Shown piece after piece: positions 1 through 61,582 of a stretch of 61,582 bases of DNA. The translations under genes were made by a program, and so were the position numbers. This DNA is from a virus (taxonomy: Duplodnaviria; Caudoviricetes): the IMG/VR virus record IMGVR_UViG_3300028393_000068, positions 1 to 61,582 of that record; one strand, written 5' to 3'. How positions within the stretch are numbered: position 1 is the stretch's first letter; every line of letters begins with the position of its first letter. The notes under the pieces were generated by a model, which searched no databases, had not been told where the DNA came from, and saw only the letters and a program-made list of their open reading frames with translations.

Positions 1-137
1 AAAATGACTCGCCCCAACTTATCCTGCTCGACGCTTTTAAAGATCGTATGGCTTTCCCTGAGCTTAAGGTGGTGGCGCTTAAGCAATACAAAGAGTGGGA
101 ACCTGATGCGTTCATTGTGGAGAAAAAAGCGTCCGGG
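1..137. repeat. Terminal direct repeat (assembly overlap), copy 1
   Basis: 1-137 equals 61446-61582 except one base (A127 vs C61572); the terminase ORF reads through the junction. Confidence 0.95.
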
Positions 138-455
138 GGGCCGTTGATTCAGGAACTCAGGGCGTTGGGAATCCCAGTCCAAGAGTTCTCCCCAAGCAGG
201 GGCAACGACAAGATGGTGCGTGTCAATGCGGTTGCGGATTTATTTAGCAGTGGTAAAGTCTGGGCACCTGACACACGCTGGGCACGGGAAGTGATTGAAG
301 AGGTGGCCGCGTTCCCAGTTGGGGAGCACGACGATTACGTGGACACGACAACACAGGCGCTGCTACGCTTTAGGCAAGGCGGCTTTATCAGTTTAGACAC
401 AGACGAGAAAGATGACCTCGAAATCTTTCGCCGTAGGAAAACCGAATACTACTAG
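1..455 (+). CDS. terL: Terminase large subunit, C-terminal nuclease part (continues from 60359)
   Basis: VEKKASG, DKMVR and HDDYVD motifs of the terminase RNase H-like domain; in frame with the ORF starting at 60359 across the overlap. Confidence 0.93.
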   Translation, partial: NDSPQLILLDAFKDRMAFPELKVVALKQYKEWEPDAFIVEKKASGGPLIQELRALGIPVQEFSPSRGNDKMVRVNAVADLFSSGKVWAPDTRWAREVIEEVAAFPVGEHDDYVDTTTQALLRFRQGGFISLDTDEKDDLEIFRRRKTEYY

Positions 456-463
456 GAACACAC

Positions 464-2962
464 ATGGCAACGAACATCGACAAAGCGCTGTACCAACAAC
501 CAATGGGCATTGATGCGCTTGGTGAACAAGAGTCTCCCCTTGAGATTGAGATTGTTGATCCCGAAGAAGTCACGATTGGCGTGGACGGAATGGAGATCAC
601 CCTCAAGCCCGGAGAGGGCGACGATGAAGAAGGTTTTGATGATAACTTGGCCGAGTACATAAAAGACGGTGCTTTGCAGTCGCTTGCGGGTGACTTGGTG
701 TCTGACATTGACAACGACAAGAATGGCCGCAAGGATTGGGAGAAGACGTACGTTGATGGCCTGAAGTTGTTGGGCTTGCAAATAGAAGAACGCACCGAAC
801 CTTGGAACGGCGCATGCGGTGTGTTCCACCCCATGATTACTGAGGCAGTCGTCAGGTTCCAAGCTGAAACAATTACTGAGACTTTCCCAGCCCAAGGGCC
901 TGTGCGTAGCAAACTCATTGGCAAAGAAACGCCAGAGATGAAAGAAGTTGCGTCTAACGTCGAAGATGACATGAACTACGAGTTGACGGAAGTCATGACG
1001 GAGTACCGCGGTGAACACGAACGCATGCTCTGGTCATTGCCAGCCACAGGCTCAGCGTTTAAGAAAGTGTACTACGACCCCAATTTGGGACGTCAGGTGT
1101 CGATGTTTATTCCTGCGGAAGATATGTATCTGCCGTACGGCACAACGGATATGGATACTTGCTACCGCATTACGCACGTTATGCGCAAGACCAAGAACGA
1201 GATCATTAAGTTACAGCAAGTAGGCTTTTACCTTGACATTGAGTTGCCTGACTCACCAAAAGACTTGACTGACATTCAGAAAGCCAAGGACAAAGAGACT
1301 GGCTTTAGTGACTTGAATGACGATCGCTACACGCTGTATGAGTGCCATGTAGATTTGAACCTTGAAGGTTACGAAGACGAAGACGATTCTGGCGAAGAGA
1401 CCGGCATCATGTTGCCATACGTTGTCACGTTGATTAAAGGCTCCAATGACATCCTGTCAATCCGCCGCAACTGGAAGGAAGAAGATGACCTCAGACTCAA
1501 GCGCCAGCACTTCGTTCACTACCAATATATCCCGGGTTTTGGAGCTTACGGCTTCGGGCTTTTCCACCTTATCGGAGGCTTTGCTAAATCCGCTACATCC
1601 CTCATGCGACAACTTGTCGATGCCGGAACACTCAGCAACTTGCCCGGCGGACTCAAGACACGGGGCCTGCGAATCAAAGGTGACGACACACCAATCGCAC
1701 CCGGAGAGTTCCGTGATGTAGACGTAGGTTCGGGCACGATCCGTGACAACATCTTGCCCCTGCCATACAAGGAGCCAAGCCAGACGTTGTTCAACTTGAT
1801 GCAGACCATCGTTGACGAAGGCAGGCGTTTTGCCGCGACTGCTGACATGAAGGTGTCTGACATGAGCGCTAATGCGCCAGTGGGCACAACGCTTGCGCTC
1901 TTAGAACGTCAGTTGAAAGTAATGACGGCTGTTCAGGCTCGTGTGCACTTTGCACTCAAGCAAGAGTTCAAACTTTTAAAGAACATCATCCGTGATTACA
2001 CAGACGCTGACTACACATACACACCCGAGTACGGCACTCGCAAAGCTAAGAAAGCCGACTATGACTTGGTGGACGTGATCCCCGTGTCAGACCCCAACGC
2101 TGCGACCATGTCTCAGCGCGTTATTCAATATCAAGCCGTCATTCAGATGGCGCAGATGGCTCCGGACATTTACAACTTGCCCGAGTTACACCGCGGTATG
2201 TTGAACGTGTTGGGCATTAAGAACGCTGAGAAGCTCGTGCCAATTGAGGAAGATCAAAAACCGACCGACCCAGTGCAGGAGAATCAGAACGCACTCAAGG
2301 GTAAACCAATCAAGGCGTTTTTACACCAAGACCATCAGGCGCATATCCAAGTACACATGATGCTACTGCAAGACCCAATGATGCAACAGTTTATTGGCCA
2401 GAACCCACAAGCTCCTAAGATCATGGGCGCAATTACGGCTCACATTGCAGAGCACGTTGGTTACCAGATGCGCCAGCAGATCGAGCAGCAGTTGGGTATG
2501 CCGTTGCCTCCCGAGGGCGAAAAGTTGCCGCCACAAATTGAGATTGCGTTGTCCGGCATGATGGCTCAAGCGGCACAACAGGTAATGATGCAGAACCAAG
2601 CCAAGGCTGCACAACAGCAAGCACAGCAACAAATGCAAGACCCGATCATGCAAATGCAGATGCAAGAACTCCAACTCAAGGGCCAAGAGCTAGAGTTGAA
2701 GAAACAGAAGATCATGATGGACGCTGCTGCCAAGGCAGATGCTCAGCAGTTACGAGAGCAAGAAGTCAGCGGCAAACTGGAGTTGGAAGCTCTTCGCACA
2801 GGTGCGCAAATCAAAGAGAGCGAATTCAAGCAACAGTTCGAACAAGAACGTACCGGCCTCCAAATGGGCGCTGACATTGCAAAGAGTAAAGCCCAGATGG
2901 ATTTACAAGCGCGTACTGTTGCGCTCCAAAATAGCAGCAAACAACGTGAGCCCAAATCATGA
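464..2962 (+). CDS. Portal protein (P22-like, Gln-rich C-terminal coiled coil)
   Basis: 832 aa directly after terL; long Q/M-rich helical tail typical of podoviral portal barrels; SD AGGA. Confidence 0.85.
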   Translation: MATNIDKALYQQPMGIDALGEQESPLEIEIVDPEEVTIGVDGMEITLKPGEGDDEEGFDDNLAEYIKDGALQSLAGDLVSDIDNDKNGRKDWEKTYVDGLKLLGLQIEERTEPWNGACGVFHPMITEAVVRFQAETITETFPAQGPVRSKLIGKETPEMKEVASNVEDDMNYELTEVMTEYRGEHERMLWSLPATGSAFKKVYYDPNLGRQVSMFIPAEDMYLPYGTTDMDTCYRITHVMRKTKNEIIKLQQVGFYLDIELPDSPKDLTDIQKAKDKETGFSDLNDDRYTLYECHVDLNLEGYEDEDDSGEETGIMLPYVVTLIKGSNDILSIRRNWKEEDDLRLKRQHFVHYQYIPGFGAYGFGLFHLIGGFAKSATSLMRQLVDAGTLSNLPGGLKTRGLRIKGDDTPIAPGEFRDVDVGSGTIRDNILPLPYKEPSQTLFNLMQTIVDEGRRFAATADMKVSDMSANAPVGTTLALLERQLKVMTAVQARVHFALKQEFKLLKNIIRDYTDADYTYTPEYGTRKAKKADYDLVDVIPVSDPNAATMSQRVIQYQAVIQMAQMAPDIYNLPELHRGMLNVLGIKNAEKLVPIEEDQKPTDPVQENQNALKGKPIKAFLHQDHQAHIQVHMMLLQDPMMQQFIGQNPQAPKIMGAITAHIAEHVGYQMRQQIEQQLGMPLPPEGEKLPPQIEIALSGMMAQAAQQVMMQNQAKAAQQQAQQQMQDPIMQMQMQELQLKGQELELKKQKIMMDAAAKADAQQLREQEVSGKLELEALRTGAQIKESEFKQQFEQERTGLQMGADIAKSKAQMDLQARTVALQNSSKQREPKS

Positions 2963-3153
2963 TTCAAGACTTCGTACGCGTATTACGTGAAAAGATACGC
3001 ACTGACATGAACAACTATGCTGATGACTTGGCTGGTGGTTCGTGCCGTACTTTTGAAGAGTACCAAAAACTCTGCGGGATTATTCAGGGTCTAGCCCTCG
3101 CAGAGCGTTATCTACTTGACCTTGCACAGAAAGTTGAAGAATCTAATGAGTGA
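2959..3153 (+). CDS. Small conserved head-module protein
   Basis: ATGA overlap with portal; 64 aa helical (EEYQKLCGIIQGL). Confidence 0.7.
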   Translation: MIQDFVRVLREKIRTDMNNYADDLAGGSCRTFEEYQKLCGIIQGLALAERYLLDLAQKVEESNE

Positions 3154-3583
3154 CATTGATTTATCCCCCGGTGCTTTTGCACTGCCTGAACCCATCCAGC
3201 CTCTGGATGCACCTGAAACCGAAGCTAACGACGAGTTGAAGGCCACGCAACTTCCCTTGCCCACAGGTTGGAAAATTCTTTGCGCGGTACCCGACATTTC
3301 TGAACGAGTGGATGGTACAAGTCTGGACTTAGTCCGGCCTATTGAAAGCATGCGCCAAGAAGAAACTGCAACCACTGTGTTGTTTGTTTTAAAAGTTGGC
3401 TCCGATGCGTACAACGACACCGCCAAGTTTCCCAACGGAGCATGGTGCAAAGAGGGTGACTTCGTGTTAGTACGTACTTACTCCGGTACAAGATTTAAGA
3501 TTTTTGGCAAGGAGTTCCGTCTCATCAACGACGACCAAGTTGATGCTGTTGTGCAAGACCCTCGCGGCCTGACCCGCGCTTGA
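3146..3583 (+). CDS. groES: Co-chaperonin GroES-like protein
   Basis: PTGWKIL, LKVGSDAY, WCKEGDFVL, YSG, FRLINDDQVDAVV pattern; start reassigned to ATG 3146. Confidence 0.85.
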   Translation: MSDIDLSPGAFALPEPIQPLDAPETEANDELKATQLPLPTGWKILCAVPDISERVDGTSLDLVRPIESMRQEETATTVLFVLKVGSDAYNDTAKFPNGAWCKEGDFVLVRTYSGTRFKIFGKEFRLINDDQVDAVVQDPRGLTRA

Positions 3584-3593
3584 AAGGAATAAT

Positions 3594-4544
3594 ATGGCTG
3601 AATCGTACAAGTTCCCCGACGAAGTTGAGGACAAAAAAACTGCCGACGTTGAGTTTGAAATAGAAGGCGAAGGCGAAGTAGAGATTGAAATCGAAGACGA
3701 TACGCCCGAGCATGACAGGGGCCGTAAGCCCTTAGATCGTGAAGTGCTTGATCCAACCGAAGAAGAAATTGAGTCCTATTCCGACAAAGTCAAGGGACGC
3801 ATTAAAGAGTTGACCCATGCCCGTCACGACGAGCGCCGTGTCAAAGAAGCTACGATGCGTGAAAAGCAAGAGCTTGAGCGTCTTACACAACAGTTGATTG
3901 ACGAGAATAAACGTCTCAAACAAAACGTCTACACAGGACAAGAAGCCATCATTGAGGGAGCCAAAGGCAAGGCCGAATTTGAGTTGGATAAAGCCCGTGG
4001 CAAACTGAAAGCTGCACAGGAAGCTTTTGATAACGATGCCATCATTGCCGCTCATGAAGAGGTGATGGATGCAAAGATTCGCGCAGAACAAGTAAAAAAT
4101 TATCGTCCTACCCCTTTACAAGAAGAAAACTTTGAGGTACAAACTACTCAAACCCAACCCCAAAAGGTTGAACCGGACGAAAAAACTCTGCGCTGGCAGG
4201 CAAAAAACCAGTGGTTCGGACAGCAAGGGTTTGAAGAATACACCAGCTACGCACTAGGGCTGCATCAGAAACTAGTCACAAACGGAGTGGATCCCCGCTC
4301 TGCTGAATATTTCGACCAAATTGATGGTCGCATGAAGTCAACTTTTCCGGATTTATTCGGGCAAGCAAATGACAAGCCAAGGTCTGGTGAGGTTCAAAAA
4401 CGACCTACGACAGTGGTTGCCTCTGTATCTCGTTCTACGAGTGCAGGAAAAATTAAGCTAACTCAAACGCAAGTAGCGTTAGCGAAAAAATTTGGTTTAA
4501 CCCCGCAGCAATATGCTGTTCAAGTAGCAAAGTTGGAGAATTAA
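3594..4544 (+). CDS. Putative capsid scaffolding protein
   Basis: Acidic N-terminus, coiled coil, C-terminal LTQTQVALAKKFGL helix; lies between portal and capsid genes. Confidence 0.7.
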   Translation: MAESYKFPDEVEDKKTADVEFEIEGEGEVEIEIEDDTPEHDRGRKPLDREVLDPTEEEIESYSDKVKGRIKELTHARHDERRVKEATMREKQELERLTQQLIDENKRLKQNVYTGQEAIIEGAKGKAEFELDKARGKLKAAQEAFDNDAIIAAHEEVMDAKIRAEQVKNYRPTPLQEENFEVQTTQTQPQKVEPDEKTLRWQAKNQWFGQQGFEEYTSYALGLHQKLVTNGVDPRSAEYFDQIDGRMKSTFPDLFGQANDKPRSGEVQKRPTTVVASVSRSTSAGKIKLTQTQVALAKKFGLTPQQYAVQVAKLEN

Positions 4545-4545
4545 G

Positions 4546-5004
4546 ATGGCTGAAACTAATGACCGCTCAAATCGTGACAGTAAGTCACGCGATAAATCTG
4601 CTCGTTCGGTATATGTACCCCCGAGCAACCTGCCCGATCCGACACCTGATCCTGATTACATGTTCCGCTGGATTGCGACGCATGTGCTAGGTCAGCCGTT
4701 ATCCAACAACGTGTCTTTACAGATGCGCGATGGATACGAGCCGGTGAAAGCAGTGGATCATCCAGAATTGGCTTTGTTTGGCAACAACGCAAACGGCAAT
4801 GTGGAAATTGGTGGGCTGATGCTTTGCAAGGCTCCCAAGGAACGCATCCAAGCACGCGCTGATTACTATGCCAACCAATCCCAAAACCAGATGGATTCAG
4901 TTGACAATCATTTCATGCGAAATAACGACCCTCGGATGCCCTTGTTTGCTGACCGCAAGTCAACAACAAGTCGCGGAACAGGATTTGGTTCTGGTTCTAA
5001 ATAA
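4546..5004 (+). CDS. Conserved head-module protein
   Basis: 152 aa with SD; FRWI, GYEPV and GGLMLCK motifs. Confidence 0.7.
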   Translation: MAETNDRSNRDSKSRDKSARSVYVPPSNLPDPTPDPDYMFRWIATHVLGQPLSNNVSLQMRDGYEPVKAVDHPELALFGNNANGNVEIGGLMLCKAPKERIQARADYYANQSQNQMDSVDNHFMRNNDPRMPLFADRKSTTSRGTGFGSGSK

Positions 5005-5019
5005 TTTATAGGAGTCTTT

Positions 5020-5844
5020 ATGGCTTATCCGGTTATTGATGCCCCTTACGGGCTAAAACCGATCAACTTGATCGGAGGTCAGGTCTTTGCGGGTTCTACT
5101 CGTGAATATCCGATCACTAACGGTTACTCTACAAACATTTTCTACGGTGATTACGTAGGTTTGTCTCGTGGTGAAATCGTTCGTTTGTCTGTGTCTACTG
5201 GCACAGCAGGCAATCAAACAGGTGTCTTCTTAGGATGCCGTTTTACAAACCCTGTCACTAAACAATTGACTTTCTCGCAATACTGGCCCGCATCTACTGC
5301 GGCTGGCGATGCAGTAGCCATTGTCAGTGATGATCCTGATGCCGTCTTTAAGGTTGCGGTTTGCTCTGCAACTACTGCTATTGCTTCTGGTGCCCGTGCA
5401 ATGATTGGTCAAAACTTGGGCATGATTAACAACACAGGTAGCACTGCAACTGGCGACTCTAAGAACGCAGCATTGGCTCCCAGTGCAACACCTGCTACTA
5501 CATCATCTTTGCCCGTTCGCGTGCTTGGCTTGGTGCCTGATACGGCTGTTTCGCTTGGAACTGTGACGTATACCAGCATTTCTACCGCTACTGTTACATG
5601 CTCGGCTTTGCCAAGCGCGTTAGTTGTTGGTACTGACGTTGGTTCGCTGGATTCAAACGGTCAATACGTTTCTTCTGGTTCTTTTGTTACCACCGCAGCT
5701 GCTGCCGGTGCTACATCGTTTGTTATGAACCAAGCTCCTGTTGCTACATTGAACACTACTATTGTGTTGATGCAGTACCCTGAGATTCTGGTCAAAATCA
5801 ACTTTGGCCAGCATCAGTATTATGCTGGCACCAGCATTGCTTAA
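5020..5844 (+). CDS. Putative capsid decoration/minor head protein
   Basis: A/T/S/G-rich beta protein immediately upstream of the capsid gene; SD AGGAG. Confidence 0.6.
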   Translation: MAYPVIDAPYGLKPINLIGGQVFAGSTREYPITNGYSTNIFYGDYVGLSRGEIVRLSVSTGTAGNQTGVFLGCRFTNPVTKQLTFSQYWPASTAAGDAVAIVSDDPDAVFKVAVCSATTAIASGARAMIGQNLGMINNTGSTATGDSKNAALAPSATPATTSSLPVRVLGLVPDTAVSLGTVTYTSISTATVTCSALPSALVVGTDVGSLDSNGQYVSSGSFVTTAAAAGATSFVMNQAPVATLNTTIVLMQYPEILVKINFGQHQYYAGTSIA

Positions 5845-5855
5845 GGAGCTAAATC

Positions 5856-6767
5856 ATGGCTATTTCACGCGCACAACTACTTAAAGAACTGCTCCCGGGC
5901 CTCAACGCCTTGTTTGGCTTGCAGTACGCTACTTACGGCGAAGAGCACAAAGAACTCTACGAAACAGAGAAATCTGAGCGTAGCTTCGAAGAAGAGACAA
6001 AACTGTCTGGCTTCTCTGCTGCTCCAGTCAAGAACGAGGGTTCAGCCATTGCTTATGACAATGCGCAAGAAGCGTTCACGGCTCGCTACAACCACGAAAC
6101 CATTGCCTTGGGTTTCTCAATCACTGAAGAAGCGGTTGAAGATAACTTGTACGACAGCTTGTCTGCTCGCTACACCAAGGGCTTGGCTCGTGCTATGGCC
6201 TACACCAAGCAGGTTAAAGCTGCATCCGTCTTAAACAACGGTTTCAGCGCAGCCTATGTTGGTGGCGATGGTGTTGCTCTGTTCTCTACAGCGCACCCAT
6301 TAGTGTCTGGTGGCACTAACAGCAACCGTCCTTCAACCAATGCTGACTTGAATGAAACATCGTTGGAAAACGCTGTGATTCAGATCGCCGCTTGGACTGA
6401 TGAGCGTGGCCTGTTGATCGCCGCTAAGCCTAAGAAATTGATTGTGCCTCCAGCACTTCAGTTCGTTGCTACTCGTTTGCTCGAAACCAGCCTCCGTGTT
6501 GGTACAACAGACAACGACATCAACGCATTGAAGAACAACGGTTCAATCCCTGATGGCTACACAATCAACCACTACCTGACCGACACAAACGGCTGGTTCT
6601 TGACAACTGACGTACCTAACGGCTTGAAGCACTTCGAGCGTATGGCGTTGTCCACATCTATGGATGGTGACTTCGACACAGGTAACGTTCGTTACAAGGC
6701 CCGTGAGCGTTATTCGTTTGGCTGGTCTGATCCATTGGGCGTCTTTGGATCACCCGGTTCGACCTAA
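5856..6767 (+). CDS. Major capsid protein (Mu gpT-like, HK97 fold)
   Basis: MAISRAQLLKELLPGLN, GDGVALFSTAHP, PKKLIVPP, RERYSFGWSD motifs; strong SD; followed by a terminator. Confidence 0.88.
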   Translation: MAISRAQLLKELLPGLNALFGLQYATYGEEHKELYETEKSERSFEEETKLSGFSAAPVKNEGSAIAYDNAQEAFTARYNHETIALGFSITEEAVEDNLYDSLSARYTKGLARAMAYTKQVKAASVLNNGFSAAYVGGDGVALFSTAHPLVSGGTNSNRPSTNADLNETSLENAVIQIAAWTDERGLLIAAKPKKLIVPPALQFVATRLLETSLRVGTTDNDINALKNNGSIPDGYTINHYLTDTNGWFLTTDVPNGLKHFERMALSTSMDGDFDTGNVRYKARERYSFGWSDPLGVFGSPGST

Positions 6768-6794
6768 TAAAACAGCCCCACAAGGGTAAGTTTG

Positions 6795-6818
6795 AGGCCA
6801 CCTGCGGGTGGCCTTTTT
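6795..6818 (+). terminator. Rho-independent terminator after the capsid gene
   Basis: AGGCCACC-TGCG-GGTGGCCT followed by a T-tract. Confidence 0.85.
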
Positions 6819-6884
6819 GTTGTCATAAAGTTAAACTACGATGGACTTGCAGCCGCGGTGGTTGCATAAACACAGGGGCACATC

Positions 6885-7124
6885 ATGAAATTTGAAATGG
6901 AATTTGGATACTTTGGTAATAACAAACTTTCTATTGAAACAACTGATTTTGATATGATTCAGATTTTTCAAGAGTTTGTTCAGTTTCAAGAAAACTATGG
7001 CTGGGCGGTTGAGTATGCCGCCGTTGATGAAATTGAAGACGAGTTTGAAGACGAAGACGACACAGAAGAAGAGTTGGATGGCGCTGTAGCTGACGCTGCC
7101 GCAGAAGCTGCTGACAACAAGTAA
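6885..7124 (+). CDS. Small, very acidic protein (moron-like)
   Basis: 79 aa, about 25 D/E versus 3 K; lies between two hairpins. Confidence 0.7.
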   Translation: MKFEMEFGYFGNNKLSIETTDFDMIQIFQEFVQFQENYGWAVEYAAVDEIEDEFEDEDDTEEELDGAVADAAAEAADNK

Positions 7125-7126
7125 TA

Positions 7127-7507
7127 CTAGGGGGCTTCGGCCCCCTTCTTCTTTTTAGCTTTTTTAACAAGCCGTTCGTCGTGGTGGTGTATACGGTGGC
7201 AGTTGGCGCAGAGTACAACGCACTTCTTGACTTCTTCCATAGCACGCTTAAAGGCACGGTTTTTTATCAGTTTGTTGACTGACTCTTCTTTTGTACTGCT
7301 GTCTATGTGGTGGAAGTCAAACGTGGCTGGATGGTTTTGCCCACACTTCACGCAAGCTAATGTAGCTTTAAAGCTACGCCACTGATCTTTATACGCCTTG
7401 GCCGAGGCTTTACTTGCCGCAATTACAACCGCTTTATTGTTGGCATAGTACATACTTGCGTACGTTCTTTGTTTAGTTTGCTTAACTTTTGGGTCTTTAT
7501 ACGGCAT
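7127..7507 (-). CDS. HNH endonuclease family protein
   Basis: CVKCG...FDFHH...KCVVLCANCHRIHH zinc-HNH motif. Confidence 0.85.
   Translation of the reverse strand: MPYKDPKVKQTKQRTYASMYYANNKAVVIAASKASAKAYKDQWRSFKATLACVKCGQNHPATFDFHHIDSSTKEESVNKLIKNRAFKRAMEEVKKCVVLCANCHRIHHHDERLVKKAKKKKGAEAP
7129..7156 (+). terminator. Terminator hairpin GGGGGC-TTCG-GCCCCC
   Basis: 6-7 bp stem, UUCG loop and T-rich tail; overlaps the end of the convergent HNH gene. Confidence 0.7.
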
Positions 7508-7937
7508 GTTTAATCCGATACCGCCAGTACAACGCCGTTTTTAAACCCCAAGGTTGAGATGGCTCAAACATTTTGAAACCTGTAGATATCAAACTGTTAG
7601 CAGATGCGGGGTTTTCGTTGGTGTCAGTGATGACCCAATTCATGCCTAACGTTTTGGCTTTGCGAACCCGCGTTTTAATAAACCTCTTCTGAAGCCCGCG
7701 TCCACGATGAGCGCGTACAACACCTGCCCGACAAAGATACATAGTGTCAGACCAACGACTAGAGGGAACAACACCAGCGAACCCAGCAGCCTCACCGTTC
7801 TGTGTGTAAGCAACATACCAGCATCCTTGTGTGATTGGGTAAATTTTATCGTGGGGAAGACATGCTTTTTGAAGCAACGACAACAACTGCACCACCTCTG
7901 GCTGACGGGTATCAACAGGGACAATGCGGTATTTCAT
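7497..7937 (-). CDS. GNAT family acetyltransferase
   Basis: Motif A (GVVRAHRGRGLQKRFI) and NPASANSLISTGF. Confidence 0.85.
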   Translation of the reverse strand: MKYRIVPVDTRQPEVVQLLSLLQKACLPHDKIYPITQGCWYVAYTQNGEAAGFAGVVPSSRWSDTMYLCRAGVVRAHRGRGLQKRFIKTRVRKAKTLGMNWVITDTNENPASANSLISTGFKMFEPSQPWGLKTALYWRYRIKHAV

Positions 7938-7978
7938 GCCCCCATAATGCCGGAGGATTGTGACAAGAAAAATAATTG

Positions 7979-8007
7979 TTGCGCACTTAAAAATACCGTG
8001 ATATAAA
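7979..8007 (+). promoter_or_regulatory. Sigma70-like promoter
   Basis: TTGCGC-N17-TATAAA with extended TGn. Confidence 0.6.
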
Positions 8008-8016
8008 CACAGTAAT

Positions 8017-8089
8017 CCGGGCTTTCCGGTGCATCAAACAGTCCCGGCTGACGACATACAGATTGATGCACTCCACTTGTATGTAAGGA
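8017..8089 (+). ncRNA. Candidate structured leader RNA (kissing-loop pseudoknot)
   Basis: P1 8017-21/8043-47, P2 8029-37/8063-71, P3 8054-60/8078-84; ends at the SD of gene 8096. Confidence 0.6.
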
Positions 8090-8095
8090 AATATC

Positions 8096-8578
8096 ATGGG
8101 ATTCGCAACACACCTAGGCCCTTGGCTGCTCGGCACTGTTAAAAACACAACCGGCACCACTGCTGGCACGATCCGAAACATGGGCTCAACTACTGTTACC
8201 CAAACGGGCGCAACCACTGTAAGCGACACAACTGCTACTACTTTGTTTGTCTTGCCTGCTGGCGCAATGATTAACAACTTTATCGTGAACATTACCACTG
8301 CCTATGCAGGTACTACCGGTAACACAATCACTGTGAAGATTGGCTCTACAACTCTAGGTACTGTTGGTGGCGCTACCACTACACCTTTGTCTGTTGGCCG
8401 CGCAACATTCACCATCACTGACGCAAGCATTGCTACTTACGAGAACGTAGGTTCAACAGATGCAATCGTTACAGTAACTTACGCCTGTGCTGGTACAGCC
8501 AGCGGCGGTGCTGCTAGCGTGACTTGTGTCTACACAGTCCGTGGTTCTGACGGCGTTGCTAACCCCAGCCAAGCTTAA
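8096..8578 (+). CDS. Putative virion structural protein
   Basis: 160 aa, T/A/G-rich beta protein; SD AAGGA. Confidence 0.7.
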   Translation: MGFATHLGPWLLGTVKNTTGTTAGTIRNMGSTTVTQTGATTVSDTTATTLFVLPAGAMINNFIVNITTAYAGTTGNTITVKIGSTTLGTVGGATTTPLSVGRATFTITDASIATYENVGSTDAIVTVTYACAGTASGGAASVTCVYTVRGSDGVANPSQA

Positions 8579-8586
8579 TTGATCTA

Positions 8587-8602
8587 GGGGGCTTCGGCCC
8601 CC
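8587..8602 (+). terminator. Hairpin GGGGGC-TTCG-GCCCCC (weak terminator or stabiliser)
   Basis: Identical to the 7130-7145 hairpin but with a poor U-tail. Confidence 0.5.
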
Positions 8603-8621
8603 ATTTACAAGGAGATTAATT

Positions 8622-8915
8622 ATGATGCAAACAGACGTAAAAGCGGCGCATTTGAGCGCGGCGGGTTCTTTTATATCGGGGCGAACACGCCTTAGAGGTA
8701 TTGTGGTTAGCCCCAAAGTTACAACAGCGGCAACATTTGAAATTCGTGATGGCAGCGCCACTGCTGCTGTGTTGTTTACAATGGATATTGCCAGCGTTGC
8801 CACCCCGGTAAACTTTAATATCACAATACCCGGCGAAGGTATTGTGGCATCTACAGGGCTTTACTTAACAACCAGCGTAGGAACTATTGTGGGTATTGAA
8901 GTGTTCTATGGCTAA
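8622..8915 (+). CDS. Putative virion structural protein
   Basis: 97 aa beta-rich; SD AAGGAG. Confidence 0.7.
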   Translation: MMQTDVKAAHLSAAGSFISGRTRLRGIVVSPKVTTAATFEIRDGSATAAVLFTMDIASVATPVNFNITIPGEGIVASTGLYLTTSVGTIVGIEVFYG

Positions 8916-9165
8916 GAAAAAAGGCCCCTCACTAGCTATTGGTCGCGGCGAGAAGTTGCCCGTATCCAAAGGTGCGGGGCTGACTGCCAAAGGCCGCGCT
9001 AAGTACAACGCTGCTACGGGTAGTAACCTGAAGGCTCCACAGCCACAAGGCGGCAAGCGCAAGGACTCGTTCTGTGCACGCATGTCAGGTATGCCCGGCC
9101 CCATGAAAGACGAGAAGGGTAAGCCCACCCGTAAGGCGGCTGCCCTTGCAAGATGGAAATGTTGA
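8908..9165 (+). CDS. Small basic protein (DUF6321-like)
   Basis: GLTAKGRAKYN, NLKAP, RKDSFCARM motifs; start reassigned to 8908. Confidence 0.7.
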   Translation: MAKKKGPSLAIGRGEKLPVSKGAGLTAKGRAKYNAATGSNLKAPQPQGGKRKDSFCARMSGMPGPMKDEKGKPTRKAAALARWKC

Positions 9166-9166
9166 T

Positions 9167-9373
9167 ATGACTACAAACTCAGACACAATTAAAAGCACGC
9201 TGGATATTGTTTCAGTGTTTGCAGCCATAGGATCGTTTTTGGAAATGTTTACCCCAATTTTTGGTTTGATTGGCGCAATCTGGACATTGATGCGAATCGC
9301 CGAAATGATTGCGGGTAAACCCTTTGCTGAAATAATCCGCAAGAAGAAGGCTGGCGATGCCATCGACCAGTAA
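9167..9373 (+). CDS. Small membrane protein
   Basis: Hydrophobic segments; tightly packed in the operon. Confidence 0.55.
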   Translation: MTTNSDTIKSTLDIVSVFAAIGSFLEMFTPIFGLIGAIWTLMRIAEMIAGKPFAEIIRKKKAGDAIDQ

Positions 9374-9821
9374 AAAACAACACAACTTCATGGCAGCAAT
9401 AGCGCACAACCCTGCGTTTGCCAAGAAGGTAGGAATACCGCAAAGCGTTGGAAAAGATTTCAACGAAGCGGATAAGGGTAAGAAGTTTGGTAAGGGCGGG
9501 GAAACTCGTCCAGATGTGCAAGGTATCAACAAGCCTAAAACCGATCACGGAAAAATGGCTTTTTTTAAAGAAGGTGGTAATACTATGGCTTCCAAAATGA
9601 ATCCCGGCTTCATGGCAATGATGGCTAAGAAAAAAGGCGCACAAGAAGGCTCTAAGGCTGACATGGCGTCAGACAAAAAGCAAATGATGGGCATGAAAAA
9701 AGGCGGCATGAAAAAGATGGCCAATGGTGGCTCAGCTTCTTCCCGCGCTGATGGTGTTGCTACAAAAGGCAAAACCAAAGGCACAATGATTGCCATGAAC
9801 AAGGGCGGCAAGACCTGCTAA
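9357..9821 (+). CDS. Lys/Met-rich small protein with five [MF]xxGG motifs
   Basis: MPSTSKKQHNFMAAIAH N-terminus; FGKGG, FKEGG, MKKGG, MANGG, MNKGG. Confidence 0.75.
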   Translation: MPSTSKKQHNFMAAIAHNPAFAKKVGIPQSVGKDFNEADKGKKFGKGGETRPDVQGINKPKTDHGKMAFFKEGGNTMASKMNPGFMAMMAKKKGAQEGSKADMASDKKQMMGMKKGGMKKMANGGSASSRADGVATKGKTKGTMIAMNKGGKTC

Positions 9822-9825
9822 GACC

Positions 9826-10101
9826 ATGATGGCCAGCCGTGGAATGGGGGACATCTCCCCCTCTAAAATGCCCAAGGGCGTCAAGAAAGCCCGGCGGGAC
9901 GACACTGACTTCACCCAGTACAAAGAGGGTGGGAAGGTGAATGCGGCTGGCAATTACACAAAGCCAAGTCTTCGCAAGAAGATTGTGTCTCAAGTAAAGT
10001 CAGCAGCCACGCAAGGTACCGGTGCAGGTCTTTGGAGTGCCCGAAAAGCTCAGCTTGTTGCCAAGAAGTACAAGGCGGCAGGCGGGGGTTACCGAGATTG
10101 A
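9826..10101 (+). CDS. Small basic protein (DUF5872-like N part)
   Basis: NYTKPSLRKKI...WSARKAQLVAKKYKAAGGGY. Confidence 0.7.
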   Translation: MMASRGMGDISPSKMPKGVKKARRDDTDFTQYKEGGKVNAAGNYTKPSLRKKIVSQVKSAATQGTGAGLWSARKAQLVAKKYKAAGGGYRD

Positions 10102-10331
10102 AAGCGCCTCAAAAATCATTGAAGGATTGGGGCGACCAAAAATGGGGAACCAAAAGTGGTAAAAAATCTTCTGACACAGGTGAGCGATACCTTCCAAAAG
10201 CTGCGATCAAAAGTCTCAGCGCTAGTGAGTACGCTGCGACGACCAAAGCCAAGCGAGCCGGAAAAGCCGCAGGCAAACAATTCGTAGCACAACCCAAAAC
10301 GATTGCAAAGAAAACGGCGGGGTTTAGATAA
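10098..10331 (+). CDS. Small basic protein (DUF5872-like C part)
   Basis: TTG start overlapping the upstream TGA; QKSLKDWGDQKW and ERYLP motifs. Confidence 0.65.
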   Translation: MKAPQKSLKDWGDQKWGTKSGKKSSDTGERYLPKAAIKSLSASEYAATTKAKRAGKAAGKQFVAQPKTIAKKTAGFR

Positions 10332-10507
10332 TGGCTACCAAAAACTTTATTCAAAACGCAATCAAGAAGCCCGGTGCATTACGCGCATCGTTGGGCGTTA
10401 AAGCCGGTGAAAAGATTCCTGCAAAGAAGCTAAACGCCGCTGCAAAACAACCCGGTAAAATGGGGCAGCGTGCGCGTTTGGCTAAAACTCTTAAGAGCTT
10501 TAAATGA
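10331..10507 (+). CDS. 58-aa basic protein (not in ORF track)
   Basis: MATKNFIQNAIKKPGALRASLGVKAGEKIPAKKL...RARLAKTLKSFK; TAATG and ATGA overlaps on either side. Confidence 0.75.
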   Translation: MATKNFIQNAIKKPGALRASLGVKAGEKIPAKKLNAAAKQPGKMGQRARLAKTLKSFK

Positions 10508-11436
10508 CCACTTCAGGAACCGCAGCGTTTAACCTTGACCTTACTGAGTTGGTTGAGGAAGCATTTGAACGTGCCGGTTCGGAGTTGCGTACGGGCTACG
10601 ACTTACGTACAGCCCGTCGTTCATTGAATTTAATGTTTGCTGATTGGGCAAACCGCGGTGTCAACATGTGGACGTTTGAGCAGGGTACGATTAACCTGAC
10701 TCCGGGTTTGAACACCTACGCGCTTCCCGTTGATACGGTGGATTTGCTTGAGCATGTGATTCGCACGGGCGCGGGTAGCGCGTCCACACAAGCTGACCTG
10801 ACCATCACGCGTATTAGTGTTTCTACCTATGCCACGATCCCCAACAAACTGCAACAAGCCAGACCAATTCAGGTGTGGTATCAGCGTTTGGATGGTCAAA
10901 CTTCATCGATTGGCACCACGCTTAACGGCGGGATCACAGCCACAGACACCACAATCACACTAACTTCCGTTGCAGGACTTCCAGCTACAGGATTTGTACA
11001 GATTGATACCGGAGCTTTAACAGAGACTATCCAGTACGGCTACATCTCTGGCAACGTGCTTTACAACTGTTTCCGTGGGCAGAATGGCACAACCGCTACA
11101 GCACACTCAACAGGCGTGGCTGTATACACGCAGAATCTTCCCTCTGTGACCCTTTGGCCAACACCAGACAACAGTACAACGTATCAGTTCGTTTACTGGC
11201 GCATGCGCCGTATTGATGATGCTGGCGGGGGTGTACGCACGATGGATGTACCTTTCCGCTTCCTGCCCTGTATGGTGGCAGGCTTGGCCTATTACTTGGC
11301 TCTTAAGATTGAAGGTGGCGCTGAGCGCCTACCCGTCTTGAAACAACAGTACGATGAAGCTTGGCAGTTGGCTTCTGATGAAGATCGTGAAAAGGCTTCA
11401 GTTCGGTTTGTTCCACGTCAGATGTACATAAACTAG
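10504..11436 (+). CDS. Putative head-tail adaptor (P22 gp4-like) with inserted beta domain
   Basis: ARRSLNLMFADWAN, LWPTPD, MVAGLAYYLA motifs. Confidence 0.65.
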   Translation: MTTSGTAAFNLDLTELVEEAFERAGSELRTGYDLRTARRSLNLMFADWANRGVNMWTFEQGTINLTPGLNTYALPVDTVDLLEHVIRTGAGSASTQADLTITRISVSTYATIPNKLQQARPIQVWYQRLDGQTSSIGTTLNGGITATDTTITLTSVAGLPATGFVQIDTGALTETIQYGYISGNVLYNCFRGQNGTTATAHSTGVAVYTQNLPSVTLWPTPDNSTTYQFVYWRMRRIDDAGGGVRTMDVPFRFLPCMVAGLAYYLALKIEGGAERLPVLKQQYDEAWQLASDEDREKASVRFVPRQMYIN

Positions 11437-11446
11437 CGGCACGTAA

Positions 11447-11836
11447 ATGGGCAATCGCTTTGCATCCGGTAAGAACAGTATCGCCATGTGCGATAGGTGT
11501 GGCCAACAGTTTAAATTAACGGCTTTGAAAAAAGAAGTTATCAAGACAAAGCTTTACAATTTGATGGTGTGCCCAGTGTGTTGGGATCCAGATCAGCCGC
11601 AGTTGCAGTTGGGTATGTACCCAGTGGATGATCCGCAGGCAGTGCGTGACCCGCGCAAGGACACGACGTACGTCACGGCAGGGGTAAGCGCTACTGGCAG
11701 TCTGACTGGCGGTTCGCGGGATGTTCAGTGGGGATGGAACCCCGTTGGTGGGTCGGTTAATTTTGATGCAGTTTTGACGCCAAACTACTTGGTGGCAACG
11801 GCGTTTGTTGGTACAGTTACGGTAACAGTTTCATAG
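11447..11836 (+). CDS. Zn-finger-containing conserved phage protein
   Basis: CDRCG...CPVCWDPDQPQL. Confidence 0.7.
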   Translation: MGNRFASGKNSIAMCDRCGQQFKLTALKKEVIKTKLYNLMVCPVCWDPDQPQLQLGMYPVDDPQAVRDPRKDTTYVTAGVSATGSLTGGSRDVQWGWNPVGGSVNFDAVLTPNYLVATAFVGTVTVTVS

Positions 11837-11845
11837 GAGCTTAAT

Positions 11846-12040
11846 ATGGCAAAAGAAGACATGAAGTCAGACAAGAAGCAAGACGTTGCTCTGATTAAAA
11901 AAGCGTTCAAGCAGCATGACTCGCAAGAACACAAGGGCGGTAAAGGCACAGCTTTGAAATTAAAAAAAGGTGGCCCCACGTCTGAAGACCGCATGCGTTT
12001 GGGACGTAACTTGTCTCGTGCTGCAAACCAAGGGAAATAA
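11846..12040 (+). CDS. Small basic protein
   Basis: SD AGGAG; LKKGG motif. Confidence 0.65.
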   Translation: MAKEDMKSDKKQDVALIKKAFKQHDSQEHKGGKGTALKLKKGGPTSEDRMRLGRNLSRAANQGK

Positions 12041-12041
12041 T

Positions 12042-12287
12042 ATGGTCAAGGTTAACAATTTACCAGCTTCTGCATACGCCAAGCCCCACACCATGAGTGG
12101 TGCGCCTGTAGGCATCTCTGAGAACCCCGGTTCTGGCGTCAATCGCAGTAAAGCTGACACCGTTGATATGAGCATTGGCAATATCAGCAAATCTGCGGGC
12201 AACGAAATTGTGAAGACATCTGGTATTGTCACCCGCGGTAACGGTGCGGCGACCAAGGGAATTACGGCCAGAGGCCCGATGGCATGA
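12042..12287 (+). CDS. Small conserved protein
   Basis: C-terminal RGNGAATKG...RGPMA; start reassigned to 12042. Confidence 0.6.
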   Translation: MVKVNNLPASAYAKPHTMSGAPVGISENPGSGVNRSKADTVDMSIGNISKSAGNEIVKTSGIVTRGNGAATKGITARGPMA

Positions 12288-12940
12288 ATTACGCCGCACT
12301 CAGCACTGCTATCCAAGCCTACACGGAGAATACAGAAGCGAATTTTGTCGCTGAGATACCCGTGTTCGTTCAGCAGGCTGAGCAGCGTATTTACAACAAC
12401 GTCCAGTTCCCGTCTATTCGCAAGAATGTAACGGGTGTAATGTCTACCAATAACAAGTATCTTGCTTGCCCTAATGACTTCTTGGCTGTCTATTCAATGG
12501 CAGTTATTGACGGTGATGGTAACTACGAGTATTTGTTAAACAAAGATGTTAACTTTATTCGACAAGCCTACCCACTACCAACGGACACGGCTATCCCAAG
12601 GTATTACGCTTTGTTTGGCCCACAGTCTACCAACGCGGCTGAGTTATCTTTTATTATTGGCCCAACACCTAATGCCAATTACAACGTTGAGTTGCATTAC
12701 TACTTCTACCCAGAGTCAATTGTGACTGCGGGTACAACATGGCTGGGTGACAACTTTGACTCTGTGCTGCTATACGGTTCGTTGGTTGAGGCTTACACCT
12801 ACATGAAGGGTGAAGCCGACATAATGGGCTTGTACAACGGTAAGTATCAGGAAGCATTAGCGTTGGCTAAACGTTTGGGCGATGGTATGGAGCGTCAAGA
12901 CGCTTATCGTTCTGGTCAGTTCCGTCAGAAGGTGACTTGA
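12284..12940 (+). CDS. Putative tail adaptor (T7 gp11/tubular A-like)
   Basis: FVQQAEQRI, PRYYA, GPTP, LLYGSLVEAY motifs. Confidence 0.65.
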   Translation: MNYAALSTAIQAYTENTEANFVAEIPVFVQQAEQRIYNNVQFPSIRKNVTGVMSTNNKYLACPNDFLAVYSMAVIDGDGNYEYLLNKDVNFIRQAYPLPTDTAIPRYYALFGPQSTNAAELSFIIGPTPNANYNVELHYYFYPESIVTAGTTWLGDNFDSVLLYGSLVEAYTYMKGEADIMGLYNGKYQEALALAKRLGDGMERQDAYRSGQFRQKVT

Positions 12941-12941
12941 T

Positions 12942-13361
12942 ATGGCAATTGTTCAGACTCAAACCACTAGCTTCAAAGCGCAGTTGTATCAAGGTATTCA
13001 TGACCTAACGACTGACGTTATCAAGATTGCCCTGTACACAGCCAACGCAGATTTAAACGCCGATACTACTGTGTACAGCACGACCAATGAAGTGGCGGCT
13101 ACGGGTACGTACGCGCTTGGTGGTTCACAACTGACACCAATTACAGTCAGCACTTCTGGTTATACAGCGTATGTAAGTTTTCCTAATGTTGCTTGGACTG
13201 CGGCAATTACGGCCAGATGTGCTTTGATTTATAACTCTAGTAAAGGCAGCAAAGCAATTGCTGTATTAGACTTTGGTTCTGATAAAACATCTACCACCAC
13301 GTTCACCATCACAATGCCAACTAACGGCGCAACCACTTCGTTAATTCGTTCTTCTAACTAA
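12942..13361 (+). CDS. Putative tail structural protein
   Basis: KIALYT, ARCALIYN, VLDFGSDK motifs. Confidence 0.6.
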   Translation: MAIVQTQTTSFKAQLYQGIHDLTTDVIKIALYTANADLNADTTVYSTTNEVAATGTYALGGSQLTPITVSTSGYTAYVSFPNVAWTAAITARCALIYNSSKGSKAIAVLDFGSDKTSTTTFTITMPTNGATTSLIRSSN

Positions 13362-13370
13362 GGAGTCACC

Positions 13371-13934
13371 ATGACTATCGACAAAATGACCGCCACCGAC
13401 ATGGTGCAAGCCACAACCAAATACAACACAATGCCTGAAGACACGATGGCTATCCACGGTACATACCACGCTGTTTGCTACAGCGTAGACGGTTTTGTTA
13501 AATGGTCTGATGACATTGAAAACTTGGTCACTACAGTAGGCAAGAACTTTACGCTGGACACCACGCTGGGTAATACCGCTGGCGGCGCAGTTGTAATGGG
13601 TCTTAAAGGCACAGGTACAGCAGTTGTAGCTGATACGCAAGCCTCACACGCCACATGGCTGGAAGTGGGTTTAGCTAACGCTCCTACATACTCAGGCAAC
13701 CGCCCTACGCCGTCATTTAGCGCGGCTTCCGCTGGTAGCAAGGCCACATCCTCTGCGGTGTCGTTCTCTATCACCAGCACCGGCACTGTGGCCGGATGTT
13801 TTATTAACATTGGTGGTAGCGCGACTAAAGACAATACAACTGGCACATTGTTCTCTGCTGGAGACTTTTCTAGTTCTAAGTCTGTTGTGTCTGGCGATAC
13901 CATCGCTGTTACTTACACTGCTACATTGACCTAA
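13371..13934 (+). CDS. Putative tail structural protein
   Basis: NLVTTVGKN...GTLFSAGDF...GDTIAVTY. Confidence 0.6.
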   Translation: MTIDKMTATDMVQATTKYNTMPEDTMAIHGTYHAVCYSVDGFVKWSDDIENLVTTVGKNFTLDTTLGNTAGGAVVMGLKGTGTAVVADTQASHATWLEVGLANAPTYSGNRPTPSFSAASAGSKATSSAVSFSITSTGTVAGCFINIGGSATKDNTTGTLFSAGDFSSSKSVVSGDTIAVTYTATLT

Positions 13935-13935
13935 A

Positions 13936-14955
13936 ATGGCTGGAGCCGCTTGGGGTGATAATGCTTGGGGCGACTTAGGTTGGGGTGGAGTTACCACCTA
14001 CGAAGAAAGCGTTACTGAGTATTTGACCCCAGCTACGGCTTGGGGGGTTGGCACTTGGGGAACTGATCCTTGGGGCGGTACAGTCCCTATGTTTGAAACT
14101 CAAACTGTTGCGTTTACTGCAAATGCGTCAATCACAGAGACAGCGGCTATAGCTGATGCTCAATCGGCAATAACAGCATTCTCGGGATTGGTCATTGAAA
14201 CTGCGGCTATATCTGAAACAAATGCGGCAACAACTGCCTATACAAGCACGGTTGCGGATAACTTGGCTACCTCTACTACAGAGTCAGCTTCAGCCACATT
14301 CCCGGTATCACTTACAGAAACATCGGCTACATCAACAACTGAGGCAGTGGCGGCAACCTTTGCTAAGTCAATTACTGAGACTGCGGCAACTTCTACGACA
14401 GAAGCTGTGGCGGCTACGTTTGCTAGAAGTGTTGCTGAAACAGCGGCATTGACGGATGCAAATACAGCAACAACGGCCTATACGACCACGGTAGCAGATT
14501 CGGTAGTAACAAGTACGGTGGAATCTGTGCGGGTTGACTATACTGCTTCAGTCACGGAAACCAATCCAATTGTTACGGTTGAGCAGGCTGTAGCCACGTT
14601 CTTAGGCAGTATTACCGAGTCAATGGCTATATCAGAACAGCAGTTGTTTAGCTGGTTGGCTTCTATTATTGAGACAATGGCTACGTCTGACGCTACAACG
14701 GTTGGTACGTATTACACAGAATTTATTGCAGAGCTTGCGGCTATTGCGGATAATCCACAGGCGGCTACTGCATATAAGGTCAGCAGGTCTGAAACGGCGG
14801 CAATAACAGAAACAAATAGTGGACGATTCTTGTGGGAAATTATTGATGACACACAAGGCGTTACATGGCAGAATATCAGCAATCCACAAACACCGGGCTG
14901 GGCTGATGTGAGTAACACCGAAACGCCCGGTTGGACAGTAATTTCTACTCAGTAG
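13936..14955 (+). CDS. Fibre-like protein with 20-aa tandem repeats
   Basis: About 12 repeats of [FY]xxS[IV]xET...; N-terminal WGxxxWGxxxWG twice. Confidence 0.7.
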   Translation: MAGAAWGDNAWGDLGWGGVTTYEESVTEYLTPATAWGVGTWGTDPWGGTVPMFETQTVAFTANASITETAAIADAQSAITAFSGLVIETAAISETNAATTAYTSTVADNLATSTTESASATFPVSLTETSATSTTEAVAATFAKSITETAATSTTEAVAATFARSVAETAALTDANTATTAYTTTVADSVVTSTVESVRVDYTASVTETNPIVTVEQAVATFLGSITESMAISEQQLFSWLASIIETMATSDATTVGTYYTEFIAELAAIADNPQAATAYKVSRSETAAITETNSGRFLWEIIDDTQGVTWQNISNPQTPGWADVSNTETPGWTVISTQ

Positions 14956-14964
14956 GAGCAATAG

Positions 14965-15780
14965 ATGGCAAATACATCGCTAATCGGACTAACCCTCCCG
15001 GCAACCGGCACATTGTCAGGTCAGTGGGGCGACACAGTTAACAACGCTATCTCACAGATTATTGACGTTGCGGTAGCTGGTACTCAGACAATTTCTACTG
15101 ATGCAGACATTACGCTGACCCTAACCACGGGTACATACGCAAGTACGGGCCTGACGGCTAATAGCTCGCAGTACGCAGTAATTCTGTGGACAGCCGCAGG
15201 CACGGTCACTCGCACAATTACAGTCCCTGCCCAGTCTAAAACCTACGTGGTAATTAACAAAAGCAGTACCCAATCAATTATTGTTATAGGTGCAACTGGC
15301 ACAGGCGTTACTGTGGTTGCAGGTACACGGGCTATCGTAGCTTGGGACGGCACTAACTTTGTTAATGTAGGCGGTGGTTCTGCGGCAGGCTCTAACACGC
15401 AGGTTCAGTTCAACAGTTCTGGTGCATTTGGTGCTTCTTCTGCTTTGACATGGGATGGAACATCTCTATCAGCAACCAAGTTTGCAGGTGCTTTAAACGG
15501 TACTGTAGGTGCGACCACTCCTGCGGCGGGTGCGTTTACTACTCTATCGGCTACAACTGCACTCCCTAACACATCAGGCGGTACAGGACAAAACAGTGCG
15601 TTTACACAGTATGGTGTAACTTATGCCGCTACTACAACCACACTAGCAACTACAGCGGCTGGAACAGCAGGGTATGTATTAACTGCTAATTCTGGCGCAG
15701 CACCAACTTTCCAAGCACCGGCATCTTCTGGCGTATCACAAGCCAAGGCCACCATGATTAACTTCATCTTTAGTATTTAA
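14965..15780 (+). CDS. Tail fibre protein (proximal)
   Basis: GQWGDTVN N-terminus; GSNTQVQFN and GTAGYVLTAN fibre motifs. Confidence 0.7.
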   Translation: MANTSLIGLTLPATGTLSGQWGDTVNNAISQIIDVAVAGTQTISTDADITLTLTTGTYASTGLTANSSQYAVILWTAAGTVTRTITVPAQSKTYVVINKSSTQSIIVIGATGTGVTVVAGTRAIVAWDGTNFVNVGGGSAAGSNTQVQFNSSGAFGASSALTWDGTSLSATKFAGALNGTVGATTPAAGAFTTLSATTALPNTSGGTGQNSAFTQYGVTYAATTTTLATTAAGTAGYVLTANSGAAPTFQAPASSGVSQAKATMINFIFSI

Positions 15781-15789
15781 GGAACCAAC

Positions 15790-16164
15790 ATGGCAAATCC
15801 TAACCTCTTAGCCGCGACCACAGCCGCTGGCACAAGTACATACAACACGCCCGGAACGACAGCGGCTACGGTGTTAATTACCAATGCGGCTTCTAGCGGT
15901 ACGATTATAAAAATCAACCAGATTGTTGCGGCTAATGTAAATGGTTCTGCGGCAGTCAATGCTACGGTATCTTTAAATAGCGCGGCGGCGGGTGGCGGTA
16001 CAGCCTACCCAATTATCTCGGCGGTTTCTGTGCCACAGAACGCATCAGTCATTATTGTTGATAAAACATCGGCTATTTATCTGATGGAAAATCAATCAAT
16101 TACGGTGACATCGGGCACATCAAGCGGCATCACTTACACAGCCAGCTACGAAATTATCAGCTAA
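15790..16164 (+). CDS. Tail fibre-associated beta protein
   Basis: MANPNL...SYEIIS; precedes the adhesin array. Confidence 0.6.
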   Translation: MANPNLLAATTAAGTSTYNTPGTTAATVLITNAASSGTIIKINQIVAANVNGSAAVNATVSLNSAAAGGGTAYPIISAVSVPQNASVIIVDKTSAIYLMENQSITVTSGTSSGITYTASYEIIS

Positions 16165-16176
16165 CCGGAGGCAATC

Positions 16177-17064
16177 ATGTCTCTTAGTAAAGTTGGCGGG
16201 ATTATCTCAGCCGGTTTAAACGGCATTAACTACCCTGTCACAGCGGTGGAATACTTATGTGTGGCTGGCGGGGGTGGGGGTGGCGCAAGAAATGCGGGCG
16301 GTTATGCGGCAGGTGGCGGCGGTGGCGCTGGAGGTCTTTTAACTGCTACGGGATTTGCTGTAACTATTGGCTCAAGCATTACAGTGACTGTTGGTGCTGG
16401 CGGTGCGGCAGATACAAGCGGAGTTAATTCTTCTATTGCTGGCGGTACAACCATAACGTCTACTGGTGGTGGATATGGCGCTGATTACGCAGGCGGCTAC
16501 AGACAAGCGGCAAATGGTGGTTCTGGTGGCGGTGGCGGTGGCGCTAATTCTTACCCAACAGGGGGGACAGGAACTGCTGGGCAAGGAAATGCTGGTGGAA
16601 CTGCTACGGGTGCGGCCAGCGATAATGGTGCTGGTGGCGGTGGTGCAGGTTCAGTAGGTTTGCCAAATACAGCATCTACTGGTGGTAATGGCGGCACAGG
16701 CATTGTGTCTAGCATTAGCGGCTCTGCTGTTCAATACGCTGGCGGTGGTGGTGGCGGGGTTTATACGTCAGGAACTTATTTTGGTGGATTAGGCGGTGGT
16801 GGTGGCGGTGGAAACGGGGGAACTGCGGCTTCAGGGTCTGCCGCTGTAGGGTTTACTGGAATGGCTAATACTGGTGGAGGTGCTGGTGCTTCTTCAGGTA
16901 ACGCTAGTGCTACAGCAGGAGCCGCAGGCGGCTCTGGAATCGTAATACTCCGTTATCCCTCATATTTAGCCCCTGCTACATCAACAACAGGCTCACCAGA
17001 AACATACATCGCTGGCGCATGGCGTGTGTACAGATTTGTAGCCAGCGGCACAATTACATTCTGA
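16177..17064 (+). CDS. Glycine-rich adhesin-like protein A (1 domain)
   Basis: VEYLCVAGGGG...GGSGIVILRY...SGTITF. Confidence 0.75.
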   Translation: MSLSKVGGIISAGLNGINYPVTAVEYLCVAGGGGGGARNAGGYAAGGGGGAGGLLTATGFAVTIGSSITVTVGAGGAADTSGVNSSIAGGTTITSTGGGYGADYAGGYRQAANGGSGGGGGGANSYPTGGTGTAGQGNAGGTATGAASDNGAGGGGAGSVGLPNTASTGGNGGTGIVSSISGSAVQYAGGGGGGVYTSGTYFGGLGGGGGGGNGGTAASGSAAVGFTGMANTGGGAGASSGNASATAGAAGGSGIVILRYPSYLAPATSTTGSPETYIAGAWRVYRFVASGTITF

Positions 17065-17070
17065 GGATAT

Positions 17071-18762
17071 ATGGCACAAGGTCTTTTTACACTCAGACAA
17101 GTTAACCAAGCCATTCGTCAAGGCGCATGGTCAGCATTTAATCCACCTCAATTTGTAGAGTATCTTTGCGTTGCTGGTGGTGGTGGCGGTGGTGGGACTA
17201 ACAATGCTGGTGGAGGTGGTGCGGGAGGTTTGTTAACAGGGATTCTTCCTGTAACTGCGGGTGCAACTCTAACTGTGACTGTAGGCGGTGGCGGCCCCGG
17301 CACATCAGGTACTACACCTGCAACAAATGGAGATAACTCTGTTTTTTCAACCATTACTGCTACGGGCGGGGGTGGCGGTTGCGGCGGTAATTCACTTACT
17401 AATATAGGTGCTAGTGGCGGTTCGGGTGGCGGTTCGGGATATGCAACTATTTCTTCTGCTGGTCTTGGAATAACGGGACAAGGAAATAATGGTGGCATTG
17501 GAAACAACGCTGGAGCGCCAGATTATTCTGGTGGTGGTGGTGGTGGGGCTGGAACAATTGGAATAAATGGTGTTGCTTCTGGTGGTGGTGACGGCGGCGC
17601 AGGAATTGCATCAGCGATCACTGGCACAGTAGTTACTTATGCTGGTGGAGGTGGTGCTGGAACTCAAGTTACCCCTACGTCGGCTGGTGGCGTTGGTGGC
17701 GGTGGTATTGGCGGTATATCAACGGTTTCTCCATCTGCCCCAACAGCAGGAGCGGCAAACACTGGTGGCGGCGGTGGCGGTGGTACTCAAGGCGGCGGCA
17801 CTACAGGTGGCGCAGGCGGTTCAGGCATCGTAGTAGTCAGATACCCCGGCTCTGTGCAGTTTTACACTGGTGGTAGTGTTACTTCTACAGGCAATTATAT
17901 TGTTCACACATTTACATCTTCAGGAACTTTGGCTCCTACAACCCCTTCAAATGCAGGGTTTAACGGATTTATAGTTGTTGGCGGTGGCGGTGGTTCTGGT
18001 GATACTGGCGCATACCCTCCAGATGGCGGTGGTGGCGGTGGCGGAGCAGGGGGCGCTCTTATTTACACCAACTACACTTGGTCTGGTACATACACAGTTA
18101 CCATAGGTGCTGGCGGTGCGGCCCGTACAAGCGGAACAAATACAACTTTTGTAACTGGCGCTACAACATGGACTTCTTATGGCGGTGGTAAGGGCGCTCA
18201 AAACTCTACATTTAATGCTGGTTCTGGTGGTTCAGGCGGTGGTGGTGCGGCTGGTACAATTACAGATTTTGGTACTTCTACACAAACCACACAATCTGGC
18301 GCTACAGGTTACGGGAACTCTGGTGGTATTGCCGCCCAGTCACCATATCGCGCTGGCGGTGGTGGTGGCGCTTTAGGTGCTGGTCAATCTGGAAACAATG
18401 GAACTACTATTTCAGGCTACGGCGGAACGGGCATTCAATTCCCGCCCGGTACAGCTAATTACTATGCTGGAGGAGGCGGTGGTGGTGGTTGGGGTAATGT
18501 TACAACTGGAGGTGCTGGTGGATTGGGCGGTGGGGGCGCAGGTGCAACTGTAGGTACAGGCACGGCTGGAACCGTTAATACTGGTGGTGGTGCTGGAGGC
18601 GGTGGATACATTTCTTCAGGAGGAGCCGCCGCTGGTGGTTCTGGAGTTGTTATTATTTGCTCAAGCACTGCGGCATCTAGCACAACTGGTTCTCCAGCAA
18701 TATCATCAAATGGTAGCAACTATGTCTACACATTTACAGGCTCTGGAACAATCACCTTCTAA
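17071..18762 (+). CDS. Glycine-rich adhesin-like protein B (2 domains)
   Basis: Two polyglycine domains, each closed by GGSG[IV]V[VI]. Confidence 0.75.
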   Translation: MAQGLFTLRQVNQAIRQGAWSAFNPPQFVEYLCVAGGGGGGGTNNAGGGGAGGLLTGILPVTAGATLTVTVGGGGPGTSGTTPATNGDNSVFSTITATGGGGGCGGNSLTNIGASGGSGGGSGYATISSAGLGITGQGNNGGIGNNAGAPDYSGGGGGGAGTIGINGVASGGGDGGAGIASAITGTVVTYAGGGGAGTQVTPTSAGGVGGGGIGGISTVSPSAPTAGAANTGGGGGGGTQGGGTTGGAGGSGIVVVRYPGSVQFYTGGSVTSTGNYIVHTFTSSGTLAPTTPSNAGFNGFIVVGGGGGSGDTGAYPPDGGGGGGGAGGALIYTNYTWSGTYTVTIGAGGAARTSGTNTTFVTGATTWTSYGGGKGAQNSTFNAGSGGSGGGGAAGTITDFGTSTQTTQSGATGYGNSGGIAAQSPYRAGGGGGALGAGQSGNNGTTISGYGGTGIQFPPGTANYYAGGGGGGGWGNVTTGGAGGLGGGGAGATVGTGTAGTVNTGGGAGGGGYISSGGAAAGGSGVVIICSSTAASSTTGSPAISSNGSNYVYTFTGSGTITF

Positions 18763-18771
18763 GGACAAAGC

Positions 18772-19635
18772 ATGAGCAATTTATTAGGTGGATTTCTTTC
18801 CGCAACCTTTAATCCACTGTCTGGTACACCTACGACTGTTGAATATCTTGTGGTTGCTGGTGGGGGTGGTGCAAGTGGCGACCGTGGCGGCGGTGGAGGT
18901 GCTGGTGGTTTATTGCAAGCGGCTGGTTTTGCCGTTGCCGCTGGGTCTGCTTTAACGGTTACTGTAGGCGCAGGTGGTGCGGGTGGTTTGCACTCAGCAA
19001 GCGGTGGTGCTGGCTCAAATTCTGTATTTTCTTCTATTACCTCTACGGGTGGTGGTATTGGCGCAAGGAGTGGCGCTCAAGCAACTACTGGTGGTTCTGG
19101 CGGTGGCGGTTGGAGTGGAGCAAATCAAACTGGCGCGGCTGGAACTTCTGGTCAGGGCAATGCTGGTGGCAACGGCCCTGCTAGTGGAGGAAATTATCCT
19201 GCGGGCGGCGGCGGGGGCGCTGGTTCGGTAGGCGATAGTCCAATAGCAAGTGGAACAACTGGCGGTGCTGGTGGCACAGGGATGTGTTCTACCATTACTG
19301 GGCAACGTGTTTTTTATGCTGGCGGCGGTGGCGGTGGAACATTTGGTACTAGCGCACAAAGTAGTCTTGGTGGCGCAGGTGGTGGTGGCGCAGGTGCTGG
19401 TGCTACTGCTGGCAATGGTACAAGCGGAACTTCAAACACAGGTGGCGGGGGAGGTGGCGGTTGGTACAACGATGCAACGCAATACTATGGCGGCTCTGGC
19501 GGCTCTGGCATCGTAGTCATCCGCTACCCCTCATCACAATCAGCACCCACTTCCACAACAGGAAGCCCTCAGATAAACTACGCAGACGGGTATCAGATTT
19601 ATACTTTCACATCTTCTGGCACTATCACTTTTTAA
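18772..19635 (+). CDS. Glycine-rich adhesin-like protein C (1 domain)
   Basis: VEYLVVAGGG...GGSGIVVIRY...SGTITF. Confidence 0.75.
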   Translation: MSNLLGGFLSATFNPLSGTPTTVEYLVVAGGGGASGDRGGGGGAGGLLQAAGFAVAAGSALTVTVGAGGAGGLHSASGGAGSNSVFSSITSTGGGIGARSGAQATTGGSGGGGWSGANQTGAAGTSGQGNAGGNGPASGGNYPAGGGGGAGSVGDSPIASGTTGGAGGTGMCSTITGQRVFYAGGGGGGTFGTSAQSSLGGAGGGGAGAGATAGNGTSGTSNTGGGGGGGWYNDATQYYGGSGGSGIVVIRYPSSQSAPTSTTGSPQINYADGYQIYTFTSSGTITF

Positions 19636-20264
19636 TGCAAGTCTTTGTTTACACCATCACTAACAAGATCAACATGAAACAGTATGTTGGTATTACACGC
19701 AACATGCGTCAGCGTTGGGGTGAGCATAAACTTCCATATAACAATAAGACCTCTATGGGCAAAGCCATACACAAGTATGGTCAGCAGAATTTTGAAATGG
19801 TGCAAATTGCAAGCGCAACAAGCTGGGCCAATGCTCAGTTGGTTGAGAAGGCATTGATTAAACAACTTAACACCAGAGTGCCAAATGGGTACAATTTGAC
19901 AGATGGTGGTGATGGAACGCTTGGGTTTAAACACACGGCAGAAGAATGCCAACGCAGAAGCGAAAGGTGTCCAACTCGCAATCCAGAAACCATGAAGTTG
20001 ATTGCCGACAAACAACGAGGCGTTAAGCGCCCCCATACATCGGGTGAAAATAATCCTTTGTTTGGTAGAACTGGGTCAAAATCACATATGACTAAACACA
20101 TTGTGGTTGCTACAAATATGGCAACTCAAGAGCAAAGAACTTTGATTGGCGCTAAAGCCATTAAAGAGGCGGGATTTAATAGATCGCATGTATACGCATG
20201 TGCTAATAAGCAACGCAAAACCCATCAACAGCACACTTTTGAATTTCAAGGAGAATTAGCATGA
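19635..20264 (+). mobile_element. Free-standing GIY-YIG homing endonuclease with NUMOD3-like motifs
   Basis: VYTITN..N.KQYVGIT...R...H, YNLTDGGDG, GENNPLFG; true start 19635 (TAATG overlap). Confidence 0.85.
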
Positions 20265-20620
20265 GCCATTTTGCCAAGGTCGAGAACGGAATTGTCACAT
20301 CAGTTATTGTGATTGAGCAAGACGTTTTGAATTTAGGTCATTGGGGTGATCCCGCTTCCTATGTCCAAACAAGTTACAACACCTCTGGTGGAGTTCACTT
20401 GCAAGGTGGTACGCCACTGCGTAAGAATTTTGCTGGCATCGGTTACACATACGACTCAGGCCGTGATGCGTTTATTCCTCCCAAACCATTTGCATCTTGG
20501 TTGTTGGATGAAGGCACTTGTCAGTGGAGCGCACCCACAGCTATGCCCGTAGAAGAAGGCAAACGCTTTACATGGGACGAACCCACAACATCTTGGGTTG
20601 AAGTCGTAGTACCCGCCTAA
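20261..20620 (+). CDS. Putative tail fibre assembly/accessory protein
   Basis: MSHFAKV...RKNFAGIGYTYD..RDAFIPPKPF.SW...WDE. Confidence 0.6.
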   Translation: MSHFAKVENGIVTSVIVIEQDVLNLGHWGDPASYVQTSYNTSGGVHLQGGTPLRKNFAGIGYTYDSGRDAFIPPKPFASWLLDEGTCQWSAPTAMPVEEGKRFTWDEPTTSWVEVVVPA

Positions 20621-20631
20621 TAGGAATAATC

Positions 20632-22359
20632 ATGGCTCAATACAGTGGAATGTGGACGCTAAGTCAGGTCAGTCAAGCCGTAAAAGACTTGAACTGGACG
20701 GGTCTACCTCCGTCTGTTGTTGAGTATTTGATTGTTGCTGGTGGGGGTGGCGGTGGTCGTGAAAATTACCAATCTGGATGCGGAGGCGGAGGTGGTGCTG
20801 GTGGATTGCTTGCAGGCTATGCGGGTATTACATCTGGTACTTCTTACTTTGTAACAGTTGGCGCGGGCGGAGCAGGTGTAGCGGCAACTCCAGCAAGTAA
20901 CGGCAACATTGGAAATAATTCCGTTTTTGACGCTACCACTTCTGGTGCATTTACAGGGCGTATTGTTGCCACTGGTGGTGGAGGCGGTGGTGGTGGAACA
21001 AGTATTCCAGCCACAGCGGGTAGTGGTGGTTCTGGTGGTGGTGCGGGCCAAGCAACAAATATGTCTCCCGGCTCTGGAACATCAGGGCAAGGCAATAGAG
21101 GCGGTAATGGAACTTCTACAAGTGCTGGCGGCGGGGGTGGCGGTGCAGGCACACAAGGGTTGGATGGCCCATCATCAGGCTCATTCGGAACAAATGGTGG
21201 TGCAGGCATTTCTTCGGCTATATCTGGAACTGTTACTGCATACGCTGGCGGTGGTGGTGGGGCTGGTGGCAATGGTAGCGGTACTAATGGTATCGGTGGA
21301 GTTGGCGGTGGTGGTAATGGAATGTTGTACAGCAGTACACAAGGAACCGCAGGGACAGCTAACACGGGTGGCGGTGGTGGTGGGAACGCAAACAGTGGCG
21401 CAACAAGTGCGGCTGGCGGTTCAGGCATTGTCATTCTTCGCTACCCCGGCTCAATTCAATATTTCACTGGTGGCACAGTAACTTTAAGCGGCATCAGCCC
21501 TAACGGTTATTTTGTTGTTCACACATTTACTTCGTCTGGCACTTTAGCGCCCACTGCGGCTACAAATTTAGCCCCTACACTGCCTTCTAATACGGCAGTC
21601 TTCTATACATCAGGCGTGTGGACTGCACCCGCAGGCGCTACGCAAGTTCAATATCTTGTGGTAGCTGGTGGTGGTGGCGGAGGAATGACTAATACTGCTG
21701 GCGGTTACTCAGCCGCAGGCGGTGGCGGTGCTGGTGGATTCTTAACGGCTACTGGTCTTTCTGTAACTGCTGGGACTACATACACTGTAGTAGTTGGCGC
21801 TGGTGGTGCTGGTGCAGTAACAGAAGGCACAGGGGTTACAGGTTCAAGTTCTATTTTTAGTTCTATTACTGCTACAGGTGGCGGCGGCGGCGGTAATGCT
21901 GGCGCTACTGCTAACAATGGTTTACCGGGCGGATCGGGGGGTGGTTCTTCTGGCGGTAGTGCGGGACAGACAGGCGGGGCGGCTTCTCCAGCAGGTCAAG
22001 GTAATGCTGGCGGTTCCGTTACTGGAAATATTTTTGGTGGTGGCGGTGGCGGTGGTGCAGGAGCCGCCGGTTCGGGCGGTACTGGACAATACAATGGTTA
22101 CGCTGGCGGTATTGGTTTGACATCTTCTTTAATTGGTACATCAACCTACTATGCTGGCGGTGGTGGTGGCGGAGGTTATTACTTAAATACTGGTGGTGCT
22201 GGTGGTACAGGTGGTGGTGGTACAGGCGCATCAAACGTCCCCGCAATTGCTGGAACTACTAACACAGGCGGTGGTGGTGGTGGCAATAATGGAACCTCAA
22301 GCACAATACAAGTTGGCGCTAACGGCGGCTCTGGCATCGTAATCATCAAGTGGAGCTAA
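20632..22359 (+). CDS. Glycine-rich adhesin-like protein D (2 domains)
   Basis: Two polyglycine domains; ends GGSGIVIIKWS. Confidence 0.75.
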   Translation: MAQYSGMWTLSQVSQAVKDLNWTGLPPSVVEYLIVAGGGGGGRENYQSGCGGGGGAGGLLAGYAGITSGTSYFVTVGAGGAGVAATPASNGNIGNNSVFDATTSGAFTGRIVATGGGGGGGGTSIPATAGSGGSGGGAGQATNMSPGSGTSGQGNRGGNGTSTSAGGGGGGAGTQGLDGPSSGSFGTNGGAGISSAISGTVTAYAGGGGGAGGNGSGTNGIGGVGGGGNGMLYSSTQGTAGTANTGGGGGGNANSGATSAAGGSGIVILRYPGSIQYFTGGTVTLSGISPNGYFVVHTFTSSGTLAPTAATNLAPTLPSNTAVFYTSGVWTAPAGATQVQYLVVAGGGGGGMTNTAGGYSAAGGGGAGGFLTATGLSVTAGTTYTVVVGAGGAGAVTEGTGVTGSSSIFSSITATGGGGGGNAGATANNGLPGGSGGGSSGGSAGQTGGAASPAGQGNAGGSVTGNIFGGGGGGGAGAAGSGGTGQYNGYAGGIGLTSSLIGTSTYYAGGGGGGGYYLNTGGAGGTGGGGTGASNVPAIAGTTNTGGGGGGNNGTSSTIQVGANGGSGIVIIKWS

Positions 22360-22366
22360 CCAATGT

Positions 22367-22657
22367 ATGCGCTGGCTCCTACTTCTACTGCTGGTGGTGG
22401 GGCTGGTTGGAGCCGTAGCCAAGAATGGCTGTCATGTGCGCGAGTTCTATGGAATTGGCTACACAGTCCACGATCCGACCGAACGTCACAAAGAGATGAT
22501 GGCGTGGTTGGATCAGAACGCAGGTCATTGCAAGTCAACGGAATACATAGTCATTTGGAACAATCTGGCAGAGTGGTCAGGCTCGGCAGATTCCACATGG
22601 CTTAGAGCCAAGGTTGTCCATGGATACAAGGATGCACTTGAACGGGAGAAAAAATGA
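22367..22657 (+). CDS. Secreted/membrane-anchored protein in lysis region
   Basis: N-terminal signal-like MRWLLLLLLVVGLVGA; SD GGAG. Confidence 0.6.
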   Translation: MRWLLLLLLVVGLVGAVAKNGCHVREFYGIGYTVHDPTERHKEMMAWLDQNAGHCKSTEYIVIWNNLAEWSGSADSTWLRAKVVHGYKDALEREKK

Positions 22658-22923
22658 CCAAGAAACCGATACCCAAGCCAGCAATGGACACCAAAGACAA
22701 ATTGACGATTTGGGTAACGCTCATGGTCAGCATCACATTGTGCATCTCGGTACTGGCTATGGTGTTTGCTTTCCTGCTCGGATTATGGGCAAAAGAGGTG
22801 GACAATCACGAAATATTCAAAATGATTTCACCCGCTTTTTCTACTCTTATCGGCGGCATGATTGGGTTCCTGAGTGGTATCAAACTCATGCAGAATGAAG
22901 ACAAAAAGGATCACAAATGTTAG
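22654..22923 (+). CDS. Two-TM membrane protein (holin/antiholin candidate)
   Basis: Two hydrophobic helices; ATGA overlap. Confidence 0.6.
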   Translation: MTKKPIPKPAMDTKDKLTIWVTLMVSITLCISVLAMVFAFLLGLWAKEVDNHEIFKMISPAFSTLIGGMIGFLSGIKLMQNEDKKDHKC

Positions 22924-23411
22924 ACATATTCACAGGCGGTATCTTTGGCTCCTTGCTTGGCGGGGTGTTTAGGCTTGCCCCAGAAGTCCTAAAGTTCATG
23001 GACAAAGGCAACGAGCGCAAGCATGAGCTTGATATGTTCAAGTTCCAATGCGATTTAGAAGCCCAGCGCGGTGCTCAAAAGTTGTCTGAGATTGGCGCAC
23101 AAAGAGAAGCGGCTGTTGACGTAGGTGTAATGGATGCATTTAACGCCGCCATCGTATCTCAAGGTGAGATGGCAAAAGCCGCTGGTGGTTGGGCGGCGGC
23201 TGTATCTGCAAGCGTTCGTCCAGTGGTGACTTACTGGATACTGTTTGTCTGGAGCTTTGTCCACGTATGGTTTGCCTACAACTCATGGTCTGCTGGCGCT
23301 CCCCCCGCAGAAGTGTTTAAGATGATGATGTCTCCTGACTTTTCAGCCTTGTTAGCTGGCACAATAAATTTCTGGTTCCTCGACCGTACTTTAGCTAAGA
23401 GGGGTTTGTAA
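22917..23411 (+). CDS. Holin-like protein (GTA 3TM holin-like)
   Basis: SVRPVVTY and INFWFLDR motifs; upstream of the endolysin. Confidence 0.6.
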   Translation: MLDIFTGGIFGSLLGGVFRLAPEVLKFMDKGNERKHELDMFKFQCDLEAQRGAQKLSEIGAQREAAVDVGVMDAFNAAIVSQGEMAKAAGGWAAAVSASVRPVVTYWILFVWSFVHVWFAYNSWSAGAPPAEVFKMMMSPDFSALLAGTINFWFLDRTLAKRGL

Positions 23412-23609
23412 ATGACTAGAGAAGATATTGTTCGCATGGCAAAAGAAGCGGGCATGGAGTCATTTAATATTTGTGTTGAATTAGATGACTTTGCCGCCCT
23501 TGTTGCTTCTGCCGAACGTGAGGCGTGTGCAAAACTTGCAGATGAGTGGGCAGTAGGTTGGCCTCATCCCGCAAAAACTATTGCTTTAGACATCCGAGCA
23601 AGACCATGA
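23412..23609 (+). CDS. Small protein paralogous to 50092-50343
   Basis: EREACAKL...IRAR motif. Confidence 0.6.
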   Translation: MTREDIVRMAKEAGMESFNICVELDDFAALVASAEREACAKLADEWAVGWPHPAKTIALDIRARP

Positions 23610-24049
23610 ACCTAGAACTGGCCGCTGAACTGTGCCGCCGGTATGAAGGGTATCGGGCCAAGCCCTACCTTTGTCCGGCTGGTGTGGCTACGATTGGCTA
23701 TGGTTCTACCTATTACGCAGACAAACGCAAGGTGACTTTAGAAGATGCGCCGATGGATGAACCAATGGCACGGGCGCTTTTGATGATTGAGTTGGAGCAT
23801 ACGTATCTACCCGGAGTTTTGCGTAACTGCCCAAGCTTAATTACTGACGTTCGTAAATGCAATGCCATAGTTGACTTTTGTTACAACCTTGGTGTAGGAC
23901 GCTTGCAAACAAGCACGTTAAAGAGGAAAATCAATGCCAATGATTGGGAAGGAGCAAAAGAACAACTGATGCTCTGGACTAAGGGTGGCGGTCGGGTACT
24001 GCCGGGCTTATTAAAACGCCGCACGGCTGAGTGCGCACTGCTGGACTAA
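23606..24049 (+). CDS. Endolysin, GH24 lysozyme
   Basis: EGYRAKPYLCPAGVATIGYG, FCYNLG, LPGLLKRRTAE; start 23606. Confidence 0.9.
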   Translation: MNLELAAELCRRYEGYRAKPYLCPAGVATIGYGSTYYADKRKVTLEDAPMDEPMARALLMIELEHTYLPGVLRNCPSLITDVRKCNAIVDFCYNLGVGRLQTSTLKRKINANDWEGAKEQLMLWTKGGGRVLPGLLKRRTAECALLD

Positions 24050-24052
24050 CCG

Positions 24053-26152
24053 ATGCCATTACAAAAAGTTCTGTTCAAGCCAGGGGTGAATCGTGAAAAC
24101 ACACGCTATACCAATGAAGGCGGCTGGTTTCAGTCTGATAAGGTACGTTTTCGCCAAGGCACACCTGAGAAGATTGGCGGCTGGGCACGCATTTCAATCT
24201 CTAGCTTCTTAGGTACTTGCCGTTCGCTTTGGAATTGGATCACGCTAGCTAACCTTAACTTGCTTGGTGTTGGCACAAACCTTAAGTTCTACATTGAAAA
24301 CGGCGGCCTGTACAACGACATCACGCCTATCCGCTCGGCTGCAGTACTGAGCAACCCATTCAAGACAACCAATCTACTTACTACAGTTACTGTAACTCAC
24401 ACGGCGCACGGCGCAGTAAATGGCGATTTTGTAAGTTTTAGTAACGTGGCTACGGTCGGGGGTTTAAACCTCAATAACGAGTATCAAATTACTTTAATTG
24501 ATGCCAATTCATACACCATCACCGCAGCAAGCGCAGCCACATCTACTGTAGCAGCAGGAGGCGGAACAACTGTTAGCGCCGTGTATCAAATCAACGTGGG
24601 CTTGCCGTTTGAAGTTCCGCTAACTGGCTGGGGCGCTGGCGCTTGGGGTATTGGAACGTGGGGTTTTGGCGGTACATCTATATCAGCTTTGCGTTTGTGG
24701 AGCCAAAGCAACTACGGTGAAGACTTAATACTTGGCTATCGCGGTAGCCCAATTTACTACTGGTACGCAAACTATGGTTTGACGCCCGCCTTATCTACTA
24801 TAACTATTGCATCCCCTGCGGTTGTAACTACCCCCCTTACTTTGCTAAATGGTACGCCTGTTATTTTTACTAACTCTGGCTACCCATCTGCGTTGCCGAC
24901 TGGCTTGGTTGTGGGAACTACGTACTACGTTAAAAATGTTTCGGGTAATACATTTAATCTAGCTGCTACCCCCACAGGCGCGGCTATTAACACATCTGGT
25001 ACGCAGTCCGGTACACACTACATCATGCCCAACGCGGTTCCTGTATCGTCTTTGTCGGGGGCTACAAGTGTGCCTTTGATGCAGAACTTTATTTACGTGT
25101 CAGATGTAAGCCGGTTTGTGTTTGCATTTGGTACAAACGATATTGGCTCGACCGTTCAAGACCCGATGCTTATTCGTTGGTCGGATCAGGAATCCGTGGT
25201 GGACTGGTATCCATCTGCCACTAACCAAGCAGGCAGTGTGCGCTTATCACACGGTGCAACTATTGTTACGGCTATCCAGACCCGCCAAGAGATTGTGGTT
25301 TGGACTGACTCGACTCTGTATTCACTGCAATACCTTGGCCCCCCTTATGTCTGGGGCGTTCAATTGTTGGGCGATAACATTTCTATTCTTGGACAAAACG
25401 CTGTAGCTCAAGCGTCTGGTGTGGTGTACTGGATGGGCACCGACAAGTTCTATTCCTACGATGGCCGCGTTAACACGCTTAACTGTGACCTGCGCAAGTT
25501 TATTTATCAAGACATTAACTTGGGACAAAATCAACAAGTTTTTGGTAGCACAAACGAGGGCTTCAATGAAGTCTGGTGGTTCTATTGTTCAGCTAACAGT
25601 ACTGCTATTGATAAGTACGTGGTGTACAACTACCTTGAAAAGACTTGGTACTACGGCACAATGAACCGCACGGCATGGCTAGACTCTGGTCTAAGGGATT
25701 ACCCTATTGCTGCAAACCCGCTAAGCGCTACGACAGGAAATATTGTTAACCAAGAATACGGCAACGATGACAATGCAACGGGCACTCCGGTGGGAATCAA
25801 TGCGTATATTTCTTCGTCTGAGTTTGATATTGGTGACGGCAATAATTTTGGTTTCATCTGGCGCATGTTGCCGGACTTGACATTCTCAGGGTCAGACGCT
25901 TCCCCAACACCACAACTTACGATGACTCTGTATCCTATGGTTAACTCAGGTTCTGGAACAGGTACGCCTGTGGCGGCTAACGTTAATCAGTTGACAGGTG
26001 CCCAGTACACAATCACTGAAGGTTTCACGGGGCAGGTGTTTACCCGAGTGCGCGGTCGCCAGATGATTTTAAAAGTAGAGTCCACCCAGCTTGGAACTCA
26101 ATGGCAGCTTGGCGCAACCCGTATTGACATTAGGCCGGATGGCAGACGATGA
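24053..26152 (+). CDS. Tail nozzle/stabilisation protein (P22 gp10-like beta-propeller)
   Basis: 699 aa; IRWSDQE, VYWMG, EVWWFY, WYYG..RTAW motifs. Confidence 0.7.
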   Translation: MPLQKVLFKPGVNRENTRYTNEGGWFQSDKVRFRQGTPEKIGGWARISISSFLGTCRSLWNWITLANLNLLGVGTNLKFYIENGGLYNDITPIRSAAVLSNPFKTTNLLTTVTVTHTAHGAVNGDFVSFSNVATVGGLNLNNEYQITLIDANSYTITAASAATSTVAAGGGTTVSAVYQINVGLPFEVPLTGWGAGAWGIGTWGFGGTSISALRLWSQSNYGEDLILGYRGSPIYYWYANYGLTPALSTITIASPAVVTTPLTLLNGTPVIFTNSGYPSALPTGLVVGTTYYVKNVSGNTFNLAATPTGAAINTSGTQSGTHYIMPNAVPVSSLSGATSVPLMQNFIYVSDVSRFVFAFGTNDIGSTVQDPMLIRWSDQESVVDWYPSATNQAGSVRLSHGATIVTAIQTRQEIVVWTDSTLYSLQYLGPPYVWGVQLLGDNISILGQNAVAQASGVVYWMGTDKFYSYDGRVNTLNCDLRKFIYQDINLGQNQQVFGSTNEGFNEVWWFYCSANSTAIDKYVVYNYLEKTWYYGTMNRTAWLDSGLRDYPIAANPLSATTGNIVNQEYGNDDNATGTPVGINAYISSSEFDIGDGNNFGFIWRMLPDLTFSGSDASPTPQLTMTLYPMVNSGSGTGTPVAANVNQLTGAQYTITEGFTGQVFTRVRGRQMILKVESTQLGTQWQLGATRIDIRPDGRR

Positions 26153-26496
26153 GTTACATCATTACGTCTGAAACAGAGCTTAGCAAGATTGCGGCTCCTA
26201 GTTTGCCTTTGGCAACAACAGAATATGACCGCCAGTATCAGGATCAGCTAAACAACGTCTTGCGTTTGTACTTTAACCGGCTGGATAACTTGCTGGCTCA
26301 GTTGGTTACATCTGGGATTGTTCCAGCTACTACAAATTACACCGTTGCAACGTTACCAAGCGCTGTTACATCTGGTGTTGGCGCAAGGTCTTTTGTTACG
26401 GATGCTTTAGCCCCTACGTTTGGCGCAACAGTTGTTGGTGCGGGTACAGTTAAAGTACCGGTGTACTCTGATGGAGCCGACTGGAAAGTTGGCTAA
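26149..26496 (+). CDS. Small tail protein
   Basis: LRLYFNRLD; YTVATLP...VPVYSDGADW. Confidence 0.6.
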   Translation: MSYIITSETELSKIAAPSLPLATTEYDRQYQDQLNNVLRLYFNRLDNLLAQLVTSGIVPATTNYTVATLPSAVTSGVGARSFVTDALAPTFGATVVGAGTVKVPVYSDGADWKVG

Positions 26497-26518
26497 AACA
26501 AGTTAAAAATGATATTAT
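26489..26518 (+). promoter_or_regulatory. Putative extended -10 promoter for ejection-protein genes
   Basis: TTGGCT-N18-TATTAT with TGn. Confidence 0.45.
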
Positions 26519-26546
26519 CAAACAACCCCCATTTTGAGAGGCAAAA

Positions 26547-29471
26547 ATGAGCCTGCATAAGTTTGCCGACATGGTTGCCCAACAAGGCCGTGGCGATGAC
26601 TCCTTATTAATTCACATGACGCCGGACGAAGTCCAGCGCCTACAGCAGTTTGCCCAAGCAAATGGTCGTTCGTTGACCATTAACCCTACTACGGGTTTAC
26701 CCGAAGCCGGCATGCTGTCTGATTTATTCAAAGCCATTGCCCCTATTGCCCTTGGCGCGTTCCTTGGCCCTGCTGGTTTTGGTATGTCATCCATGATGGC
26801 AGGCGTGGCTACGGGCGGCATTACAGCTTTGGCTACCGGCAGTCTGTCTCGCGGCCTCATGGCCGGATTGGGTGCGTATGGTGGAGCGGGTCTGGGTGAG
26901 AGTTTGATGGGCGCTGGAGGTAATGCGTTAGTTGCTGGCGGCGCACCAATTGGTGCAGAAAATATTGCGGGGCCTGCTGTGCCCCCAATTGAACAAGTAA
27001 ACCCCTCTAACTACAATCTAAGCAACGCAGATAAATTTAGCGCAGGCGTAAAAGCAGTTACAGCAAGCCCCACAGCGGCACTTGATTTTGCCAAAAGCAA
27101 CCTTAGTAATCTTTCCGCTGCAGCCGCACCAATCATGGCAGGTGCTATGGTTCCGACAACCACCAAGTTGCCCACGCCTACAAACAACAACTACATTCGC
27201 CAGTTTGACTACAACATTAACCCAGACACAGGCAAGCCCGATCCTCTGTACGGTATGCGTGCTATGACGCCAGTCAAGGCCAGTGAGTTTGGAAACAAAA
27301 CATTCCAAGGCCAGCGCGATGCTTTTAGACAACAAAACCCAAACCCTTACGAACTTGGCGTAAGTTCTTTAAATCAACCACCACAGCCGCAACAACCAGC
27401 GCAAATGAATACAGGCGGTATTGTGGCTTTGGCTGGTGGTGATGTTAAGCACTATGCTATCGGTCGGCTAGTAGAGGGGGGCCCCCTGACTGGAGGGGCG
27501 GGGCTAGATATGAACAACGATATCTATAAATACTTTTCAGACCCCGCAACACAAGCGCTTTTGTCGTCAGGTAACGATGCGGCTATTGCTGCAAAAATGC
27601 AAGAAAAAGACTGGACAGCCGCGCAAATTGCTGCGGCCACCGGCACGCAAAACAAACAAGCTGATTACGAACGCCGTTTTGCTCAAGCAGTGGCAACGCC
27701 AACTACCGATGCTAGTGAGTTTTTAGCCGCAACTAAAGATGTTGGTTTGCAAAACCAAGGATTGGCTACCGCGTTACAAAACTCTGGCATGTCCGCCGCT
27801 GACCAATACGCACTTACACATAATTTAAACGACGCTGCTGGAGCATTAGACGCTAGTGGGAAACCGATTGATTTCTATAACAAAATTGGATACACAGCAG
27901 GCGCTTTACCCGGCGACCAAGGCGGTTTAGAAGGTTTGTACGCTAACATTAATTACTCTGCAAAAGGTTTACAAGACCAGATTAATGCAGGGACGTTGTC
28001 TGTAGCCGACGCGCAAGCCCTTGCACGGGGTGAAATGGGGCGTGTGGGTGTTAATGATAAAGATATTAAATCTGCAACAGGCAAAGATTTTGCTAGCCTG
28101 TTTACGCCCAAGACTGTTGTAACCCCACCACCAGACCCGTTTGTGTCTGTAACTCCCGGAGAAGTAAAACTTCCAACAGCCACCACATACGACAACGGTG
28201 CGTTTGGCAACTACGGTTCTGGTAACAAAACTGGCGTTGACTCAAACGGCAAAACCGTTTCTATAGCCACTCCCGGCGATATCATTACAAACCCAGACGG
28301 AACACGTACAGTAGTGCCCAACGTCCCCGGTCGTCCATACGGCGGATTCACAGGTATGGATCCGGTTAAAAGTGCGTACACAGCCGGTGGCGGAAGCTTG
28401 GGCTACACAGCCAAAGCACCAAAAACAATTGACGAATTCAATCAACTGTATAACAAGCAGACTGGCGACTCGTTAGCGGCATATAACTACCTGATGGGTA
28501 AGGGCGCTAACAACAACGCATACCCTGTTAAATCTGGCGTGGCTAAAGTTGCTGTACCATACAACGAGTATGTGTTGGGTAAAAAGACTGCGAGTACAAA
28601 ACCTGTAACCACAGACAAAGGTACAACAGTTATAGGCGTGCCCGGTAACCCGCAATCTTACTTTGATGAGAAAGCATATCTTGCCGCGCATCCGGATGTG
28701 CAGGCAGAGTTGACAACAGGTAAATCTGTGTCAGGTAAACCCGTGCAATTCTCTTCTGGTTACGAGCACTGGCTTAAATACGGCCAGCCTGCTGGTTGGG
28801 CTTTTTCTGGCGACTATGCCGGTTATAAAACTGCGGCAGCTTTGGCTACTTCAGGCGGTGCAACAGGCGCAGGTGGTGGGCCCGGAGGCACTACAGCAAA
28901 CTCAGCCAACACAGTTAGCGACAGCAACACAGCCAATAGCATTACGGGTTTAGCGGCTCCTGCTAACAACAGTATTTCAGTATCCGATGCCGTAGCCTCT
29001 CCTGCTGATTCTGCCACTACTTCTGCGTCTACTGGAAATAGTATTGGCGCAGGGCAGGGAGATGGTGATGGTGATGGTGATGGTGGTGTTGGCGATGCTA
29101 GAGGCGGGTATTACTCCCGTGGCAAACTGAACTACGGTTCTAAAAATATGGCGATGGGCGGATACGCCCTTGGTGGCTTAGGCTCTCTGGGTTCTTACTC
29201 TGATGGCGGTCGATTACTCAAAGGCCCCGGTGATGGCGTGTCTGACAGCATCCCTGCAACCATTGGCGCTAAGAGTCAGCCCGCACGCCTTGCCGATGGT
29301 GAGTTTGTAGTGCCTGCGCGTATCGTGTCTGAACTAGGCAACGGCTCTACAGATGCAGGCGCTAAAAAGCTCTACGCCATGATGGATCGTGTGCAAAGCG
29401 CACGGGGCAAGACCACAGGCAAAAACAAAGTAGCGGCTAACAGTCGCTCTGATAAATATCTTCCCGCGTAA
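26547..29471 (+). CDS. Internal virion/ejection protein 1
   Basis: GRGDDSLLIH..P.E, INPTTGLPE, GPGDGVSDSIPA, LADGEFVVPA motifs. Confidence 0.7.
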   Translation: MSLHKFADMVAQQGRGDDSLLIHMTPDEVQRLQQFAQANGRSLTINPTTGLPEAGMLSDLFKAIAPIALGAFLGPAGFGMSSMMAGVATGGITALATGSLSRGLMAGLGAYGGAGLGESLMGAGGNALVAGGAPIGAENIAGPAVPPIEQVNPSNYNLSNADKFSAGVKAVTASPTAALDFAKSNLSNLSAAAAPIMAGAMVPTTTKLPTPTNNNYIRQFDYNINPDTGKPDPLYGMRAMTPVKASEFGNKTFQGQRDAFRQQNPNPYELGVSSLNQPPQPQQPAQMNTGGIVALAGGDVKHYAIGRLVEGGPLTGGAGLDMNNDIYKYFSDPATQALLSSGNDAAIAAKMQEKDWTAAQIAAATGTQNKQADYERRFAQAVATPTTDASEFLAATKDVGLQNQGLATALQNSGMSAADQYALTHNLNDAAGALDASGKPIDFYNKIGYTAGALPGDQGGLEGLYANINYSAKGLQDQINAGTLSVADAQALARGEMGRVGVNDKDIKSATGKDFASLFTPKTVVTPPPDPFVSVTPGEVKLPTATTYDNGAFGNYGSGNKTGVDSNGKTVSIATPGDIITNPDGTRTVVPNVPGRPYGGFTGMDPVKSAYTAGGGSLGYTAKAPKTIDEFNQLYNKQTGDSLAAYNYLMGKGANNNAYPVKSGVAKVAVPYNEYVLGKKTASTKPVTTDKGTTVIGVPGNPQSYFDEKAYLAAHPDVQAELTTGKSVSGKPVQFSSGYEHWLKYGQPAGWAFSGDYAGYKTAAALATSGGATGAGGGPGGTTANSANTVSDSNTANSITGLAAPANNSISVSDAVASPADSATTSASTGNSIGAGQGDGDGDGDGGVGDARGGYYSRGKLNYGSKNMAMGGYALGGLGSLGSYSDGGRLLKGPGDGVSDSIPATIGAKSQPARLADGEFVVPARIVSELGNGSTDAGAKKLYAMMDRVQSARGKTTGKNKVAANSRSDKYLPA

Positions 29472-29481
29472 GGAATAGATC

Positions 29482-30522
29482 ATGGCAACGACCCCAGTCT
29501 CCCAAGTACAAGAATATCAAACAGGCTTTGCGCCTGTTATTGCCCCCTACGCAGAAGAACTGCTAGGCAAAGCACAACTGCAAACGGATGTTGAACAAAA
29601 CCCCTACATGCAGTATATGGGGGAGCGTCAAGCACAGTTCACACCTTTGCAACAGCAGTCGTTTGAAAATGCAGCATTGATGCAAACTGCCCCTCAGTTG
29701 GGGGACGCTACCGCTATGGCGGGTATGGCAGGTTTGGGCGCACTTAATACGCAGTACACGTTTAACCCGTACCAAGCACAGCAGTTTACGGGCAACAACG
29801 TACAAGCCTATATGTCTCCCTACATGCAGAATGTAGTGGATATTCAACAGCGGGAAGCTCAGCGTCAAGCAGATATTGCAGGTACTCAACAACAAGCAGC
29901 AGCAACTAAAGCAGGTGCTTTTGGCGGTAGCCGCGACGCAATCATGCGTTCTGAGGCGGCTCGTAACTTAGCGTTGCAAAAAGGCGACATCCAAGCTCAA
30001 GGTTTACAAAACGCCTACCAACAGGCAATGCAACAGTTCAACCAATCCCAAGCGCAAAACTTGGCAGGGCAACAACTTAACGCCCAACAACAACAGTTTG
30101 GTTCGGGTCTTGGACTTCAAGGTTTGCAAACAGCCATGACAGGTGCTAAGAGTCTGGCAGATATTGGTCAAACACAGTACGGACAGAACATGGGCCTGCT
30201 CAGTATGCAGAACCAGTTTGGTAGCCAGCAGCAAGGCCAAGTGCAGAACGTTCTGAACAACCAATACCAAGACTATTTAAACTACCAAAACTATCCATAC
30301 AAGCAAATGGGCTTTATGTCCGACATGATCCGTGGTTTGCCTTTGGCTCAACAGTCTTCCACAATGTATGCGGCTCCCCCTTCAATGCTGGGGCAAGTTG
30401 CTGGCGCTGGTATTGCCGCTAAAGGTCTAGGTATGTTTGCCAAGGGCGGCGCGGTTCAGGACGTCGACTATAGAGAGCGTCCTGCTGGTCTGGCAGAATT
30501 GGCTATCCATAACATGGGTTGA
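29482..30522 (+). CDS. Internal virion/DNA transfer protein 2
   Basis: Q-rich; YMSPY, GAFGGSR motifs. Confidence 0.7.
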   Translation: MATTPVSQVQEYQTGFAPVIAPYAEELLGKAQLQTDVEQNPYMQYMGERQAQFTPLQQQSFENAALMQTAPQLGDATAMAGMAGLGALNTQYTFNPYQAQQFTGNNVQAYMSPYMQNVVDIQQREAQRQADIAGTQQQAAATKAGAFGGSRDAIMRSEAARNLALQKGDIQAQGLQNAYQQAMQQFNQSQAQNLAGQQLNAQQQQFGSGLGLQGLQTAMTGAKSLADIGQTQYGQNMGLLSMQNQFGSQQQGQVQNVLNNQYQDYLNYQNYPYKQMGFMSDMIRGLPLAQQSSTMYAAPPSMLGQVAGAGIAAKGLGMFAKGGAVQDVDYRERPAGLAELAIHNMG

Positions 30523-30527
30523 AGAAT

Positions 30528-32819
30528 ATGGCATTACCTAACTCCGAAAAAATCACATCTCAAATTGCGATGTTGCCCGATGCTGCACTGAAGCAGATGG
30601 CCATGATGCACAAGAGCGATCCATATGTTCTTCCCCTTATTATTTCCGAAGATGGCCGTCGCAAACAGATGCGCCAAGCCGCACAAGCTCAGATGGCGGG
30701 TATGCCCCAGCCCAAGGTAGCCGATGCTGCGTTAGCACAAATGGGTCAGCTACCCGAAGAACAAGGTATTGCTCAGATCCCTGCGCCCAACATGCAGCAT
30801 ATGGCTGACGGCGGTATTGCTGGCTACGGTGAGGCTCCGGAACAAAGCATGGGCACAGGCGGTATGGGTGGTATGGGTGGTATGGGTGGTATGGGTGGTG
30901 TGTTTAACTATGCTCAGCAAAGCGACCCCGTTATTCGTATGGCTTCCGGAGGTGTGCCGGGAGATGCAAGCGGTGTAGCAGTGCCCCGTGACTTAGACGC
31001 ATACATTGAAGAACAAGCCAAACTTAACGGTATTCCTCCAGCCACGCTTCGCGCAGTTATTCAAGCGGAAAGCAGCGGCAAAGTTGATGCTCAAAGCAAG
31101 ACTTCTTCTGCCCAAGGTTTAATGCAGTTAATTAACCGCACCTTTACCAAGGGCGGCGGCGATCCAGAGAAACGCAAAGACCCGTTTGAGAACGTGCGTG
31201 TTGGCGCTAAAGTTCTGGGAGAAGACGCGGCAGCTTTACGCAAGACGTTAAATCGGGATATTGCCCCAGAGGAACTGTACGCAACTCACGTACTCGGCCG
31301 CCCTACAGGTTCACGCTTGTTACAAGCTGACCCTAGCATGACAATGGCGCAGGCGCTTAAAGCGGCTGATCCCAAAAATGCCGACAGCATTATCAGCAGT
31401 AACTCTAAGTTGTTTGGCGACGGCAAGAAAACCGTTGGCGAAGTCATGCAGACGTTTTCTACCAAGATGGCTTCAGCCATGCCTGTTGCTTCGGCACAGG
31501 CCGCACAAACACCTCAACCTGCCCCCACTGTTCCTCAGAAAGAACGTTACCTGACTGGTAATGAGCAAGTTACCGGCGCGGGCGAGACAGCTTTGCAGTA
31601 TCTTACTGGTGCGGCGGCTATGCCACTGGCGGGGGCTTACACTGCGTTGGGGCAGTTGCCTAATGTGTTTTCTGGCAAAGGTGCTGACCGCGCCGAAATG
31701 GAAAAGTTGTACCGTGAACGAGCCGGTGCCATGACGTACGAACCCCGTACTGTAGGCGGTAAAACTGTTTCCGAAGGTTTTGGCCAAACGTTAGAAGACT
31801 TAAAAATCCCTGCATACATGGCACGTATTGGTGCTGGCACGCCCAAAGGCCCAGTTGCCCGTCCTTCTGCTGAAGGTATTGCAGGTATTGCAGAGCAGAT
31901 GAAACAAGCTGCGGCTGAACAAAAAGCGGCTGTGTCTACGCCGCGTTTAGAGCCTCCTCGTACAGAGAAGCCCAAAATGGTTGTGGATTCCGAAGGCCGT
32001 GCAATGCCAGAAGATAGTCGTACTCGTGTCGCTAATGCGTTTGACGATTTAAGTGCCGCTGAGAAAGCTGCGCGGGATGCTGCCGCATATGAAAAAGCCG
32101 CACAGGAAGCTAAAAACGCCCCTGACTTGAGCAAGTACGCTGGCGTCATGGATGAAAACCAAACGGAAGCGGCTCGTGCCCGCGGTATTTCTGCGCTTGC
32201 AGGTATAACGCCGTCAAGTATTAACGCACAAAAAACCGTTGCGCCTGAAGTACCTCAACGCCCAGAAGTTGGCGAATCTGTTTCGGGTACGTACGACACC
32301 ACAGTACCTAAACCCTCCGATCTTATTGCGGCCACTAAAGAAACTGTTCCGACCAAAGACCGTAAAGGTTTTGACAATGAAGACTTGTTGACGCTTGGTT
32401 TAAGTCTGATGGCTAACAAGTCACCATACTTTATGACCGCCTTGGGCGAGTCAGGTTTGCAAACTTTAAGTGCCAAGAAAGAGCGTGAGAAGCGTGAGAC
32501 TGACCTTGAGTACAAGGACATCATGAAGAAGTACTACGGTTCCATGGGAGAAAAAGCTGGAGCAGAAGCTAAACAAATTGAAAGTGGCGCTAAGTACGAT
32601 GCGACTGCACGCCAGCATGCTTTGGACAATATCTCACGCGAGATGCAGAAGTGGGAAGCCAACCCATTGAATATCAATGCTACGCCGCAACAAGTTGAAG
32701 CAAAACGTCTATCGTTAGCACAGACCTACTTCCCCTTGGCAGGTCTAGAACTTCCCAGTACAATGGGCGCACCAGCACCCTCTGCCGGATTTAAGGTCTT
32801 AGGGAGCCGCCCACAATAA
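30528..32819 (+). CDS. Ejection protein with lytic transglycosylase (SLT) domain
   Basis: IQAESSG...SAQGLMQL...DPFENVRVGAKVL. Confidence 0.8.
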   Translation: MALPNSEKITSQIAMLPDAALKQMAMMHKSDPYVLPLIISEDGRRKQMRQAAQAQMAGMPQPKVADAALAQMGQLPEEQGIAQIPAPNMQHMADGGIAGYGEAPEQSMGTGGMGGMGGMGGMGGVFNYAQQSDPVIRMASGGVPGDASGVAVPRDLDAYIEEQAKLNGIPPATLRAVIQAESSGKVDAQSKTSSAQGLMQLINRTFTKGGGDPEKRKDPFENVRVGAKVLGEDAAALRKTLNRDIAPEELYATHVLGRPTGSRLLQADPSMTMAQALKAADPKNADSIISSNSKLFGDGKKTVGEVMQTFSTKMASAMPVASAQAAQTPQPAPTVPQKERYLTGNEQVTGAGETALQYLTGAAAMPLAGAYTALGQLPNVFSGKGADRAEMEKLYRERAGAMTYEPRTVGGKTVSEGFGQTLEDLKIPAYMARIGAGTPKGPVARPSAEGIAGIAEQMKQAAAEQKAAVSTPRLEPPRTEKPKMVVDSEGRAMPEDSRTRVANAFDDLSAAEKAARDAAAYEKAAQEAKNAPDLSKYAGVMDENQTEAARARGISALAGITPSSINAQKTVAPEVPQRPEVGESVSGTYDTTVPKPSDLIAATKETVPTKDRKGFDNEDLLTLGLSLMANKSPYFMTALGESGLQTLSAKKEREKRETDLEYKDIMKKYYGSMGEKAGAEAKQIESGAKYDATARQHALDNISREMQKWEANPLNINATPQQVEAKRLSLAQTYFPLAGLELPSTMGAPAPSAGFKVLGSRPQ

Positions 32820-32837
32820 GTTCAAGGATGTTAAATC

Positions 32838-35800
32838 ATGCCCATTTACAGCGTGCAAGGCCCGGATGGGCGTATCTACGACATCGAGGGGCCTGAAGGC
32901 GCATCCGATGCACAGGTTATATCGGCGCTTGAAGAACACTTAGCATCCCAACCAAAGCCCAAAAAGGGATTGCTCGCCGCCCTTGGCAAAGGCGCAGAGT
33001 CCACATTAAGTCAACTTCGCACAGGTGTCTCTGGGGCTTTTGGTTCTCCCGAAGAAGCAGCTAGGGCCGGGCTGGAACGCGGCGAAGAAATCTCTGGCAA
33101 GTATGCTGACCAAGTCAGCATGGATAAAGTTAAAGAAGCCTTTAACAAAGACGGTGTTGCAGCCGCTGCGAAAGAAGTAGCACGCCAAGTTCCCTTGGCT
33201 ATTGCTGAGCAAGCGCCTAACTTAGCCACTTCCCTTGGCGGTGCTCGTCTTGGTGCTATGGCTGGTACGGCTCTTGGCCCTGCGGGTACTGTGGCTGGTG
33301 GCGTGGTTGGTGGTCTTGCGGGTGCTTTTCTTCCTTCCCTGATTCAACAATATGGCGGTAACATTGAACGCCAAGCTCAAGAACAAACGGCTCGTGGCGA
33401 GCCCATCAACATTAACGCGGGTGCTGCCGGAGCCGCAGCCGTCCCGCAAGCTGCCTTGGATGTAGCACAAGCGTTTATTCCGTTTGGTGGCAAGCTAATT
33501 AGCAAGCTAACAGGTATCCCCGAGAAAGCTTTCTTTGGCAAGAGCGCAGAACAAGTTGCTAAATTAGCCGATGAGAAACTGTTAGCCACCCTTGCAAAAG
33601 GAACGGCTACGGGCGTGTTGGCCGAAGTGCCAACAGAGATTGCCCAGCAGATGCTGGAGCGTGCACAGGCAGGGTTATCCCTAACTTCTCCTGATGCTAT
33701 GAAGGAATATGGCCAGACCGCCTATCAAGTTGGTTTGCTTGGCCCTCTGGGTGCCGTTGGTAGGCTATCAGAAAAGGGTGCAGCCCGAGACGAAGTTGCC
33801 GCTAGACAAGCCGCAGAACAAGAAGCCACTGCACAAACTGCACAAACTGCACAAATACCCGCACCGCAAGCCGTACAGCCCCAACTCCCAGCACCAGAGC
33901 CAATGTTGGCGTTGCCTGCACCTACGGGGCCAGCCCCCGAACAACCTGCGCAAGAAGTAGCGCCTACGGCCGTTACAGAAACAATACGCCCGGGTGCAGT
34001 GATCGGTACAACCGACACAACACGCCCTGTGTCTGCGCAAACGCCTAGCTTAAATCAAGCAATGGAAGAGCACGACAGACTCAAAGCACAACTGGCCAGT
34101 CTTCAAACGCAGATGCAAGCCGCGGCTACCGCAGGCGACACAGCCAAAGTCAACGAGTTGTATGCCCAGTACTCGCCTCTTGAAACGCAACTAGAAACTT
34201 CTGCTCAAACTGTAGAGGGCTTGGGCGGTGTTACGCAAACAGCCGCCGAGTTAGAAACCCAATCTAAAGCCGCGCTTTCTAGCATTGATGCCAAGATCAA
34301 GAACGCACAGAAGAAGCTTGCGGACGCAGCGCAGCTAGGCTCATTTGGTGAGCTACCCAAACTGTCAACAAAGCTTGATGAACTTAAAAAAGAACGTGCA
34401 GACTTAATGGACAGCTTTGGCCAGAAGCGCTCAGTCCTAGAAGAAAAAGGCATCAACCAAGCACAACGCGGCCAGAACCGTGAGCTATTCACGGCTGAAG
34501 AAGCGCCTCTGCCCCCAACAGAGAAGCCTGAAGGCCCAGAGCAACCAACCACTGTGCCCGGCATCGCGGCAACGCCTGCTGAAGCGTTGGAGTTTAAGCC
34601 CAAGGCGATTGATACCCAGTACGAACGTCCCGAAGGTTACGGCCTACAACGTGTGTCCGACGACAAGCCAATTCAGTTGGCTATGCAGAAAGACCCAAGG
34701 CAGTTAGACATCTTTAGCCCTGAAAACATTCAGCGTACAGAGATGACTCCCGCTGAGCGCGTAGCTGCTGACCAACGTATGGCAGAAGCCACAAACATGT
34801 CGGCTGGCCGTGTTTCCCAGTATGTCAGGGATGCTGAAAAGCAGCGTATGACCCGGGCACTAGATACGCGGTTGAACCTTGCCGGTACAGAAACCAAACG
34901 CGTTGTGTCGGACGAGCAGTACGACATCACAATGAACAACATCGACCGCCTGCATAACAAGGTGGTGCTCCCGATTGGCAATGCCAACAAGTCTTGGTTG
35001 CAAGAGTTGTACGATGCCGCAGACGTACACAATACGCTTCTTGAGCAGGCAGAAACAAATAAGAGTTTTGGCCTTCAGCGCAAAATTAAAGCGGCACTGA
35101 ACAGATACAACCGTGTGTTGGCCAAGATCACGCCTGTGCGTGAGCAGATTGAAGACATGTACAAGAGCATGTACGAAGCCACGCCAGCGGCTAAAGCCAG
35201 CGTTGTTGCGGAAGAAAAGAAAAAAGCAGGCGAAGAACAGCTTGATACACTGAAACGCCGCGCAGCGCCAACACCCGAGCAAGTAGCAAAAGGTGAAAAA
35301 GGTACGCCAACAGGTGCTGTTGTTAGCCGTGCTGTCAAAACAACCAGACGAATTGAGTCAGGCGATGTCCGCAAAGAAGCGGAAGACTCTCCGCAAATGC
35401 GCAAACTGGCCGACACTTTGGGTAGACAAGAACCTGAGTTTGAGAAGTTTAGCAACAACATATCCAAACGCGCAGCGGCGATGCGCGAGCAATATGGGAA
35501 AAATGATCCCGAAGTAACTGCGTTCCAGCTAAACATGAACGCCGAGTTGAATGCCAAAGCGTTTGAACTAGGCCGCAAGACACCTGAGTACAAGGCTACG
35601 CTCGCAGAGCAGACAGATATTGTCAGAGAAGCACTGTCTCAGAGTAAACAAGAAACGCTTTCCAAACGTACTGTTCAAGAGACTCGTAAGGTGCGCCGTG
35701 CACCAACGGAAGACCGCACAGGTTCTGCCGAAAGCCGTGTAGCTACAGAGAAGAAATCCCTGCGCGAAGCTGGCTCACGCCTGACTAAAGTGCAGGTTGA

Positions 35801-38800
35801 GGAGCTTGTCAAAGCGGCGTACGACTCGGATATTGGTACGGCATACCGCCTGCGCCAAACAGAGGGCGGCACAATAGATGCCAAAGAAGCCGCTGACTTC
35901 ATGGAAAAAGTGCAGAGTAAACTGCCTTCAAACGTAAAGCTGGTATATGCCGCTAATGCGGGGAAAGTTCCTGTAAAACTTCTCAACCGTATGTTTGAAG
36001 AAGGCATCGACCCAAACAATATCAATGTACAGGGCGGCGTGTTTCGAGATGGCACGGTCTTGGTAATTGGCGACCAGCATGCTGACTTGAAAGACTTGGA
36101 AGCTACCGTCTTCCACGAGATCGTGGGTCACTACGGTATCGACACCATCATTGGCATTGAGCGTCTACAAGCATACGCTAACAAGACAGACCTTCGCAAA
36201 CTTGCGGAAGAGCTTGGCGGTGAACCTCTTTTAAAAGAAGTTATTGAGACTGCAAACTTCCACGCAGCACGAGGCATGAGCGAAGAAATTCAAAAACTCC
36301 AAGTCTTGCGTGAGATCATTGCACACACCGAAGAGGCTCGCGTAACTGAGAGCTTCAGACAGAAGGCTGGCCGATGGCTCAAAGAATTTGTCGGCATGAT
36401 TCGCGCAGGCTTGCGTGATCTGGGCTTCACTTCTTCCTCTGTACTATCAACATCTGACGTCTTCTATGCACTGAAACAGTCCCGCAAAGCGTTTGAAAAC
36501 AAAACTATCGGTAAGTACAAAGACGTCAACGGCCAGATTGCTTTCCGTACCAAGCAGGAACCCACGCAGTACGGAGCTTCTTTTATTGCCAAAGAGAAGT
36601 CCCTGAAAGACCAGTTGCTTGGCAACATCATGGGGCTTACAGGCCGTGTTCAGTTCGTGGACAAAGACGCAGCCTTGTCTGAAGCTTTTAAACGTGGCGT
36701 AGCCGACAACGCCATTACATCTTTGGAAGCACAAAACGCAGAGTTTTATTTGCGATTTGGCCAACAGCGCAGCCAGTATGCGGGTCAGGCACTGACCAAC
36801 GGAAAACTAATCTTACGCAAGGGCGAAGGCGGCGGCTACGTGTACGACAGCGTCAAGGGCGCTAACATGGTTGAGGTGGCCGAAGCTTTGCACAAGGGCA
36901 AGTTTGCCAACGACTCAGAAGCCGAAGCTATCCTGACCGCATACGTGGCAGGCGAGCGTGCCAAGGTCAAGGGCTGGCAAAAGCTTAACTACGAGAACCC
37001 TGCTCTGGCGGAGAAGGAATACAACGATGTCATGCGTTTGCTCAACAGCGACAAGACAAAAAAAGACGCCGTGCTTGAAGCCGCCCGTATCTACAAAGAG
37101 TTTAACGACGGCCAGATCGACTTCCTTGTGCAGACAGGTGCTATTACTGAGAAACTGGCCAAGGAACTAAAGTCTGTACCTTACATCCCGTATTACCGCG
37201 TTAACAGCAACAGCGGCAACATTGAGTTGATGGTGGACAGAGAAACGCCTGTCCGTATTGGTAACGTCAAGACTGAGCCACAACTAAAAGAGTTGGTTGG
37301 CGGCAATAAAAACATTTTGCCAATCTTTACAAGCTCGGTTCAAAACACGTTCATGTTGACTGACTTGGCTCTGCGCAACCAGATGATTAAAGAGTCTGCG
37401 TTCTTGCTTCAGAAAATGGGCATTGCATCAGCGCTTGGAGAAGGTTCCGGCCCCGCAAGCGACAGCACTGTACGGTTTAAAGTCAACGGCAAAGACCATT
37501 TTGTCTTTATCGACAAGAACGTATACGGCATCCCTGCGGAACTCATCATCAAGGGCATGGAAGGCATCAAGACCACGATGCCTGCGGCTATCAAAATGAT
37601 GGGTATTCCTGCCGACATTCTGCGTAGTTTTGTCGTAAAGAACCCCGCCTACGCCTTGCGTCAGGTTGTACGCGATCCTTTGAACGCATGGTTGACAACG
37701 GGCACAGACGCTACGCCTGTACTCAGTTCTTTCAAGGAGTTAGCCAGTATGGTGGCCGGTCGCAGTGAAGTAGAGAACAAGCTGATGCGTTCAGGCGCTA
37801 TCAGTAGTAACGTATTCACTGGCGACCAGCGCGATGCGTCTAAGTTTCTCAAAGACATTACCGCAGGTAAATCGGGTTGGACTAAACTCATGGCCAAGCT
37901 GGATGCGTTTGCTATGCAAGGCGATGCGGCCACCCGTGCTGTCATATACAAAGACTCCCTAGCCAAAGGTATGTCCGAGCAAGCCGCGCTACTGCGTACA
38001 CTAGAGTCCATGAACTTTAGTCGCCGTGGTTTGTCTCCCAGCATGCAAGCTTTGTCAATCATCATCCCGTTCTTCAACGCTCAAATTCAAGGTTTGGATG
38101 TACTCTACCGCGCATACACAGGCCAAATGCCGTTCAGTGAACAGCTTAAGATCAAACAGAAGTTGGTGGCTCGTGGCTTGATGCTTGCCGCAGGAACGAT
38201 GGCTTACGCTGCCATGATGTCCGATGACGAGGCGTACAAACGCGCTAAGCCTGAAGAGCGCTACGGCAACTGGTTTGTGTACGTTCCCGGCTTTGACGAA
38301 CCCCTGCGGGTACCAATCCCGTTTGAGTTGGGCTACCTGTTTAAAGCGTTGCCCGAAGCTATCCTTGACATGGCATCCAATGACGAGAAGGCATCCAAGG
38401 CAGTGGGCGGTTGGCTCAAACTTGTAGCACAGACCAACCCGTTTAGTTTGCCACAAGCTATCAAACCTATTACCGAGGTGTACCTCGGTAAGTCGTTCTT
38501 TGGGGGAGACATTGAGTCACAACGCGAGCAGAAAATGTTGGCTGGTGAGCGCTCACGCGAGTCTACATCAGAGTTTGCCAAGCTACTTGGCAGCATCACA
38601 GGTAGCGAAACCATCAAGCAGATCACAGGCAAAGAAGGCTTGTCGCCCATCAGCATCGACTACCTCATCCGTGGCTACACAGGCGGTCTTGGTTTAGGTG
38701 TTGTGCAGTTAGCCAACCCGATACTAAACATGGAGATGAAAGAGGACGTTGCCAAGCCTACGCTTAAAGCCAGCAAGACACCGTTCATTGGCGGTTTGTT

Positions 38801-39137
38801 CCAGCCCGTTGAAGGCAGGGGCACCCTTGATGAAGCGTATGACGCAATGCTTAATATCCAGCAGACCAAGGGCACGTTTAACCGTTTGGTTGAGCAGGGC
38901 AAGACAGCCGAAGCCCGTGCGTTTGCACAGGAGCACGCTGACAAATTGGGAGCAGCATCGGTGTCTGGCTCGGTACAGCAGAAGCTTGGCGAGTTTGCCA
39001 AAGCTCGCCGCCAGATTGAGGCATCGCCCAAAATGACCACAGAGCAAAAAGACGAGTTGTTGGAACGTATCGACAAGGCGCAGACAGATTACGCCCGTGC
39101 CTTTCTCAAGGTAGTCGATAGAACCACACGCCAGTAA
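32838..39137 (+). CDS. Large polyvalent ejection protein (zincin-like domain, LPD38-like C-terminus)
   Basis: 2099 aa; FHEIVGHYG; PFFNAQIQG, RVPIPFELG, IDYLIRGYTG. Confidence 0.75.
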   Translation: MPIYSVQGPDGRIYDIEGPEGASDAQVISALEEHLASQPKPKKGLLAALGKGAESTLSQLRTGVSGAFGSPEEAARAGLERGEEISGKYADQVSMDKVKEAFNKDGVAAAAKEVARQVPLAIAEQAPNLATSLGGARLGAMAGTALGPAGTVAGGVVGGLAGAFLPSLIQQYGGNIERQAQEQTARGEPININAGAAGAAAVPQAALDVAQAFIPFGGKLISKLTGIPEKAFFGKSAEQVAKLADEKLLATLAKGTATGVLAEVPTEIAQQMLERAQAGLSLTSPDAMKEYGQTAYQVGLLGPLGAVGRLSEKGAARDEVAARQAAEQEATAQTAQTAQIPAPQAVQPQLPAPEPMLALPAPTGPAPEQPAQEVAPTAVTETIRPGAVIGTTDTTRPVSAQTPSLNQAMEEHDRLKAQLASLQTQMQAAATAGDTAKVNELYAQYSPLETQLETSAQTVEGLGGVTQTAAELETQSKAALSSIDAKIKNAQKKLADAAQLGSFGELPKLSTKLDELKKERADLMDSFGQKRSVLEEKGINQAQRGQNRELFTAEEAPLPPTEKPEGPEQPTTVPGIAATPAEALEFKPKAIDTQYERPEGYGLQRVSDDKPIQLAMQKDPRQLDIFSPENIQRTEMTPAERVAADQRMAEATNMSAGRVSQYVRDAEKQRMTRALDTRLNLAGTETKRVVSDEQYDITMNNIDRLHNKVVLPIGNANKSWLQELYDAADVHNTLLEQAETNKSFGLQRKIKAALNRYNRVLAKITPVREQIEDMYKSMYEATPAAKASVVAEEKKKAGEEQLDTLKRRAAPTPEQVAKGEKGTPTGAVVSRAVKTTRRIESGDVRKEAEDSPQMRKLADTLGRQEPEFEKFSNNISKRAAAMREQYGKNDPEVTAFQLNMNAELNAKAFELGRKTPEYKATLAEQTDIVREALSQSKQETLSKRTVQETRKVRRAPTEDRTGSAESRVATEKKSLREAGSRLTKVQVEELVKAAYDSDIGTAYRLRQTEGGTIDAKEAADFMEKVQSKLPSNVKLVYAANAGKVPVKLLNRMFEEGIDPNNINVQGGVFRDGTVLVIGDQHADLKDLEATVFHEIVGHYGIDTIIGIERLQAYANKTDLRKLAEELGGEPLLKEVIETANFHAARGMSEEIQKLQVLREIIAHTEEARVTESFRQKAGRWLKEFVGMIRAGLRDLGFTSSSVLSTSDVFYALKQSRKAFENKTIGKYKDVNGQIAFRTKQEPTQYGASFIAKEKSLKDQLLGNIMGLTGRVQFVDKDAALSEAFKRGVADNAITSLEAQNAEFYLRFGQQRSQYAGQALTNGKLILRKGEGGGYVYDSVKGANMVEVAEALHKGKFANDSEAEAILTAYVAGERAKVKGWQKLNYENPALAEKEYNDVMRLLNSDKTKKDAVLEAARIYKEFNDGQIDFLVQTGAITEKLAKELKSVPYIPYYRVNSNSGNIELMVDRETPVRIGNVKTEPQLKELVGGNKNILPIFTSSVQNTFMLTDLALRNQMIKESAFLLQKMGIASALGEGSGPASDSTVRFKVNGKDHFVFIDKNVYGIPAELIIKGMEGIKTTMPAAIKMMGIPADILRSFVVKNPAYALRQVVRDPLNAWLTTGTDATPVLSSFKELASMVAGRSEVENKLMRSGAISSNVFTGDQRDASKFLKDITAGKSGWTKLMAKLDAFAMQGDAATRAVIYKDSLAKGMSEQAALLRTLESMNFSRRGLSPSMQALSIIIPFFNAQIQGLDVLYRAYTGQMPFSEQLKIKQKLVARGLMLAAGTMAYAAMMSDDEAYKRAKPEERYGNWFVYVPGFDEPLRVPIPFELGYLFKALPEAILDMASNDEKASKAVGGWLKLVAQTNPFSLPQAIKPITEVYLGKSFFGGDIESQREQKMLAGERSRESTSEFAKLLGSITGSETIKQITGKEGLSPISIDYLIRGYTGGLGLGVVQLANPILNMEMKEDVAKPTLKASKTPFIGGLFQPVEGRGTLDEAYDAMLNIQQTKGTFNRLVEQGKTAEARAFAQEHADKLGAASVSGSVQQKLGEFAKARRQIEASPKMTTEQKDELLERIDKAQTDYARAFLKVVDRTTRQ

Positions 39138-39300
39138 AGCCGTCCCTGATCCCGATCTTGGCTCGGGCATCAAACAAACGAAAGCCGAGAGCCTTATTCA
39201 AGCCCTCGGTTCTAGTAGCCGCAGTGTCGATGCAGGGGACAAAGAACCCCTGCCCCCTCTCAAGCCGCGGCCACGGATACTGGATTGATAACTTCTTCAT
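39106..39300 (-). CDS. Small conserved phage protein
   Basis: YPWPRLERGQGFFVPC...GVWFYR. Confidence 0.6.
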   Translation of the reverse strand: MKKLSIQYPWPRLERGQGFFVPCIDTAATRTEGLNKALGFRLFDARAKIGIRDGFTGVWFYRLP

Positions 39301-42223
39301 CCAAGCTAGAAATTTCTCTCGAAATTTTCATGGTGGACACCCGCATGGGTGGGCCACTGGTTCTTGCCATCAGGTCTTTCTTAGGCATGTAGGACACTAC
39401 AAATTGTTTCTCAAGCTGACGCTTAAAGTCAGCGTAGCCAAAGCTCATATTGGAGCAGAAGGTTTTTAGCAAGCGTTCCTCAATAAAGAAGTCAACGTGG
39501 TTGGCTGTTACGCCGTGCTCCACCCGCCCCATAACTACCGATCGGGTAGTAGAGGAGTCAATCAAAGCGGTATCCCCAAGCAGGGCACTGGCGCCTGACC
39601 TAGCGTTGAAACGTACCACTACGAACTTGCCGTAGTTCTCTTGGATGAAGCCGTTGAGCACATCTTCTGCGTTGCGCTTGCTTGTCCTGACTGTGCCCCG
39701 TGCCACGTTGACACGGCCTTTCAAGAATTCCTTGATCTCATTGAGTGGGAAGTCAACAATGTTTAGATACTTATTGCCGAGTATTGCCCCTGCCGTCATG
39801 ATCGTGCCCACACCCGCCATCCAGAAGCGTTCGTCATTGGTAGCGTTGAAATCCTTGTAGCAGTTGCGCACAACATCAGGCACAAGGGTCTTGAGCATCG
39901 GTACATTCTTGGCCAAGAACTCAGCCAATTCATGACCAACCACGCCGTAGTTTTCTTGCAACGACTTGATAACTTCAATCTCGTGGGGCTCCCATGACAA
40001 CTCTTCGTCCATGACAAACTCCAGAACACGACGCATCTCGCCTTCTGACGAGTGCTTGCGTGAACCTGTTAAGTAGTCCACGACGTGGGTATTGGAGGAC
40101 ATGATGGCCACTGTCTGCCAGATAGAAAGGTTCAAGCGTTCCTTGTTAGCGCCTGACTCCATACGCTCCTTGCCGCGACCCTCGGTCATGTCCAGTAAGA
40201 ACTCAGGAAACCACTCAGAATCCTTGCGGTTCTTGGCGGTGATCTCATCTGTCACCAAGGGCAGACTTTGCAGTAGACCAAGGCGTTGCTGCATTGCAAC
40301 AGGCGAAGTGCTCTTACCCGTGCGGTAGTGCGTTGGGTGACCCCAGATCGAAGCCGCCCCTTCCAGTGCCAGCGACTTACCTGTACCGGACTCAGTAGAG
40401 CCGCAGTGGTAGGTCATGCCGTAGATACCTGTGAAGCGCATGAAGGGTGCGCTAGCCCCCGCCAGAACAACAGACAGATGACCATATAGCTTCTTTGCTA
40501 TAAGCATCTTGATGAACGTCACCCAGTTCTCGATCGAGCCTTTGGGTTTGGTGTTGGCCACAATGTTCTCTAAGCCGGGCATCGGCACTTCCACAGGCGC
40601 GGCTGTAGCACTGTAAATCTTGCCTGCATATACAAACATACCGTTCTCTTGCCAGCCGTAGTTAGCCGGTACTTTGACGGGCGACTTGTCGTTGCTCATC
40701 TTCTCAACGCTTGCACGTACGTAGTCAAACAAATTCTTATCATTGCCTCGACCAAAAGCCGCCACAATATTTTGGTTGGCCAGTGCCTTGACCGTTTCGT
40801 CTTGGCTTACAACAGCCTTCTGTGCCATCGTGATGTTCTGTACGCCCTCACGCCTGATGGCCATGAAGTGAACTGTGTGCTCTCCGTTGTGACTCAAGAT
40901 GTCCACAGGGAAAAGATCGTAGGGAATAATCAAAACGTTGCGTGTAACCTTGTTGCCCTGCGCATCTTCGTCTTCCTTCTGAATAAAAATGCCGCCACGC
41001 TCACCGTAAGCGTAGCCACGGGGTGCTTCAGGGCGAAGCACTTTCTTGACTTCCTCATCCATTGCAACGCGGGGCAACTCCACCACGCTTTCCACCGTCG
41101 TCACTGACATCTCGCGCCCAAAGATCAGCGGGTTTGTAATCTTGCCCCAATGCGGGCAACTTGGGCAGACTCCGGGGTTCTCCGAGTCCATCTTGGTGCA
41201 AGGATATGGGCCTTTGATCTCAGCCAACTTGGTCTTCATGCGGTCTTCGCTGTACGGGTGCATGTCGCTGATCCACTTCGATGCACCTTCGCCATCCACA
41301 CAGACCTTTGTCCACGACAAAATGCCGCGCCACAGGGGTTCCATCCCATCTTCGTCAGCGTGCTCCACGTAGTGTGCGATCTGACCACAGCCTGTACCTG
41401 CACGGGTCTTGACCACGATGTTCTTGAAGCGCGTAACGCTGTTCTCAAACAACTTGACTTGCCCTGCGCTTGGTGCGGCTGGCCTAGTACCGGGGAGTTC
41501 AACCACATTGCTGGGTTGCTTGGCTTGGACTTCATACTGCGTACCGATCAGGTTCTTCTCCACCACTGCGCGGATGTCGGCCAACTCAAACATAGCACCT
41601 TCGCTCATGAAGCGCACGTTAGTCTGCTCCCGAACCTTCTTCTTGTTCTTGATGCCAGTATTGATCGTGGCAGGGATGCGCAGAACGCGGGATGCGTCTG
41701 ACGTCACTGTTGGGTCAATGTCCAGTTTATTTTGGTAGCACATGCGCTTGAACGCCTCGGCCACAGGCTTCCACTCGTTGACATCCACGGCTTCGGTTAG
41801 CGGCCAGTATGCGTGCACACCACCGCCAGACGCCACCATCCATGGGTCGCCCATAGCAGACAGCCCTGTAGTCTCCGCAAAATCCATGATGGCCTGTGCC
41901 GCCAACTTTGCACTAGCGTATGCCTTGGGTTTAATTAGTCCCGTTTTGGGATCAGGCAAGTCTTTGGGATGGTTGCAGTCCACGTCGATGGCAAAGGTCT
42001 TGACCATGTGCACATTCTCAGCAGTCCGATTGTTGTCGTCCCCGAATGTACCTAACCCAAAGTAAATATCTTCACCCGATTGCTTCCATCTGTCGATGAA
42101 AGGCTGTGCTTCCTCCAGTGTGTGAACATAAGCATGTTCTTTTTTTCTCGAAAGTTCCACCACGCAATAGCGCCCGTTTCCGGGCGGTGGCAAAACAGCC
42201 GCTACAAACTCAAGCGGTTCCAT
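39260..42223 (-). CDS. Primase-helicase (AEP-like primase plus DUF927/P-loop)
   Basis: DVD and SGGGVHAYW, RVLRIP primase motifs; ESGTGKS Walker A; VTDE Walker B. Confidence 0.85.
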   Translation of the reverse strand: MEPLEFVAAVLPPPGNGRYCVVELSRKKEHAYVHTLEEAQPFIDRWKQSGEDIYFGLGTFGDDNNRTAENVHMVKTFAIDVDCNHPKDLPDPKTGLIKPKAYASAKLAAQAIMDFAETTGLSAMGDPWMVASGGGVHAYWPLTEAVDVNEWKPVAEAFKRMCYQNKLDIDPTVTSDASRVLRIPATINTGIKNKKKVREQTNVRFMSEGAMFELADIRAVVEKNLIGTQYEVQAKQPSNVVELPGTRPAAPSAGQVKLFENSVTRFKNIVVKTRAGTGCGQIAHYVEHADEDGMEPLWRGILSWTKVCVDGEGASKWISDMHPYSEDRMKTKLAEIKGPYPCTKMDSENPGVCPSCPHWGKITNPLIFGREMSVTTVESVVELPRVAMDEEVKKVLRPEAPRGYAYGERGGIFIQKEDEDAQGNKVTRNVLIIPYDLFPVDILSHNGEHTVHFMAIRREGVQNITMAQKAVVSQDETVKALANQNIVAAFGRGNDKNLFDYVRASVEKMSNDKSPVKVPANYGWQENGMFVYAGKIYSATAAPVEVPMPGLENIVANTKPKGSIENWVTFIKMLIAKKLYGHLSVVLAGASAPFMRFTGIYGMTYHCGSTESGTGKSLALEGAASIWGHPTHYRTGKSTSPVAMQQRLGLLQSLPLVTDEITAKNRKDSEWFPEFLLDMTEGRGKERMESGANKERLNLSIWQTVAIMSSNTHVVDYLTGSRKHSSEGEMRRVLEFVMDEELSWEPHEIEVIKSLQENYGVVGHELAEFLAKNVPMLKTLVPDVVRNCYKDFNATNDERFWMAGVGTIMTAGAILGNKYLNIVDFPLNEIKEFLKGRVNVARGTVRTSKRNAEDVLNGFIQENYGKFVVVRFNARSGASALLGDTALIDSSTTRSVVMGRVEHGVTANHVDFFIEERLLKTFCSNMSFGYADFKRQLEKQFVVSYMPKKDLMARTSGPPMRVSTMKISREISSLDEEVINPVSVAAA

Positions 42224-42238
42224 ATTTGTCCGCCTTAA

Positions 42239-42421
42239 TCAGAAAAGGTTTTGTTGGTTTGGGTCAATGAACGGGTGTTCGTCTGTGGGGGCGGTTGCTA
42301 CAAATCGGCGCAGTAATTCTTTCTGCCAGTCCTTTGGCATACCAAACGGGTCATCCACCGCATCAGCGCAGTAGTTGATGAGTTCCCTGTTAGTCAGGGC
42401 TCTAGGTTGTATTCCTTGCAT
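42239..42421 (-). CDS. Hypothetical protein
   Basis: SD GGAG before ATG 42421; packed in operon. Confidence 0.6.
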   Translation of the reverse strand: MQGIQPRALTNRELINYCADAVDDPFGMPKDWQKELLRRFVATAPTDEHPFIDPNQQNLF

Positions 42422-42672
42422 ATTTTTCTCCATGCTTGTTGTGCGTCCGTTGAGGACTTCATTATTTCTAAGAGGAGTTCTACGCGGTTTTGATACGCGA
42501 CAAAAACATCCTTACCTTCGAACCAGTTGTACACAGTTTGGCGTGTGACCCCGAGCGCATAAGCAATCTTCGTCACAGGGAAATCCAAATAGATCGCCCA
42601 ACGCCCAAGCTGATTGCCCGGCGTTTTCTTTGCAGCCATGACTGCGTCAATTACTTTTTGTGAATAGGCCAT
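42394..42672 (-). CDS. Cro/XRE-like HTH DNA-binding protein
   Basis: VTKIAYALGVTRQTVYNWFEG. Confidence 0.8.
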   Translation of the reverse strand: MAYSQKVIDAVMAAKKTPGNQLGRWAIYLDFPVTKIAYALGVTRQTVYNWFEGKDVFVAYQNRVELLLEIMKSSTDAQQAWRKICKEYNLEP

Positions 42673-42684
42673 AGTGTTTTAGGT

Positions 42685-42750
42685 GGGGGTACCGGAATGA
42701 CAAGTCGTCCGCAAGCTTTCGAAAAGCATACCTTGTCAAACTTTCCCCCC
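42685..42750 (-). ncRNA. Candidate structured intergenic element
   Basis: Nested stems GGGGG/CCCCC, TGACAAG/CTTGTCA, GCTTT/AAAGC. Confidence 0.45.
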
Positions 42751-42757
42751 GATTTAA

Positions 42758-43726
42758 TTACTCATCGTCCCAATCGGACACGATGTCAGCCAGCTTACCT
42801 TTTTTGGCAGGCACAGCCGACGGCTTCGCAGACTCCTTACGGACTTCTGGTTCAGCATCTTCCTCTACCTCGGCAGGCTTGGCTTTCGCTTTTGCCTTGG
42901 CCGCGATGGGCTCGTATGCTGGAGCGTCTTCTTCCTTGGTCAACTCACCCATGGGGCGTGTGCCTTCGATCTTCAAAGGGGCAGGAGCAGGCTTTACACC
43001 ATCAGAAGCGGCAACAGTCATGACGACTGCACGCTTGGCTTCATCGCTCTCGCCTTGAGTCTTGACGATCTCATACTCTTCTGGAGTTAACCAACGATTG
43101 GGCGCGAAGTGCAATTTGGGCGCTTCTGCTTTCGTATCAAACTTCATACGAGTCACAACCATCTCAGGGCTGATAGGTGGGTTCTGCATGGCCAAGTTGC
43201 GAGCGAAGGCTTGCAGTGGGCGCTTGTCTCCGTCTTCCTTACCAAACACCGAAGTGGCTGGCAAAGTCAACTGCAACACTACACCTTCAATGTTGTTCTC
43301 AAGCACCACAGCCAAGCGTTGTTGGTAGCGGCAGGCGCGGCTGTTGCCTTGACCTGAACCTGCAATATTCTGAGTGCATGACATGCAAGTTGTAGCTTGC
43401 TTGTTCTCAGCGGATGCGTCTGGACGATCACCATCGTTGCTCCAGCAGTCAGGGCCAGTGATGTTGTCACCGTCATAAGACTTAGCGTAGAAAATGCGGC
43501 TGACCTTGGGGGCAGCCTTGACGATGATGACGTCCAAAAAACGTTCGTCGATAGCGGCAATCTCCTTGCCACCGGCCAGCAAACGAAACACACCACCTTT
43601 GATGGAGATGCGCTGTGTGCTGTTGCCTACGCCGCCACCCGTCAGGGCTTTGGCTGTCTCAGATAACTCGTGGTTGCGTGCGAACGCGGGAGCATTGGAG
43701 GTGTTAAATAGTGCGATATTTGTCAT
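42758..43726 (-). CDS. Putative ssDNA-binding/annealing protein
   Basis: Cys cluster PDCWS...CMSC...ACR; acidic end DWDDE; located in replication module. Confidence 0.6.
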   Translation of the reverse strand: MTNIALFNTSNAPAFARNHELSETAKALTGGGVGNSTQRISIKGGVFRLLAGGKEIAAIDERFLDVIIVKAAPKVSRIFYAKSYDGDNITGPDCWSNDGDRPDASAENKQATTCMSCTQNIAGSGQGNSRACRYQQRLAVVLENNIEGVVLQLTLPATSVFGKEDGDKRPLQAFARNLAMQNPPISPEMVVTRMKFDTKAEAPKLHFAPNRWLTPEEYEIVKTQGESDEAKRAVVMTVAASDGVKPAPAPLKIEGTRPMGELTKEEDAPAYEPIAAKAKAKAKPAEVEEDAEPEVRKESAKPSAVPAKKGKLADIVSDWDDE

Positions 43727-43733
43727 GATAAAT

Positions 43734-44147
43734 TTACTTGGTTGGTTTAGTTACGCGAATCTCAAACTCCGTTACAGAGTTCAAGCCCGGCGGGAGAGAG
43801 CCCGGGTTCTCTTCGAGGTACCGTGCCATGTTGGTTTGCGCGATGCGTTTCTCCAGCAAGTCCACGACTTCATGCTCAAGAATAAACTTCTTGAATGAGT
43901 CCCAGTCTTGCGTGTTGTAACGCGTCTTGGTCACCATTGCCACAGTCCCAAAGGAAGTCTGCACGGACTTAACGCCCATGGCCTTCATTTGGTCTTTCAT
44001 CGCAAAGCGAACTTCATCTTGCTGTGCCTTCAGAGTCTCGATCTCAGTGTCGTACTCTTGGGTCAAGCGGTCGATGCGCTCCTTGATTTTGCGATAGATT
44101 TTTGCGAGCCTGTCCATTGGAATTGGCTCTTGGGTTTCTTCAGACAT
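43734..44147 (-). CDS. Conserved coiled-coil replication-module protein
   Basis: DWDSF..FI...LLEKRI...PPGL motif. Confidence 0.65.
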   Translation of the reverse strand: MSEETQEPIPMDRLAKIYRKIKERIDRLTQEYDTEIETLKAQQDEVRFAMKDQMKAMGVKSVQTSFGTVAMVTKTRYNTQDWDSFKKFILEHEVVDLLEKRIAQTNMARYLEENPGSLPPGLNSVTEFEIRVTKPTK

Positions 44148-44171
44148 TGTGCTTTCTCCTGTGTTTGTTTT

Positions 44172-44187
44172 TGTCTAAGGTTTGACA
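44172..44187. promoter_or_regulatory. Operator-like site TGTCTAAGGTTTGACA
   Basis: Member of the TGTCTAA-N2-TTAGACA family; next to the -10-like TAAACT of a leftward promoter. Confidence 0.55.
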
Positions 44188-44221
44188 GTTTACATAATTT
44201 TTAACTCAATACAACCCCCTT

Positions 44222-45781
44222 TCATGAATTTATTTCTGTGTCGAACATCTCGGTAAGTAAAGAGTTATCACTTACTTTGTCTTGTAATGCTTTAAACATC
44301 TTCTTCTCAATCGGGCTACCCTGAATGTGTATCACAGTAACTTTGTCGGAGTCTTGACCTTTGCGGTCGGCTCGTGCTATGCACTGCACGTATTGCTCCA
44401 CGCTCATGAGTGGCCCATAAAAAATCACCGTGTCTGCGGCTGTTAGGGTAATCCCGTGTGCAGTAGCTTGCGGTTGCATCACCAATACGCGAGGCTCTGA
44501 CTCGTTTTGGAATCGCCTGATAATGTCTGCGCGTTTGGGCGGTGTCACACTGCCGTGGATGCACTCGTTTGGTATACCTCGGTTTGAGAGGTGCGTGTGT
44601 ATCGTGTCGATGATGCTTCGGAACAGAGCAAAGATGATGACCTTACGCGTTGTCTCTTCCAAGATTTCCTCCAGTACACCAAGGCGAGGCGCTGAGTCAA
44701 ACTCCACAACTTCCTTGTCGTCTGTGTAGGCCGCACCACAACTGATCTGCAAGAGCTTGGATACCCCTGCGGCGGCGTTGACTGCACTGATTGTCTCGCC
44801 TGCCGCGTACACCATCATTTTGTCTTTAAGAAGGTTGTAGTACTTGGCCTGTTGGGGGGTCAAAGCGATCTCCCGCGTCATGGTGATAACAGGGGGTAAA
44901 TCCAAACACGCTTCTTTTGTGAAGCGTATTGCTGGCTGTAGCGCTTCATGTACCAATTCTGGTGCGTTTGCTTTTGCCGCCCACTTAAACAGCGTTACCT
45001 TGTGCATGACCTGATCTCGCCATGCCGTGAAGAACTTGGGCACACCTTCGGGGTTGACCAACTTGGCCAAGCCGTACGCATCAGCAGGCGACTGCGATGC
45101 GGGCGTGCCTGTCATCATCCACAGGAAGGTGTTGGGCTTGATGATGGACTTGAGCGTCTTCCAACGTTTGGTTGTAATTGTCTTGTACGCATTAGCTTCG
45201 TCAACAATTACCAAGTCAAAGCGGCCATCATTATTGATCTCGTCAGCAATTAGATTTAACCCATCGTAGTTGGCGATTACAAATTCGTAATCTTGCTGAA
45301 CCATCTCGATACGGCGACTAGCCTGCGCATGGTGCGCGACGATGGCAGAGCGATGGATGATGCTGTTGTTCAAGTCACCAAGCCACGCAGACTGCATGAT
45401 CGACAAGGGGCACAGTATTAAACAACGCCTGACTTCACCACGTTGCATCAGGTAGTCAGCCGCCCACAGCGCAGATAAAGTTTTACCAGTACCCGGCTCG
45501 CTAAACACAAAGGCTTTACGGTTAAGCGTTAAGAAAGACGATGTATCTTTTTGGTGAGCCATGGGTGTATATTTACCCGGCCAGTTATATCTCCTAGTGA
45601 TAGGCGACTGAATGTTTTTCACACCAAGATTGCGCAGTACCCGACATTCATCAAGACCCCAATACACAGCCACGTCGTAGCCACCATCTATACGCTCGAT
45701 GATTTTGTGTTTTGGGATTACCTGATACTTCTCTGGGTTACGGGTGCGAAAGACAAGTGCTTTGTCTTCGATGATTTCCAT
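44222..45781 (-). CDS. SNF2-family helicase
   Basis: EPGTGKT, IVDEA, MTGTP, HGITLT, QCIARADRKGQ. Confidence 0.9.
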   Translation of the reverse strand: MEIIEDKALVFRTRNPEKYQVIPKHKIIERIDGGYDVAVYWGLDECRVLRNLGVKNIQSPITRRYNWPGKYTPMAHQKDTSSFLTLNRKAFVFSEPGTGKTLSALWAADYLMQRGEVRRCLILCPLSIMQSAWLGDLNNSIIHRSAIVAHHAQASRRIEMVQQDYEFVIANYDGLNLIADEINNDGRFDLVIVDEANAYKTITTKRWKTLKSIIKPNTFLWMMTGTPASQSPADAYGLAKLVNPEGVPKFFTAWRDQVMHKVTLFKWAAKANAPELVHEALQPAIRFTKEACLDLPPVITMTREIALTPQQAKYYNLLKDKMMVYAAGETISAVNAAAGVSKLLQISCGAAYTDDKEVVEFDSAPRLGVLEEILEETTRKVIIFALFRSIIDTIHTHLSNRGIPNECIHGSVTPPKRADIIRRFQNESEPRVLVMQPQATAHGITLTAADTVIFYGPLMSVEQYVQCIARADRKGQDSDKVTVIHIQGSPIEKKMFKALQDKVSDNSLLTEMFDTEINS

Positions 45782-45792
45782 GCTTTCTCCGT

Positions 45793-46026
45793 TTATTTAT
45801 TATCTGATCTGTTCGCTGACTTACTTCGCATACGAAGGTTACCCTTCGCTGACGTACCGCCTGAGCGCATGGGCTTGATGTGATCTACATCTTTGCCGTC
45901 ACCCTTGGTGGCCGCACCCGTCTTCTCCATCACGCGGCGAGCCTTGACTCGCTCTGCACGTTTCTTGATCTGCTCGGGTGTGCCTTGGTAGTTGTCGTAC
46001 TCACTGCGGTAGTTGCGTGTGGCCAT
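45793..46026 (-). CDS. Small HNH endonuclease
   Basis: DVDHIKP..SGG...NLR...ANRSDN. Confidence 0.8.
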   Translation of the reverse strand: MATRNYRSEYDNYQGTPEQIKKRAERVKARRVMEKTGAATKGDGKDVDHIKPMRSGGTSAKGNLRMRSKSANRSDNK

Positions 46027-46028
46027 GA

Positions 46029-46499
46029 TTATTCCTTTATTCCGTGAAATTTTTCAATCGCTCTTGTGTAGTTAAACAAGTGCAAACCTGTGGACATCAA
46101 GTCCGTTCTTGTAAAACCTGCTTCGTAAGCTAGTTTTGTCATTTCCAACTCTGATATTACACCGCCTTCCCTGAGTACTTGCTTTCGTGCTTTGCGATAT
46201 TCGTTGCGGCAGTGACTACATAAAATCGTGCAGCTATCGTCCGTCAACGAGAACTCTATCCACTCTTGCTTGAGGTTGTCGTTAAGGTAGTGTGTGCCGT
46301 CCGCATCCCTGTCAAGAACAAAGTCGGTCACCTTCGCTTCAAACGCATTCATCAACGTGTCTAACGTCCTGACTCGATATAGTTTGACGTTTGTAACAGC
46401 GCATGCTTCGCACTCGCCATCATCCAGAGGGTTATCCGCATCATGTGCTTCTAGTGCTTTTCGTACAACTCGGTACATGATGCTGTCTCGTCGTCCCAT
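46029..46499 (-). CDS. Hypothetical Zn-binding protein
   Basis: CEAC and CSHC pairs; SD GGAGG. Confidence 0.6.
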   Translation of the reverse strand: MGRRDSIMYRVVRKALEAHDADNPLDDGECEACAVTNVKLYRVRTLDTLMNAFEAKVTDFVLDRDADGTHYLNDNLKQEWIEFSLTDDSCTILCSHCRNEYRKARKQVLREGGVISELEMTKLAYEAGFTRTDLMSTGLHLFNYTRAIEKFHGIKE

Positions 46500-46507
46500 A
46501 CAGCCTC

Positions 46508-46819
46508 CTAATGTTTAACAGGGGGTTTAAATAATTCGGCGAGAGAGACGTCAGACTCAATCGTCATCAAGCGTACCATCTCGGGCGCTATCTGTTCTAC
46601 GATTGCTTTTGCTTCAAAGTTTGCTTTCTCTGCTTGCTTTGAGAGTTGTTTGACGATAGTTACCATGACAGCGCCTTCTGTTCTGTCCTTGAGCGAGTTC
46701 TTGTTCTTCTCAAACGCGTCAAGCAACGCTTCGGCCATGTTGTTGGCTTTTAGCGTCCAGATGTTTACTGTACGGCCTTCGTCTGAATCTGACACGACGT
46801 CAATGTCATATACGTTCAT
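46508..46819 (-). CDS. Hypothetical protein
   Basis: SD AAGGAG before ATG 46819. Confidence 0.6.
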   Translation of the reverse strand: MNVYDIDVVSDSDEGRTVNIWTLKANNMAEALLDAFEKNKNSLKDRTEGAVMVTIVKQLSKQAEKANFEAKAIVEQIAPEMVRLMTIESDVSLAELFKPPVKH

Positions 46820-46829
46820 AGTTTTCTCC

Positions 46830-47498
46830 TTAATGTTTTGGGTGATTTTCACAGGTTGTTACGGGGCACCAAGGACACAGCGGTGAGGGTCTTGGGTTCC
46901 ATACGCCTGAAGCATGCGCTTGCTCAATCCTTGCTACGCGTTGGCGATACTGCCACCACTCTGCATCGGCTTGGTCAACAGTGTAGGCCGCTTTAACCAT
47001 ATCGTTCTTGACAACAAACAGCAGTGCTGCGTTGACCTTTCTGATATGTGGAAAGTGTGCAAACACCATGAGCGCCATCAGTTTAAGTTGCTCTCGATCT
47101 GGATACTTGTTGTTGCCTGTCTTGTAGTCCACAACCCAACAAGTCAAGTTGTCGTCGTCAATGATAAGCAAGTCAGCAATGCCGCGAAGCCACACATCCT
47201 TGCCAAGAAACTCACAAGGTTGCAAGTCCACAGTCAACCCCATCTTGTGCTCGCACAACTTCCTTCCGGGCTTGGCGTTTAGGGCGTCGAGTGTATCCTT
47301 GATGTACTCAAACTCTTTGGGAATAGGCTTACCCTCTTTGATGTAGAGTTCAGCCGCCTCGTGTAGTACCGTGCCGTAGCGCGTCGCTTCAGTCTCTTGG
47401 AACTTGTAGTTCTTCAAGACCTTGACTTCGTGATACCTACGGGCACAGCCCTCGTAATCCTTGAGGGATGAGTGGCTCCATGTAATTGGCTTGGTCAT
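46830..47498 (-). CDS. PD-(D/E)XK exonuclease (Cas4/RecB-like)
   Basis: SHS...C, GTVLH, RGIADL, DYKTG, QL, CPWCP...C. Confidence 0.88.
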   Translation of the reverse strand: MTKPITWSHSSLKDYEGCARRYHEVKVLKNYKFQETEATRYGTVLHEAAELYIKEGKPIPKEFEYIKDTLDALNAKPGRKLCEHKMGLTVDLQPCEFLGKDVWLRGIADLLIIDDDNLTCWVVDYKTGNNKYPDREQLKLMALMVFAHFPHIRKVNAALLFVVKNDMVKAAYTVDQADAEWWQYRQRVARIEQAHASGVWNPRPSPLCPWCPVTTCENHPKH

Positions 47499-47800
47499 TC
47501 AAACTTCGCAGTCTTTATTGCTACTGTTAATCGGTTGGCAAACTGGGTGACAAACGCCTCGTTCTTGTTGAGATCGTACTGCCCCATGTCCTCCAGTATG
47601 GCGTGGACAACCTCATGCCAGAACGTATCAGCCAACTCATCCTTGCTGAACTTACGCCCCGTAATGTTGCTGACCCTACCAAGCCTGATGCACTGCTCTG
47701 GGTAGAACGTGCGCCCCATATCTCGGCGGTGAAGCATGGCTTCCACCACCTCCACGCTGTACCATTTCTTTCCCACACGCATACGCGTTGGTAACTTCAT
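47495..47800 (-). CDS. Small HExxH metallopeptidase-like protein
   Basis: TFWHEVVHAI...NEAFV. Confidence 0.7.
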   Translation of the reverse strand: MKLPTRMRVGKKWYSVEVVEAMLHRRDMGRTFYPEQCIRLGRVSNITGRKFSKDELADTFWHEVVHAILEDMGQYDLNKNEAFVTQFANRLTVAIKTAKFE

Positions 47801-47811
47801 ACTTTCTCCTT

Positions 47812-49782
47812 TTAGTTTTTTGCTAATCCATAACGACGATGCGCACCACCGTCAGCGTCCAGTGGAATACCGGGCATATAGCTCGGCTCCATAGTCATTT
47901 GAGCCAAGACCCAAGTCTTAGCTTCCTCAACCTCTGCCTCGGGTACAACAACGATCTGTTCGTCATGCACCGTTCCCGCCACAAAGTATCTCTTTGCAGT
48001 TCGTAGCATCCCATCCGTCATCACAATACGCGCAGTGCCTTGCACCACATTGTTCGTGATCTTACCTGCGTAAAGTTTGGTAGCGTCTGGCCCGTATATC
48101 CACTGGCTCCTACCTTTCTCGTCCTTCTCTTGGCGCAGGTCTGGGTAGAGCAAGCTCATGCCGTTGGGCAGAACTATCTCCCCCTTCTTGAAGGTGATAC
48201 ATTTATACACGAACTCCTGACCGCCTGCAAGCGATGTTTGTATGAGGCCAGAGCACATGTCCCAGAAGCTCACAACGGGGTGCGCTGTAGTCCTGTACTT
48301 GTCGATGATTTTCTTGGCCGCTACGCAGTGAATGAGTAGCTCCTGATCGGTACAGGTGTGTGGTATCTCCATCATCTTGACGTAGTTGTCATCCCACTCA
48401 AGGAACTTGTCGATGTACTTACCGTCTACGCCTAGCTTCTTTGCAAAGTCTTTCTCGTATCTAACGGGCGATGCACCAAGAAATCCGACAAGAAGTTGCG
48501 ACGCAAACGCCGCCCACCCAAGTCCGTAGCCGCACCCCAAGAGCGCACTTTTTGCAGACTGCCGTAGGTCTGGATGCGATTCCTTACTGAGTCCGGGTAT
48601 GTTAAACATCTGCGCACCGAACGCGGCGTAAGGGTCACCACCTGCCCTGAAGATTGTGAGCATGTCTTGGTAATCTGAAAGCCACGCGAGTACTCGCGGT
48701 TCAATCTGCGAAAGATCCCCCACAACGAGTTGGTGTCCTTCGGGAGCCATAATTGCTTTGCGTAGGAATGAGCCTCGCTTGAGGTTCTGCATGTTGATGG
48801 CCGAGCCTTTGGCCGCCGTCCACCTACCCGTCTGCGCACCGTAGTAGGAGAGAGGTACTGGTAAGGCGCCACGTTGACTAATGTCGAGAAACCGCTGAGC
48901 ACGGGTACGCTCGGTGGTAGATTTAACCCGAAGACGCGCTTCACAAAGTAGGGCAACGTCTTCACGTTCACCATTGAGGAGCGTTTGAAATAGGGCATCA
49001 TTTTTAGCGAGGGCAAGCGCTTGCTTCCCAGTCGTCTTGCTAATCTTGGTTGGCGGAACCACATTGAGTTTCTCAAGTAGTGCAGCAAACTTTGGGTTCG
49101 ATGCCAGCGCAGTCTCTTCCACGCCGAGCTTTTGTAGTAGGGCTTCACGTTTTTCCTTCTCCTGTTCGATTGCGTTATGTAGCATGAGGGCGTCAAGCTG
49201 CAACACTGGGCGTGTATACATCTTGAGAGTCATGTCGATGAGCCTGAGTTCACTGGACGGGTATCCAGCGACCAAGCGTGCAAAGATTCGTTCGCATAGA
49301 TATACGTCGTGTTTGCAATAGTCTGCAAGCTCAGATTCCAAGACCTCGTCCAACTCGGCCACACCATTGGTGCTGTGTACGGCTGTCCCTTTGGCGGGAA
49401 GACCAAAAGCGTCTGCAAGTTTGGCGAGACTGTTGCCAACCTCAACGCCTCTGAGAGCTCGCGCCATTGATAACGTGTCGAAGATGAAGGCTGGATGTAC
49501 ATCGTAGATCCACTCCATAATGGATACATCGAACTGTGCGTTGTGCGCAAGCACTGCGGTTCGTCCCCAGTCAACTCCAGAAAAGTAGTCACGTAGTCCA
49601 TCTGCGCTAACCCATCTAATGTCATCTCCGCTTCCGTATTCGTGAACGCAAACACCGAACGCTTTAAATCTCTTATCACGTATGTACTCCTCAGTTGTCA
49701 TCTTGCTAAGTGTGTAACCTTCCTTGGTGTCCCAGTAGGTTTCGAAATCGATCGTGATGATCTGTTTATAGGGTGCGGTCAT
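47812..49782 (-). CDS. polA: Family A DNA polymerase with 3'-5' exonuclease
   Basis: IDFET, HNAQFD, DLSQIEPR, RQSAKSALLGCGYG, TVHDE. Confidence 0.93.
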   Translation of the reverse strand: MTAPYKQIITIDFETYWDTKEGYTLSKMTTEEYIRDKRFKAFGVCVHEYGSGDDIRWVSADGLRDYFSGVDWGRTAVLAHNAQFDVSIMEWIYDVHPAFIFDTLSMARALRGVEVGNSLAKLADAFGLPAKGTAVHSTNGVAELDEVLESELADYCKHDVYLCERIFARLVAGYPSSELRLIDMTLKMYTRPVLQLDALMLHNAIEQEKEKREALLQKLGVEETALASNPKFAALLEKLNVVPPTKISKTTGKQALALAKNDALFQTLLNGEREDVALLCEARLRVKSTTERTRAQRFLDISQRGALPVPLSYYGAQTGRWTAAKGSAINMQNLKRGSFLRKAIMAPEGHQLVVGDLSQIEPRVLAWLSDYQDMLTIFRAGGDPYAAFGAQMFNIPGLSKESHPDLRQSAKSALLGCGYGLGWAAFASQLLVGFLGASPVRYEKDFAKKLGVDGKYIDKFLEWDDNYVKMMEIPHTCTDQELLIHCVAAKKIIDKYRTTAHPVVSFWDMCSGLIQTSLAGGQEFVYKCITFKKGEIVLPNGMSLLYPDLRQEKDEKGRSQWIYGPDATKLYAGKITNNVVQGTARIVMTDGMLRTAKRYFVAGTVHDEQIVVVPEAEVEEAKTWVLAQMTMEPSYMPGIPLDADGGAHRRYGLAKN

Positions 49783-50095
49783 TCTTCTCCTTGAGTTTGG
49801 CTTCTATTTTTCTGGCGTCATTGAGTAACACGTATACGTTTATGTCTGAATTGGATGTACCAATGTGACCAAAGATTTCCAAGATTTCCTCATCCGTCAG
49901 CCCTACCCATGTGCGTTGTACTTGCGGAGGAACACCATCTTCATAAACAGTATTACAAACAACACATTGCAACCTGACAGGCTCATCCTTTGCTTCTAGT
50001 GCGGCTTTAATAGCGGTGATGGCTTCATCTGCCCTGTGATAATCGGCATTGTCCAATGCTTCTATTGCCATGCGTAATGCTTCGTCTTTGGTCAT
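49766..50095 (-). CDS. Hypothetical protein
   Basis: WVGLTDEE...IEAKLKEKN family motif. Confidence 0.65.
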   Translation of the reverse strand: MTKDEALRMAIEALDNADYHRADEAITAIKAALEAKDEPVRLQCVVCNTVYEDGVPPQVQRTWVGLTDEEILEIFGHIGTSNSDINVYVLLNDARKIEAKLKEKNDRTL

Positions 50096-50343
50096 GAATG
50101 ACCCCTTGCTCGGATGGCGGCGGCATAATCATCAAGACCTTGATTCATAACGCCAAGCATCTCAGATCGGTTATGTAAATCAAACGGATGAAGCGTTTCA
50201 CGCAACTTTGCACACGCCTCACGCTCATGCTGTGCTACCAGCTCAACAAAGGCTACAACTTTTTCAAATGCTTCAGGGCTGATGTATTGCAAATAATCCA
50301 TACCTACCTCTGTAGCCATCTCAATGATTTCATCTTGTGTCAA
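50092..50343 (-). CDS. Hypothetical protein
   Basis: TTG start with SD AAGGAG; EREACAKL...IRARG. Confidence 0.6.
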   Translation of the reverse strand: MTQDEIIEMATEVGMDYLQYISPEAFEKVVAFVELVAQHEREACAKLRETLHPFDLHNRSEMLGVMNQGLDDYAAAIRARGHS

Positions 50344-50636
50344 TTAAAATTCTCCTTGGGTGGTGCGTCTAGGACGTTTAGAAAGCCGAAAAAATCGTTT
50401 GCCGCCAACATGAGTTGCGACGCCTCCATCTCATTACAGTTGAGGGTAACGACTCCTGCGACTTGATCTTCAGCGCGTCCAATGATGAACACGCCCTGTG
50501 CTTTGCCTTGGCCATAACACATCACGATTTTGTGAATCAGTAGTCTGAAATGGTGTTGCTCATCTTCTGACATGGCTTCGACCCTGCGTTCGAGTTCTTC
50601 CTCTGTCATTGAGAAATCACCTTGTACGTAACTCAT
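50340..50636 (-). CDS. Hypothetical protein
   Basis: SD AAGGAG; overlapping operon packing. Confidence 0.65.
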   Translation of the reverse strand: MSYVQGDFSMTEEELERRVEAMSEDEQHHFRLLIHKIVMCYGQGKAQGVFIIGRAEDQVAGVVTLNCNEMEASQLMLAANDFFGFLNVLDAPPKENFN

Positions 50637-50928
50637 TTTGCTTCTCCTTCAGTAGCAGTTCCAAGTCAGGAATGTTGTGCTCACGCGCAATGAACACTGT
50701 ACCCCCTGCGTTGAGAATCAAGTTAAGTTCCCTGTCTTGCAGGGCAGTCGTGTTGTTTGTGCCGGCCTTGCACTCGATGGCGATGAAGTGTCCGTCCATA
50801 CAGCCAATGATGTCAGGTATCCCCGCACGGCCAAAGCCGTTAGCAGGGGGCATAAAGTGGTACACGCCCAGCCTATCAAGCAACAGCCGTACCGCCTTCT
50901 TTACTTTCCACTCAGGTGTCTGTGCCAT
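50617..50928 (-). CDS. VRR-NUC nuclease (Holliday junction resolvase-like)
   Basis: PE.KVK, GIPDII, IECKAG, TALQ. Confidence 0.85.
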   Translation of the reverse strand: MAQTPEWKVKKAVRLLLDRLGVYHFMPPANGFGRAGIPDIIGCMDGHFIAIECKAGTNNTTALQDRELNLILNAGGTVFIAREHNIPDLELLLKEKQNELRTR

Positions 50929-51445
50929 AGTAACTCGCGTTCATAAGTTCTTCGTAACTAAAGTGTTCGCCAATAGAGTCTAAGATACCAATGTCAGGGC
51001 CCTCGGTATCAAACACAGTGTCGTTGTACACATACTTGTACTTGGGCACAGTCAGTTGCTTGTATGCAAACTTCAACCCGATAGGTGTCGGTTTCCAAAG
51101 CCCTGCACTGCGACTCTTAACTCCGCTGACAGGCGCATCCACCACCATGCTCCAGTGCCGCAAAGTCCCAAGTTGAGGGGAGCGTAGCAACCACACGGGT
51201 GCAGTGCGTTGTACGTCGATCCAGCCATCTTCCCGTGGGGGTTGTAGGCACAACCAGATCAACTGCCGTGCCATGGCCGCGCTGATGCCGCGCCTGTACA
51301 GCTTACCCCACCTATCGCACACAGGGCAGTGGCCGCCTTCGCTTTTAATCACACTGCCCCAAACACCGCGTGCTTCGTTCAGGGTAGCACCCTCGTATAG
51401 ATTGGCGTAGCTAAGTTCTTCGCCGTCATCAATCATTTCAATCAT
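50912..51445 (-). CDS. Zn-ribbon/winged-helix-like protein
   Basis: HCPVCDR; GLWKPTPIG. Confidence 0.6.
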   Translation of the reverse strand: MIEMIDDGEELSYANLYEGATLNEARGVWGSVIKSEGGHCPVCDRWGKLYRRGISAAMARQLIWLCLQPPREDGWIDVQRTAPVWLLRSPQLGTLRHWSMVVDAPVSGVKSRSAGLWKPTPIGLKFAYKQLTVPKYKYVYNDTVFDTEGPDIGILDSIGEHFSYEELMNASYYGTDT

Positions 51446-51620
51446 TTAGTTTCTCCTTGTTTAGTATTGCGTCATAGTATTGCTTGGACATTGGTGCTTT
51501 TTTGTCAAGAATATTTCTCAACCATTCAGCGCCGCCAAGTTGGTTAAGGATAATCCACTGCCTGTCAGACATCCGTACTTGCCTGCCCAGTAGTTTCTCT
51601 GGTGGTTTAGGTCTTGGCAT
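51438..51620 (-). CDS. Small DNA-binding-like protein
   Basis: MPRPKP...RMSD.QW...LGGAEWLR. Confidence 0.6.
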   Translation of the reverse strand: MPRPKPPEKLLGRQVRMSDRQWIILNQLGGAEWLRNILDKKAPMSKQYYDAILNKEKLND

Positions 51621-51798
51621 CTTTTAACTTTCTGCTTATTACTCCGTTGGCCCAGCATCTTGCACAGTGCCATGTAGTGTGGCTTAGTTGAATCCCGCCT
51701 TCGGGTGGTTTTGTTTCATTGCACCGTGTGCACTCCTTGTACTTGTGCACGGGTTGCGTACCACCGATAGCCAATTGCCGCCTAACAAAACCGTTCAT
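51607..51798 (-). CDS. Small Zn-finger protein
   Basis: CTRC...CARC. Confidence 0.6.
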   Translation of the reverse strand: MNGFVRRQLAIGGTQPVHKYKECTRCNETKPPEGGIQLSHTTWHCARCWANGVISRKLKDAKT

Positions 51799-51998
51799 GT
51801 TTTAAGACTCCGCACGTATGCCGCGAAGCTGGCCGCTGTGTCACCAGAGTTTTTCATAGCATCGAACTTACGCGCTACTTCTTCTAGCGCATCGTTGCGA
51901 ATCTTCTGCGTCACTTCGTTGGTAACCTGAGTCTTAATCATCTGACGCTTACGCCAGCCCAAAGCTTTCTCCCATACGTTCAGTTGTGGTTCGGTCAT
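51795..51998 (-). CDS. Hypothetical protein
   Basis: RNDALEEVA; ATGA overlaps. Confidence 0.6.
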   Translation of the reverse strand: MTEPQLNVWEKALGWRKRQMIKTQVTNEVTQKIRNDALEEVARKFDAMKNSGDTAASFAAYVRSLKT

Positions 51999-52321
51999 GT
52001 ATTCATCTCCAGCGTGTTAATTTGGTCAATTATCCATTGGCAGTCTTTGCGCAGGGCTTCAAAACGTGGCGTGTCTTCTTGCTGAATCTTTCCTCCAGCG
52101 TTGAACATTTCGTACGTGTCGTTGTAAACATCTTTAAGTTTTACATTGATTTTTATAGATACTTCCGTTTGCAAAGGCCAAAGATGTATCAAAGTCTCGA
52201 TCGCTTTTTCAAACTCTTGATCGCACTCGTTTGACCCGTACAGGTAGAAGACAAAGTCGCCTTGTTCGTTAACCTCACCCGAGTGCGGGTGCTCGTCTAC
52301 TTCAAGTTCTATGGGTTTCAT
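51995..52321 (-). CDS. Hypothetical protein
   Basis: SD AAGGAG. Confidence 0.6.
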   Translation of the reverse strand: MKPIELEVDEHPHSGEVNEQGDFVFYLYGSNECDQEFEKAIETLIHLWPLQTEVSIKINVKLKDVYNDTYEMFNAGGKIQQEDTPRFEALRKDCQWIIDQINTLEMNT

Positions 52322-52500
52322 GTTTTCTCCTTGAGTGCGGCTTCAAGCGTATCTAGCGCCTTGTCCCATGTGTTGTAGTCGATGCTATTGCCAAACGCTT
52401 TCATCACAGCGTGGGCTGCTTGCTCAATGGTTTTGAGGCGTTTGTTCTCTGACAGAAGTTCTGCAAGTTGCAAGTCCATCTCTCTCATCTCGTCATTCAT
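52318..52500 (-). CDS. Hypothetical protein
   Basis: SD GGAGG before ATG 52500. Confidence 0.6.
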   Translation of the reverse strand: MNDEMREMDLQLAELLSENKRLKTIEQAAHAVMKAFGNSIDYNTWDKALDTLEAALKEKT

Positions 52501-52501
52501 C

Positions 52502-53056
52502 TTAGCCTCCAAACATTTTCTTGAGGTAGTCGTACAACTCACGCGCTTGGAACACAGTCATGTCCTTCAGTATGTCATCAGGCGTTTTGCTACGCACGAG
52601 AGTCACGAAGCGTTTGGGTTGGGGCAGTTCAATAGTATCGGGCTGTAGCGCGGCAATGCCGTCTGATCTTTTCTCGTACTTGCGCTTGACCTCTTCGGGT
52701 TTGGATACGAGGGTTAGAATTTTCTTCTTGTTTTTAAGCGGTTTGTATTCAGGCACGATGGTGATGTATCTACCCCTATCGTCTCTCTCAGCCAAACCCT
52801 GCTTGGCAAACTGTGCAAGCAGTGAGCCCACAGAACTTGACTTGTAACCAAGGCGTTCCATACATAGGCATATCTCTGCGTTTGTCAGGTTAGGATTCTT
52901 TTTAACGAAGTCAAAGGTTGCGCGTGTCACATTGTTTGTGACACCAAAGAACTTCTTACCCTGTGTGTTTGTTTGTGTGGTTTGCATATCGTCTTTCTCC
53001 CAGTTGTTGATTGTGGTTTTGAGTGCGTTAGATAACGCGGTTTGCATATCAGGCAT
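52502..53056 (-). CDS. Winged-helix-like protein
   Basis: TFDFVKKNPNLT..EI...SSVGSLLAQF; start reassigned to 53056. Confidence 0.6.
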   Translation of the reverse strand: MPDMQTALSNALKTTINNWEKDDMQTTQTNTQGKKFFGVTNNVTRATFDFVKKNPNLTNAEICLCMERLGYKSSSVGSLLAQFAKQGLAERDDRGRYITIVPEYKPLKNKKKILTLVSKPEEVKRKYEKRSDGIAALQPDTIELPQPKRFVTLVRSKTPDDILKDMTVFQARELYDYLKKMFGG

Positions 53057-53270
53057 TTGTGAATCCCTCCAAGAAAATAATGCCAATGATGATGGTGGCA
53101 ATAAGCACCAATGATTGGATGCACGCGAGCGCATCCTCGGACATGCCCTGTCTTTCCCCAAGCAAAACGCACTGTATCCAGTCAGATTCAGGCGTAGTTG
53201 GGGGTGGTGGGGGCGTGTAAATTAGGCCAATCTTGACCTTGCCCGTGTCATACGGGGTGTGTTTTTGCAT
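53049..53270 (-). CDS. Small membrane-anchored protein
   Basis: PYDTGKVKIG..Y.PP; C-terminal TM; SD AAGGAG. Confidence 0.65.
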   Translation of the reverse strand: MQKHTPYDTGKVKIGLIYTPPPPPTTPESDWIQCVLLGERQGMSEDALACIQSLVLIATIIIGIIFLEGFTNA

Positions 53271-53291
53271 AGCTTTCTCCTTAGTTTTGCC

Positions 53292-53321
53292 ATTATTTGT
53301 CTAGGCTTAGACAGAAGTCAA
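53292..53321 (-). promoter_or_regulatory. Leftward promoter with palindromic operator in the spacer
   Basis: TTGACT-N18-AATAAT; TGTCTAGGCTTAGACA at 53298-53313; AGGGGAATTCCCCT palindrome at 53321-53334. Confidence 0.6.
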
Positions 53322-53357
53322 GGGGAATTCCCCTAGAAAAGAGGTTGTTGATAGTAG

Positions 53358-53450
53358 TCAGAAGGGCCGCCAGTATAAGAGGTCAAGGGCAAGCACTACA
53401 ACCGCTAACAAAAGTATTACCCGCTCGAACTTCTCGTAGGGTGTCATCAT
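53358..53450 (-). CDS. 30-aa membrane peptide (not in ORF track)
   Basis: MMTPYEKFERVILLLAVVVLALDLLYWRPF; SD GAGGAGG. Confidence 0.55.
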   Translation of the reverse strand: MMTPYEKFERVILLLAVVVLALDLLYWRPF

Positions 53451-53623
53451 GACTCGTCCTCCTCGTCTGCTTTCAATTGTTTGACCCACGCATCAATGGC
53501 TTGCTCATCGTGGAACTCAAGTATCCAATCGGCTAACGCATACGCAGGGTTTTGCAAGATGCAGTCGTACAACTTCTCTAATGCTTCTTTACCGAAGCGT
53601 TTTTGTATTTCTTCGGGTGTCAT
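53447..53623 (-). CDS. 58-aa protein (not in ORF track)
   Basis: MTPEEIQKRFGKEALEKLY...; SD AAGGAG; ATGA overlaps. Confidence 0.65.
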   Translation of the reverse strand: MTPEEIQKRFGKEALEKLYDCILQNPAYALADWILEFHDEQAIDAWVKQLKADEEDES

Positions 53624-53985
53624 TTAAATGTCTCCTTGATGTAATCGTTAGCTTCACGCTTGGTATCAAAGCCGAGGTAGTCACCGTTCTCGTCTATCCA
53701 TTCATCGGTGGACAGGCCATAGATGACCCATATGTCACCCGATCGTTCGGGCTTCCAACAGTTGCGGTCATTGAACCTTTCCATGTATAGCTCGTGCACG
53801 ATCTTCTTGCACGTCACGCCGTCCTCCCCCGTCAGGCGTGCTAACTCAGCGGGGTGATTGTCAGTGAGCAAACTACTGATCCAATCTTTGAGTCGTTCCT
53901 TTTGTTCCTCGTTGTAAGCCTCCTTGTCTAGCTTGCGTTGGTGTTCGGCCAGTAGGCCATCGTAGTAGCTATCTAATCCGTTCAT
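53620..53985 (-). CDS. Hypothetical early protein
   Basis: SD AAGGAG before ATG 53985. Confidence 0.6.
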   Translation of the reverse strand: MNGLDSYYDGLLAEHQRKLDKEAYNEEQKERLKDWISSLLTDNHPAELARLTGEDGVTCKKIVHELYMERFNDRNCWKPERSGDIWVIYGLSTDEWIDENGDYLGFDTKREANDYIKETFK

Positions 53986-53986
53986 T

Positions 53987-54178
53987 TCATTTCTCCTTGT
54001 GGTACTGGGTAAAGATAATCTTGCCATGGTAGTAGTGCGGTGTTACCCAGTCACCGCCCCATTTCTCTGCCTCGTCCTCGATGTCGTCCTCCTCGTAGAA
54101 CCCTGCGTGACTCACCGAGTGCACCAACGCCTCGTCATCGGTGAAAAACATAACACCAAAAATTACAAACAGTTTCAT
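53987..54178 (-). CDS. Hypothetical early protein
   Basis: SD AAGGAG. Confidence 0.6.
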   Translation of the reverse strand: MKLFVIFGVMFFTDDEALVHSVSHAGFYEEDDIEDEAEKWGGDWVTPHYYHGKIIFTQYHKEK

Positions 54179-54198
54179 AGCTTTCTCCTTTTAAATGT

Positions 54199-54213
54199 GG
54201 GTCACAGTGACCC
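54199..54213. repeat. Palindrome GGGTCACAGTGACCC, copy 1 of 5
   Basis: Identical copies at 57377-57391 and 58911-58925; variants at 58564-58578 and 59434-59448. Confidence 0.85.
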
Positions 54214-54215
54214 GC

Positions 54216-55343
54216 TTATGCTTCACAATAAACCGCATCGAACAACGTACACAGTACAGTTGCCGAGTCGTAGGTGCGCGCTTGTGTTATCGCGTCTTGT
54301 AGTAATTCGTCAGTCAGTAGCCTGCGGTTGAGGAACCGCAAAGCTAGGTCAGGTTGTTCGGGGTAAACCGCCTCGCTGATCTGCTCAAGTAGGAAGTCGT
54401 AACTCCCCGCCATCGCGTCGTATAGGGCATCGAGTAAGTCCTCGGTCTGCCAGTAGTCATCGTCTTGCCATGTGCCGAAGTACTTGCTGTCGACTTGCTT
54501 GTTGTTGTCATACGCCTTGCTGTCGTACTTAGTCCACCACCCAGTGTTGTACTTGTACTCTTTGTACTCAGGCACAGTAGGGTCACGATCAGTAGGCAGG
54601 CTGTCCCACATCACCTTGAGTACTGCCTTGGACAGTGCCTCGAAGTGCACAATGTCTAGCTTCTCTTGGTCACCATGCTCGTTGTAGTAGCCCACGCTGA
54701 TGTTGGTACATTCGGGGATGATGTCTGTGAACTCAGCAGTGTCGGTGTACACGCCAGTGTCATCAGGAGAGTACATAAGCGTCTCATCAAAGGCGTTGAG
54801 GTCGTTGGCCAGTGCCTCACAGAACACATCGGATGCACAGCGACCCATACCCTGATGACTGATGACGCTGTCGATACCTCGCCTGTCAAACGCAATGGCC
54901 CGATCAAACTGAGCAAGCAAGTCAGCGTGATGCGTAGCGATGTGCTTAGCCCCGATACCCCCACACTCCTCGCCTTGGCTGAAGATGTAGTAACCCTTGA
55001 CGTCAGCATGTATCAGGTGCATGAGCATGGCCACACCCGCACCATCGTCAGCACCGAGGGGAGCGCCATCGGCATACCAGTGAGTCGCAGTCTTCCTGAT
55101 CTTGTTAGCACCTGTCTCTTTGTGTACTGTGTCAACGTGAGCGATGAACAATGTCTTACTGCCTGCGATGCGGTTGTCGATGTGTAGGTTGCCTGCACCA
55201 TCCACAGATGTGAATGACTTGAGTTCAGCAGGTAGTGCGTTGAACAGCCACTCGGTGAAGTCCGAGACGGCAGGGGTATTGTGCGGACGCTTGACAGACA
55301 ACGCACGCGCTAGGGTTTTGTGAAGTATAGATTTCTTGTTCAT
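54216..55343 (-). CDS. M28/M20-like zinc peptidase
   Basis: AHVDTV, LGADDGAG, GEECG, FDRRG, YTDT, VGYYNEH. Confidence 0.85.
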   Translation of the reverse strand: MNKKSILHKTLARALSVKRPHNTPAVSDFTEWLFNALPAELKSFTSVDGAGNLHIDNRIAGSKTLFIAHVDTVHKETGANKIRKTATHWYADGAPLGADDGAGVAMLMHLIHADVKGYYIFSQGEECGGIGAKHIATHHADLLAQFDRAIAFDRRGIDSVISHQGMGRCASDVFCEALANDLNAFDETLMYSPDDTGVYTDTAEFTDIIPECTNISVGYYNEHGDQEKLDIVHFEALSKAVLKVMWDSLPTDRDPTVPEYKEYKYNTGWWTKYDSKAYDNNKQVDSKYFGTWQDDDYWQTEDLLDALYDAMAGSYDFLLEQISEAVYPEQPDLALRFLNRRLLTDELLQDAITQARTYDSATVLCTLFDAVYCEA

Positions 55344-55357
55344 GATTGTTCCTTAGA

Positions 55358-57106
55358 TTAGGTTGCTTCGAGCACATGTGGTGACGATGCGTTGGAGAGA
55401 ATGATTAGGTCAGCGCTGATGTCTGCACGGCAGTTGATACGCACAGCGTCCCACCCTACTTGGTTGATGGTGGTCTGACTAATCAAGCGTCTAGTGATGA
55501 GGCGTCTGCCGTTGTGCAAGAGGGATATGCTGAACATCACATAGCCGTCATCTCTTGAGCGATCCTCGATCAACGAGCACTCATTCAGCATGGCCATGGT
55601 CAGTTGCCTAGCCACAACAACTTGCTCAACCGCGACAGTAGTATCCGCCTCGTCCTCGGCATCGTCATCCTTGTCAGCCGTAGCGTCAGCTATCTCCTGC
55701 GGTACGTAGTCATCGTGGTAACGCTCGCCCTTGTACTCGGTGAAGTCGGTGCAGTCGTCCGTGTACCAGTTGCATGATGCAACGCACTGCCATCCGTCAT
55801 CTTGCATACCCCACTCTTGGGTATCTTGGAACAAGCAGATACGCTCATCGTCTATCGTGTACCAGTCACCATTGATCTCGATGGCCTCATCCATCGGGGC
55901 GTACTCTCCGCACTCAAGCTCGATGATCTCGTTATCAGACAGGTAGTCCATATCGTAGGACTCACTCTGCGAGTCGACATACACCACGTTGTCCTCATGC
56001 ACATAGTATTGATTGCCTCGTCTGCCGTACACATAGGTGTAGTTATTGTCGCAACAACTATTGCACACATGCACGTCCTCTTGACGGCCAACCCAGTAGC
56101 CGTCATCGTTGGATGTACGATCACCGCAGTCATCGCAGTCGAAGTTGTCATCATCGTTATCCATCGCGGTCGGGTAACCGCCAGTCTGATCGCAGGTATA
56201 TTCTCCATCGCTGTCGATCACAAGCGCCTTAGCCCCTGCATCGATCGTCACATTCTTTTCACCGCCATCAAGATAGGGTGCAAGGAAGTGATCGCTTGCC
56301 TCGTGGTACGCCAACCTCTCGCCATCCTCCCAGTAGTTCTCCTTGGTATAGCCCTGCTCACGCAACCATGTATCCATGCCGTCATCTGTCTGACTGTAGC
56401 TGGTCGCATTGGCTGGGCGTAGGTAACTGCGAACGAAATACTTCTTGCCATCTATGGGCTGGGTCATACACAGCGCACGCCCCATGGTGTCATCGCCCTC
56501 GATGCGCACCGCCATGTGCCATCCGAACTTGGGGTCATACGCCTCGTAGGGGTGACGGGTCACGCCATCGCTACACTTAACGCCTCGGTCATCGCCCCAC
56601 ACCATGCACGACTGTGGCCCACGATGTAGGTGATAGATCATCTCAGCGGTAGTGTGTACGAACTGGAACCGAGCCGCTGACCCATAGCGTGAGACAAGAT
56701 CACGGATGGTGTGATCGGGTAAGTCGAAGTGTCGAGTGAGATACTTGCCGACCGATGTGACAGTCTGAATATCTTTCTGACCCTTGGCCTCGTTCTGTGT
56801 GTAGGCGATCTTGGAGCGATCACCTTGGGACTCATGCGGATGCTCAAGCAGTAGTTGATGCCAGTCTTTGGGACGGGCTAGCTTGATGGCCGCATTGATG
56901 ACGCCATGCACAGGGTACTTGTCGAACTCGCGGATGATCCAGTACCTAGCATCACGCTTGGCGCTGAGTGCCGCCATCTCCTCTCTGTCATCCGTGAGAT
57001 GCCATTGGCGTCTAAGCTCCCCATCAGTACGGCGTATCGCATCGTATGCTTGCCGTATGGTGTTGTCCATGTCTTGCCAGTCGTATGTATCGTTTGTTGT
57101 AGTCAT
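55358..57106 (-). CDS. Early protein with SCM/GRAL domain and Cys/acid-rich repeats
   Basis: GPQSCM, GRALC, FVRSY, PYLD; CDDC, CNSC repeats. Confidence 0.7.
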   Translation of the reverse strand: MTTTNDTYDWQDMDNTIRQAYDAIRRTDGELRRQWHLTDDREEMAALSAKRDARYWIIREFDKYPVHGVINAAIKLARPKDWHQLLLEHPHESQGDRSKIAYTQNEAKGQKDIQTVTSVGKYLTRHFDLPDHTIRDLVSRYGSAARFQFVHTTAEMIYHLHRGPQSCMVWGDDRGVKCSDGVTRHPYEAYDPKFGWHMAVRIEGDDTMGRALCMTQPIDGKKYFVRSYLRPANATSYSQTDDGMDTWLREQGYTKENYWEDGERLAYHEASDHFLAPYLDGGEKNVTIDAGAKALVIDSDGEYTCDQTGGYPTAMDNDDDNFDCDDCGDRTSNDDGYWVGRQEDVHVCNSCCDNNYTYVYGRRGNQYYVHEDNVVYVDSQSESYDMDYLSDNEIIELECGEYAPMDEAIEINGDWYTIDDERICLFQDTQEWGMQDDGWQCVASCNWYTDDCTDFTEYKGERYHDDYVPQEIADATADKDDDAEDEADTTVAVEQVVVARQLTMAMLNECSLIEDRSRDDGYVMFSISLLHNGRRLITRRLISQTTINQVGWDAVRINCRADISADLIILSNASSPHVLEAT

Positions 57107-57127
57107 TGCTTTCTCCTTTGGTTGTGG

Positions 57128-57325
57128 TTAATTGTTTGTCTTTGTTGCGTTAGACACGAAGTAGTCGAAGACCTGATACGCCAAGCCGTACGCCCCGCAG
57201 GTGTACATGGCCAGCCAGATGTATCCGACACCTACCTCCGTCATCATCGTGAACCCCATGTAAATCATCGCCATGCACATAGCGGTGAAGATGAGGGTTG
57301 CTGCTTTCTCTGTGATTGTTTTCAT
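57128..57325 (-). CDS. Small two-TM membrane protein
   Basis: Two hydrophobic helices; SD AAGGA. Confidence 0.65.
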   Translation of the reverse strand: MKTITEKAATLIFTAMCMAMIYMGFTMMTEVGVGYIWLAMYTCGAYGLAYQVFDYFVSNATKTNN

Positions 57326-57347
57326 TTCATTTCCTTAAGTTGCAAGT

Positions 57348-57391
57348 GCCGAGGGAACCGCCTCGGCTTCGGTTTCGGGTCACAGTGACCC
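57348..57391. repeat. Hairpin GCCGAGG/CCTCGGC plus palindrome GGGTCACAGTGACCC
   Basis: The palindrome abuts the stop codon of gene 57392. Confidence 0.75.
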
Positions 57392-58231
57392 TCATTCTGT
57401 TTCGGGATACATCCCATGCCATGTCGGTGGTACGAAGTCGTTGGGTTTCAACTCATCCATCCACCGCAGGGCTTGCTTAATCTTTCGCACTGTTTGTAAG
57501 TGCTTGTCTGTTGGGTCGATCTCTTGTGCCTGCTGTGCATTGACGAGTTCGTTTTCTGTACGTAGTTTTAATCTCTCGATCTTGGATGCCCGCGCCTTGC
57601 TCTCTTGAGGCGGTCTGCTCAGGCGTTGAAAAGGTAGCTTGCGTTTCATACGCGGCATCGTAGGGATAAGCTCAAACAATTCGCTTACCTCTTGCCTCTG
57701 AGTTCGTGGAACCCAGTCAGTCCAGTGCGACCCGTTGTTGGGTATGGCCTTGGGGTTTCTGCGTTGTACCCATGCCGAGAACTGTGATGGTGTCATGCGA
57801 TGGCCACGCTCGGGCTCAACGATCTCGCCGTCATCGTTCACATAGGTTGTCATGTAATTAGTTTTAATCTTGTGCTCAAGGCGTTGGAGTACCTCGATGT
57901 ATTTGTCGAACGCTTGGTCACGTTCGGGTGTTGGGTTGGTGCTTTTGTACTTGCGACCAACGATGGCGTTGGTTAACTCATACTTTAGATCACGCAACAG
58001 GTCACGCCATAAAGCATCGAACTGCTTGTTGCGTAGCTTGCTCGACTTCATTTCTGTTTTCTTTTTGAGCAAGTAATCCCTGCGCTCGGTTCGAATGTCG
58101 GGGTTCAAAATAGTTTTAATCAGGTAGTTCTGAAGTTGCTTGGGGGTCAGCTTGAGTTGTTGTGCCTCGCTCAAAGGGTTACGCATGAGCTTGAGGTCAA
58201 GATGTGTCGAGATTAAATCTATATTTTCCAT
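57392..58231 (-). CDS. Hypothetical early protein
   Basis: Long ORF; SD AGGA before ATG 58231; HWTDWVP. Confidence 0.7.
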   Translation of the reverse strand: MENIDLISTHLDLKLMRNPLSEAQQLKLTPKQLQNYLIKTILNPDIRTERRDYLLKKKTEMKSSKLRNKQFDALWRDLLRDLKYELTNAIVGRKYKSTNPTPERDQAFDKYIEVLQRLEHKIKTNYMTTYVNDDGEIVEPERGHRMTPSQFSAWVQRRNPKAIPNNGSHWTDWVPRTQRQEVSELFELIPTMPRMKRKLPFQRLSRPPQESKARASKIERLKLRTENELVNAQQAQEIDPTDKHLQTVRKIKQALRWMDELKPNDFVPPTWHGMYPETE

Positions 58232-58305
58232 GATCTGTCCTAGATTAAACGAGTATCCATTGTGTCGGTACAACGGGAGGCAACGCCAGTGCTAGTATAC
58301 ACGAG

Positions 58306-58453
58306 AACTGTCCTCGGTATCTATCCTTTTCGAAAAGAACTAAAGCTAAAGCCTGAGAGCAGGGGATGTCGAGCTTGCAAAAATTTACACGCATATACAA
58401 ACACACTCCTATATATATAAATATATTTAAAAAGATAGATATAGAGGACAGTT
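58306..58453. other. Candidate replication origin
   Basis: 20-bp inverted repeat (18/20) enclosing an AT-only tract at 58410-58433. Confidence 0.5.
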
Positions 58454-58514
58454 TTTGCAGACGCAAGCAATGGCGCGGGGTTGCGCTGTACTCGGACTTT
58501 GGATAGCTGTTTAA

Positions 58515-58709
58515 TCATGGATAGGTAGGTAAATTGTAGACTAAAGCTGTTTGGGCGACATTCGGGTCTTTGTGACCCGATTCCACGAGGTGCAAGGTCT
58601 TCTCTCTGCGCTGATCGAGGGCGATCTTGACCATGTATTGTGGGCGTTGCACCTCACGCCATCTTGCGAGGGCGATGTTCTTGGGGGAGAGTTCGGGGAA
58701 GAGTGGCAT
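58515..58709 (-). CDS. Hypothetical early protein
   Basis: SD GGAG; TAATG overlap. Confidence 0.5.
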   Translation of the reverse strand: MPLFPELSPKNIALARWREVQRPQYMVKIALDQRREKTLHLVESGHKDPNVAQTALVYNLPTYP

Positions 58710-58834
58710 TATGTTCTCCGCTTTGATGTAATGGGGTTGATACCTGCTTTGATGACTGCGTAGAAGGTGACTTCACGCATGGGCTGGAAGCCCTTGGATT
58801 TTGCGTACGCGAGGTACTCTGTGTAGGTTGGCAT
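58709..58834 (-). CDS. 41-aa protein (not in ORF track)
   Basis: MPTYTEYLAYAKSKGFQPMREVTFYAVIKAGINP; SD AAGGAG. Confidence 0.6.
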   Translation of the reverse strand: MPTYTEYLAYAKSKGFQPMREVTFYAVIKAGINPITSKRRT

Positions 58835-58871
58835 GATTAAAACTCCTTTTGGTTAGACAAGATACGAAACA

Positions 58872-58927
58872 CCGAGAGAAGCTCTTTCTCTCGGGCTCGC
58901 AGAAAAAATCGGGTCACAGTGACCCGA
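58872..58927. repeat. Hairpin CCGAGAGAA/TTCTCTCGG plus palindrome TCGGGTCACAGTGACCCGA
   Basis: Same arrangement as 57348-57391. Confidence 0.75.
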
Positions 58928-58930
58928 AAA

Positions 58931-59320
58931 TCATGCAACGAGAACCGCCAAGGCTTTGCGTTGCTGTGCAGGGGTGAGTTTGCCAAAGGCTTCGATGATT
59001 TTCGCAACAGGGTCAAGCGGTTCTTTCTTTGCGCTCGATGCTCTACGGGTTGTCCCCTCGATCATGTGCATCATGTCACGCACCACAGTCTTCGTGGTTT
59101 CATACTTGGGGTGCTTCGTGATGAGTGACACCTTACCCGTGACATCGTGCACCTTGTACCCCGCCTTACCCGCCTTCGTCTTACCGCATGCCCACTCAAT
59201 GACGATGGGTCTGCATGCTTCGACTGTGGTGTAACCCGCATCTTGCATGTCTTGGATGAGTTTCACACGGGAACCAGCGAATGTGTCAAGTGCTGTAAAT
59301 GCGTTTGCTTTGTTTGTCAT
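58931..59320 (-). CDS. First gene of the leftward arm, hypothetical
   Basis: SD AAGGAG; 129 aa. Confidence 0.7.
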   Translation of the reverse strand: MTNKANAFTALDTFAGSRVKLIQDMQDAGYTTVEACRPIVIEWACGKTKAGKAGYKVHDVTGKVSLITKHPKYETTKTVVRDMMHMIEGTTRRASSAKKEPLDPVAKIIEAFGKLTPAQQRKALAVLVA

Positions 59321-59624
59321 GTTGTTTCTCCTTGAGGTTGATTGAATTGCCTAGGGCTGACTACCTTAGACAACTTCTATTGTGCATACACCCCATTTTG
59401 ATAGGCATCGAGAGCCTTTTTCGGGGCATTTTCGGGTCACTTTGACCCTGTTTTGGGGTGTTTTTGGCGGTATTCGACCCCCACCCACCCCCCACCACCA
59501 CAAATAGACCATGGCCCCTGCTGCCACATACGAACACTGTTCCATAACCGCAAAACAAACTTTGTAAAACCTTAGTACTAATTACCCCTAATCCAAAAAT
59601 TTTATAAAAATTTAGAAATACCCG

Positions 59625-59640
59625 TGTCTAACGTTAGACT
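59625..59640. promoter_or_regulatory. Operator-like palindrome GTCTAACGTTAGAC
   Basis: Perfect 14-bp palindrome of the TGTCTAA family. Confidence 0.6.
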
Positions 59641-59657
59641 CTCCATCTGTACAGACG

Positions 59658-59690
59658 AAAAAAAGCCCCACCAGCGTCAACCGGTGGGGC
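59658..59690 (-). terminator. Leftward Rho-independent terminator
   Basis: GCCCCACCGG-TTGACG-CTGGTGGGGC-TTTTTTT on the minus strand. Confidence 0.85.
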
Positions 59691-59743
59691 AAAGATGGCA
59701 ACTGAAACCATCAAGGAGAAAGCAAGCGCTTGCGCACCCACTC
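59658..59743 (-). ncRNA. Candidate trans-acting anti-RBS sRNA (~86 nt)
   Basis: Promoter TTGAAC-N17-TACACT, GCAA-tetraloop hairpin, CU-rich seed, second hairpin, 10-bp terminator and U7. Confidence 0.65.
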
Positions 59744-59749
59744 GATTTA

Positions 59750-59778
59750 AGTGTACATTATCTACATCGCAGGTTCAA
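59750..59778 (-). promoter_or_regulatory. Sigma70 promoter of the candidate sRNA
   Basis: -35 TTGAAC (59778-59773), 17-bp spacer, -10 TACACT (59755-59750). Confidence 0.6.
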
Positions 59779-59784
59779 GGGCTT

Positions 59785-60369
59785 ATGCGCAGAATGTTAG
59801 ACCATTTAATCAATTTCGAACCCGAAGTGCACGATCACTTAGGCGACTTCGTCCCTATGGATAAGACAGATCCGGCGGATGCCGTGGACGGAATGTCTAA
59901 TACTGTAGACTGGCTCAAAGAGTTAGGCGCTGTGGACACAGATACTTTGGTCAATGAGGCGCAAAGCCAAGCAGCACGTACTGCTTTCACCAACATCGTC
60001 ACCGCCAAACCTGCGGAAATGACGCATACCTCTCTGGCAAATATCAAAACGCCAGAAGCAGTCCAAAGATTAGTTGGTATGCTTTCCGCCTATGACTGGG
60101 AATTTGTACAGCAAGCCAAAGAGATTAGAGGCTATACAGTAGCCAAGCTGGTGGAAGAGACTGAGCACCCCAACGCCAACATCCGACTCAAAGCGCTAGG
60201 GTTGCTGGGTAAAGTGACAGAAGTGGGCTTGTTCACAGAGAAGATTGAAGTCAAGAAGACGGAGATGTCAGACGTTGAGCTTGAGAATCGTATTAAAGAA
60301 AAGCTTAATAGGTTCATGGGTGTTATAGATGTCATTGACGTGAGTAAAGAAAATTCCGATGAAGCGTGA
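59785..60369 (+). CDS. Putative terminase small subunit
   Basis: Directly upstream of and overlapping terL; RLKALGLLGK, MSDVELE; start likely 59785 or 59794 rather than 59695. Confidence 0.6.
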   Translation: MRRMLDHLINFEPEVHDHLGDFVPMDKTDPADAVDGMSNTVDWLKELGAVDTDTLVNEAQSQAARTAFTNIVTAKPAEMTHTSLANIKTPEAVQRLVGMLSAYDWEFVQQAKEIRGYTVAKLVEETEHPNANIRLKALGLLGKVTEVGLFTEKIEVKKTEMSDVELENRIKEKLNRFMGVIDVIDVSKENSDEA

Positions 60370-61582
60370 CGAATTTACAACACTTAGTAAGATTGAGCTT
60401 GAGGCCATGCAGAAGGCTTTGCCTTACATGACCGTGCAAGAAAAGATGGAGTTGTTTGACGACTTGGAGCTTAGAGAGAAACGCGCCAGTTTAAAAGCAG
60501 CCAGTACCAATATGCTTGGGTTTGCGCAGGCGGTGTACCCCGGATTTAAAGTTGGCCCCCATCATAAGAAGCTTGCCAGAATTTTTACTGACGTGGTCGA
60601 GGGCAGGAAGAAGCGCGTGATTATTAACATCGCGCCTCGTATGGGTAAGTCTGAGTTTTCGTCTTACTTGTTTCCTGCGTACTTCCTAGGTAAATACCCT
60701 GAGAAGAAAATCATCATGGGCACGCACACTGCAGGTCTGTCTGAAGACTTTGGCAGGCGCATACGTAACTTGATTGACTCTGATGAATACCGTGATGTTT
60801 TCCCCCAAACAATGGTTGCTGATGACCAAAAAGCTGCAGGAAAATGGAGTACCTCTGCAGGAGGCCAGTATTACGCCGCAGGCGTGGGCGGTGCTCTTGC
60901 TGGTCGTGGTGCTGATCTGTTCGTTATTGACGACCCACACTCGGAACAGGACGTAAAGTCCAACAGCCGCCTAGCTTTTGACACAGCTTGGTCTTGGTTC
61001 CAGACAGGCCCCTTGCAACGTTTGATGCCGGGTGGTGGGATTATCATTGTAATGACCCGTTGGTCGCTCCTAGACCTGACTGGGCGCCTAATTGACTACC
61101 AAACCAAGAACCCAGAAGCCATTCCATGGGAGATTGTGGAGTTGCCAGCCATTTTGAACGATGGGGAAGAAGACGAGAAGTCCCTATGGCCAGAGCAGTG
61201 GTCACTGGAAGCGCTCAAATCCACAAAGGCCAGTATTGATCCAAGGTATTGGAACGCGCAGTACATGCAGCAGCCTACATCGGAGAACTCGGCCATCGTT
61301 TCACGCAAGATGTGGCGTATTTGGGAAGACGAAGAACCGCCAAAGTGTGAATACATCATCCAGTCGTGGGATACGGCGTTTGAAACCAAGAACACATCCG
61401 ACTATTCCGCCTGCACAACGTGGGGCATCTTCTACAATGAGGAAGAAAATGACTCGCCCCAACTTATCCTGCTCGACGCTTTTAAAGATCGTATGGCTTT
61501 CCCTGAGCTTAAGGTGGTGGCGCTTAAGCAATACAAAGAGTGGGAACCTGATGCGTTCATTGTGGAGAAAACAGCGTCCGGG
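60359..61582 (+). CDS. terL: Terminase large subunit, N-terminal ATPase part (513 aa across the junction)
   Basis: Translated by hand: INIAPRMGKSE (Walker A), GRGADLFVIDDPH (Walker B), MTRW, QSWDTAF. Confidence 0.93.
   Translation, partial: MKRDEFTTLSKIELEAMQKALPYMTVQEKMELFDDLELREKRASLKAASTNMLGFAQAVYPGFKVGPHHKKLARIFTDVVEGRKKRVIINIAPRMGKSEFSSYLFPAYFLGKYPEKKIIMGTHTAGLSEDFGRRIRNLIDSDEYRDVFPQTMVADDQKAAGKWSTSAGGQYYAAGVGGALAGRGADLFVIDDPHSEQDVKSNSRLAFDTAWSWFQTGPLQRLMPGGGIIIVMTRWSLLDLTGRLIDYQTKNPEAIPWEIVELPAILNDGEEDEKSLWPEQWSLEALKSTKASIDPRYWNAQYMQQPTSENSAIVSRKMWRIWEDEEPPKCEYIIQSWDTAFETKNTSDYSACTTWGIFYNEEENDSPQLILLDAFKDRMAFPELKVVALKQYKEWEPDAFIVEKTASG
61446..61582. repeat. Terminal direct repeat (assembly overlap), copy 2
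   Basis: Matches 1-137 with one mismatch. Confidence 0.95.

Follow-up and report, generated by a model that had tools for sequence, protein, structure and literature searches.

A covarying double-pseudoknot RNA in the leader of a virion-module gene of HTVC023P-type podoviruses

The DNA analysed here (the window), 61,582 bases long, makes up an entire IMG/VR virus record, with completeness rated at 100% and with the terminase gene divided between the two window ends. Genes for the terminase, the portal, the major capsid protein (5856-6767), an SU10-type adaptor, and tail and ejection proteins lie on the + strand, and those for a primase/helicase and a DNA polymerase lie on the - strand. The capsid protein is 62-72% identical to the capsid proteins of the Pelagibacter phages HTVC023P and HTVC027P, the lake phage DSL-LC04, and the Planktothrix phage Pag-Yong1, and the window is thus assigned to a podovirus of the HTVC023P type. 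The capsid gene is followed by a terminator located in a scan of the window (6794-6815), then by a small acidic open reading frame, and by - strand genes for an HNH endonuclease and a GNAT protein (7127-7937). The promoter, the leader and the gene that begins at 8096 (gene 8096), which are the subject of this report, come after the HNH and GNAT genes, and from gene 8096 the + strand virion genes run to 39137, a distance of about 31 kb.

Gene 8096 (8096-8578, + strand) encodes a protein of 160 amino acids in which the N-terminal 32 residues are near-invariant and the remainder is variable. At least 574 relatives of the protein were confirmed in viral contigs, among the first 598 candidates, and 3143 clusters were found in a large metagenomic protein collection, all of them unnamed and none with a Pfam family. 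Neither the protein nor its syntenic counterparts gave anything usable in Pfam or PHROGs, and no RNA-binding family was among the results; TBLASTN against isolated phages returned zero matches, and the profile matched none of the PDB sequences at E values up to 10. The ESM Atlas values for Mtd_N (0.78) and Phage_cement_2 (0.76) are both below the meaningful level. Comparison of the protein family with the annotated "cement protein" of DSL-LC04 gave an hhalign probability of 97.3%. On the basis of synteny, the DSL-LC04 annotation and this profile match, the product of gene 8096 probably decorates or cements the capsid. HTVC023P gp41, the protein encoded behind the leader in that phage, has no detectable relation to the gene 8096 protein by the same method (hhalign probability 0.1). 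The first ten or so residues of the two proteins look alike by eye.

Reading of the window confirmed all of the coordinates given in the original prediction for the helices, the Shine-Dalgarno sequence (SD), the ATG, and the two promoter hexamers. The -35-like hexamer TTGCGC (7979-7984, + strand) matches three of six consensus positions and is spaced 17 bases from TATAAA (8002-8007), which together with the TG at 7999-8000 makes an extended -10 box of the form TG-A-TATAAA (7999-8007). The promoter claim was borne out in part: the site fails the hexamer rules of a generic promoter scan and is absent from its list, but the letters are present and a -10-like box ending 7-9 bases before the first helix (helix A) is found in 100 of 112 distinct upstream regions, with an upstream TG in 87 of the 112. 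From the -10 spacing, transcription is predicted to start at 8014-8015 in the window, and the position of the box in the relatives puts the predicted transcript start 0-3 bases before helix A. Terminator-like hairpins lie upstream of the promoter in many related loci. Among the 128 loci having enough upstream DNA, the end of the capsid gene is less than 300 bases upstream in 89, an insert of 0.5-1.6 kb separates the capsid gene from the leader in 34, and no capsid gene is seen in the available stretch in 5; HNH homologues are present in 28. Despite these inserts, the promoter and leader stay with the gene in all of the loci.

The leader had been drawn as two hairpins with complementary loops, P1 and P3, joined in a kissing interaction. 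This drawing is a valid one and contains the same helices A (P1), B (the loop-loop helix) and D (P3), but it misses two further paired elements that are added here, helix C (8039-8041 with 8048-8050) and the covarying pair C8052-G8061. On the + strand, the order of the strands is A5, (A'), B5, C5, A3, C3, D5, B3, D3. Helix A is formed by A5 (CCGGG, 8017-8021) and A3 (CCCGG, 8043-8047), and helix B by B5 (GTGCATCAA, 8029-8037) and B3 (TTGATGCAC, 8063-8071), with a possible tenth pair between G8028 and U8072. The newly found helix C joins C5 (CAG, 8039-8041) to C3 (CTG, 8048-8050). The single pair of C8052 (E5) with G8061 (E3) is here called E, and helix D pairs D5 (ACATACA, 8054-8060), which lies in the loop closed by C8052-G8061, with D3 (TGTATGT, 8078-8084). 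A proximal strand, A' (8026-8029), is an alternative partner with which A5 can form a different 5' hairpin.

With these elements included, the fold is best drawn as a three-way junction of B, C and E having one purine at each joint: J1, the A at 8038, which is near-invariant in freshwater leaders and invariant in marine leaders; J2, A8051, next to C8052 (8051-8052); and J3, A8062, which along with the adjoining G8061 (8061-8062) is invariant in a MAFFT alignment of 70 leaders. Helix B, at 9-10 bp, encloses two smaller elements, the 3-bp hairpin C and a mini-hairpin whose closing pair is C8052-G8061. Helix A arises where A5, at the 5' end of the transcript, pairs with the hairpin C loop (1 + 5 bases), and helix D where the stretch immediately ahead of the SD pairs with the mini-hairpin loop. 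About 68 bases in this way accommodate two interlocked pseudoknots, with the ribosome-binding stretch alone left single-stranded. The classical H-type order (S1a-S2a-S1b-S2b) occurs twice, for A with C and for B with D, and the full fold is a composite of two H-type knots that share the three-way junction. A3, which lies within the loop of hairpin C, continues directly into C3, and a single base lies at the opposite side of this loop. Loop geometry of this sort occurs in fully paired kissing loops, and stacking of helix A on helix C appears feasible on this analogy.

The argument that crossing helices in so short a stretch exceed chance found no support in the window alone, where the nested minimum-energy fold of 8010-8100 does not surpass that of shuffled sequences (z = +0.62, with 142 of 200 shuffles folding at least as well), and it did hold for the relatives. 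Because the nested model omits pseudoknots and the window by itself gave no signal, support had to come from related leaders. An initial alignment of 70 distinct leaders (A1, made with MAFFT) showed pairing in 88.4% of cells, as against 29-40% for slid partners, with 90.6% of cells pairing in helix A. A covariance model (R1) that holds helices A and D only was then used to align 100 distinct leaders, and in this alignment 93.1% of the cells of the full structure pair. Slid partners gave 26.9-39.1%, and shuffle controls had a mean of 72.1% and reached 93.1% in none of 500 trials. Changes on both sides were present in 23 of 24 pairs across the 100 leaders, and covariation in the leaders of gene 8096 homologues, which the original prediction had proposed as its test, was thus clearly positive.

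Much of this signal lies in elements that are absent from R1. In helix B, 97.7% of cells pair and all nine pairs change on both sides, and in helix C, 98.3% of cells pair and all three pairs do so. C8052-G8061, likewise absent from the model, is CG in 93 and UA in 7 of the 100 leaders and unpaired in none, with G8061 changing to A only where C8052 changes to U; this pair surfaced in leaders that a first parser had rejected. Helix C takes the forms CTG/CAG, CCG/CGG, CCC/GGG and CCAG/CTGG among the relatives. Within the 130 bases upstream of 78 loci, compensatory changes are visible in helices A, B and D as well as in the fourth helix, C. The proposed pairs rank top in APC-corrected mutual information from an anchored alignment of 129 leaders, the highest pair being that of helix C, and the 122 parsed leaders contain 9 distinct complementary strand pairs for A, 52 for B, 7 for C and 25 for D.

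Support is weakest for helix D. It pairs in 77.7% of cells in the covariance-model alignment, a value that results partly from register shifts, and it has at least five contiguous pairs in 121 of the 122 parsed leaders. It occurs in at least six sequence forms that are unrelated to one another and are each matched by a complementary partner. A partner-swap test, in which 28% of the other-class partners of helix D did as well as the true partner, was too blunt for helices A and D, since many classes are related through G-U intermediates. Overall, the covariation support is unusually strong for an RNA of 68 bases.

Counts of non-Watson-Crick cells in helices A, B, C and E (66 G-U and 13 A-C) show an excess of G-U that identifies the + strand as the folded strand. 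The original prediction of a structured RNA with crossing helices in the 5' leader of gene 8096, adjoining the SD, was in this respect well founded, including its strand. Chance complementarity, or inverted repeats that act in the DNA (as a protein-binding site, or a signal for replication or packaging), would fit the lack of an energetic signal in the window alone. Such explanations have next to no probability, given the compensatory changes in 23 of 24 pairs, the large preference for G-U over A-C, the fixed position relative to promoter and SD, and the interleaving of the helices, which cannot make a cruciform in duplex DNA.

The alternative pairing at the 5' end was also followed in the relatives. 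A5 and A' can form at least four contiguous pairs in 109 of 122 leaders, and A' covaries with position 2 of A5 by mutual information, so that the 5' end appears to keep two pairings that exclude each other. A' is missing from some lineages.

The element holds a nearly fixed position relative to the gene. Each genome has a single copy, which in every case immediately precedes the gene next after the major capsid gene. R1 has one match in the window, at 99 bits, with the next best at 10 bits, and it matches directly upstream of the gene in the window plus 79 of 80 loci in a first set and in 77 of 80 loci in a second. Of the four misses, three (L076, L097 and L155) are without upstream DNA, and in L086 the gene is fused directly to a truncated capsid gene. 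In 110 of 122 leaders, D3 and the ATG are separated by 10-14 bases, and the SD therefore adjoins or overlaps D3. In the window, P3 does end on the SD (AAGGA, 8085-8089, with the ATG at 8096), as had been predicted, but this is not general. The lineage of the window leaves the SD free, other lineages have it half-covered by the 3' strand of P3, and a third group places it wholly within helix D. L105 is a leader in which the C loop finds its partner on the SD itself rather than at the 5' end. Synonymous sites are variable from codon 2 on, from which it follows that the element ends before the ATG; the same variation rules out an RNA structure reaching into the coding region. A short ATG frame within the leader (8066-8086) is not kept in relatives, and a leader peptide was rejected.

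BLASTN of 7400-8700 against isolated phages gave zero matches. With R1, matches were found in HTVC023P, a cultured Pelagibacter phage, just upstream of gp41 (45 bits, E = 3e-13), and in DSL-LC04 just upstream of the annotated "cement protein" (14 bits, E = 0.0055). Hand parses of both leaders agree with the architecture seen in the window, and the motif was identified by hand parse in the cultured phage HTVC027P as well. Relatives of HTVC023P gp41 from marine sources, of which 365 were confirmed in IMG/VR, provided 36 distinct leaders, and 35 of these parse to the window architecture, in two forms. The HTVC027P-type form has a helix A of 6-7 bp, a helix C of 2 bp, and a D3 that overlaps the SD. 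Compensatory changes are again seen among the marine leaders, as in CCTAG/CTAGG to ACTAG/CTAGT for helix A and CCTAG/CTAGG to CCTAA/TTAGG for helix D. What is kept from lake to ocean is a junction core made up of the three purines (8038, 8051 and 8062), C8039-G8050 as the closing pair, and C8052-G8061. Pag-Yong1 gave no R1 match and only a partial likeness by hand parse, and there was no clear motif in Roseobacter phage CRP-902, Alcaligenes phage QDWS535, Caulobacter phage GB2A or isolate ct2G2228. The motif is thus kept by hundreds of freshwater and marine podoviruses of the HTVC023P type. Its presence upstream of gp41, which has no detectable relation to the gene 8096 protein, indicates that the RNA is at least as conserved as the protein that it precedes, and that very different hosts share whatever reads the fold.

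The absence of an Rfam assignment, noted at the outset, was upheld by covariance-model searches of the window and five related loci. Rfam 15 searched with 7000-9000 of the window at E values up to 10 returned only snoZ5, at 18 bits and elsewhere in the stretch, and the five related loci, HTVC023P and DSL-LC04 among them, gave three weak matches at E values up to 1, all below the gathering threshold and outside the motif. Several known kinds of element were considered individually. An intrinsic terminator was rejected, there being no U run after D3. Ribozymes of the HDV type have the order P1-P2-P3-P3'-P1'-P4-P4'-P2', which differs from the order A5-B5-C5-A3-C3-D5-B3-D3 of the leader, and no Rfam match of this type was obtained. 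The invariant core of the hammerhead consists of CUGANGA plus GAAA. The leader has CUGACGA at 8048-8054, but relatives carry CAGACGA, CGGACGU or GGGACGA in its place; GAAA is not conserved, Rfam again gave no match, and the hammerhead was likewise rejected.

A riboswitch or self-cleaving ribozyme had been among the functions first suggested for the leader, and of these suggestions it fits least. A compact, pseudoknotted RNA that has a junction with conserved purines beside the SD and matches no known family could in principle sense a ligand or cleave itself, as a new class of riboswitch or ribozyme. Riboswitches are expected to have many conserved unpaired nucleotides that make up a pocket, and these were not found: A1 has 8 invariant and 9 near-invariant columns among 91, most of them paired or in the ATG, and the marine leader set has similarly few conserved positions outside of the helices. 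This scarcity of conserved unpaired bases argues against a riboswitch or ribozyme and suits a role based on shape. Nor was a terminator or a clear on/off expression platform apparent, as there is no run of U after D3, masking of the SD depends on lineage, and the alternative A5:A' pairing does not involve the SD. The small riboswitches preQ1-II, SAM-II and SAM-V are similarly pseudoknotted and have 3' strands that reach the SD, but they contain many invariant pocket bases and control metabolic genes, whereas the leader has few invariant bases and lineage-variable cover of the SD. In addition, the controlled gene is non-metabolic and in the virion module, CUGACGA is not kept, the strand order is unlike that of HDV, and the hosts are as unlike as SAR11 and freshwater bacteria. 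A new riboswitch or ribozyme is therefore improbable.

The reading that we tentatively favor, as possible but well short of established, is that of a cis-acting, post-transcriptional leader that buries the 5' end of the mRNA and sets the translation of an abundant virion protein. Gene 8096 would be expressed from its own transcription unit, after the capsid terminator, with a promoter of the host type and a transcript that opens 2-3 bases ahead of helix A. Folding into the three-way-junction double pseudoknot then leaves only the ribosome-binding stretch unpaired. Such a fold could hide the 5' end from decay that depends on it, by RppH and enzymes of the RNase E type, and could fix the presentation of the SD to give steady synthesis of a protein needed in large numbers. 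The alternative 5' hairpin formed with A' may be a folding intermediate or a switch. The fold, its strand, its phylogenetic range, and its place relative to the promoter, the SD and the gene are shown by the data; we infer the transcription start, the copy number of the protein, and the effects on stability and translation. The direction of any effect on translation is ambiguous, because cover of the SD varies by lineage.

Stem-loops at the 5' terminus, as in ompA, stabilise bacterial mRNAs. They resemble the leader in placing structure within 2-3 bases of the (here, predicted) 5' end, with only the ribosome-binding stretch unpaired, but the ompA-type elements are simple hairpins, and the phage leader combines a double pseudoknot with a conserved junction and a second possible 5' pairing. 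For protection of the end a plain 5' hairpin would suffice, and this counts against a stabilising leader as the full account. The covarying A5:A' pairing is also not required by a stabilising role. Furthermore, the elaborate junction, the three conserved purines and the near-invariant closing pairs suggest that something recognises the fold.

Recognition would be explained by a translational operator, in which a bound protein locks or opens the fold beside the SD and so switches translation, with A5 paired to A' and A5 paired to the C loop as its two states. The protein in question could be the unassembled gene product, another late protein of the phage, or an RNA-binding protein of the host. 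Repression of a protein's own messenger at a pseudoknotted leader is seen with T4 gene 32, the P22 scaffolding protein and several ribosomal proteins. The leaders of T4 gene 32, E. coli rpsO and the alpha operon control translation of the downstream gene. Like the phage leader, those of T4 gene 32, rpsO (S15) and the alpha operon (S4) are cis-acting pseudoknots in the 5' leader that lie near or include the ribosome-binding site, and that of the alpha operon is also a nested pseudoknot of several helices. However, the strand order of the phage leader, and its junction with two loop-to-flank helices, match none of the three; its 5' terminus is part of the fold, unlike theirs, and it has no relation to them in sequence or in Rfam.

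Several features are in line with an operator. The junction core, kept from lake to ocean, has the look of a recognition surface; covariation is seen for each of the two A5 pairings; D3 adjoins the SD or overlaps it; the C-loop partner in L105 sits on the SD; and the N-terminal 32 residues of the gene 8096 protein are near-invariant. The conserved junction and the covarying 5' hairpin in fact fit a protein-recognised operator better than a stabilising leader. However, the leader is also kept upstream of gp41, which hhalign does not relate to the gene 8096 protein and which makes a shared autogenous binder doubtful, and the gene 8096 protein has no known RNA-binding family. An operator is on balance rather unlikely, though it is the main rival to the favored reading of an end-burying leader.

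The position of the leader also recalls the put RNAs of phage HK022, and by analogy with these the nascent leader could bind its own RNA polymerase and make it resistant to terminators across the ~31 kb of virion genes. The put RNAs are similarly promoter-proximal, about 70 bases long and conserved in shape, and they head a long operon, as the leader follows the capsid terminator and heads the long + strand virion run; its shape, too, is conserved over its sequence, and it is kept while the downstream protein changes. The HK022 elements, though, are two stem-loops without pseudoknots, placed independently of an SD and of the first transcribed bases. An RNA that binds polymerase has no need of the fixed distances to the transcript start and SD that are seen here, and no convincing + strand terminator was listed for 8600-12500, the range scanned. 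A function of the put kind is thus improbable.

Returning to the favored reading of a leader that buries the 5' end, a partial structural likeness can be drawn with the xrRNAs of flaviviruses and plant viruses. Elements of three comparable kinds occur in the leader: a three-way junction, a pseudoknot that contains the 5' end, and a second pseudoknot between a loop and its 3' flank. The 5' end of xrRNA pairs with the junction and threads a ring, whereas that of the leader pairs with a hairpin loop. The nuclease concerned is Xrn1 for xrRNA, as against bacterial enzymes for the leader, and no Rfam xrRNA family was matched. The text of a paper on xrRNA (PMC12397905) does not mention phages. A bolder form of the favored reading, which we consider unlikely though worth stating, is that the leaders make up a class of phage RNA "end-caps", in which the double pseudoknot locks the opening bases of the messenger and the strand beside the SD into one rigid body that blocks nucleases dependent on the 5' end and docks the ribosome, a prokaryotic counterpart of xrRNA with the 5' hairpin as a two-state switch. 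If true, such an end-cap would act in phages that are among the most abundant in lakes and oceans, those of SAR11 included; if the leader is merely a stabilising one, it would be a well-supported new RNA family with an ordinary function.

With respect to earlier descriptions, Fremin, Bhatt and Kyrpides (2023; PMC10690425) reported candidate structured RNAs from IMG/VR intergenic regions, and a table of that paper lists unnamed 68-base motifs, among them DNAVirus_1867 and DNAVirus_1868, from marine and non-marine phages that include two isolates with Pelagibacter hosts; its Results section 2.1 describes no such fold. The fold in the window is also 68 bases long, and either of the two may be this motif, the comparison being by description and not by sequence. 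CMfinder models of this kind are not known to give pseudoknots. The paper on HTVC023P-type genomes (PMC9599517) makes no mention of promoters, riboswitches, UTRs, secondary structure, or noncoding or intergenic sequence. In the literature searched, no paper joins pelagiphages with pseudoknots or with RNA secondary structure, and no description of the fold was found. The pseudoknotted fold, its position at the 5' end of the transcript, and its gene context appear to be undescribed, whether or not the motif has been catalogued.

Structured leaders that control phage late genes are known, and this fold is absent from Rfam. Its occurrence raises the questions of how so tiny an RNA ties up both the 5' end and the flank of the ribosome-binding site, and of whether RNA knots protect or meter the messengers for abundant capsid proteins. 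Since the motif is present in the cultured phages HTVC023P, HTVC027P and DSL-LC04, these questions are directly testable. The leader is in addition a clean, small target for structure determination, and could be a part for stabilising synthetic bacterial mRNAs.

Public sequencing data give some view of the locus in nature. Parts of 7600-9000 are contained in 24 public runs, 5 of which are recorded as RNA libraries. A lake metatranscriptome has a contig of 582 bases identical to 8026-8607 and, in the same run, nothing on 7600-8025, and the start of the contig at 8026 is a weak hint of a leader transcript. In a second RNA-library contig, the promoter sequence of a relative continues upstream of the leader, and such libraries must therefore contain DNA or read-through. 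As all four of the runs examined consist of assembled contigs, uncovered parts and contig ends are no evidence of transcript ends, and the ends may simply mark points of strain divergence. Among genome contigs, the sole relative was a contig in a metagenome-assembled genome (MAG) of Candidatus Methylopumilus, in which the motif is present. One of 151 sampled genomes of the Candidatus Methylopumilus family matched, and at this frequency the contig is more likely a phage contig binned with the MAG than a prophage.

The product of gene 8096, the first gene after the major capsid gene and its adjoining insert, is a 160-residue protein (8096-8578) in which residues 1-32 are almost invariant among relatives down to about 40% overall identity. 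Beyond residue 32, the protein is rich in threonine, glycine and alanine and is highly variable. This conservation pattern is that of a putative anchor followed by an exposed variable domain. The family, with 3143 clusters, is highly abundant in metagenomes from lakes.

A second conserved RNA element lies immediately 3' of the gene 8096 stop codon, at 8579-8619 of the window. It consists of a GC hairpin capped by a UUCG-type loop (8587-8602) and nested within a long-range helix formed by TTGATCT (8579-8585) and AGATTAA (8613-8619). For the next gene, whose ATG is at 8622, this helix covers both the spacer and the end of the SD. Among the regions downstream of gene 8096 relatives, 124 of 135 distinct sequences fold at -10 kcal/mol or below within 45 bases, and the variation seen in the element is mostly that of G-U changes. 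The element looks like a translational-coupling device.

The interval from the capsid-gene terminator to the promoter of the double-pseudoknot leader, 6816-7978 in the window, is an insertion hot spot. Here it holds an ORF for an acidic protein of 79 amino acids (6885-7124), a two-way terminator (7129-7146), and genes for an HNH endonuclease and a GNAT acetyltransferase on the minus strand. Inserts of 0.5-1.6 kb separate the capsid gene from the leader at 34 of the 128 loci compared, HNH homologues are found at 28 loci, and in Caulobacter phage GB2A the corresponding spot is occupied by a homing endonuclease.

Two of the relatives' loci are exceptional with respect to the leader. In L105 (1100-1203), a single sequence, the loop of hairpin C, the 3-bp helix at 8039-8041/8048-8050 in the window, is without a partner at the 5' end; its perfect complement, CTAGG, sits on the SD itself, an arrangement in which the loop would directly occlude the SD. 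In L086 (1100-1203), represented by one contig, the downstream gene directly follows a truncated capsid gene, with terminator, promoter and leader all absent between them; either a deletion or a chimeric assembly could account for this arrangement. Three GenBank phage records, including Pag-Yong1 (L164), are each 65,014 bases long with an identical capsid-protein match, and carry the names of different cyanobacterial hosts (Synechococcus, Planktothrix and Planktothricoides).

Elsewhere in the window, an ORF of 2099 amino acids (32838-39137) lies within the group of genes for ejection and internal virion proteins, and its sole match is an unnamed PHROG covering the last ~680 residues. Four consecutive genes (16177-22359) all match one same part of PHROG 2295, which is without known function, and one of the four also matches a tail fibre assembly family; the genes appear to encode a tandem family of proteins resembling tail fibres.

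Follow-up and report, generated by a model that had tools for sequence, protein, structure and literature searches.

A conserved minus-strand RNA gene in related phages, a candidate multi-target regulator whose seed varies together with early and replication ribosome sites

Positions 59658-59778 of the viral DNA analysed (the window, a stretch of 61,582 nt) hold a conserved, structured RNA gene on the minus strand, as shown by its anatomy, conservation, strand and structure. We regard it as probable that its product, an RNA of ~86 nt, is a trans-acting base-pairing sRNA that regulates a number of early and replication genes in the phage that encodes it. Comparisons among relatives indicate that the seed of this RNA and several early and replication ribosome sites, belonging to about six gene families, have co-evolved, and they suggest that one RNA would turn a set of early genes down. 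The gene is carried by an uncultured freshwater phage of about 61 kb, which is probably virulent. The parts of this non-coding gene, from the promoter-like TTGAAC-17-TACACT through two hairpins flanking an unpaired UCUCCUU to an 11-bp terminator with a U7 tract, are arranged as follows:

59773-59778, minus strand: -35-like hexamer TTGAAC, overlapping the plus-strand AAGGG ribosome site of the gene starting at 59794
Between the two hexamers, minus strand: spacer of 17 nt
59750-59755, minus strand: -10-like hexamer TACACT (TATACT in some lineages)
59658-59743, minus strand: predicted sRNA, ~86 nt; start near 59743 placed from the -10 hexamer, end from the U-tract of the terminator
59720-59743, minus strand: hairpin 1, GAGUGGGUGC-GCAA-GCGCUUGCUU, 10 bp with many G-U pairs
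59713-59719, minus strand: unpaired pyrimidine core UCUCCUU, a candidate anti-Shine-Dalgarno-like seed or toehold
59694-59712, minus strand: hairpin 2, GAUGGU-UUCAGUU-GCCAUC
59665-59690, minus strand: intrinsic terminator from a terminator scan, G+C-rich 11-bp stem with loop UGAC
59658-59664, minus strand: U7 tract of the terminator

An initial annotation of this DNA had described a leftward unit with promoter, hairpins, seed, terminator and U7, and all of these were located on the minus strand. Hairpin 1, which it had drawn with 5 bp, proved to contain 10 (GAGUGGGUGC/GCGCUUGCUU). The core of the seed, which it had taken to be unpaired, is indeed free over UCUCCUU, but the 5′ part of the proposed seed (UUGCUU) is contained in the 3′ arm of hairpin 1 and is paired, because this hairpin spans 10 bp. 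In the terminator scan the stem counts 11 pairs, including 8 G-C pairs; it closes a 4-nt loop and is followed by a T7 tail. A generic promoter scan did not call the sRNA promoter, which agrees with the consensus at 8 of 12 positions when 9 were required; we infer nonetheless that the locus would be transcribed from this candidate promoter. The 86-nt RNA folds with an energy of -41.9 kcal/mol, the mean of 200 shuffled sequences being -25.6 kcal/mol (z = -5.6), and none of the 200 was as stable.

Searches with the flanking gene gave 420 relatives in the viral collection, and a second search gave 288 related stretches. Of 149 related loci, 143 keep the sRNA unit, in 71 different sequence versions (the loci with the unit correspond to about 108 distinct contigs by hand count). 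What these 143 loci have in common is the fixed distance between the promoter hexamers, the three helices, the pyrimidine linker and the final U-tract. In all 143 units TTGnnn lies 17 nt from TAYACT (18 nt in 3 loci), while the letters of the spacer vary. A CM alignment of the relatives showed 24 of 26 base pairs changing on both sides, distributed as 10/10 in hairpin 1, 6/6 in hairpin 2 and 8/10 in the terminator. The apex of hairpin 1 accepts insertions of 9 and 33 nt. Hairpin 2 occurs as 24 distinct stems in 70 folded variants, with 98.5% of its cells paired, and the terminator stem has 31 distinct forms, with 6-10 T after every one. On the CM-fitted alignment, 94.1% of 1614 pairing cells were paired, compared with 74.7% after shuffling (0 of 500 reaching the observed value) and 45-52% in slid controls; the CM rests on 10 close sequences and a structure written by hand, to which its alignment was fitted, so these pair counts are biased towards that structure. 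MAFFT alignments of all variants (A1 and A2) were inconsistent with the structure, and RNAalifold on A1 recovered only 7 pairs.

Folding of individual variants gave a concordant picture. The core was unpaired in the minimum-energy fold of 52/52 variants, with mean unpaired probabilities of 0.57-0.99. Of 71 variants, 70 formed at least three hairpins, always with a pyrimidine-rich linker between hairpins 1 and 2. The minus strand was more stable than the plus strand in 52/52 variants, by 10.8 kcal/mol on average, and in 70/71 of a larger set; helix positions show many G-U pairs, and a U-tract lies 3′ of a hairpin on the minus strand only. When the CM was used for searching, it found a single match in the window, at the sRNA locus, and matches in 69/69 related loci searched; two cultured distant phages gave none.

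Three mechanically called ORFs overlap the unit (plus strand, 59695-60369; minus strand, 59634-59741 and 59612-59701). The initial annotation's statement that the unit has no ORF thus stands for conserved ORFs, since relatives disrupt these frames, but not for mechanical ones. The loop length of hairpin 2 changes by non-multiples of three, and 60/143 loci lack any in-frame start ahead of a conserved ATG, which in the window is at 59794. This is the start, conserved in relatives, of the rightward neighbour (59794-60369, plus strand), a 191-aa gene upstream of the large terminase, and the sRNA region is therefore non-coding. The 191-aa form gave only a weak, below-cut-off Pfam match (HEAT_2, E = 0.0031, 18.2 bits against 27.7), and the 224-aa form encoded by 59695-60369 gave no PHROG family. 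The plus-strand ORF from 59695 was rejected as a real gene because other indels and distant relatives break its frame. Three indels of hairpin 1 happen to be multiples of three. A role as leader or attenuator of the early operon was also rejected, since in relatives 130-200 nt of inserted sequence separate the terminator from the early promoter region.

The initial annotation had listed 17 gene starts complementary to the seed, and all 17 lengths were exact on recheck. For the 14 early genes the matches are 13 nt (one gene), 11 nt (five), 10 nt (five), 9 nt (two) and 8 nt (one); for the late genes at 20261, 4546 and 22654 they are 10, 6 and 7 nt, respectively. When gene starts were called heuristically for this analysis, matches of at least 8 nt were present at 12/34 early genes compared with 2/46 late genes; the wording that 'most early genes' are targeted was thus an overstatement. 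The motif AAGGAGAA occurs in the window 13 times on the early-arm sense strand and twice on the late sense strand, one of the two being the sRNA gene itself; across five genomes, the sense-strand counts were 13, 14, 11, 5 and 18 for early arms versus 2, 0, 2, 0 and 1 for late ones. Ribosome sites of the early arm share the signature GGAGAA(A). Net cofold energies of -8 kcal/mol or lower were obtained for 16/38 early and 5/47 late starts (Mann-Whitney p = 0.0007). Both the match counts and the cofold energies agree with the earlier proposal that the seed favours early and replication ribosome sites over late ones. The candidate target sites were:

57106-57118, minus strand: 582-aa early gene; 13-nt match AAGGAGAAAGCAA extending to the A of the ATG; cofold -15.3 kcal/mol
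45781-45790, minus strand: helicase gene; GGAGAAAGC plus the A of the ATG (lineage A)
44150-44160, minus strand: 137-aa gene; AGGAGAAAGCA (lineage A)
47802-47811, minus strand: gene of about 101 aa (101/102); AAGGAGAAAG
53272-53282, minus strand: 73-aa gene; AAGGAGAAAGC; cofold -16.0 kcal/mol
59325-59335, minus strand: first early gene (129 aa); TCAAGGAGAAA; cofold -16.0 kcal/mol
49785-49794, minus strand: DNA polymerase A gene; TCAAGGAGAA; best cofold energy, -17.8 kcal/mol

About 20 seed variants exist among the relatives, and comparison of orthologues showed that the ribosome sites of the helicase, 137-, 102-, 582- and 73/88-aa gene families follow the seed of their own lineage. The helicase orthologues match their own seed through GGAGAAGCAAC in lineage B, GAGAAGCAAATG in C and GAGAGAGAAACA in H2. 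In lineage B the 582-aa gene carries (C)AACCGAGGAGA, which matches the other flank of that lineage's seed. The 137-aa gene has AGGAGAAGCAA in B and AGGAGAAAAGTAA (13 nt) in J; the 101-aa gene GGAGAAGCAA(A) in B and C, and GAGAGAGAA in H2; the 73-aa gene AAAGGAGAAGT in E, AGAGAAGCAAA in I, and AGAGAGAAA in H and H2. The first early gene shows a 14-nt match, ACCTCAAGGAGAAA, in a relative whose hairpin 2 starts with GAGGU. Beyond the core, to either side, the matches continue into flanks that are specific to a lineage, tracking local changes in the hairpin arms. The DNA polymerase A site loses its match in lineages B, C, J and H2, and the helicase site of lineage I does not match the lineage I seed. 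The helicase protein matches phrog_62 (2e-105); five of the six co-varying targets have no PHROG or Pfam family at curated cut-off (Pfam only for the 101- and 73-aa proteins), the 137-aa protein giving only weak matches below cut-off to DUF7307 and Mu Gam. The Shine-Dalgarno consensus is of the GGAGG type, to which GAGAGAG is a poor match; lineages with the seed CUCUCUC nevertheless have GAGAGAG at their targets, which points to selection for the sRNA and not for the ribosome.

Co-variation of seed and ribosome sites in related phages, proposed as a check in the initial annotation, was thus found. When seeds were permuted among six lineages, the true assignment ranked 1st of 720 by match length and 3rd of 720 by duplex energy, the p-value floor being 1 in 720 and the lineages few and related. 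Control windows inside the same genes ranked 96/720 and 709/720. Without the six ortholog groups the rank was 153/720; about six families carry the co-variation, which does not support the earlier idea of a whole arm addressed through a shared ribosome-site barcode. The lineage's own seed was the best by match score in 4/6 lineages and by energy in 3/6: the ribosome sites of lineage B scored 36 with the A seed versus 22 with their own, and those of lineage I scored 6 with their own seed versus 9 with that of C.

In the mechanism we propose, host RNA polymerase would transcribe the sRNA leftward from the sigma-70-like promoter and stop at the strong intrinsic terminator. The 6-7 nt stretch UCUCCU(U), exposed between the two hairpins, would first pair with (A)AGGAGA, the purine-rich ribosome site on the mRNAs for the helicase, the DNA polymerase, the first early gene and the 582-, 137-, 101- and 73-aa proteins. 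From this toehold the duplex would grow into hairpin 1, whose G-U-rich base is weak, while in other lineages it would grow into hairpin 2; because hairpin 1 contains the bases that lengthen the match past the Shine-Dalgarno core, strand invasion would be needed. The resulting duplex, of 10-14 bp, would cover the Shine-Dalgarno sequence, often as far as the start codon, blocking ribosome binding and perhaps inviting RNase cleavage. As the RNA accumulates, early and replication proteins would be turned down. From the sequence data we infer both this repression by pairing and its timing. The free seed is 6-7 nt long, like any anti-Shine-Dalgarno stretch, and would thus also touch strong sites elsewhere.

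RNA-based (lysogenic) immunity of the P1 c4 or P4 CI type, a role suggested in the initial annotation, appears unlikely. No tyrosine integrase (PF00589) or serine recombinase (PF00239) was found in 5/5 genomes that are 95-100% complete, using searches that were positive in 14 and 12 of 14 reference genomes, which makes a lytic brake on early genes likelier than lysogenic immunity. A further reading, rather unlikely in our estimation, is that one master sRNA drives the early-to-late transition of a virulent phage and also provides RNA-level heteroimmunity between siblings without lysogeny. The RNA would read an extended Shine-Dalgarno 'address' common to early and replication genes, and double as a weapon or barrier between sibling phages; because address and seed would drift together, co-infecting relatives would have partly incompatible or cross-reactive codes.

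Other explanations of the locus were weighed against the multi-target sRNA. The RNA might act only in cis, as an antisense to the 5′ leader of the rightward terminase and late operon, much as sar acts on ant in P22, the likeness to early sites being incidental or secondary. The unit does lie head-to-head with the first rightward gene, whose ribosome site is overlapped by the -35 hexamer; a rightward transcript starting further left would be fully complementary to the sRNA, and there is a weak Rfam likeness to sar (16.5 bits). However, a scan of 58800-60400 found 0 rightward promoter-like sites, and the sRNA stops ~50 nt short of the rightward start, leaving its ribosome site uncovered (cofold with 59794, -3.3 kcal/mol). 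A role restricted to cis would also leave unexplained that ribosome sites up to 15 kb away change along with the seed, and we consider it improbable, although cis and trans roles could coexist. We give a similarly low probability to an sRNA aimed at host mRNAs, or acting as a general brake on translation, with the early-gene matches a by-product of strong ribosome sites. Such a role would fit the free core, a generic anti-SD-like hexamer, and the 3′ two-thirds of the sRNA, which align end to end with RF02278 (25.6 bits), as well as the CU-rich double-hairpin RNAs of Burkholderia, whose unpaired stretches are complementary to ribosome sites and one of which slows growth when overexpressed (PMC5688073). 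It would not account for the lineage-specific co-variation with the phage's own ribosome sites, nor for seeds without CC (CUCUCUC) being matched by phage GAGAGAG sites. A host-target role is nevertheless compatible with the multi-target sRNA and does not exclude it.

Alternatively, a protein of the phage, a nuclease or another RNA binder, might read the shared motif (GGAG followed by an A-rich tail) as its address on RNA, with all sites drifting along with the protein; this seems to us very improbable. The T4 RegB/S1 motif does resemble the early-arm GGAGAA(A) signature, and the plus strand of the locus bears the same motif as the ribosome sites, but there it has no start codon at a usable distance. 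The marks at the locus (U-tract, G-U pairs and a stability asymmetry in 70/71 variants) are those of a minus-strand RNA, and the matches run into lineage-specific flanks exactly as the hairpin arms change. The RegB family (PF10715) gave no match in 5/5 genomes, the control genomes being equally silent. Finally, the locus might encode no functional RNA: the terminator would insulate the early promoter from antisense read-through, the 'promoter' would be the neighbour's ribosome site, and the complementarity would be generic. The core is indeed complementary to the Shine-Dalgarno sequence, as the initial annotation warned, and the -35 hexamer overlaps a ribosome site. This reading is disfavoured, and we hold it to be extremely improbable, given the compensatory changes in all three helices, the -10 hexamer and 17-nt spacing kept while the spacer sequence varies, the unpaired core kept across 71 variants, and the co-variation of the seed with ribosome sites.

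The cmscan comparison suggested earlier gave no Rfam family at gathering score anywhere in the window. The Betaproteobacteria toxic small RNA RF02278 reached 25.6 bits against 50 (E = 0.0016-0.0057), positions 1-64 of its 64-position model aligning end to end with 59658-59721; Spot 42 (RF00021; 26.5 bits against 80), ctRNA_pGA1 (RF00236; 22.7 against 45) and sar (RF00262; 16.5 against 43) were likewise below threshold, and a search up to E = 10 gave 15 Rfam matches, none of them to a c4 family. The locus combines a candidate promoter and an intrinsic terminator without a conserved ORF, a single-stranded seed in a conserved structure, and complementarity kept by compensatory change, as expected of a trans-acting base-pairing sRNA. 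We read it as a new phage sRNA family without Rfam membership.

Several known systems resemble it in part. The sar RNA of P22, likewise small and phage-encoded, has a promoter and a terminator to itself, lies in a regulatory intergenic region and acts on a ribosome site; unlike the RNA proposed here, sar (RF00262) is cis-antisense and has a single target. The c4 RNA is processed from a longer transcript. In P1 and P7, c4 is a trans-acting structured phage RNA; its exposed complementary stretches pair around a ribosome site on an mRNA of the same phage and prevent translation. Its seed and target differ together between the phages, the basis of P1/P7 heteroimmunity (PMC12197685). However, c4 acts on a single operon (ant) in the service of prophage immunity, whereas the present sRNA would address several unlinked early and replication genes in a phage without detectable integrase. 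The RF02278-type Burkholderia RNAs (PMC5688073) are also short, with an unpaired CU-rich stretch against ribosome sites, a small hairpin and a terminator, and many sites are predicted for them; they have two unpaired CU-rich stretches, at the 5′ end and in the first hairpin loop. They are cellular and lack hairpin 1, whereas the phage sRNA has one CU-rich stretch (UCUCCUU) and a hairpin 2 loop, UUCAGUU, that is not CU-rich. T4 RegB, together with ribosomal protein S1, inactivates early mRNAs as a class through an extended Shine-Dalgarno signature, GGAG with an A-rich 7-mer after it (consensus GGAGAAUAAAA; PMC1702504). There the agent is a protein nuclease; in the window phage the proposed agent is an RNA, with its specificity in co-evolving base pairs.

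A cultured-phage collection gave no match to a DNA search with 59300-60400 or to a protein search with the 224-aa ORF. The large terminase had relatives at only ~50% identity: the Pelagibacter phages HTVC027P and HTVC023P, DSL-LC04 and 023Pt_psg01. No comparable unit was seen upstream of the terminase in DSL-LC04 or 023Pt_psg01, nor did the CM find one there. The gene and unit also occur on two short contigs (4.9 and 1.7 kb) binned with a Phycisphaerales MAG and a Limnohabitans MAG; contigs of this length are too short for the binning to be trusted as a host assignment. A metatranscriptome search identified three runs with small shares (0.17, 0.08 and 0.07), all as assembled contigs without strand or ends. 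Run X1, with 100%-identical pieces, contains 9 strandless assembled contig pieces, none over 59566-59818; in run X3 this region is covered at low depth by assembled contigs from relatives, without strand or ends.

Known phage small RNAs mostly have a single phage target (c4, sar, OOP) or act on host genes. A phage RNA addressing a set of its own early genes via their ribosome sites appears neither in the available portion of a 2025 phage-sRNA review (PMC12197685) nor in full-text literature searches. If confirmed, this sRNA would be the RNA equivalent of the way RegB shuts off early mRNAs in T4, and it would have come to light purely through comparative genomics, in a large family of uncultured lake phages. 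Its matched natural variants of seed and ribosome site would serve to study how short seeds gain specificity, and the pattern, a conserved structured unit whose seed co-varies with the ribosome sites of a gene class, could be searched for in other metagenomic phages.

The anatomy of the candidate leftward small RNA (sRNA) gene proposed in the initial annotation, with its promoter-like hexamers, hairpins, seed and terminator, was confirmed at 59658–59778 on the minus strand, and all 17 complementarity lengths reported for its seed were correct on recomputation. Its parts are as follows:

59778–59773, minus strand: −35-like hexamer TTGAAC (sequence)
17 nt, minus strand: promoter spacer (sequence)
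59755–59750, minus strand: −10-like hexamer TACACT (sequence)
59743–59720, minus strand: hairpin 1, 10 bp, G-U-rich (predicted fold)
59719–59713, minus strand: unpaired UCUCCUU (predicted fold)
59712–59694, minus strand: hairpin 2, 6 bp (predicted fold)
59690–59665, minus strand: terminator stem, 11 bp (terminator scan)
59664–59658, minus strand: U7 (terminator scan)

The terminator was recovered by a terminator scan; the promoter received no call in a promoter scan because it matches 8 of 12 consensus positions, the threshold being 9. The 86-nt RNA has a predicted folding energy of −41.9 kcal/mol (z = −5.6), a stability equalled by none of 200 shuffled sequences. Hairpin 1 had been drawn too short, since UUGCUU, formerly counted as seed, is its 3′ arm. 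At the apex of this hairpin, a 33-nt insertion with a small hairpin of its own (TTTGGCC-TTT-GGCCAAA) is present in related loci L004, L008, L013, L020–L031 and others, and a 9-nt insertion in other relatives; the window has neither.

The viral record that makes up the window is complete (61,582 bases; CheckV 100%; 50% G+C) and circularly permuted, since the large-terminase ORF leaves its end and resumes at its start. A leftward block (the early arm, 39.2 to 59.3 kb) includes a primase/helicase-like protein, a helicase, DNA polymerase A, a PD-(D/E)XK nuclease and a peptidase. The remaining genes run rightward, beginning with a 191-aa gene and then the large terminase, by which the nearest cultured relatives (∼50% identity) are Pelagibacter phages HTVC027P and HTVC023P together with lake and marine phages. 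Two minus-strand ORFs (126 and 146 aa) lie at 7127–7937 within the otherwise rightward late arm. The late plus-strand ORFs 17071–18762, 18772–19635, 19461–20264 and 20632–22359 hold repeated GGAGGTGG-type stretches, which suggests from sequence that they encode glycine-rich repeat proteins; these repeats confounded the heuristic picking of start codons in the region 17071–22359.

Downstream of the sRNA, in the region 59626–59639 (and 59601–59631), a perfect 14-bp palindrome, GTCTAACGTTAGAC, lies ∼20 nt from the terminator. It shares bases with a −35-like TTAGAC, after which comes an AT-rich stretch containing TATAAA, and relatives retain the palindrome with symmetric changes (GTCAATCGTTTGAC, GTCCAACGGTTGAC); the region resembles the promoter of the early leftward genes together with an operator. 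Another palindrome, GGAACAGTGTTC, which relatives conserve as GGAATAGTGTTC, occupies 59532–59543 in the early leader region, and a tract on the minus strand at 59478–59499, TGGTGGTGGGGGGTGGGTGGGGGTC, kept as G runs in distant relatives, might be a G-quadruplex, an origin or a packaging signal. In L054, L080, L110, L113, L116, L119, L120, L121 and L123, ∼130–200 extra nt separate the sRNA terminator from the palindrome and early promoter region; in L054, ARAGORN reported an unusual tRNA-like gene (4-base anticodon) at 2758–2830.

Searches of the viral collection with the rightward neighbour protein gave 420 and 288 related stretches. The whole sRNA unit was present in 143 of the 149 loci compared (∼108 distinct contigs by hand count), several of the other six ending at a contig edge, and 71 distinct unit sequences were found. 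Two short contigs carrying the neighbour gene and the unit, L177 and L178, had been placed in MAGs of Phycisphaerales and Limnohabitans; they are probably mis-binned viral contigs, of insufficient length for host assignment. The TTGnnn and TAYACT hexamers are kept at a 17-nt spacing (18 nt in three loci) around a spacer of variable sequence, and substitutions concentrate in the spacer, the start-site surroundings, the loops and compensating stem pairs, with 28 distinct versions of the base of hairpin 1, 24 of the hairpin-2 stems and 31 of the terminator stems. A covariance model derived from ten closely related sequences gave exactly one strong match in the window and one in each of 69/69 related loci, always where expected and on the expected strand, plus three weak matches (E ∼0.5), and no match in two cultured distant phages. 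In the alignment fitted to this model, which itself favours the structure, 94.1% of 1614 cells pair, a large margin over column shuffles (74.7%; 0/500 reached the observed value) and slid partners (45–52%), and 24 of 26 base pairs show changes on both sides. Judged by this conservation, the locus is a conserved RNA gene.

A plus-strand ORF from 59695, present in the ORF listing of the window, overlaps the unit, but was refuted as a real gene. The hairpin-2 loop differs by 5–9 nt among relatives, putting the ATG at 59695 out of frame; L053 has a 1-nt indel that disrupts the reading frame starting at the next ATG; and distant relatives lack an upstream start codon altogether. The conserved ATG TTA GA(Y) that begins the rightward neighbour gene (59794 in the window) has no in-frame start ahead of it in 60 of 143 loci. 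By these comparisons the region is non-coding. The minus-strand fold was the more stable in 52/52 variants (mean difference 10.8 kcal/mol) and in 70/71 of a larger set, many stem positions are G-U on the minus strand, and only on that strand does a T-run lie 3′ of a G+C-rich hairpin; these modelled and positional grounds assign the RNA to the minus strand.

The pyrimidine stretch between hairpins 1 and 2 was unpaired in every fold computed. The form UCUCCUU accounts for 32 of 70 folded variants, and most of the rest carry CUCCU, UCUCCU or similar; in some lineages the stretch consists of CU repeats lacking CC (e.g. UUCUCUCUCUU, UCUCUU), and relatives show ∼20 seed variants in all. The sRNA belongs to no Rfam family: the best likenesses, both below threshold, were to Spot 42 (26.5 versus 80 bits) and to RF02278, the 'toxic small RNA' of Betaproteobacteria (25.6 versus 50 bits), which aligned over its full length with the seed, hairpin 2 and terminator. 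Burkholderia RNAs of the latter type are described in PMC5688073 as having unpaired CU-rich stretches complementary to ribosome sites. The sRNA is a new family outside Rfam, of an already known kind of regulator.

Using our own heuristic gene calls and starts (34 early and 46 late genes), matches to the seed region of at least 8 nt were found in 12/34 early versus 2/46 late genes, and of at least 10 nt in 10 versus 1. Independently of gene calls, AAGGAGAA occurs in the window 13 times in early-arm sense, 0 times in early-arm antisense and twice in late sense, one of the latter being the sRNA gene itself; early/late sense counts in four other genomes were 14/0, 11/2, 5/0 and 18/1. Most early sites, but not late ones, have GGAG then A-A. 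Net cofold energies, including the unfolding cost of both partners, had medians of −7.0 kcal/mol for early and −3.4 for late starts, and reached −8 kcal/mol in 16/38 versus 5/47 (Mann–Whitney P = 0.0007). The best predicted partners were the starts at 49782 (polymerase), 53270, 59320, 57106, 52321, 44147 and 54178.

Co-variation of seed and ribosome sites among related phages was then sought in nine further genomes or long contigs, whose early genes were called and clustered into orthologs. Orthologous early sites track the seed of their own lineage:

Ribosome sites of early genes by lineage of related phages (the window belongs to A).
Helicase: A, GGAGAAAGC followed by ATG; B, GGAGAAGCAAC; C, GAGAAGCAAATG (12 nt); H2, GAGAGAGAAACA (12 nt)
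Seeds for the helicase comparison: A, GCUUUCUCC; B, GUUGCUUCUCC; H2, UGUUUCUCUCUC
137-aa gene: A, AGGAGAAAGCA; B, AGGAGAAGCAA; J, AGGAGAAAAGTAA (13 nt)
101/102-aa gene: A, AAGGAGAAAG; B and C, GGAGAAGCAA(A); H2, GAGAGAGAA
582-aa gene: A, AAGGAGAAAGCAA; B, (C)AACCGAGGAGA, which pairs with the B seed on its other flank
73/88-aa gene: A, AAGGAGAAAGC; E, AAAGGAGAAGT; I, AGAGAAGCAAA; H, AGAGAGAAA
First early gene: A, TCAAGGAGAAA; relative with hairpin 2 starting GAGGU, 14 nt (ACCTCAAGGAGAAA)

When the seeds of six lineages were permuted against their six early arms, the true assignment had the top match score of all 720 (108; 1/720) and the third-best energy (3/720); control windows inside the same genes gave 96/720 and 709/720. 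The own seed scored best in four of six lineages; B sites prefer the A seed (36 versus 22 for their own), I sites slightly prefer the C seed (9 versus 6), and the lineage-I helicase site does not match its own seed. Dropping any one ortholog group left the rank at 1–4/720, dropping three gave 21/720 and six 153/720; the signal is therefore carried by ∼6 gene families. The interpretation first given, of one RNA directed at early genes through their shared ribosome sites, is supported in its core by the early/late bias and the co-variation; its reach, a whole arm, had been overstated.

The sRNA might instead be cis-antisense to the rightward leader or act on host targets, either of which could coexist with pairing to early ribosome sites; a protein might read the shared ribosome-site motif; or the locus might have no function. 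Each explains the co-variation less well, and none accounts for it as well as pairing of the seed with early ribosome sites, for which this co-evolution, seen in few lineages (six permuted), is the decisive sequence evidence. At the level of sequence and predicted fold, the data demonstrate that the minus-strand unit is conserved and structured, and that its single-stranded core, with the stem bases next to it, co-varies with ribosome sites of early and replication genes.

The sRNA would be transcribed by the host polymerase and dock on a ribosome site through a 6–7 nt toehold, after which hairpin 1 would open at its weak G-U/A-U base (in lineage B, hairpin 2 would open instead). The resulting 10–14 bp duplex would cover the Shine–Dalgarno sequence and start codon, blocking translation initiation. 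This resembles T4 RegB/S1, which, according to PMC1702504, inactivates early mRNAs at GGAG plus an A-rich tail: early mRNAs would be shut off as a class via a ribosome-site signature, here with an RNA as the reader. A search for the RegB family found no match, and was also silent on its control genomes. As in P1/P7 c4, whose seed and target differ jointly between phages (PMC12197685), seed and target vary together. Since neither a tyrosine integrase nor a serine recombinase domain was detected in five of five near-complete genomes of the phage family, RNA-based prophage immunity, as first suggested, is less likely; the sRNA more likely acts as a brake on, or shut-off of, early and replication proteins in lytic growth.
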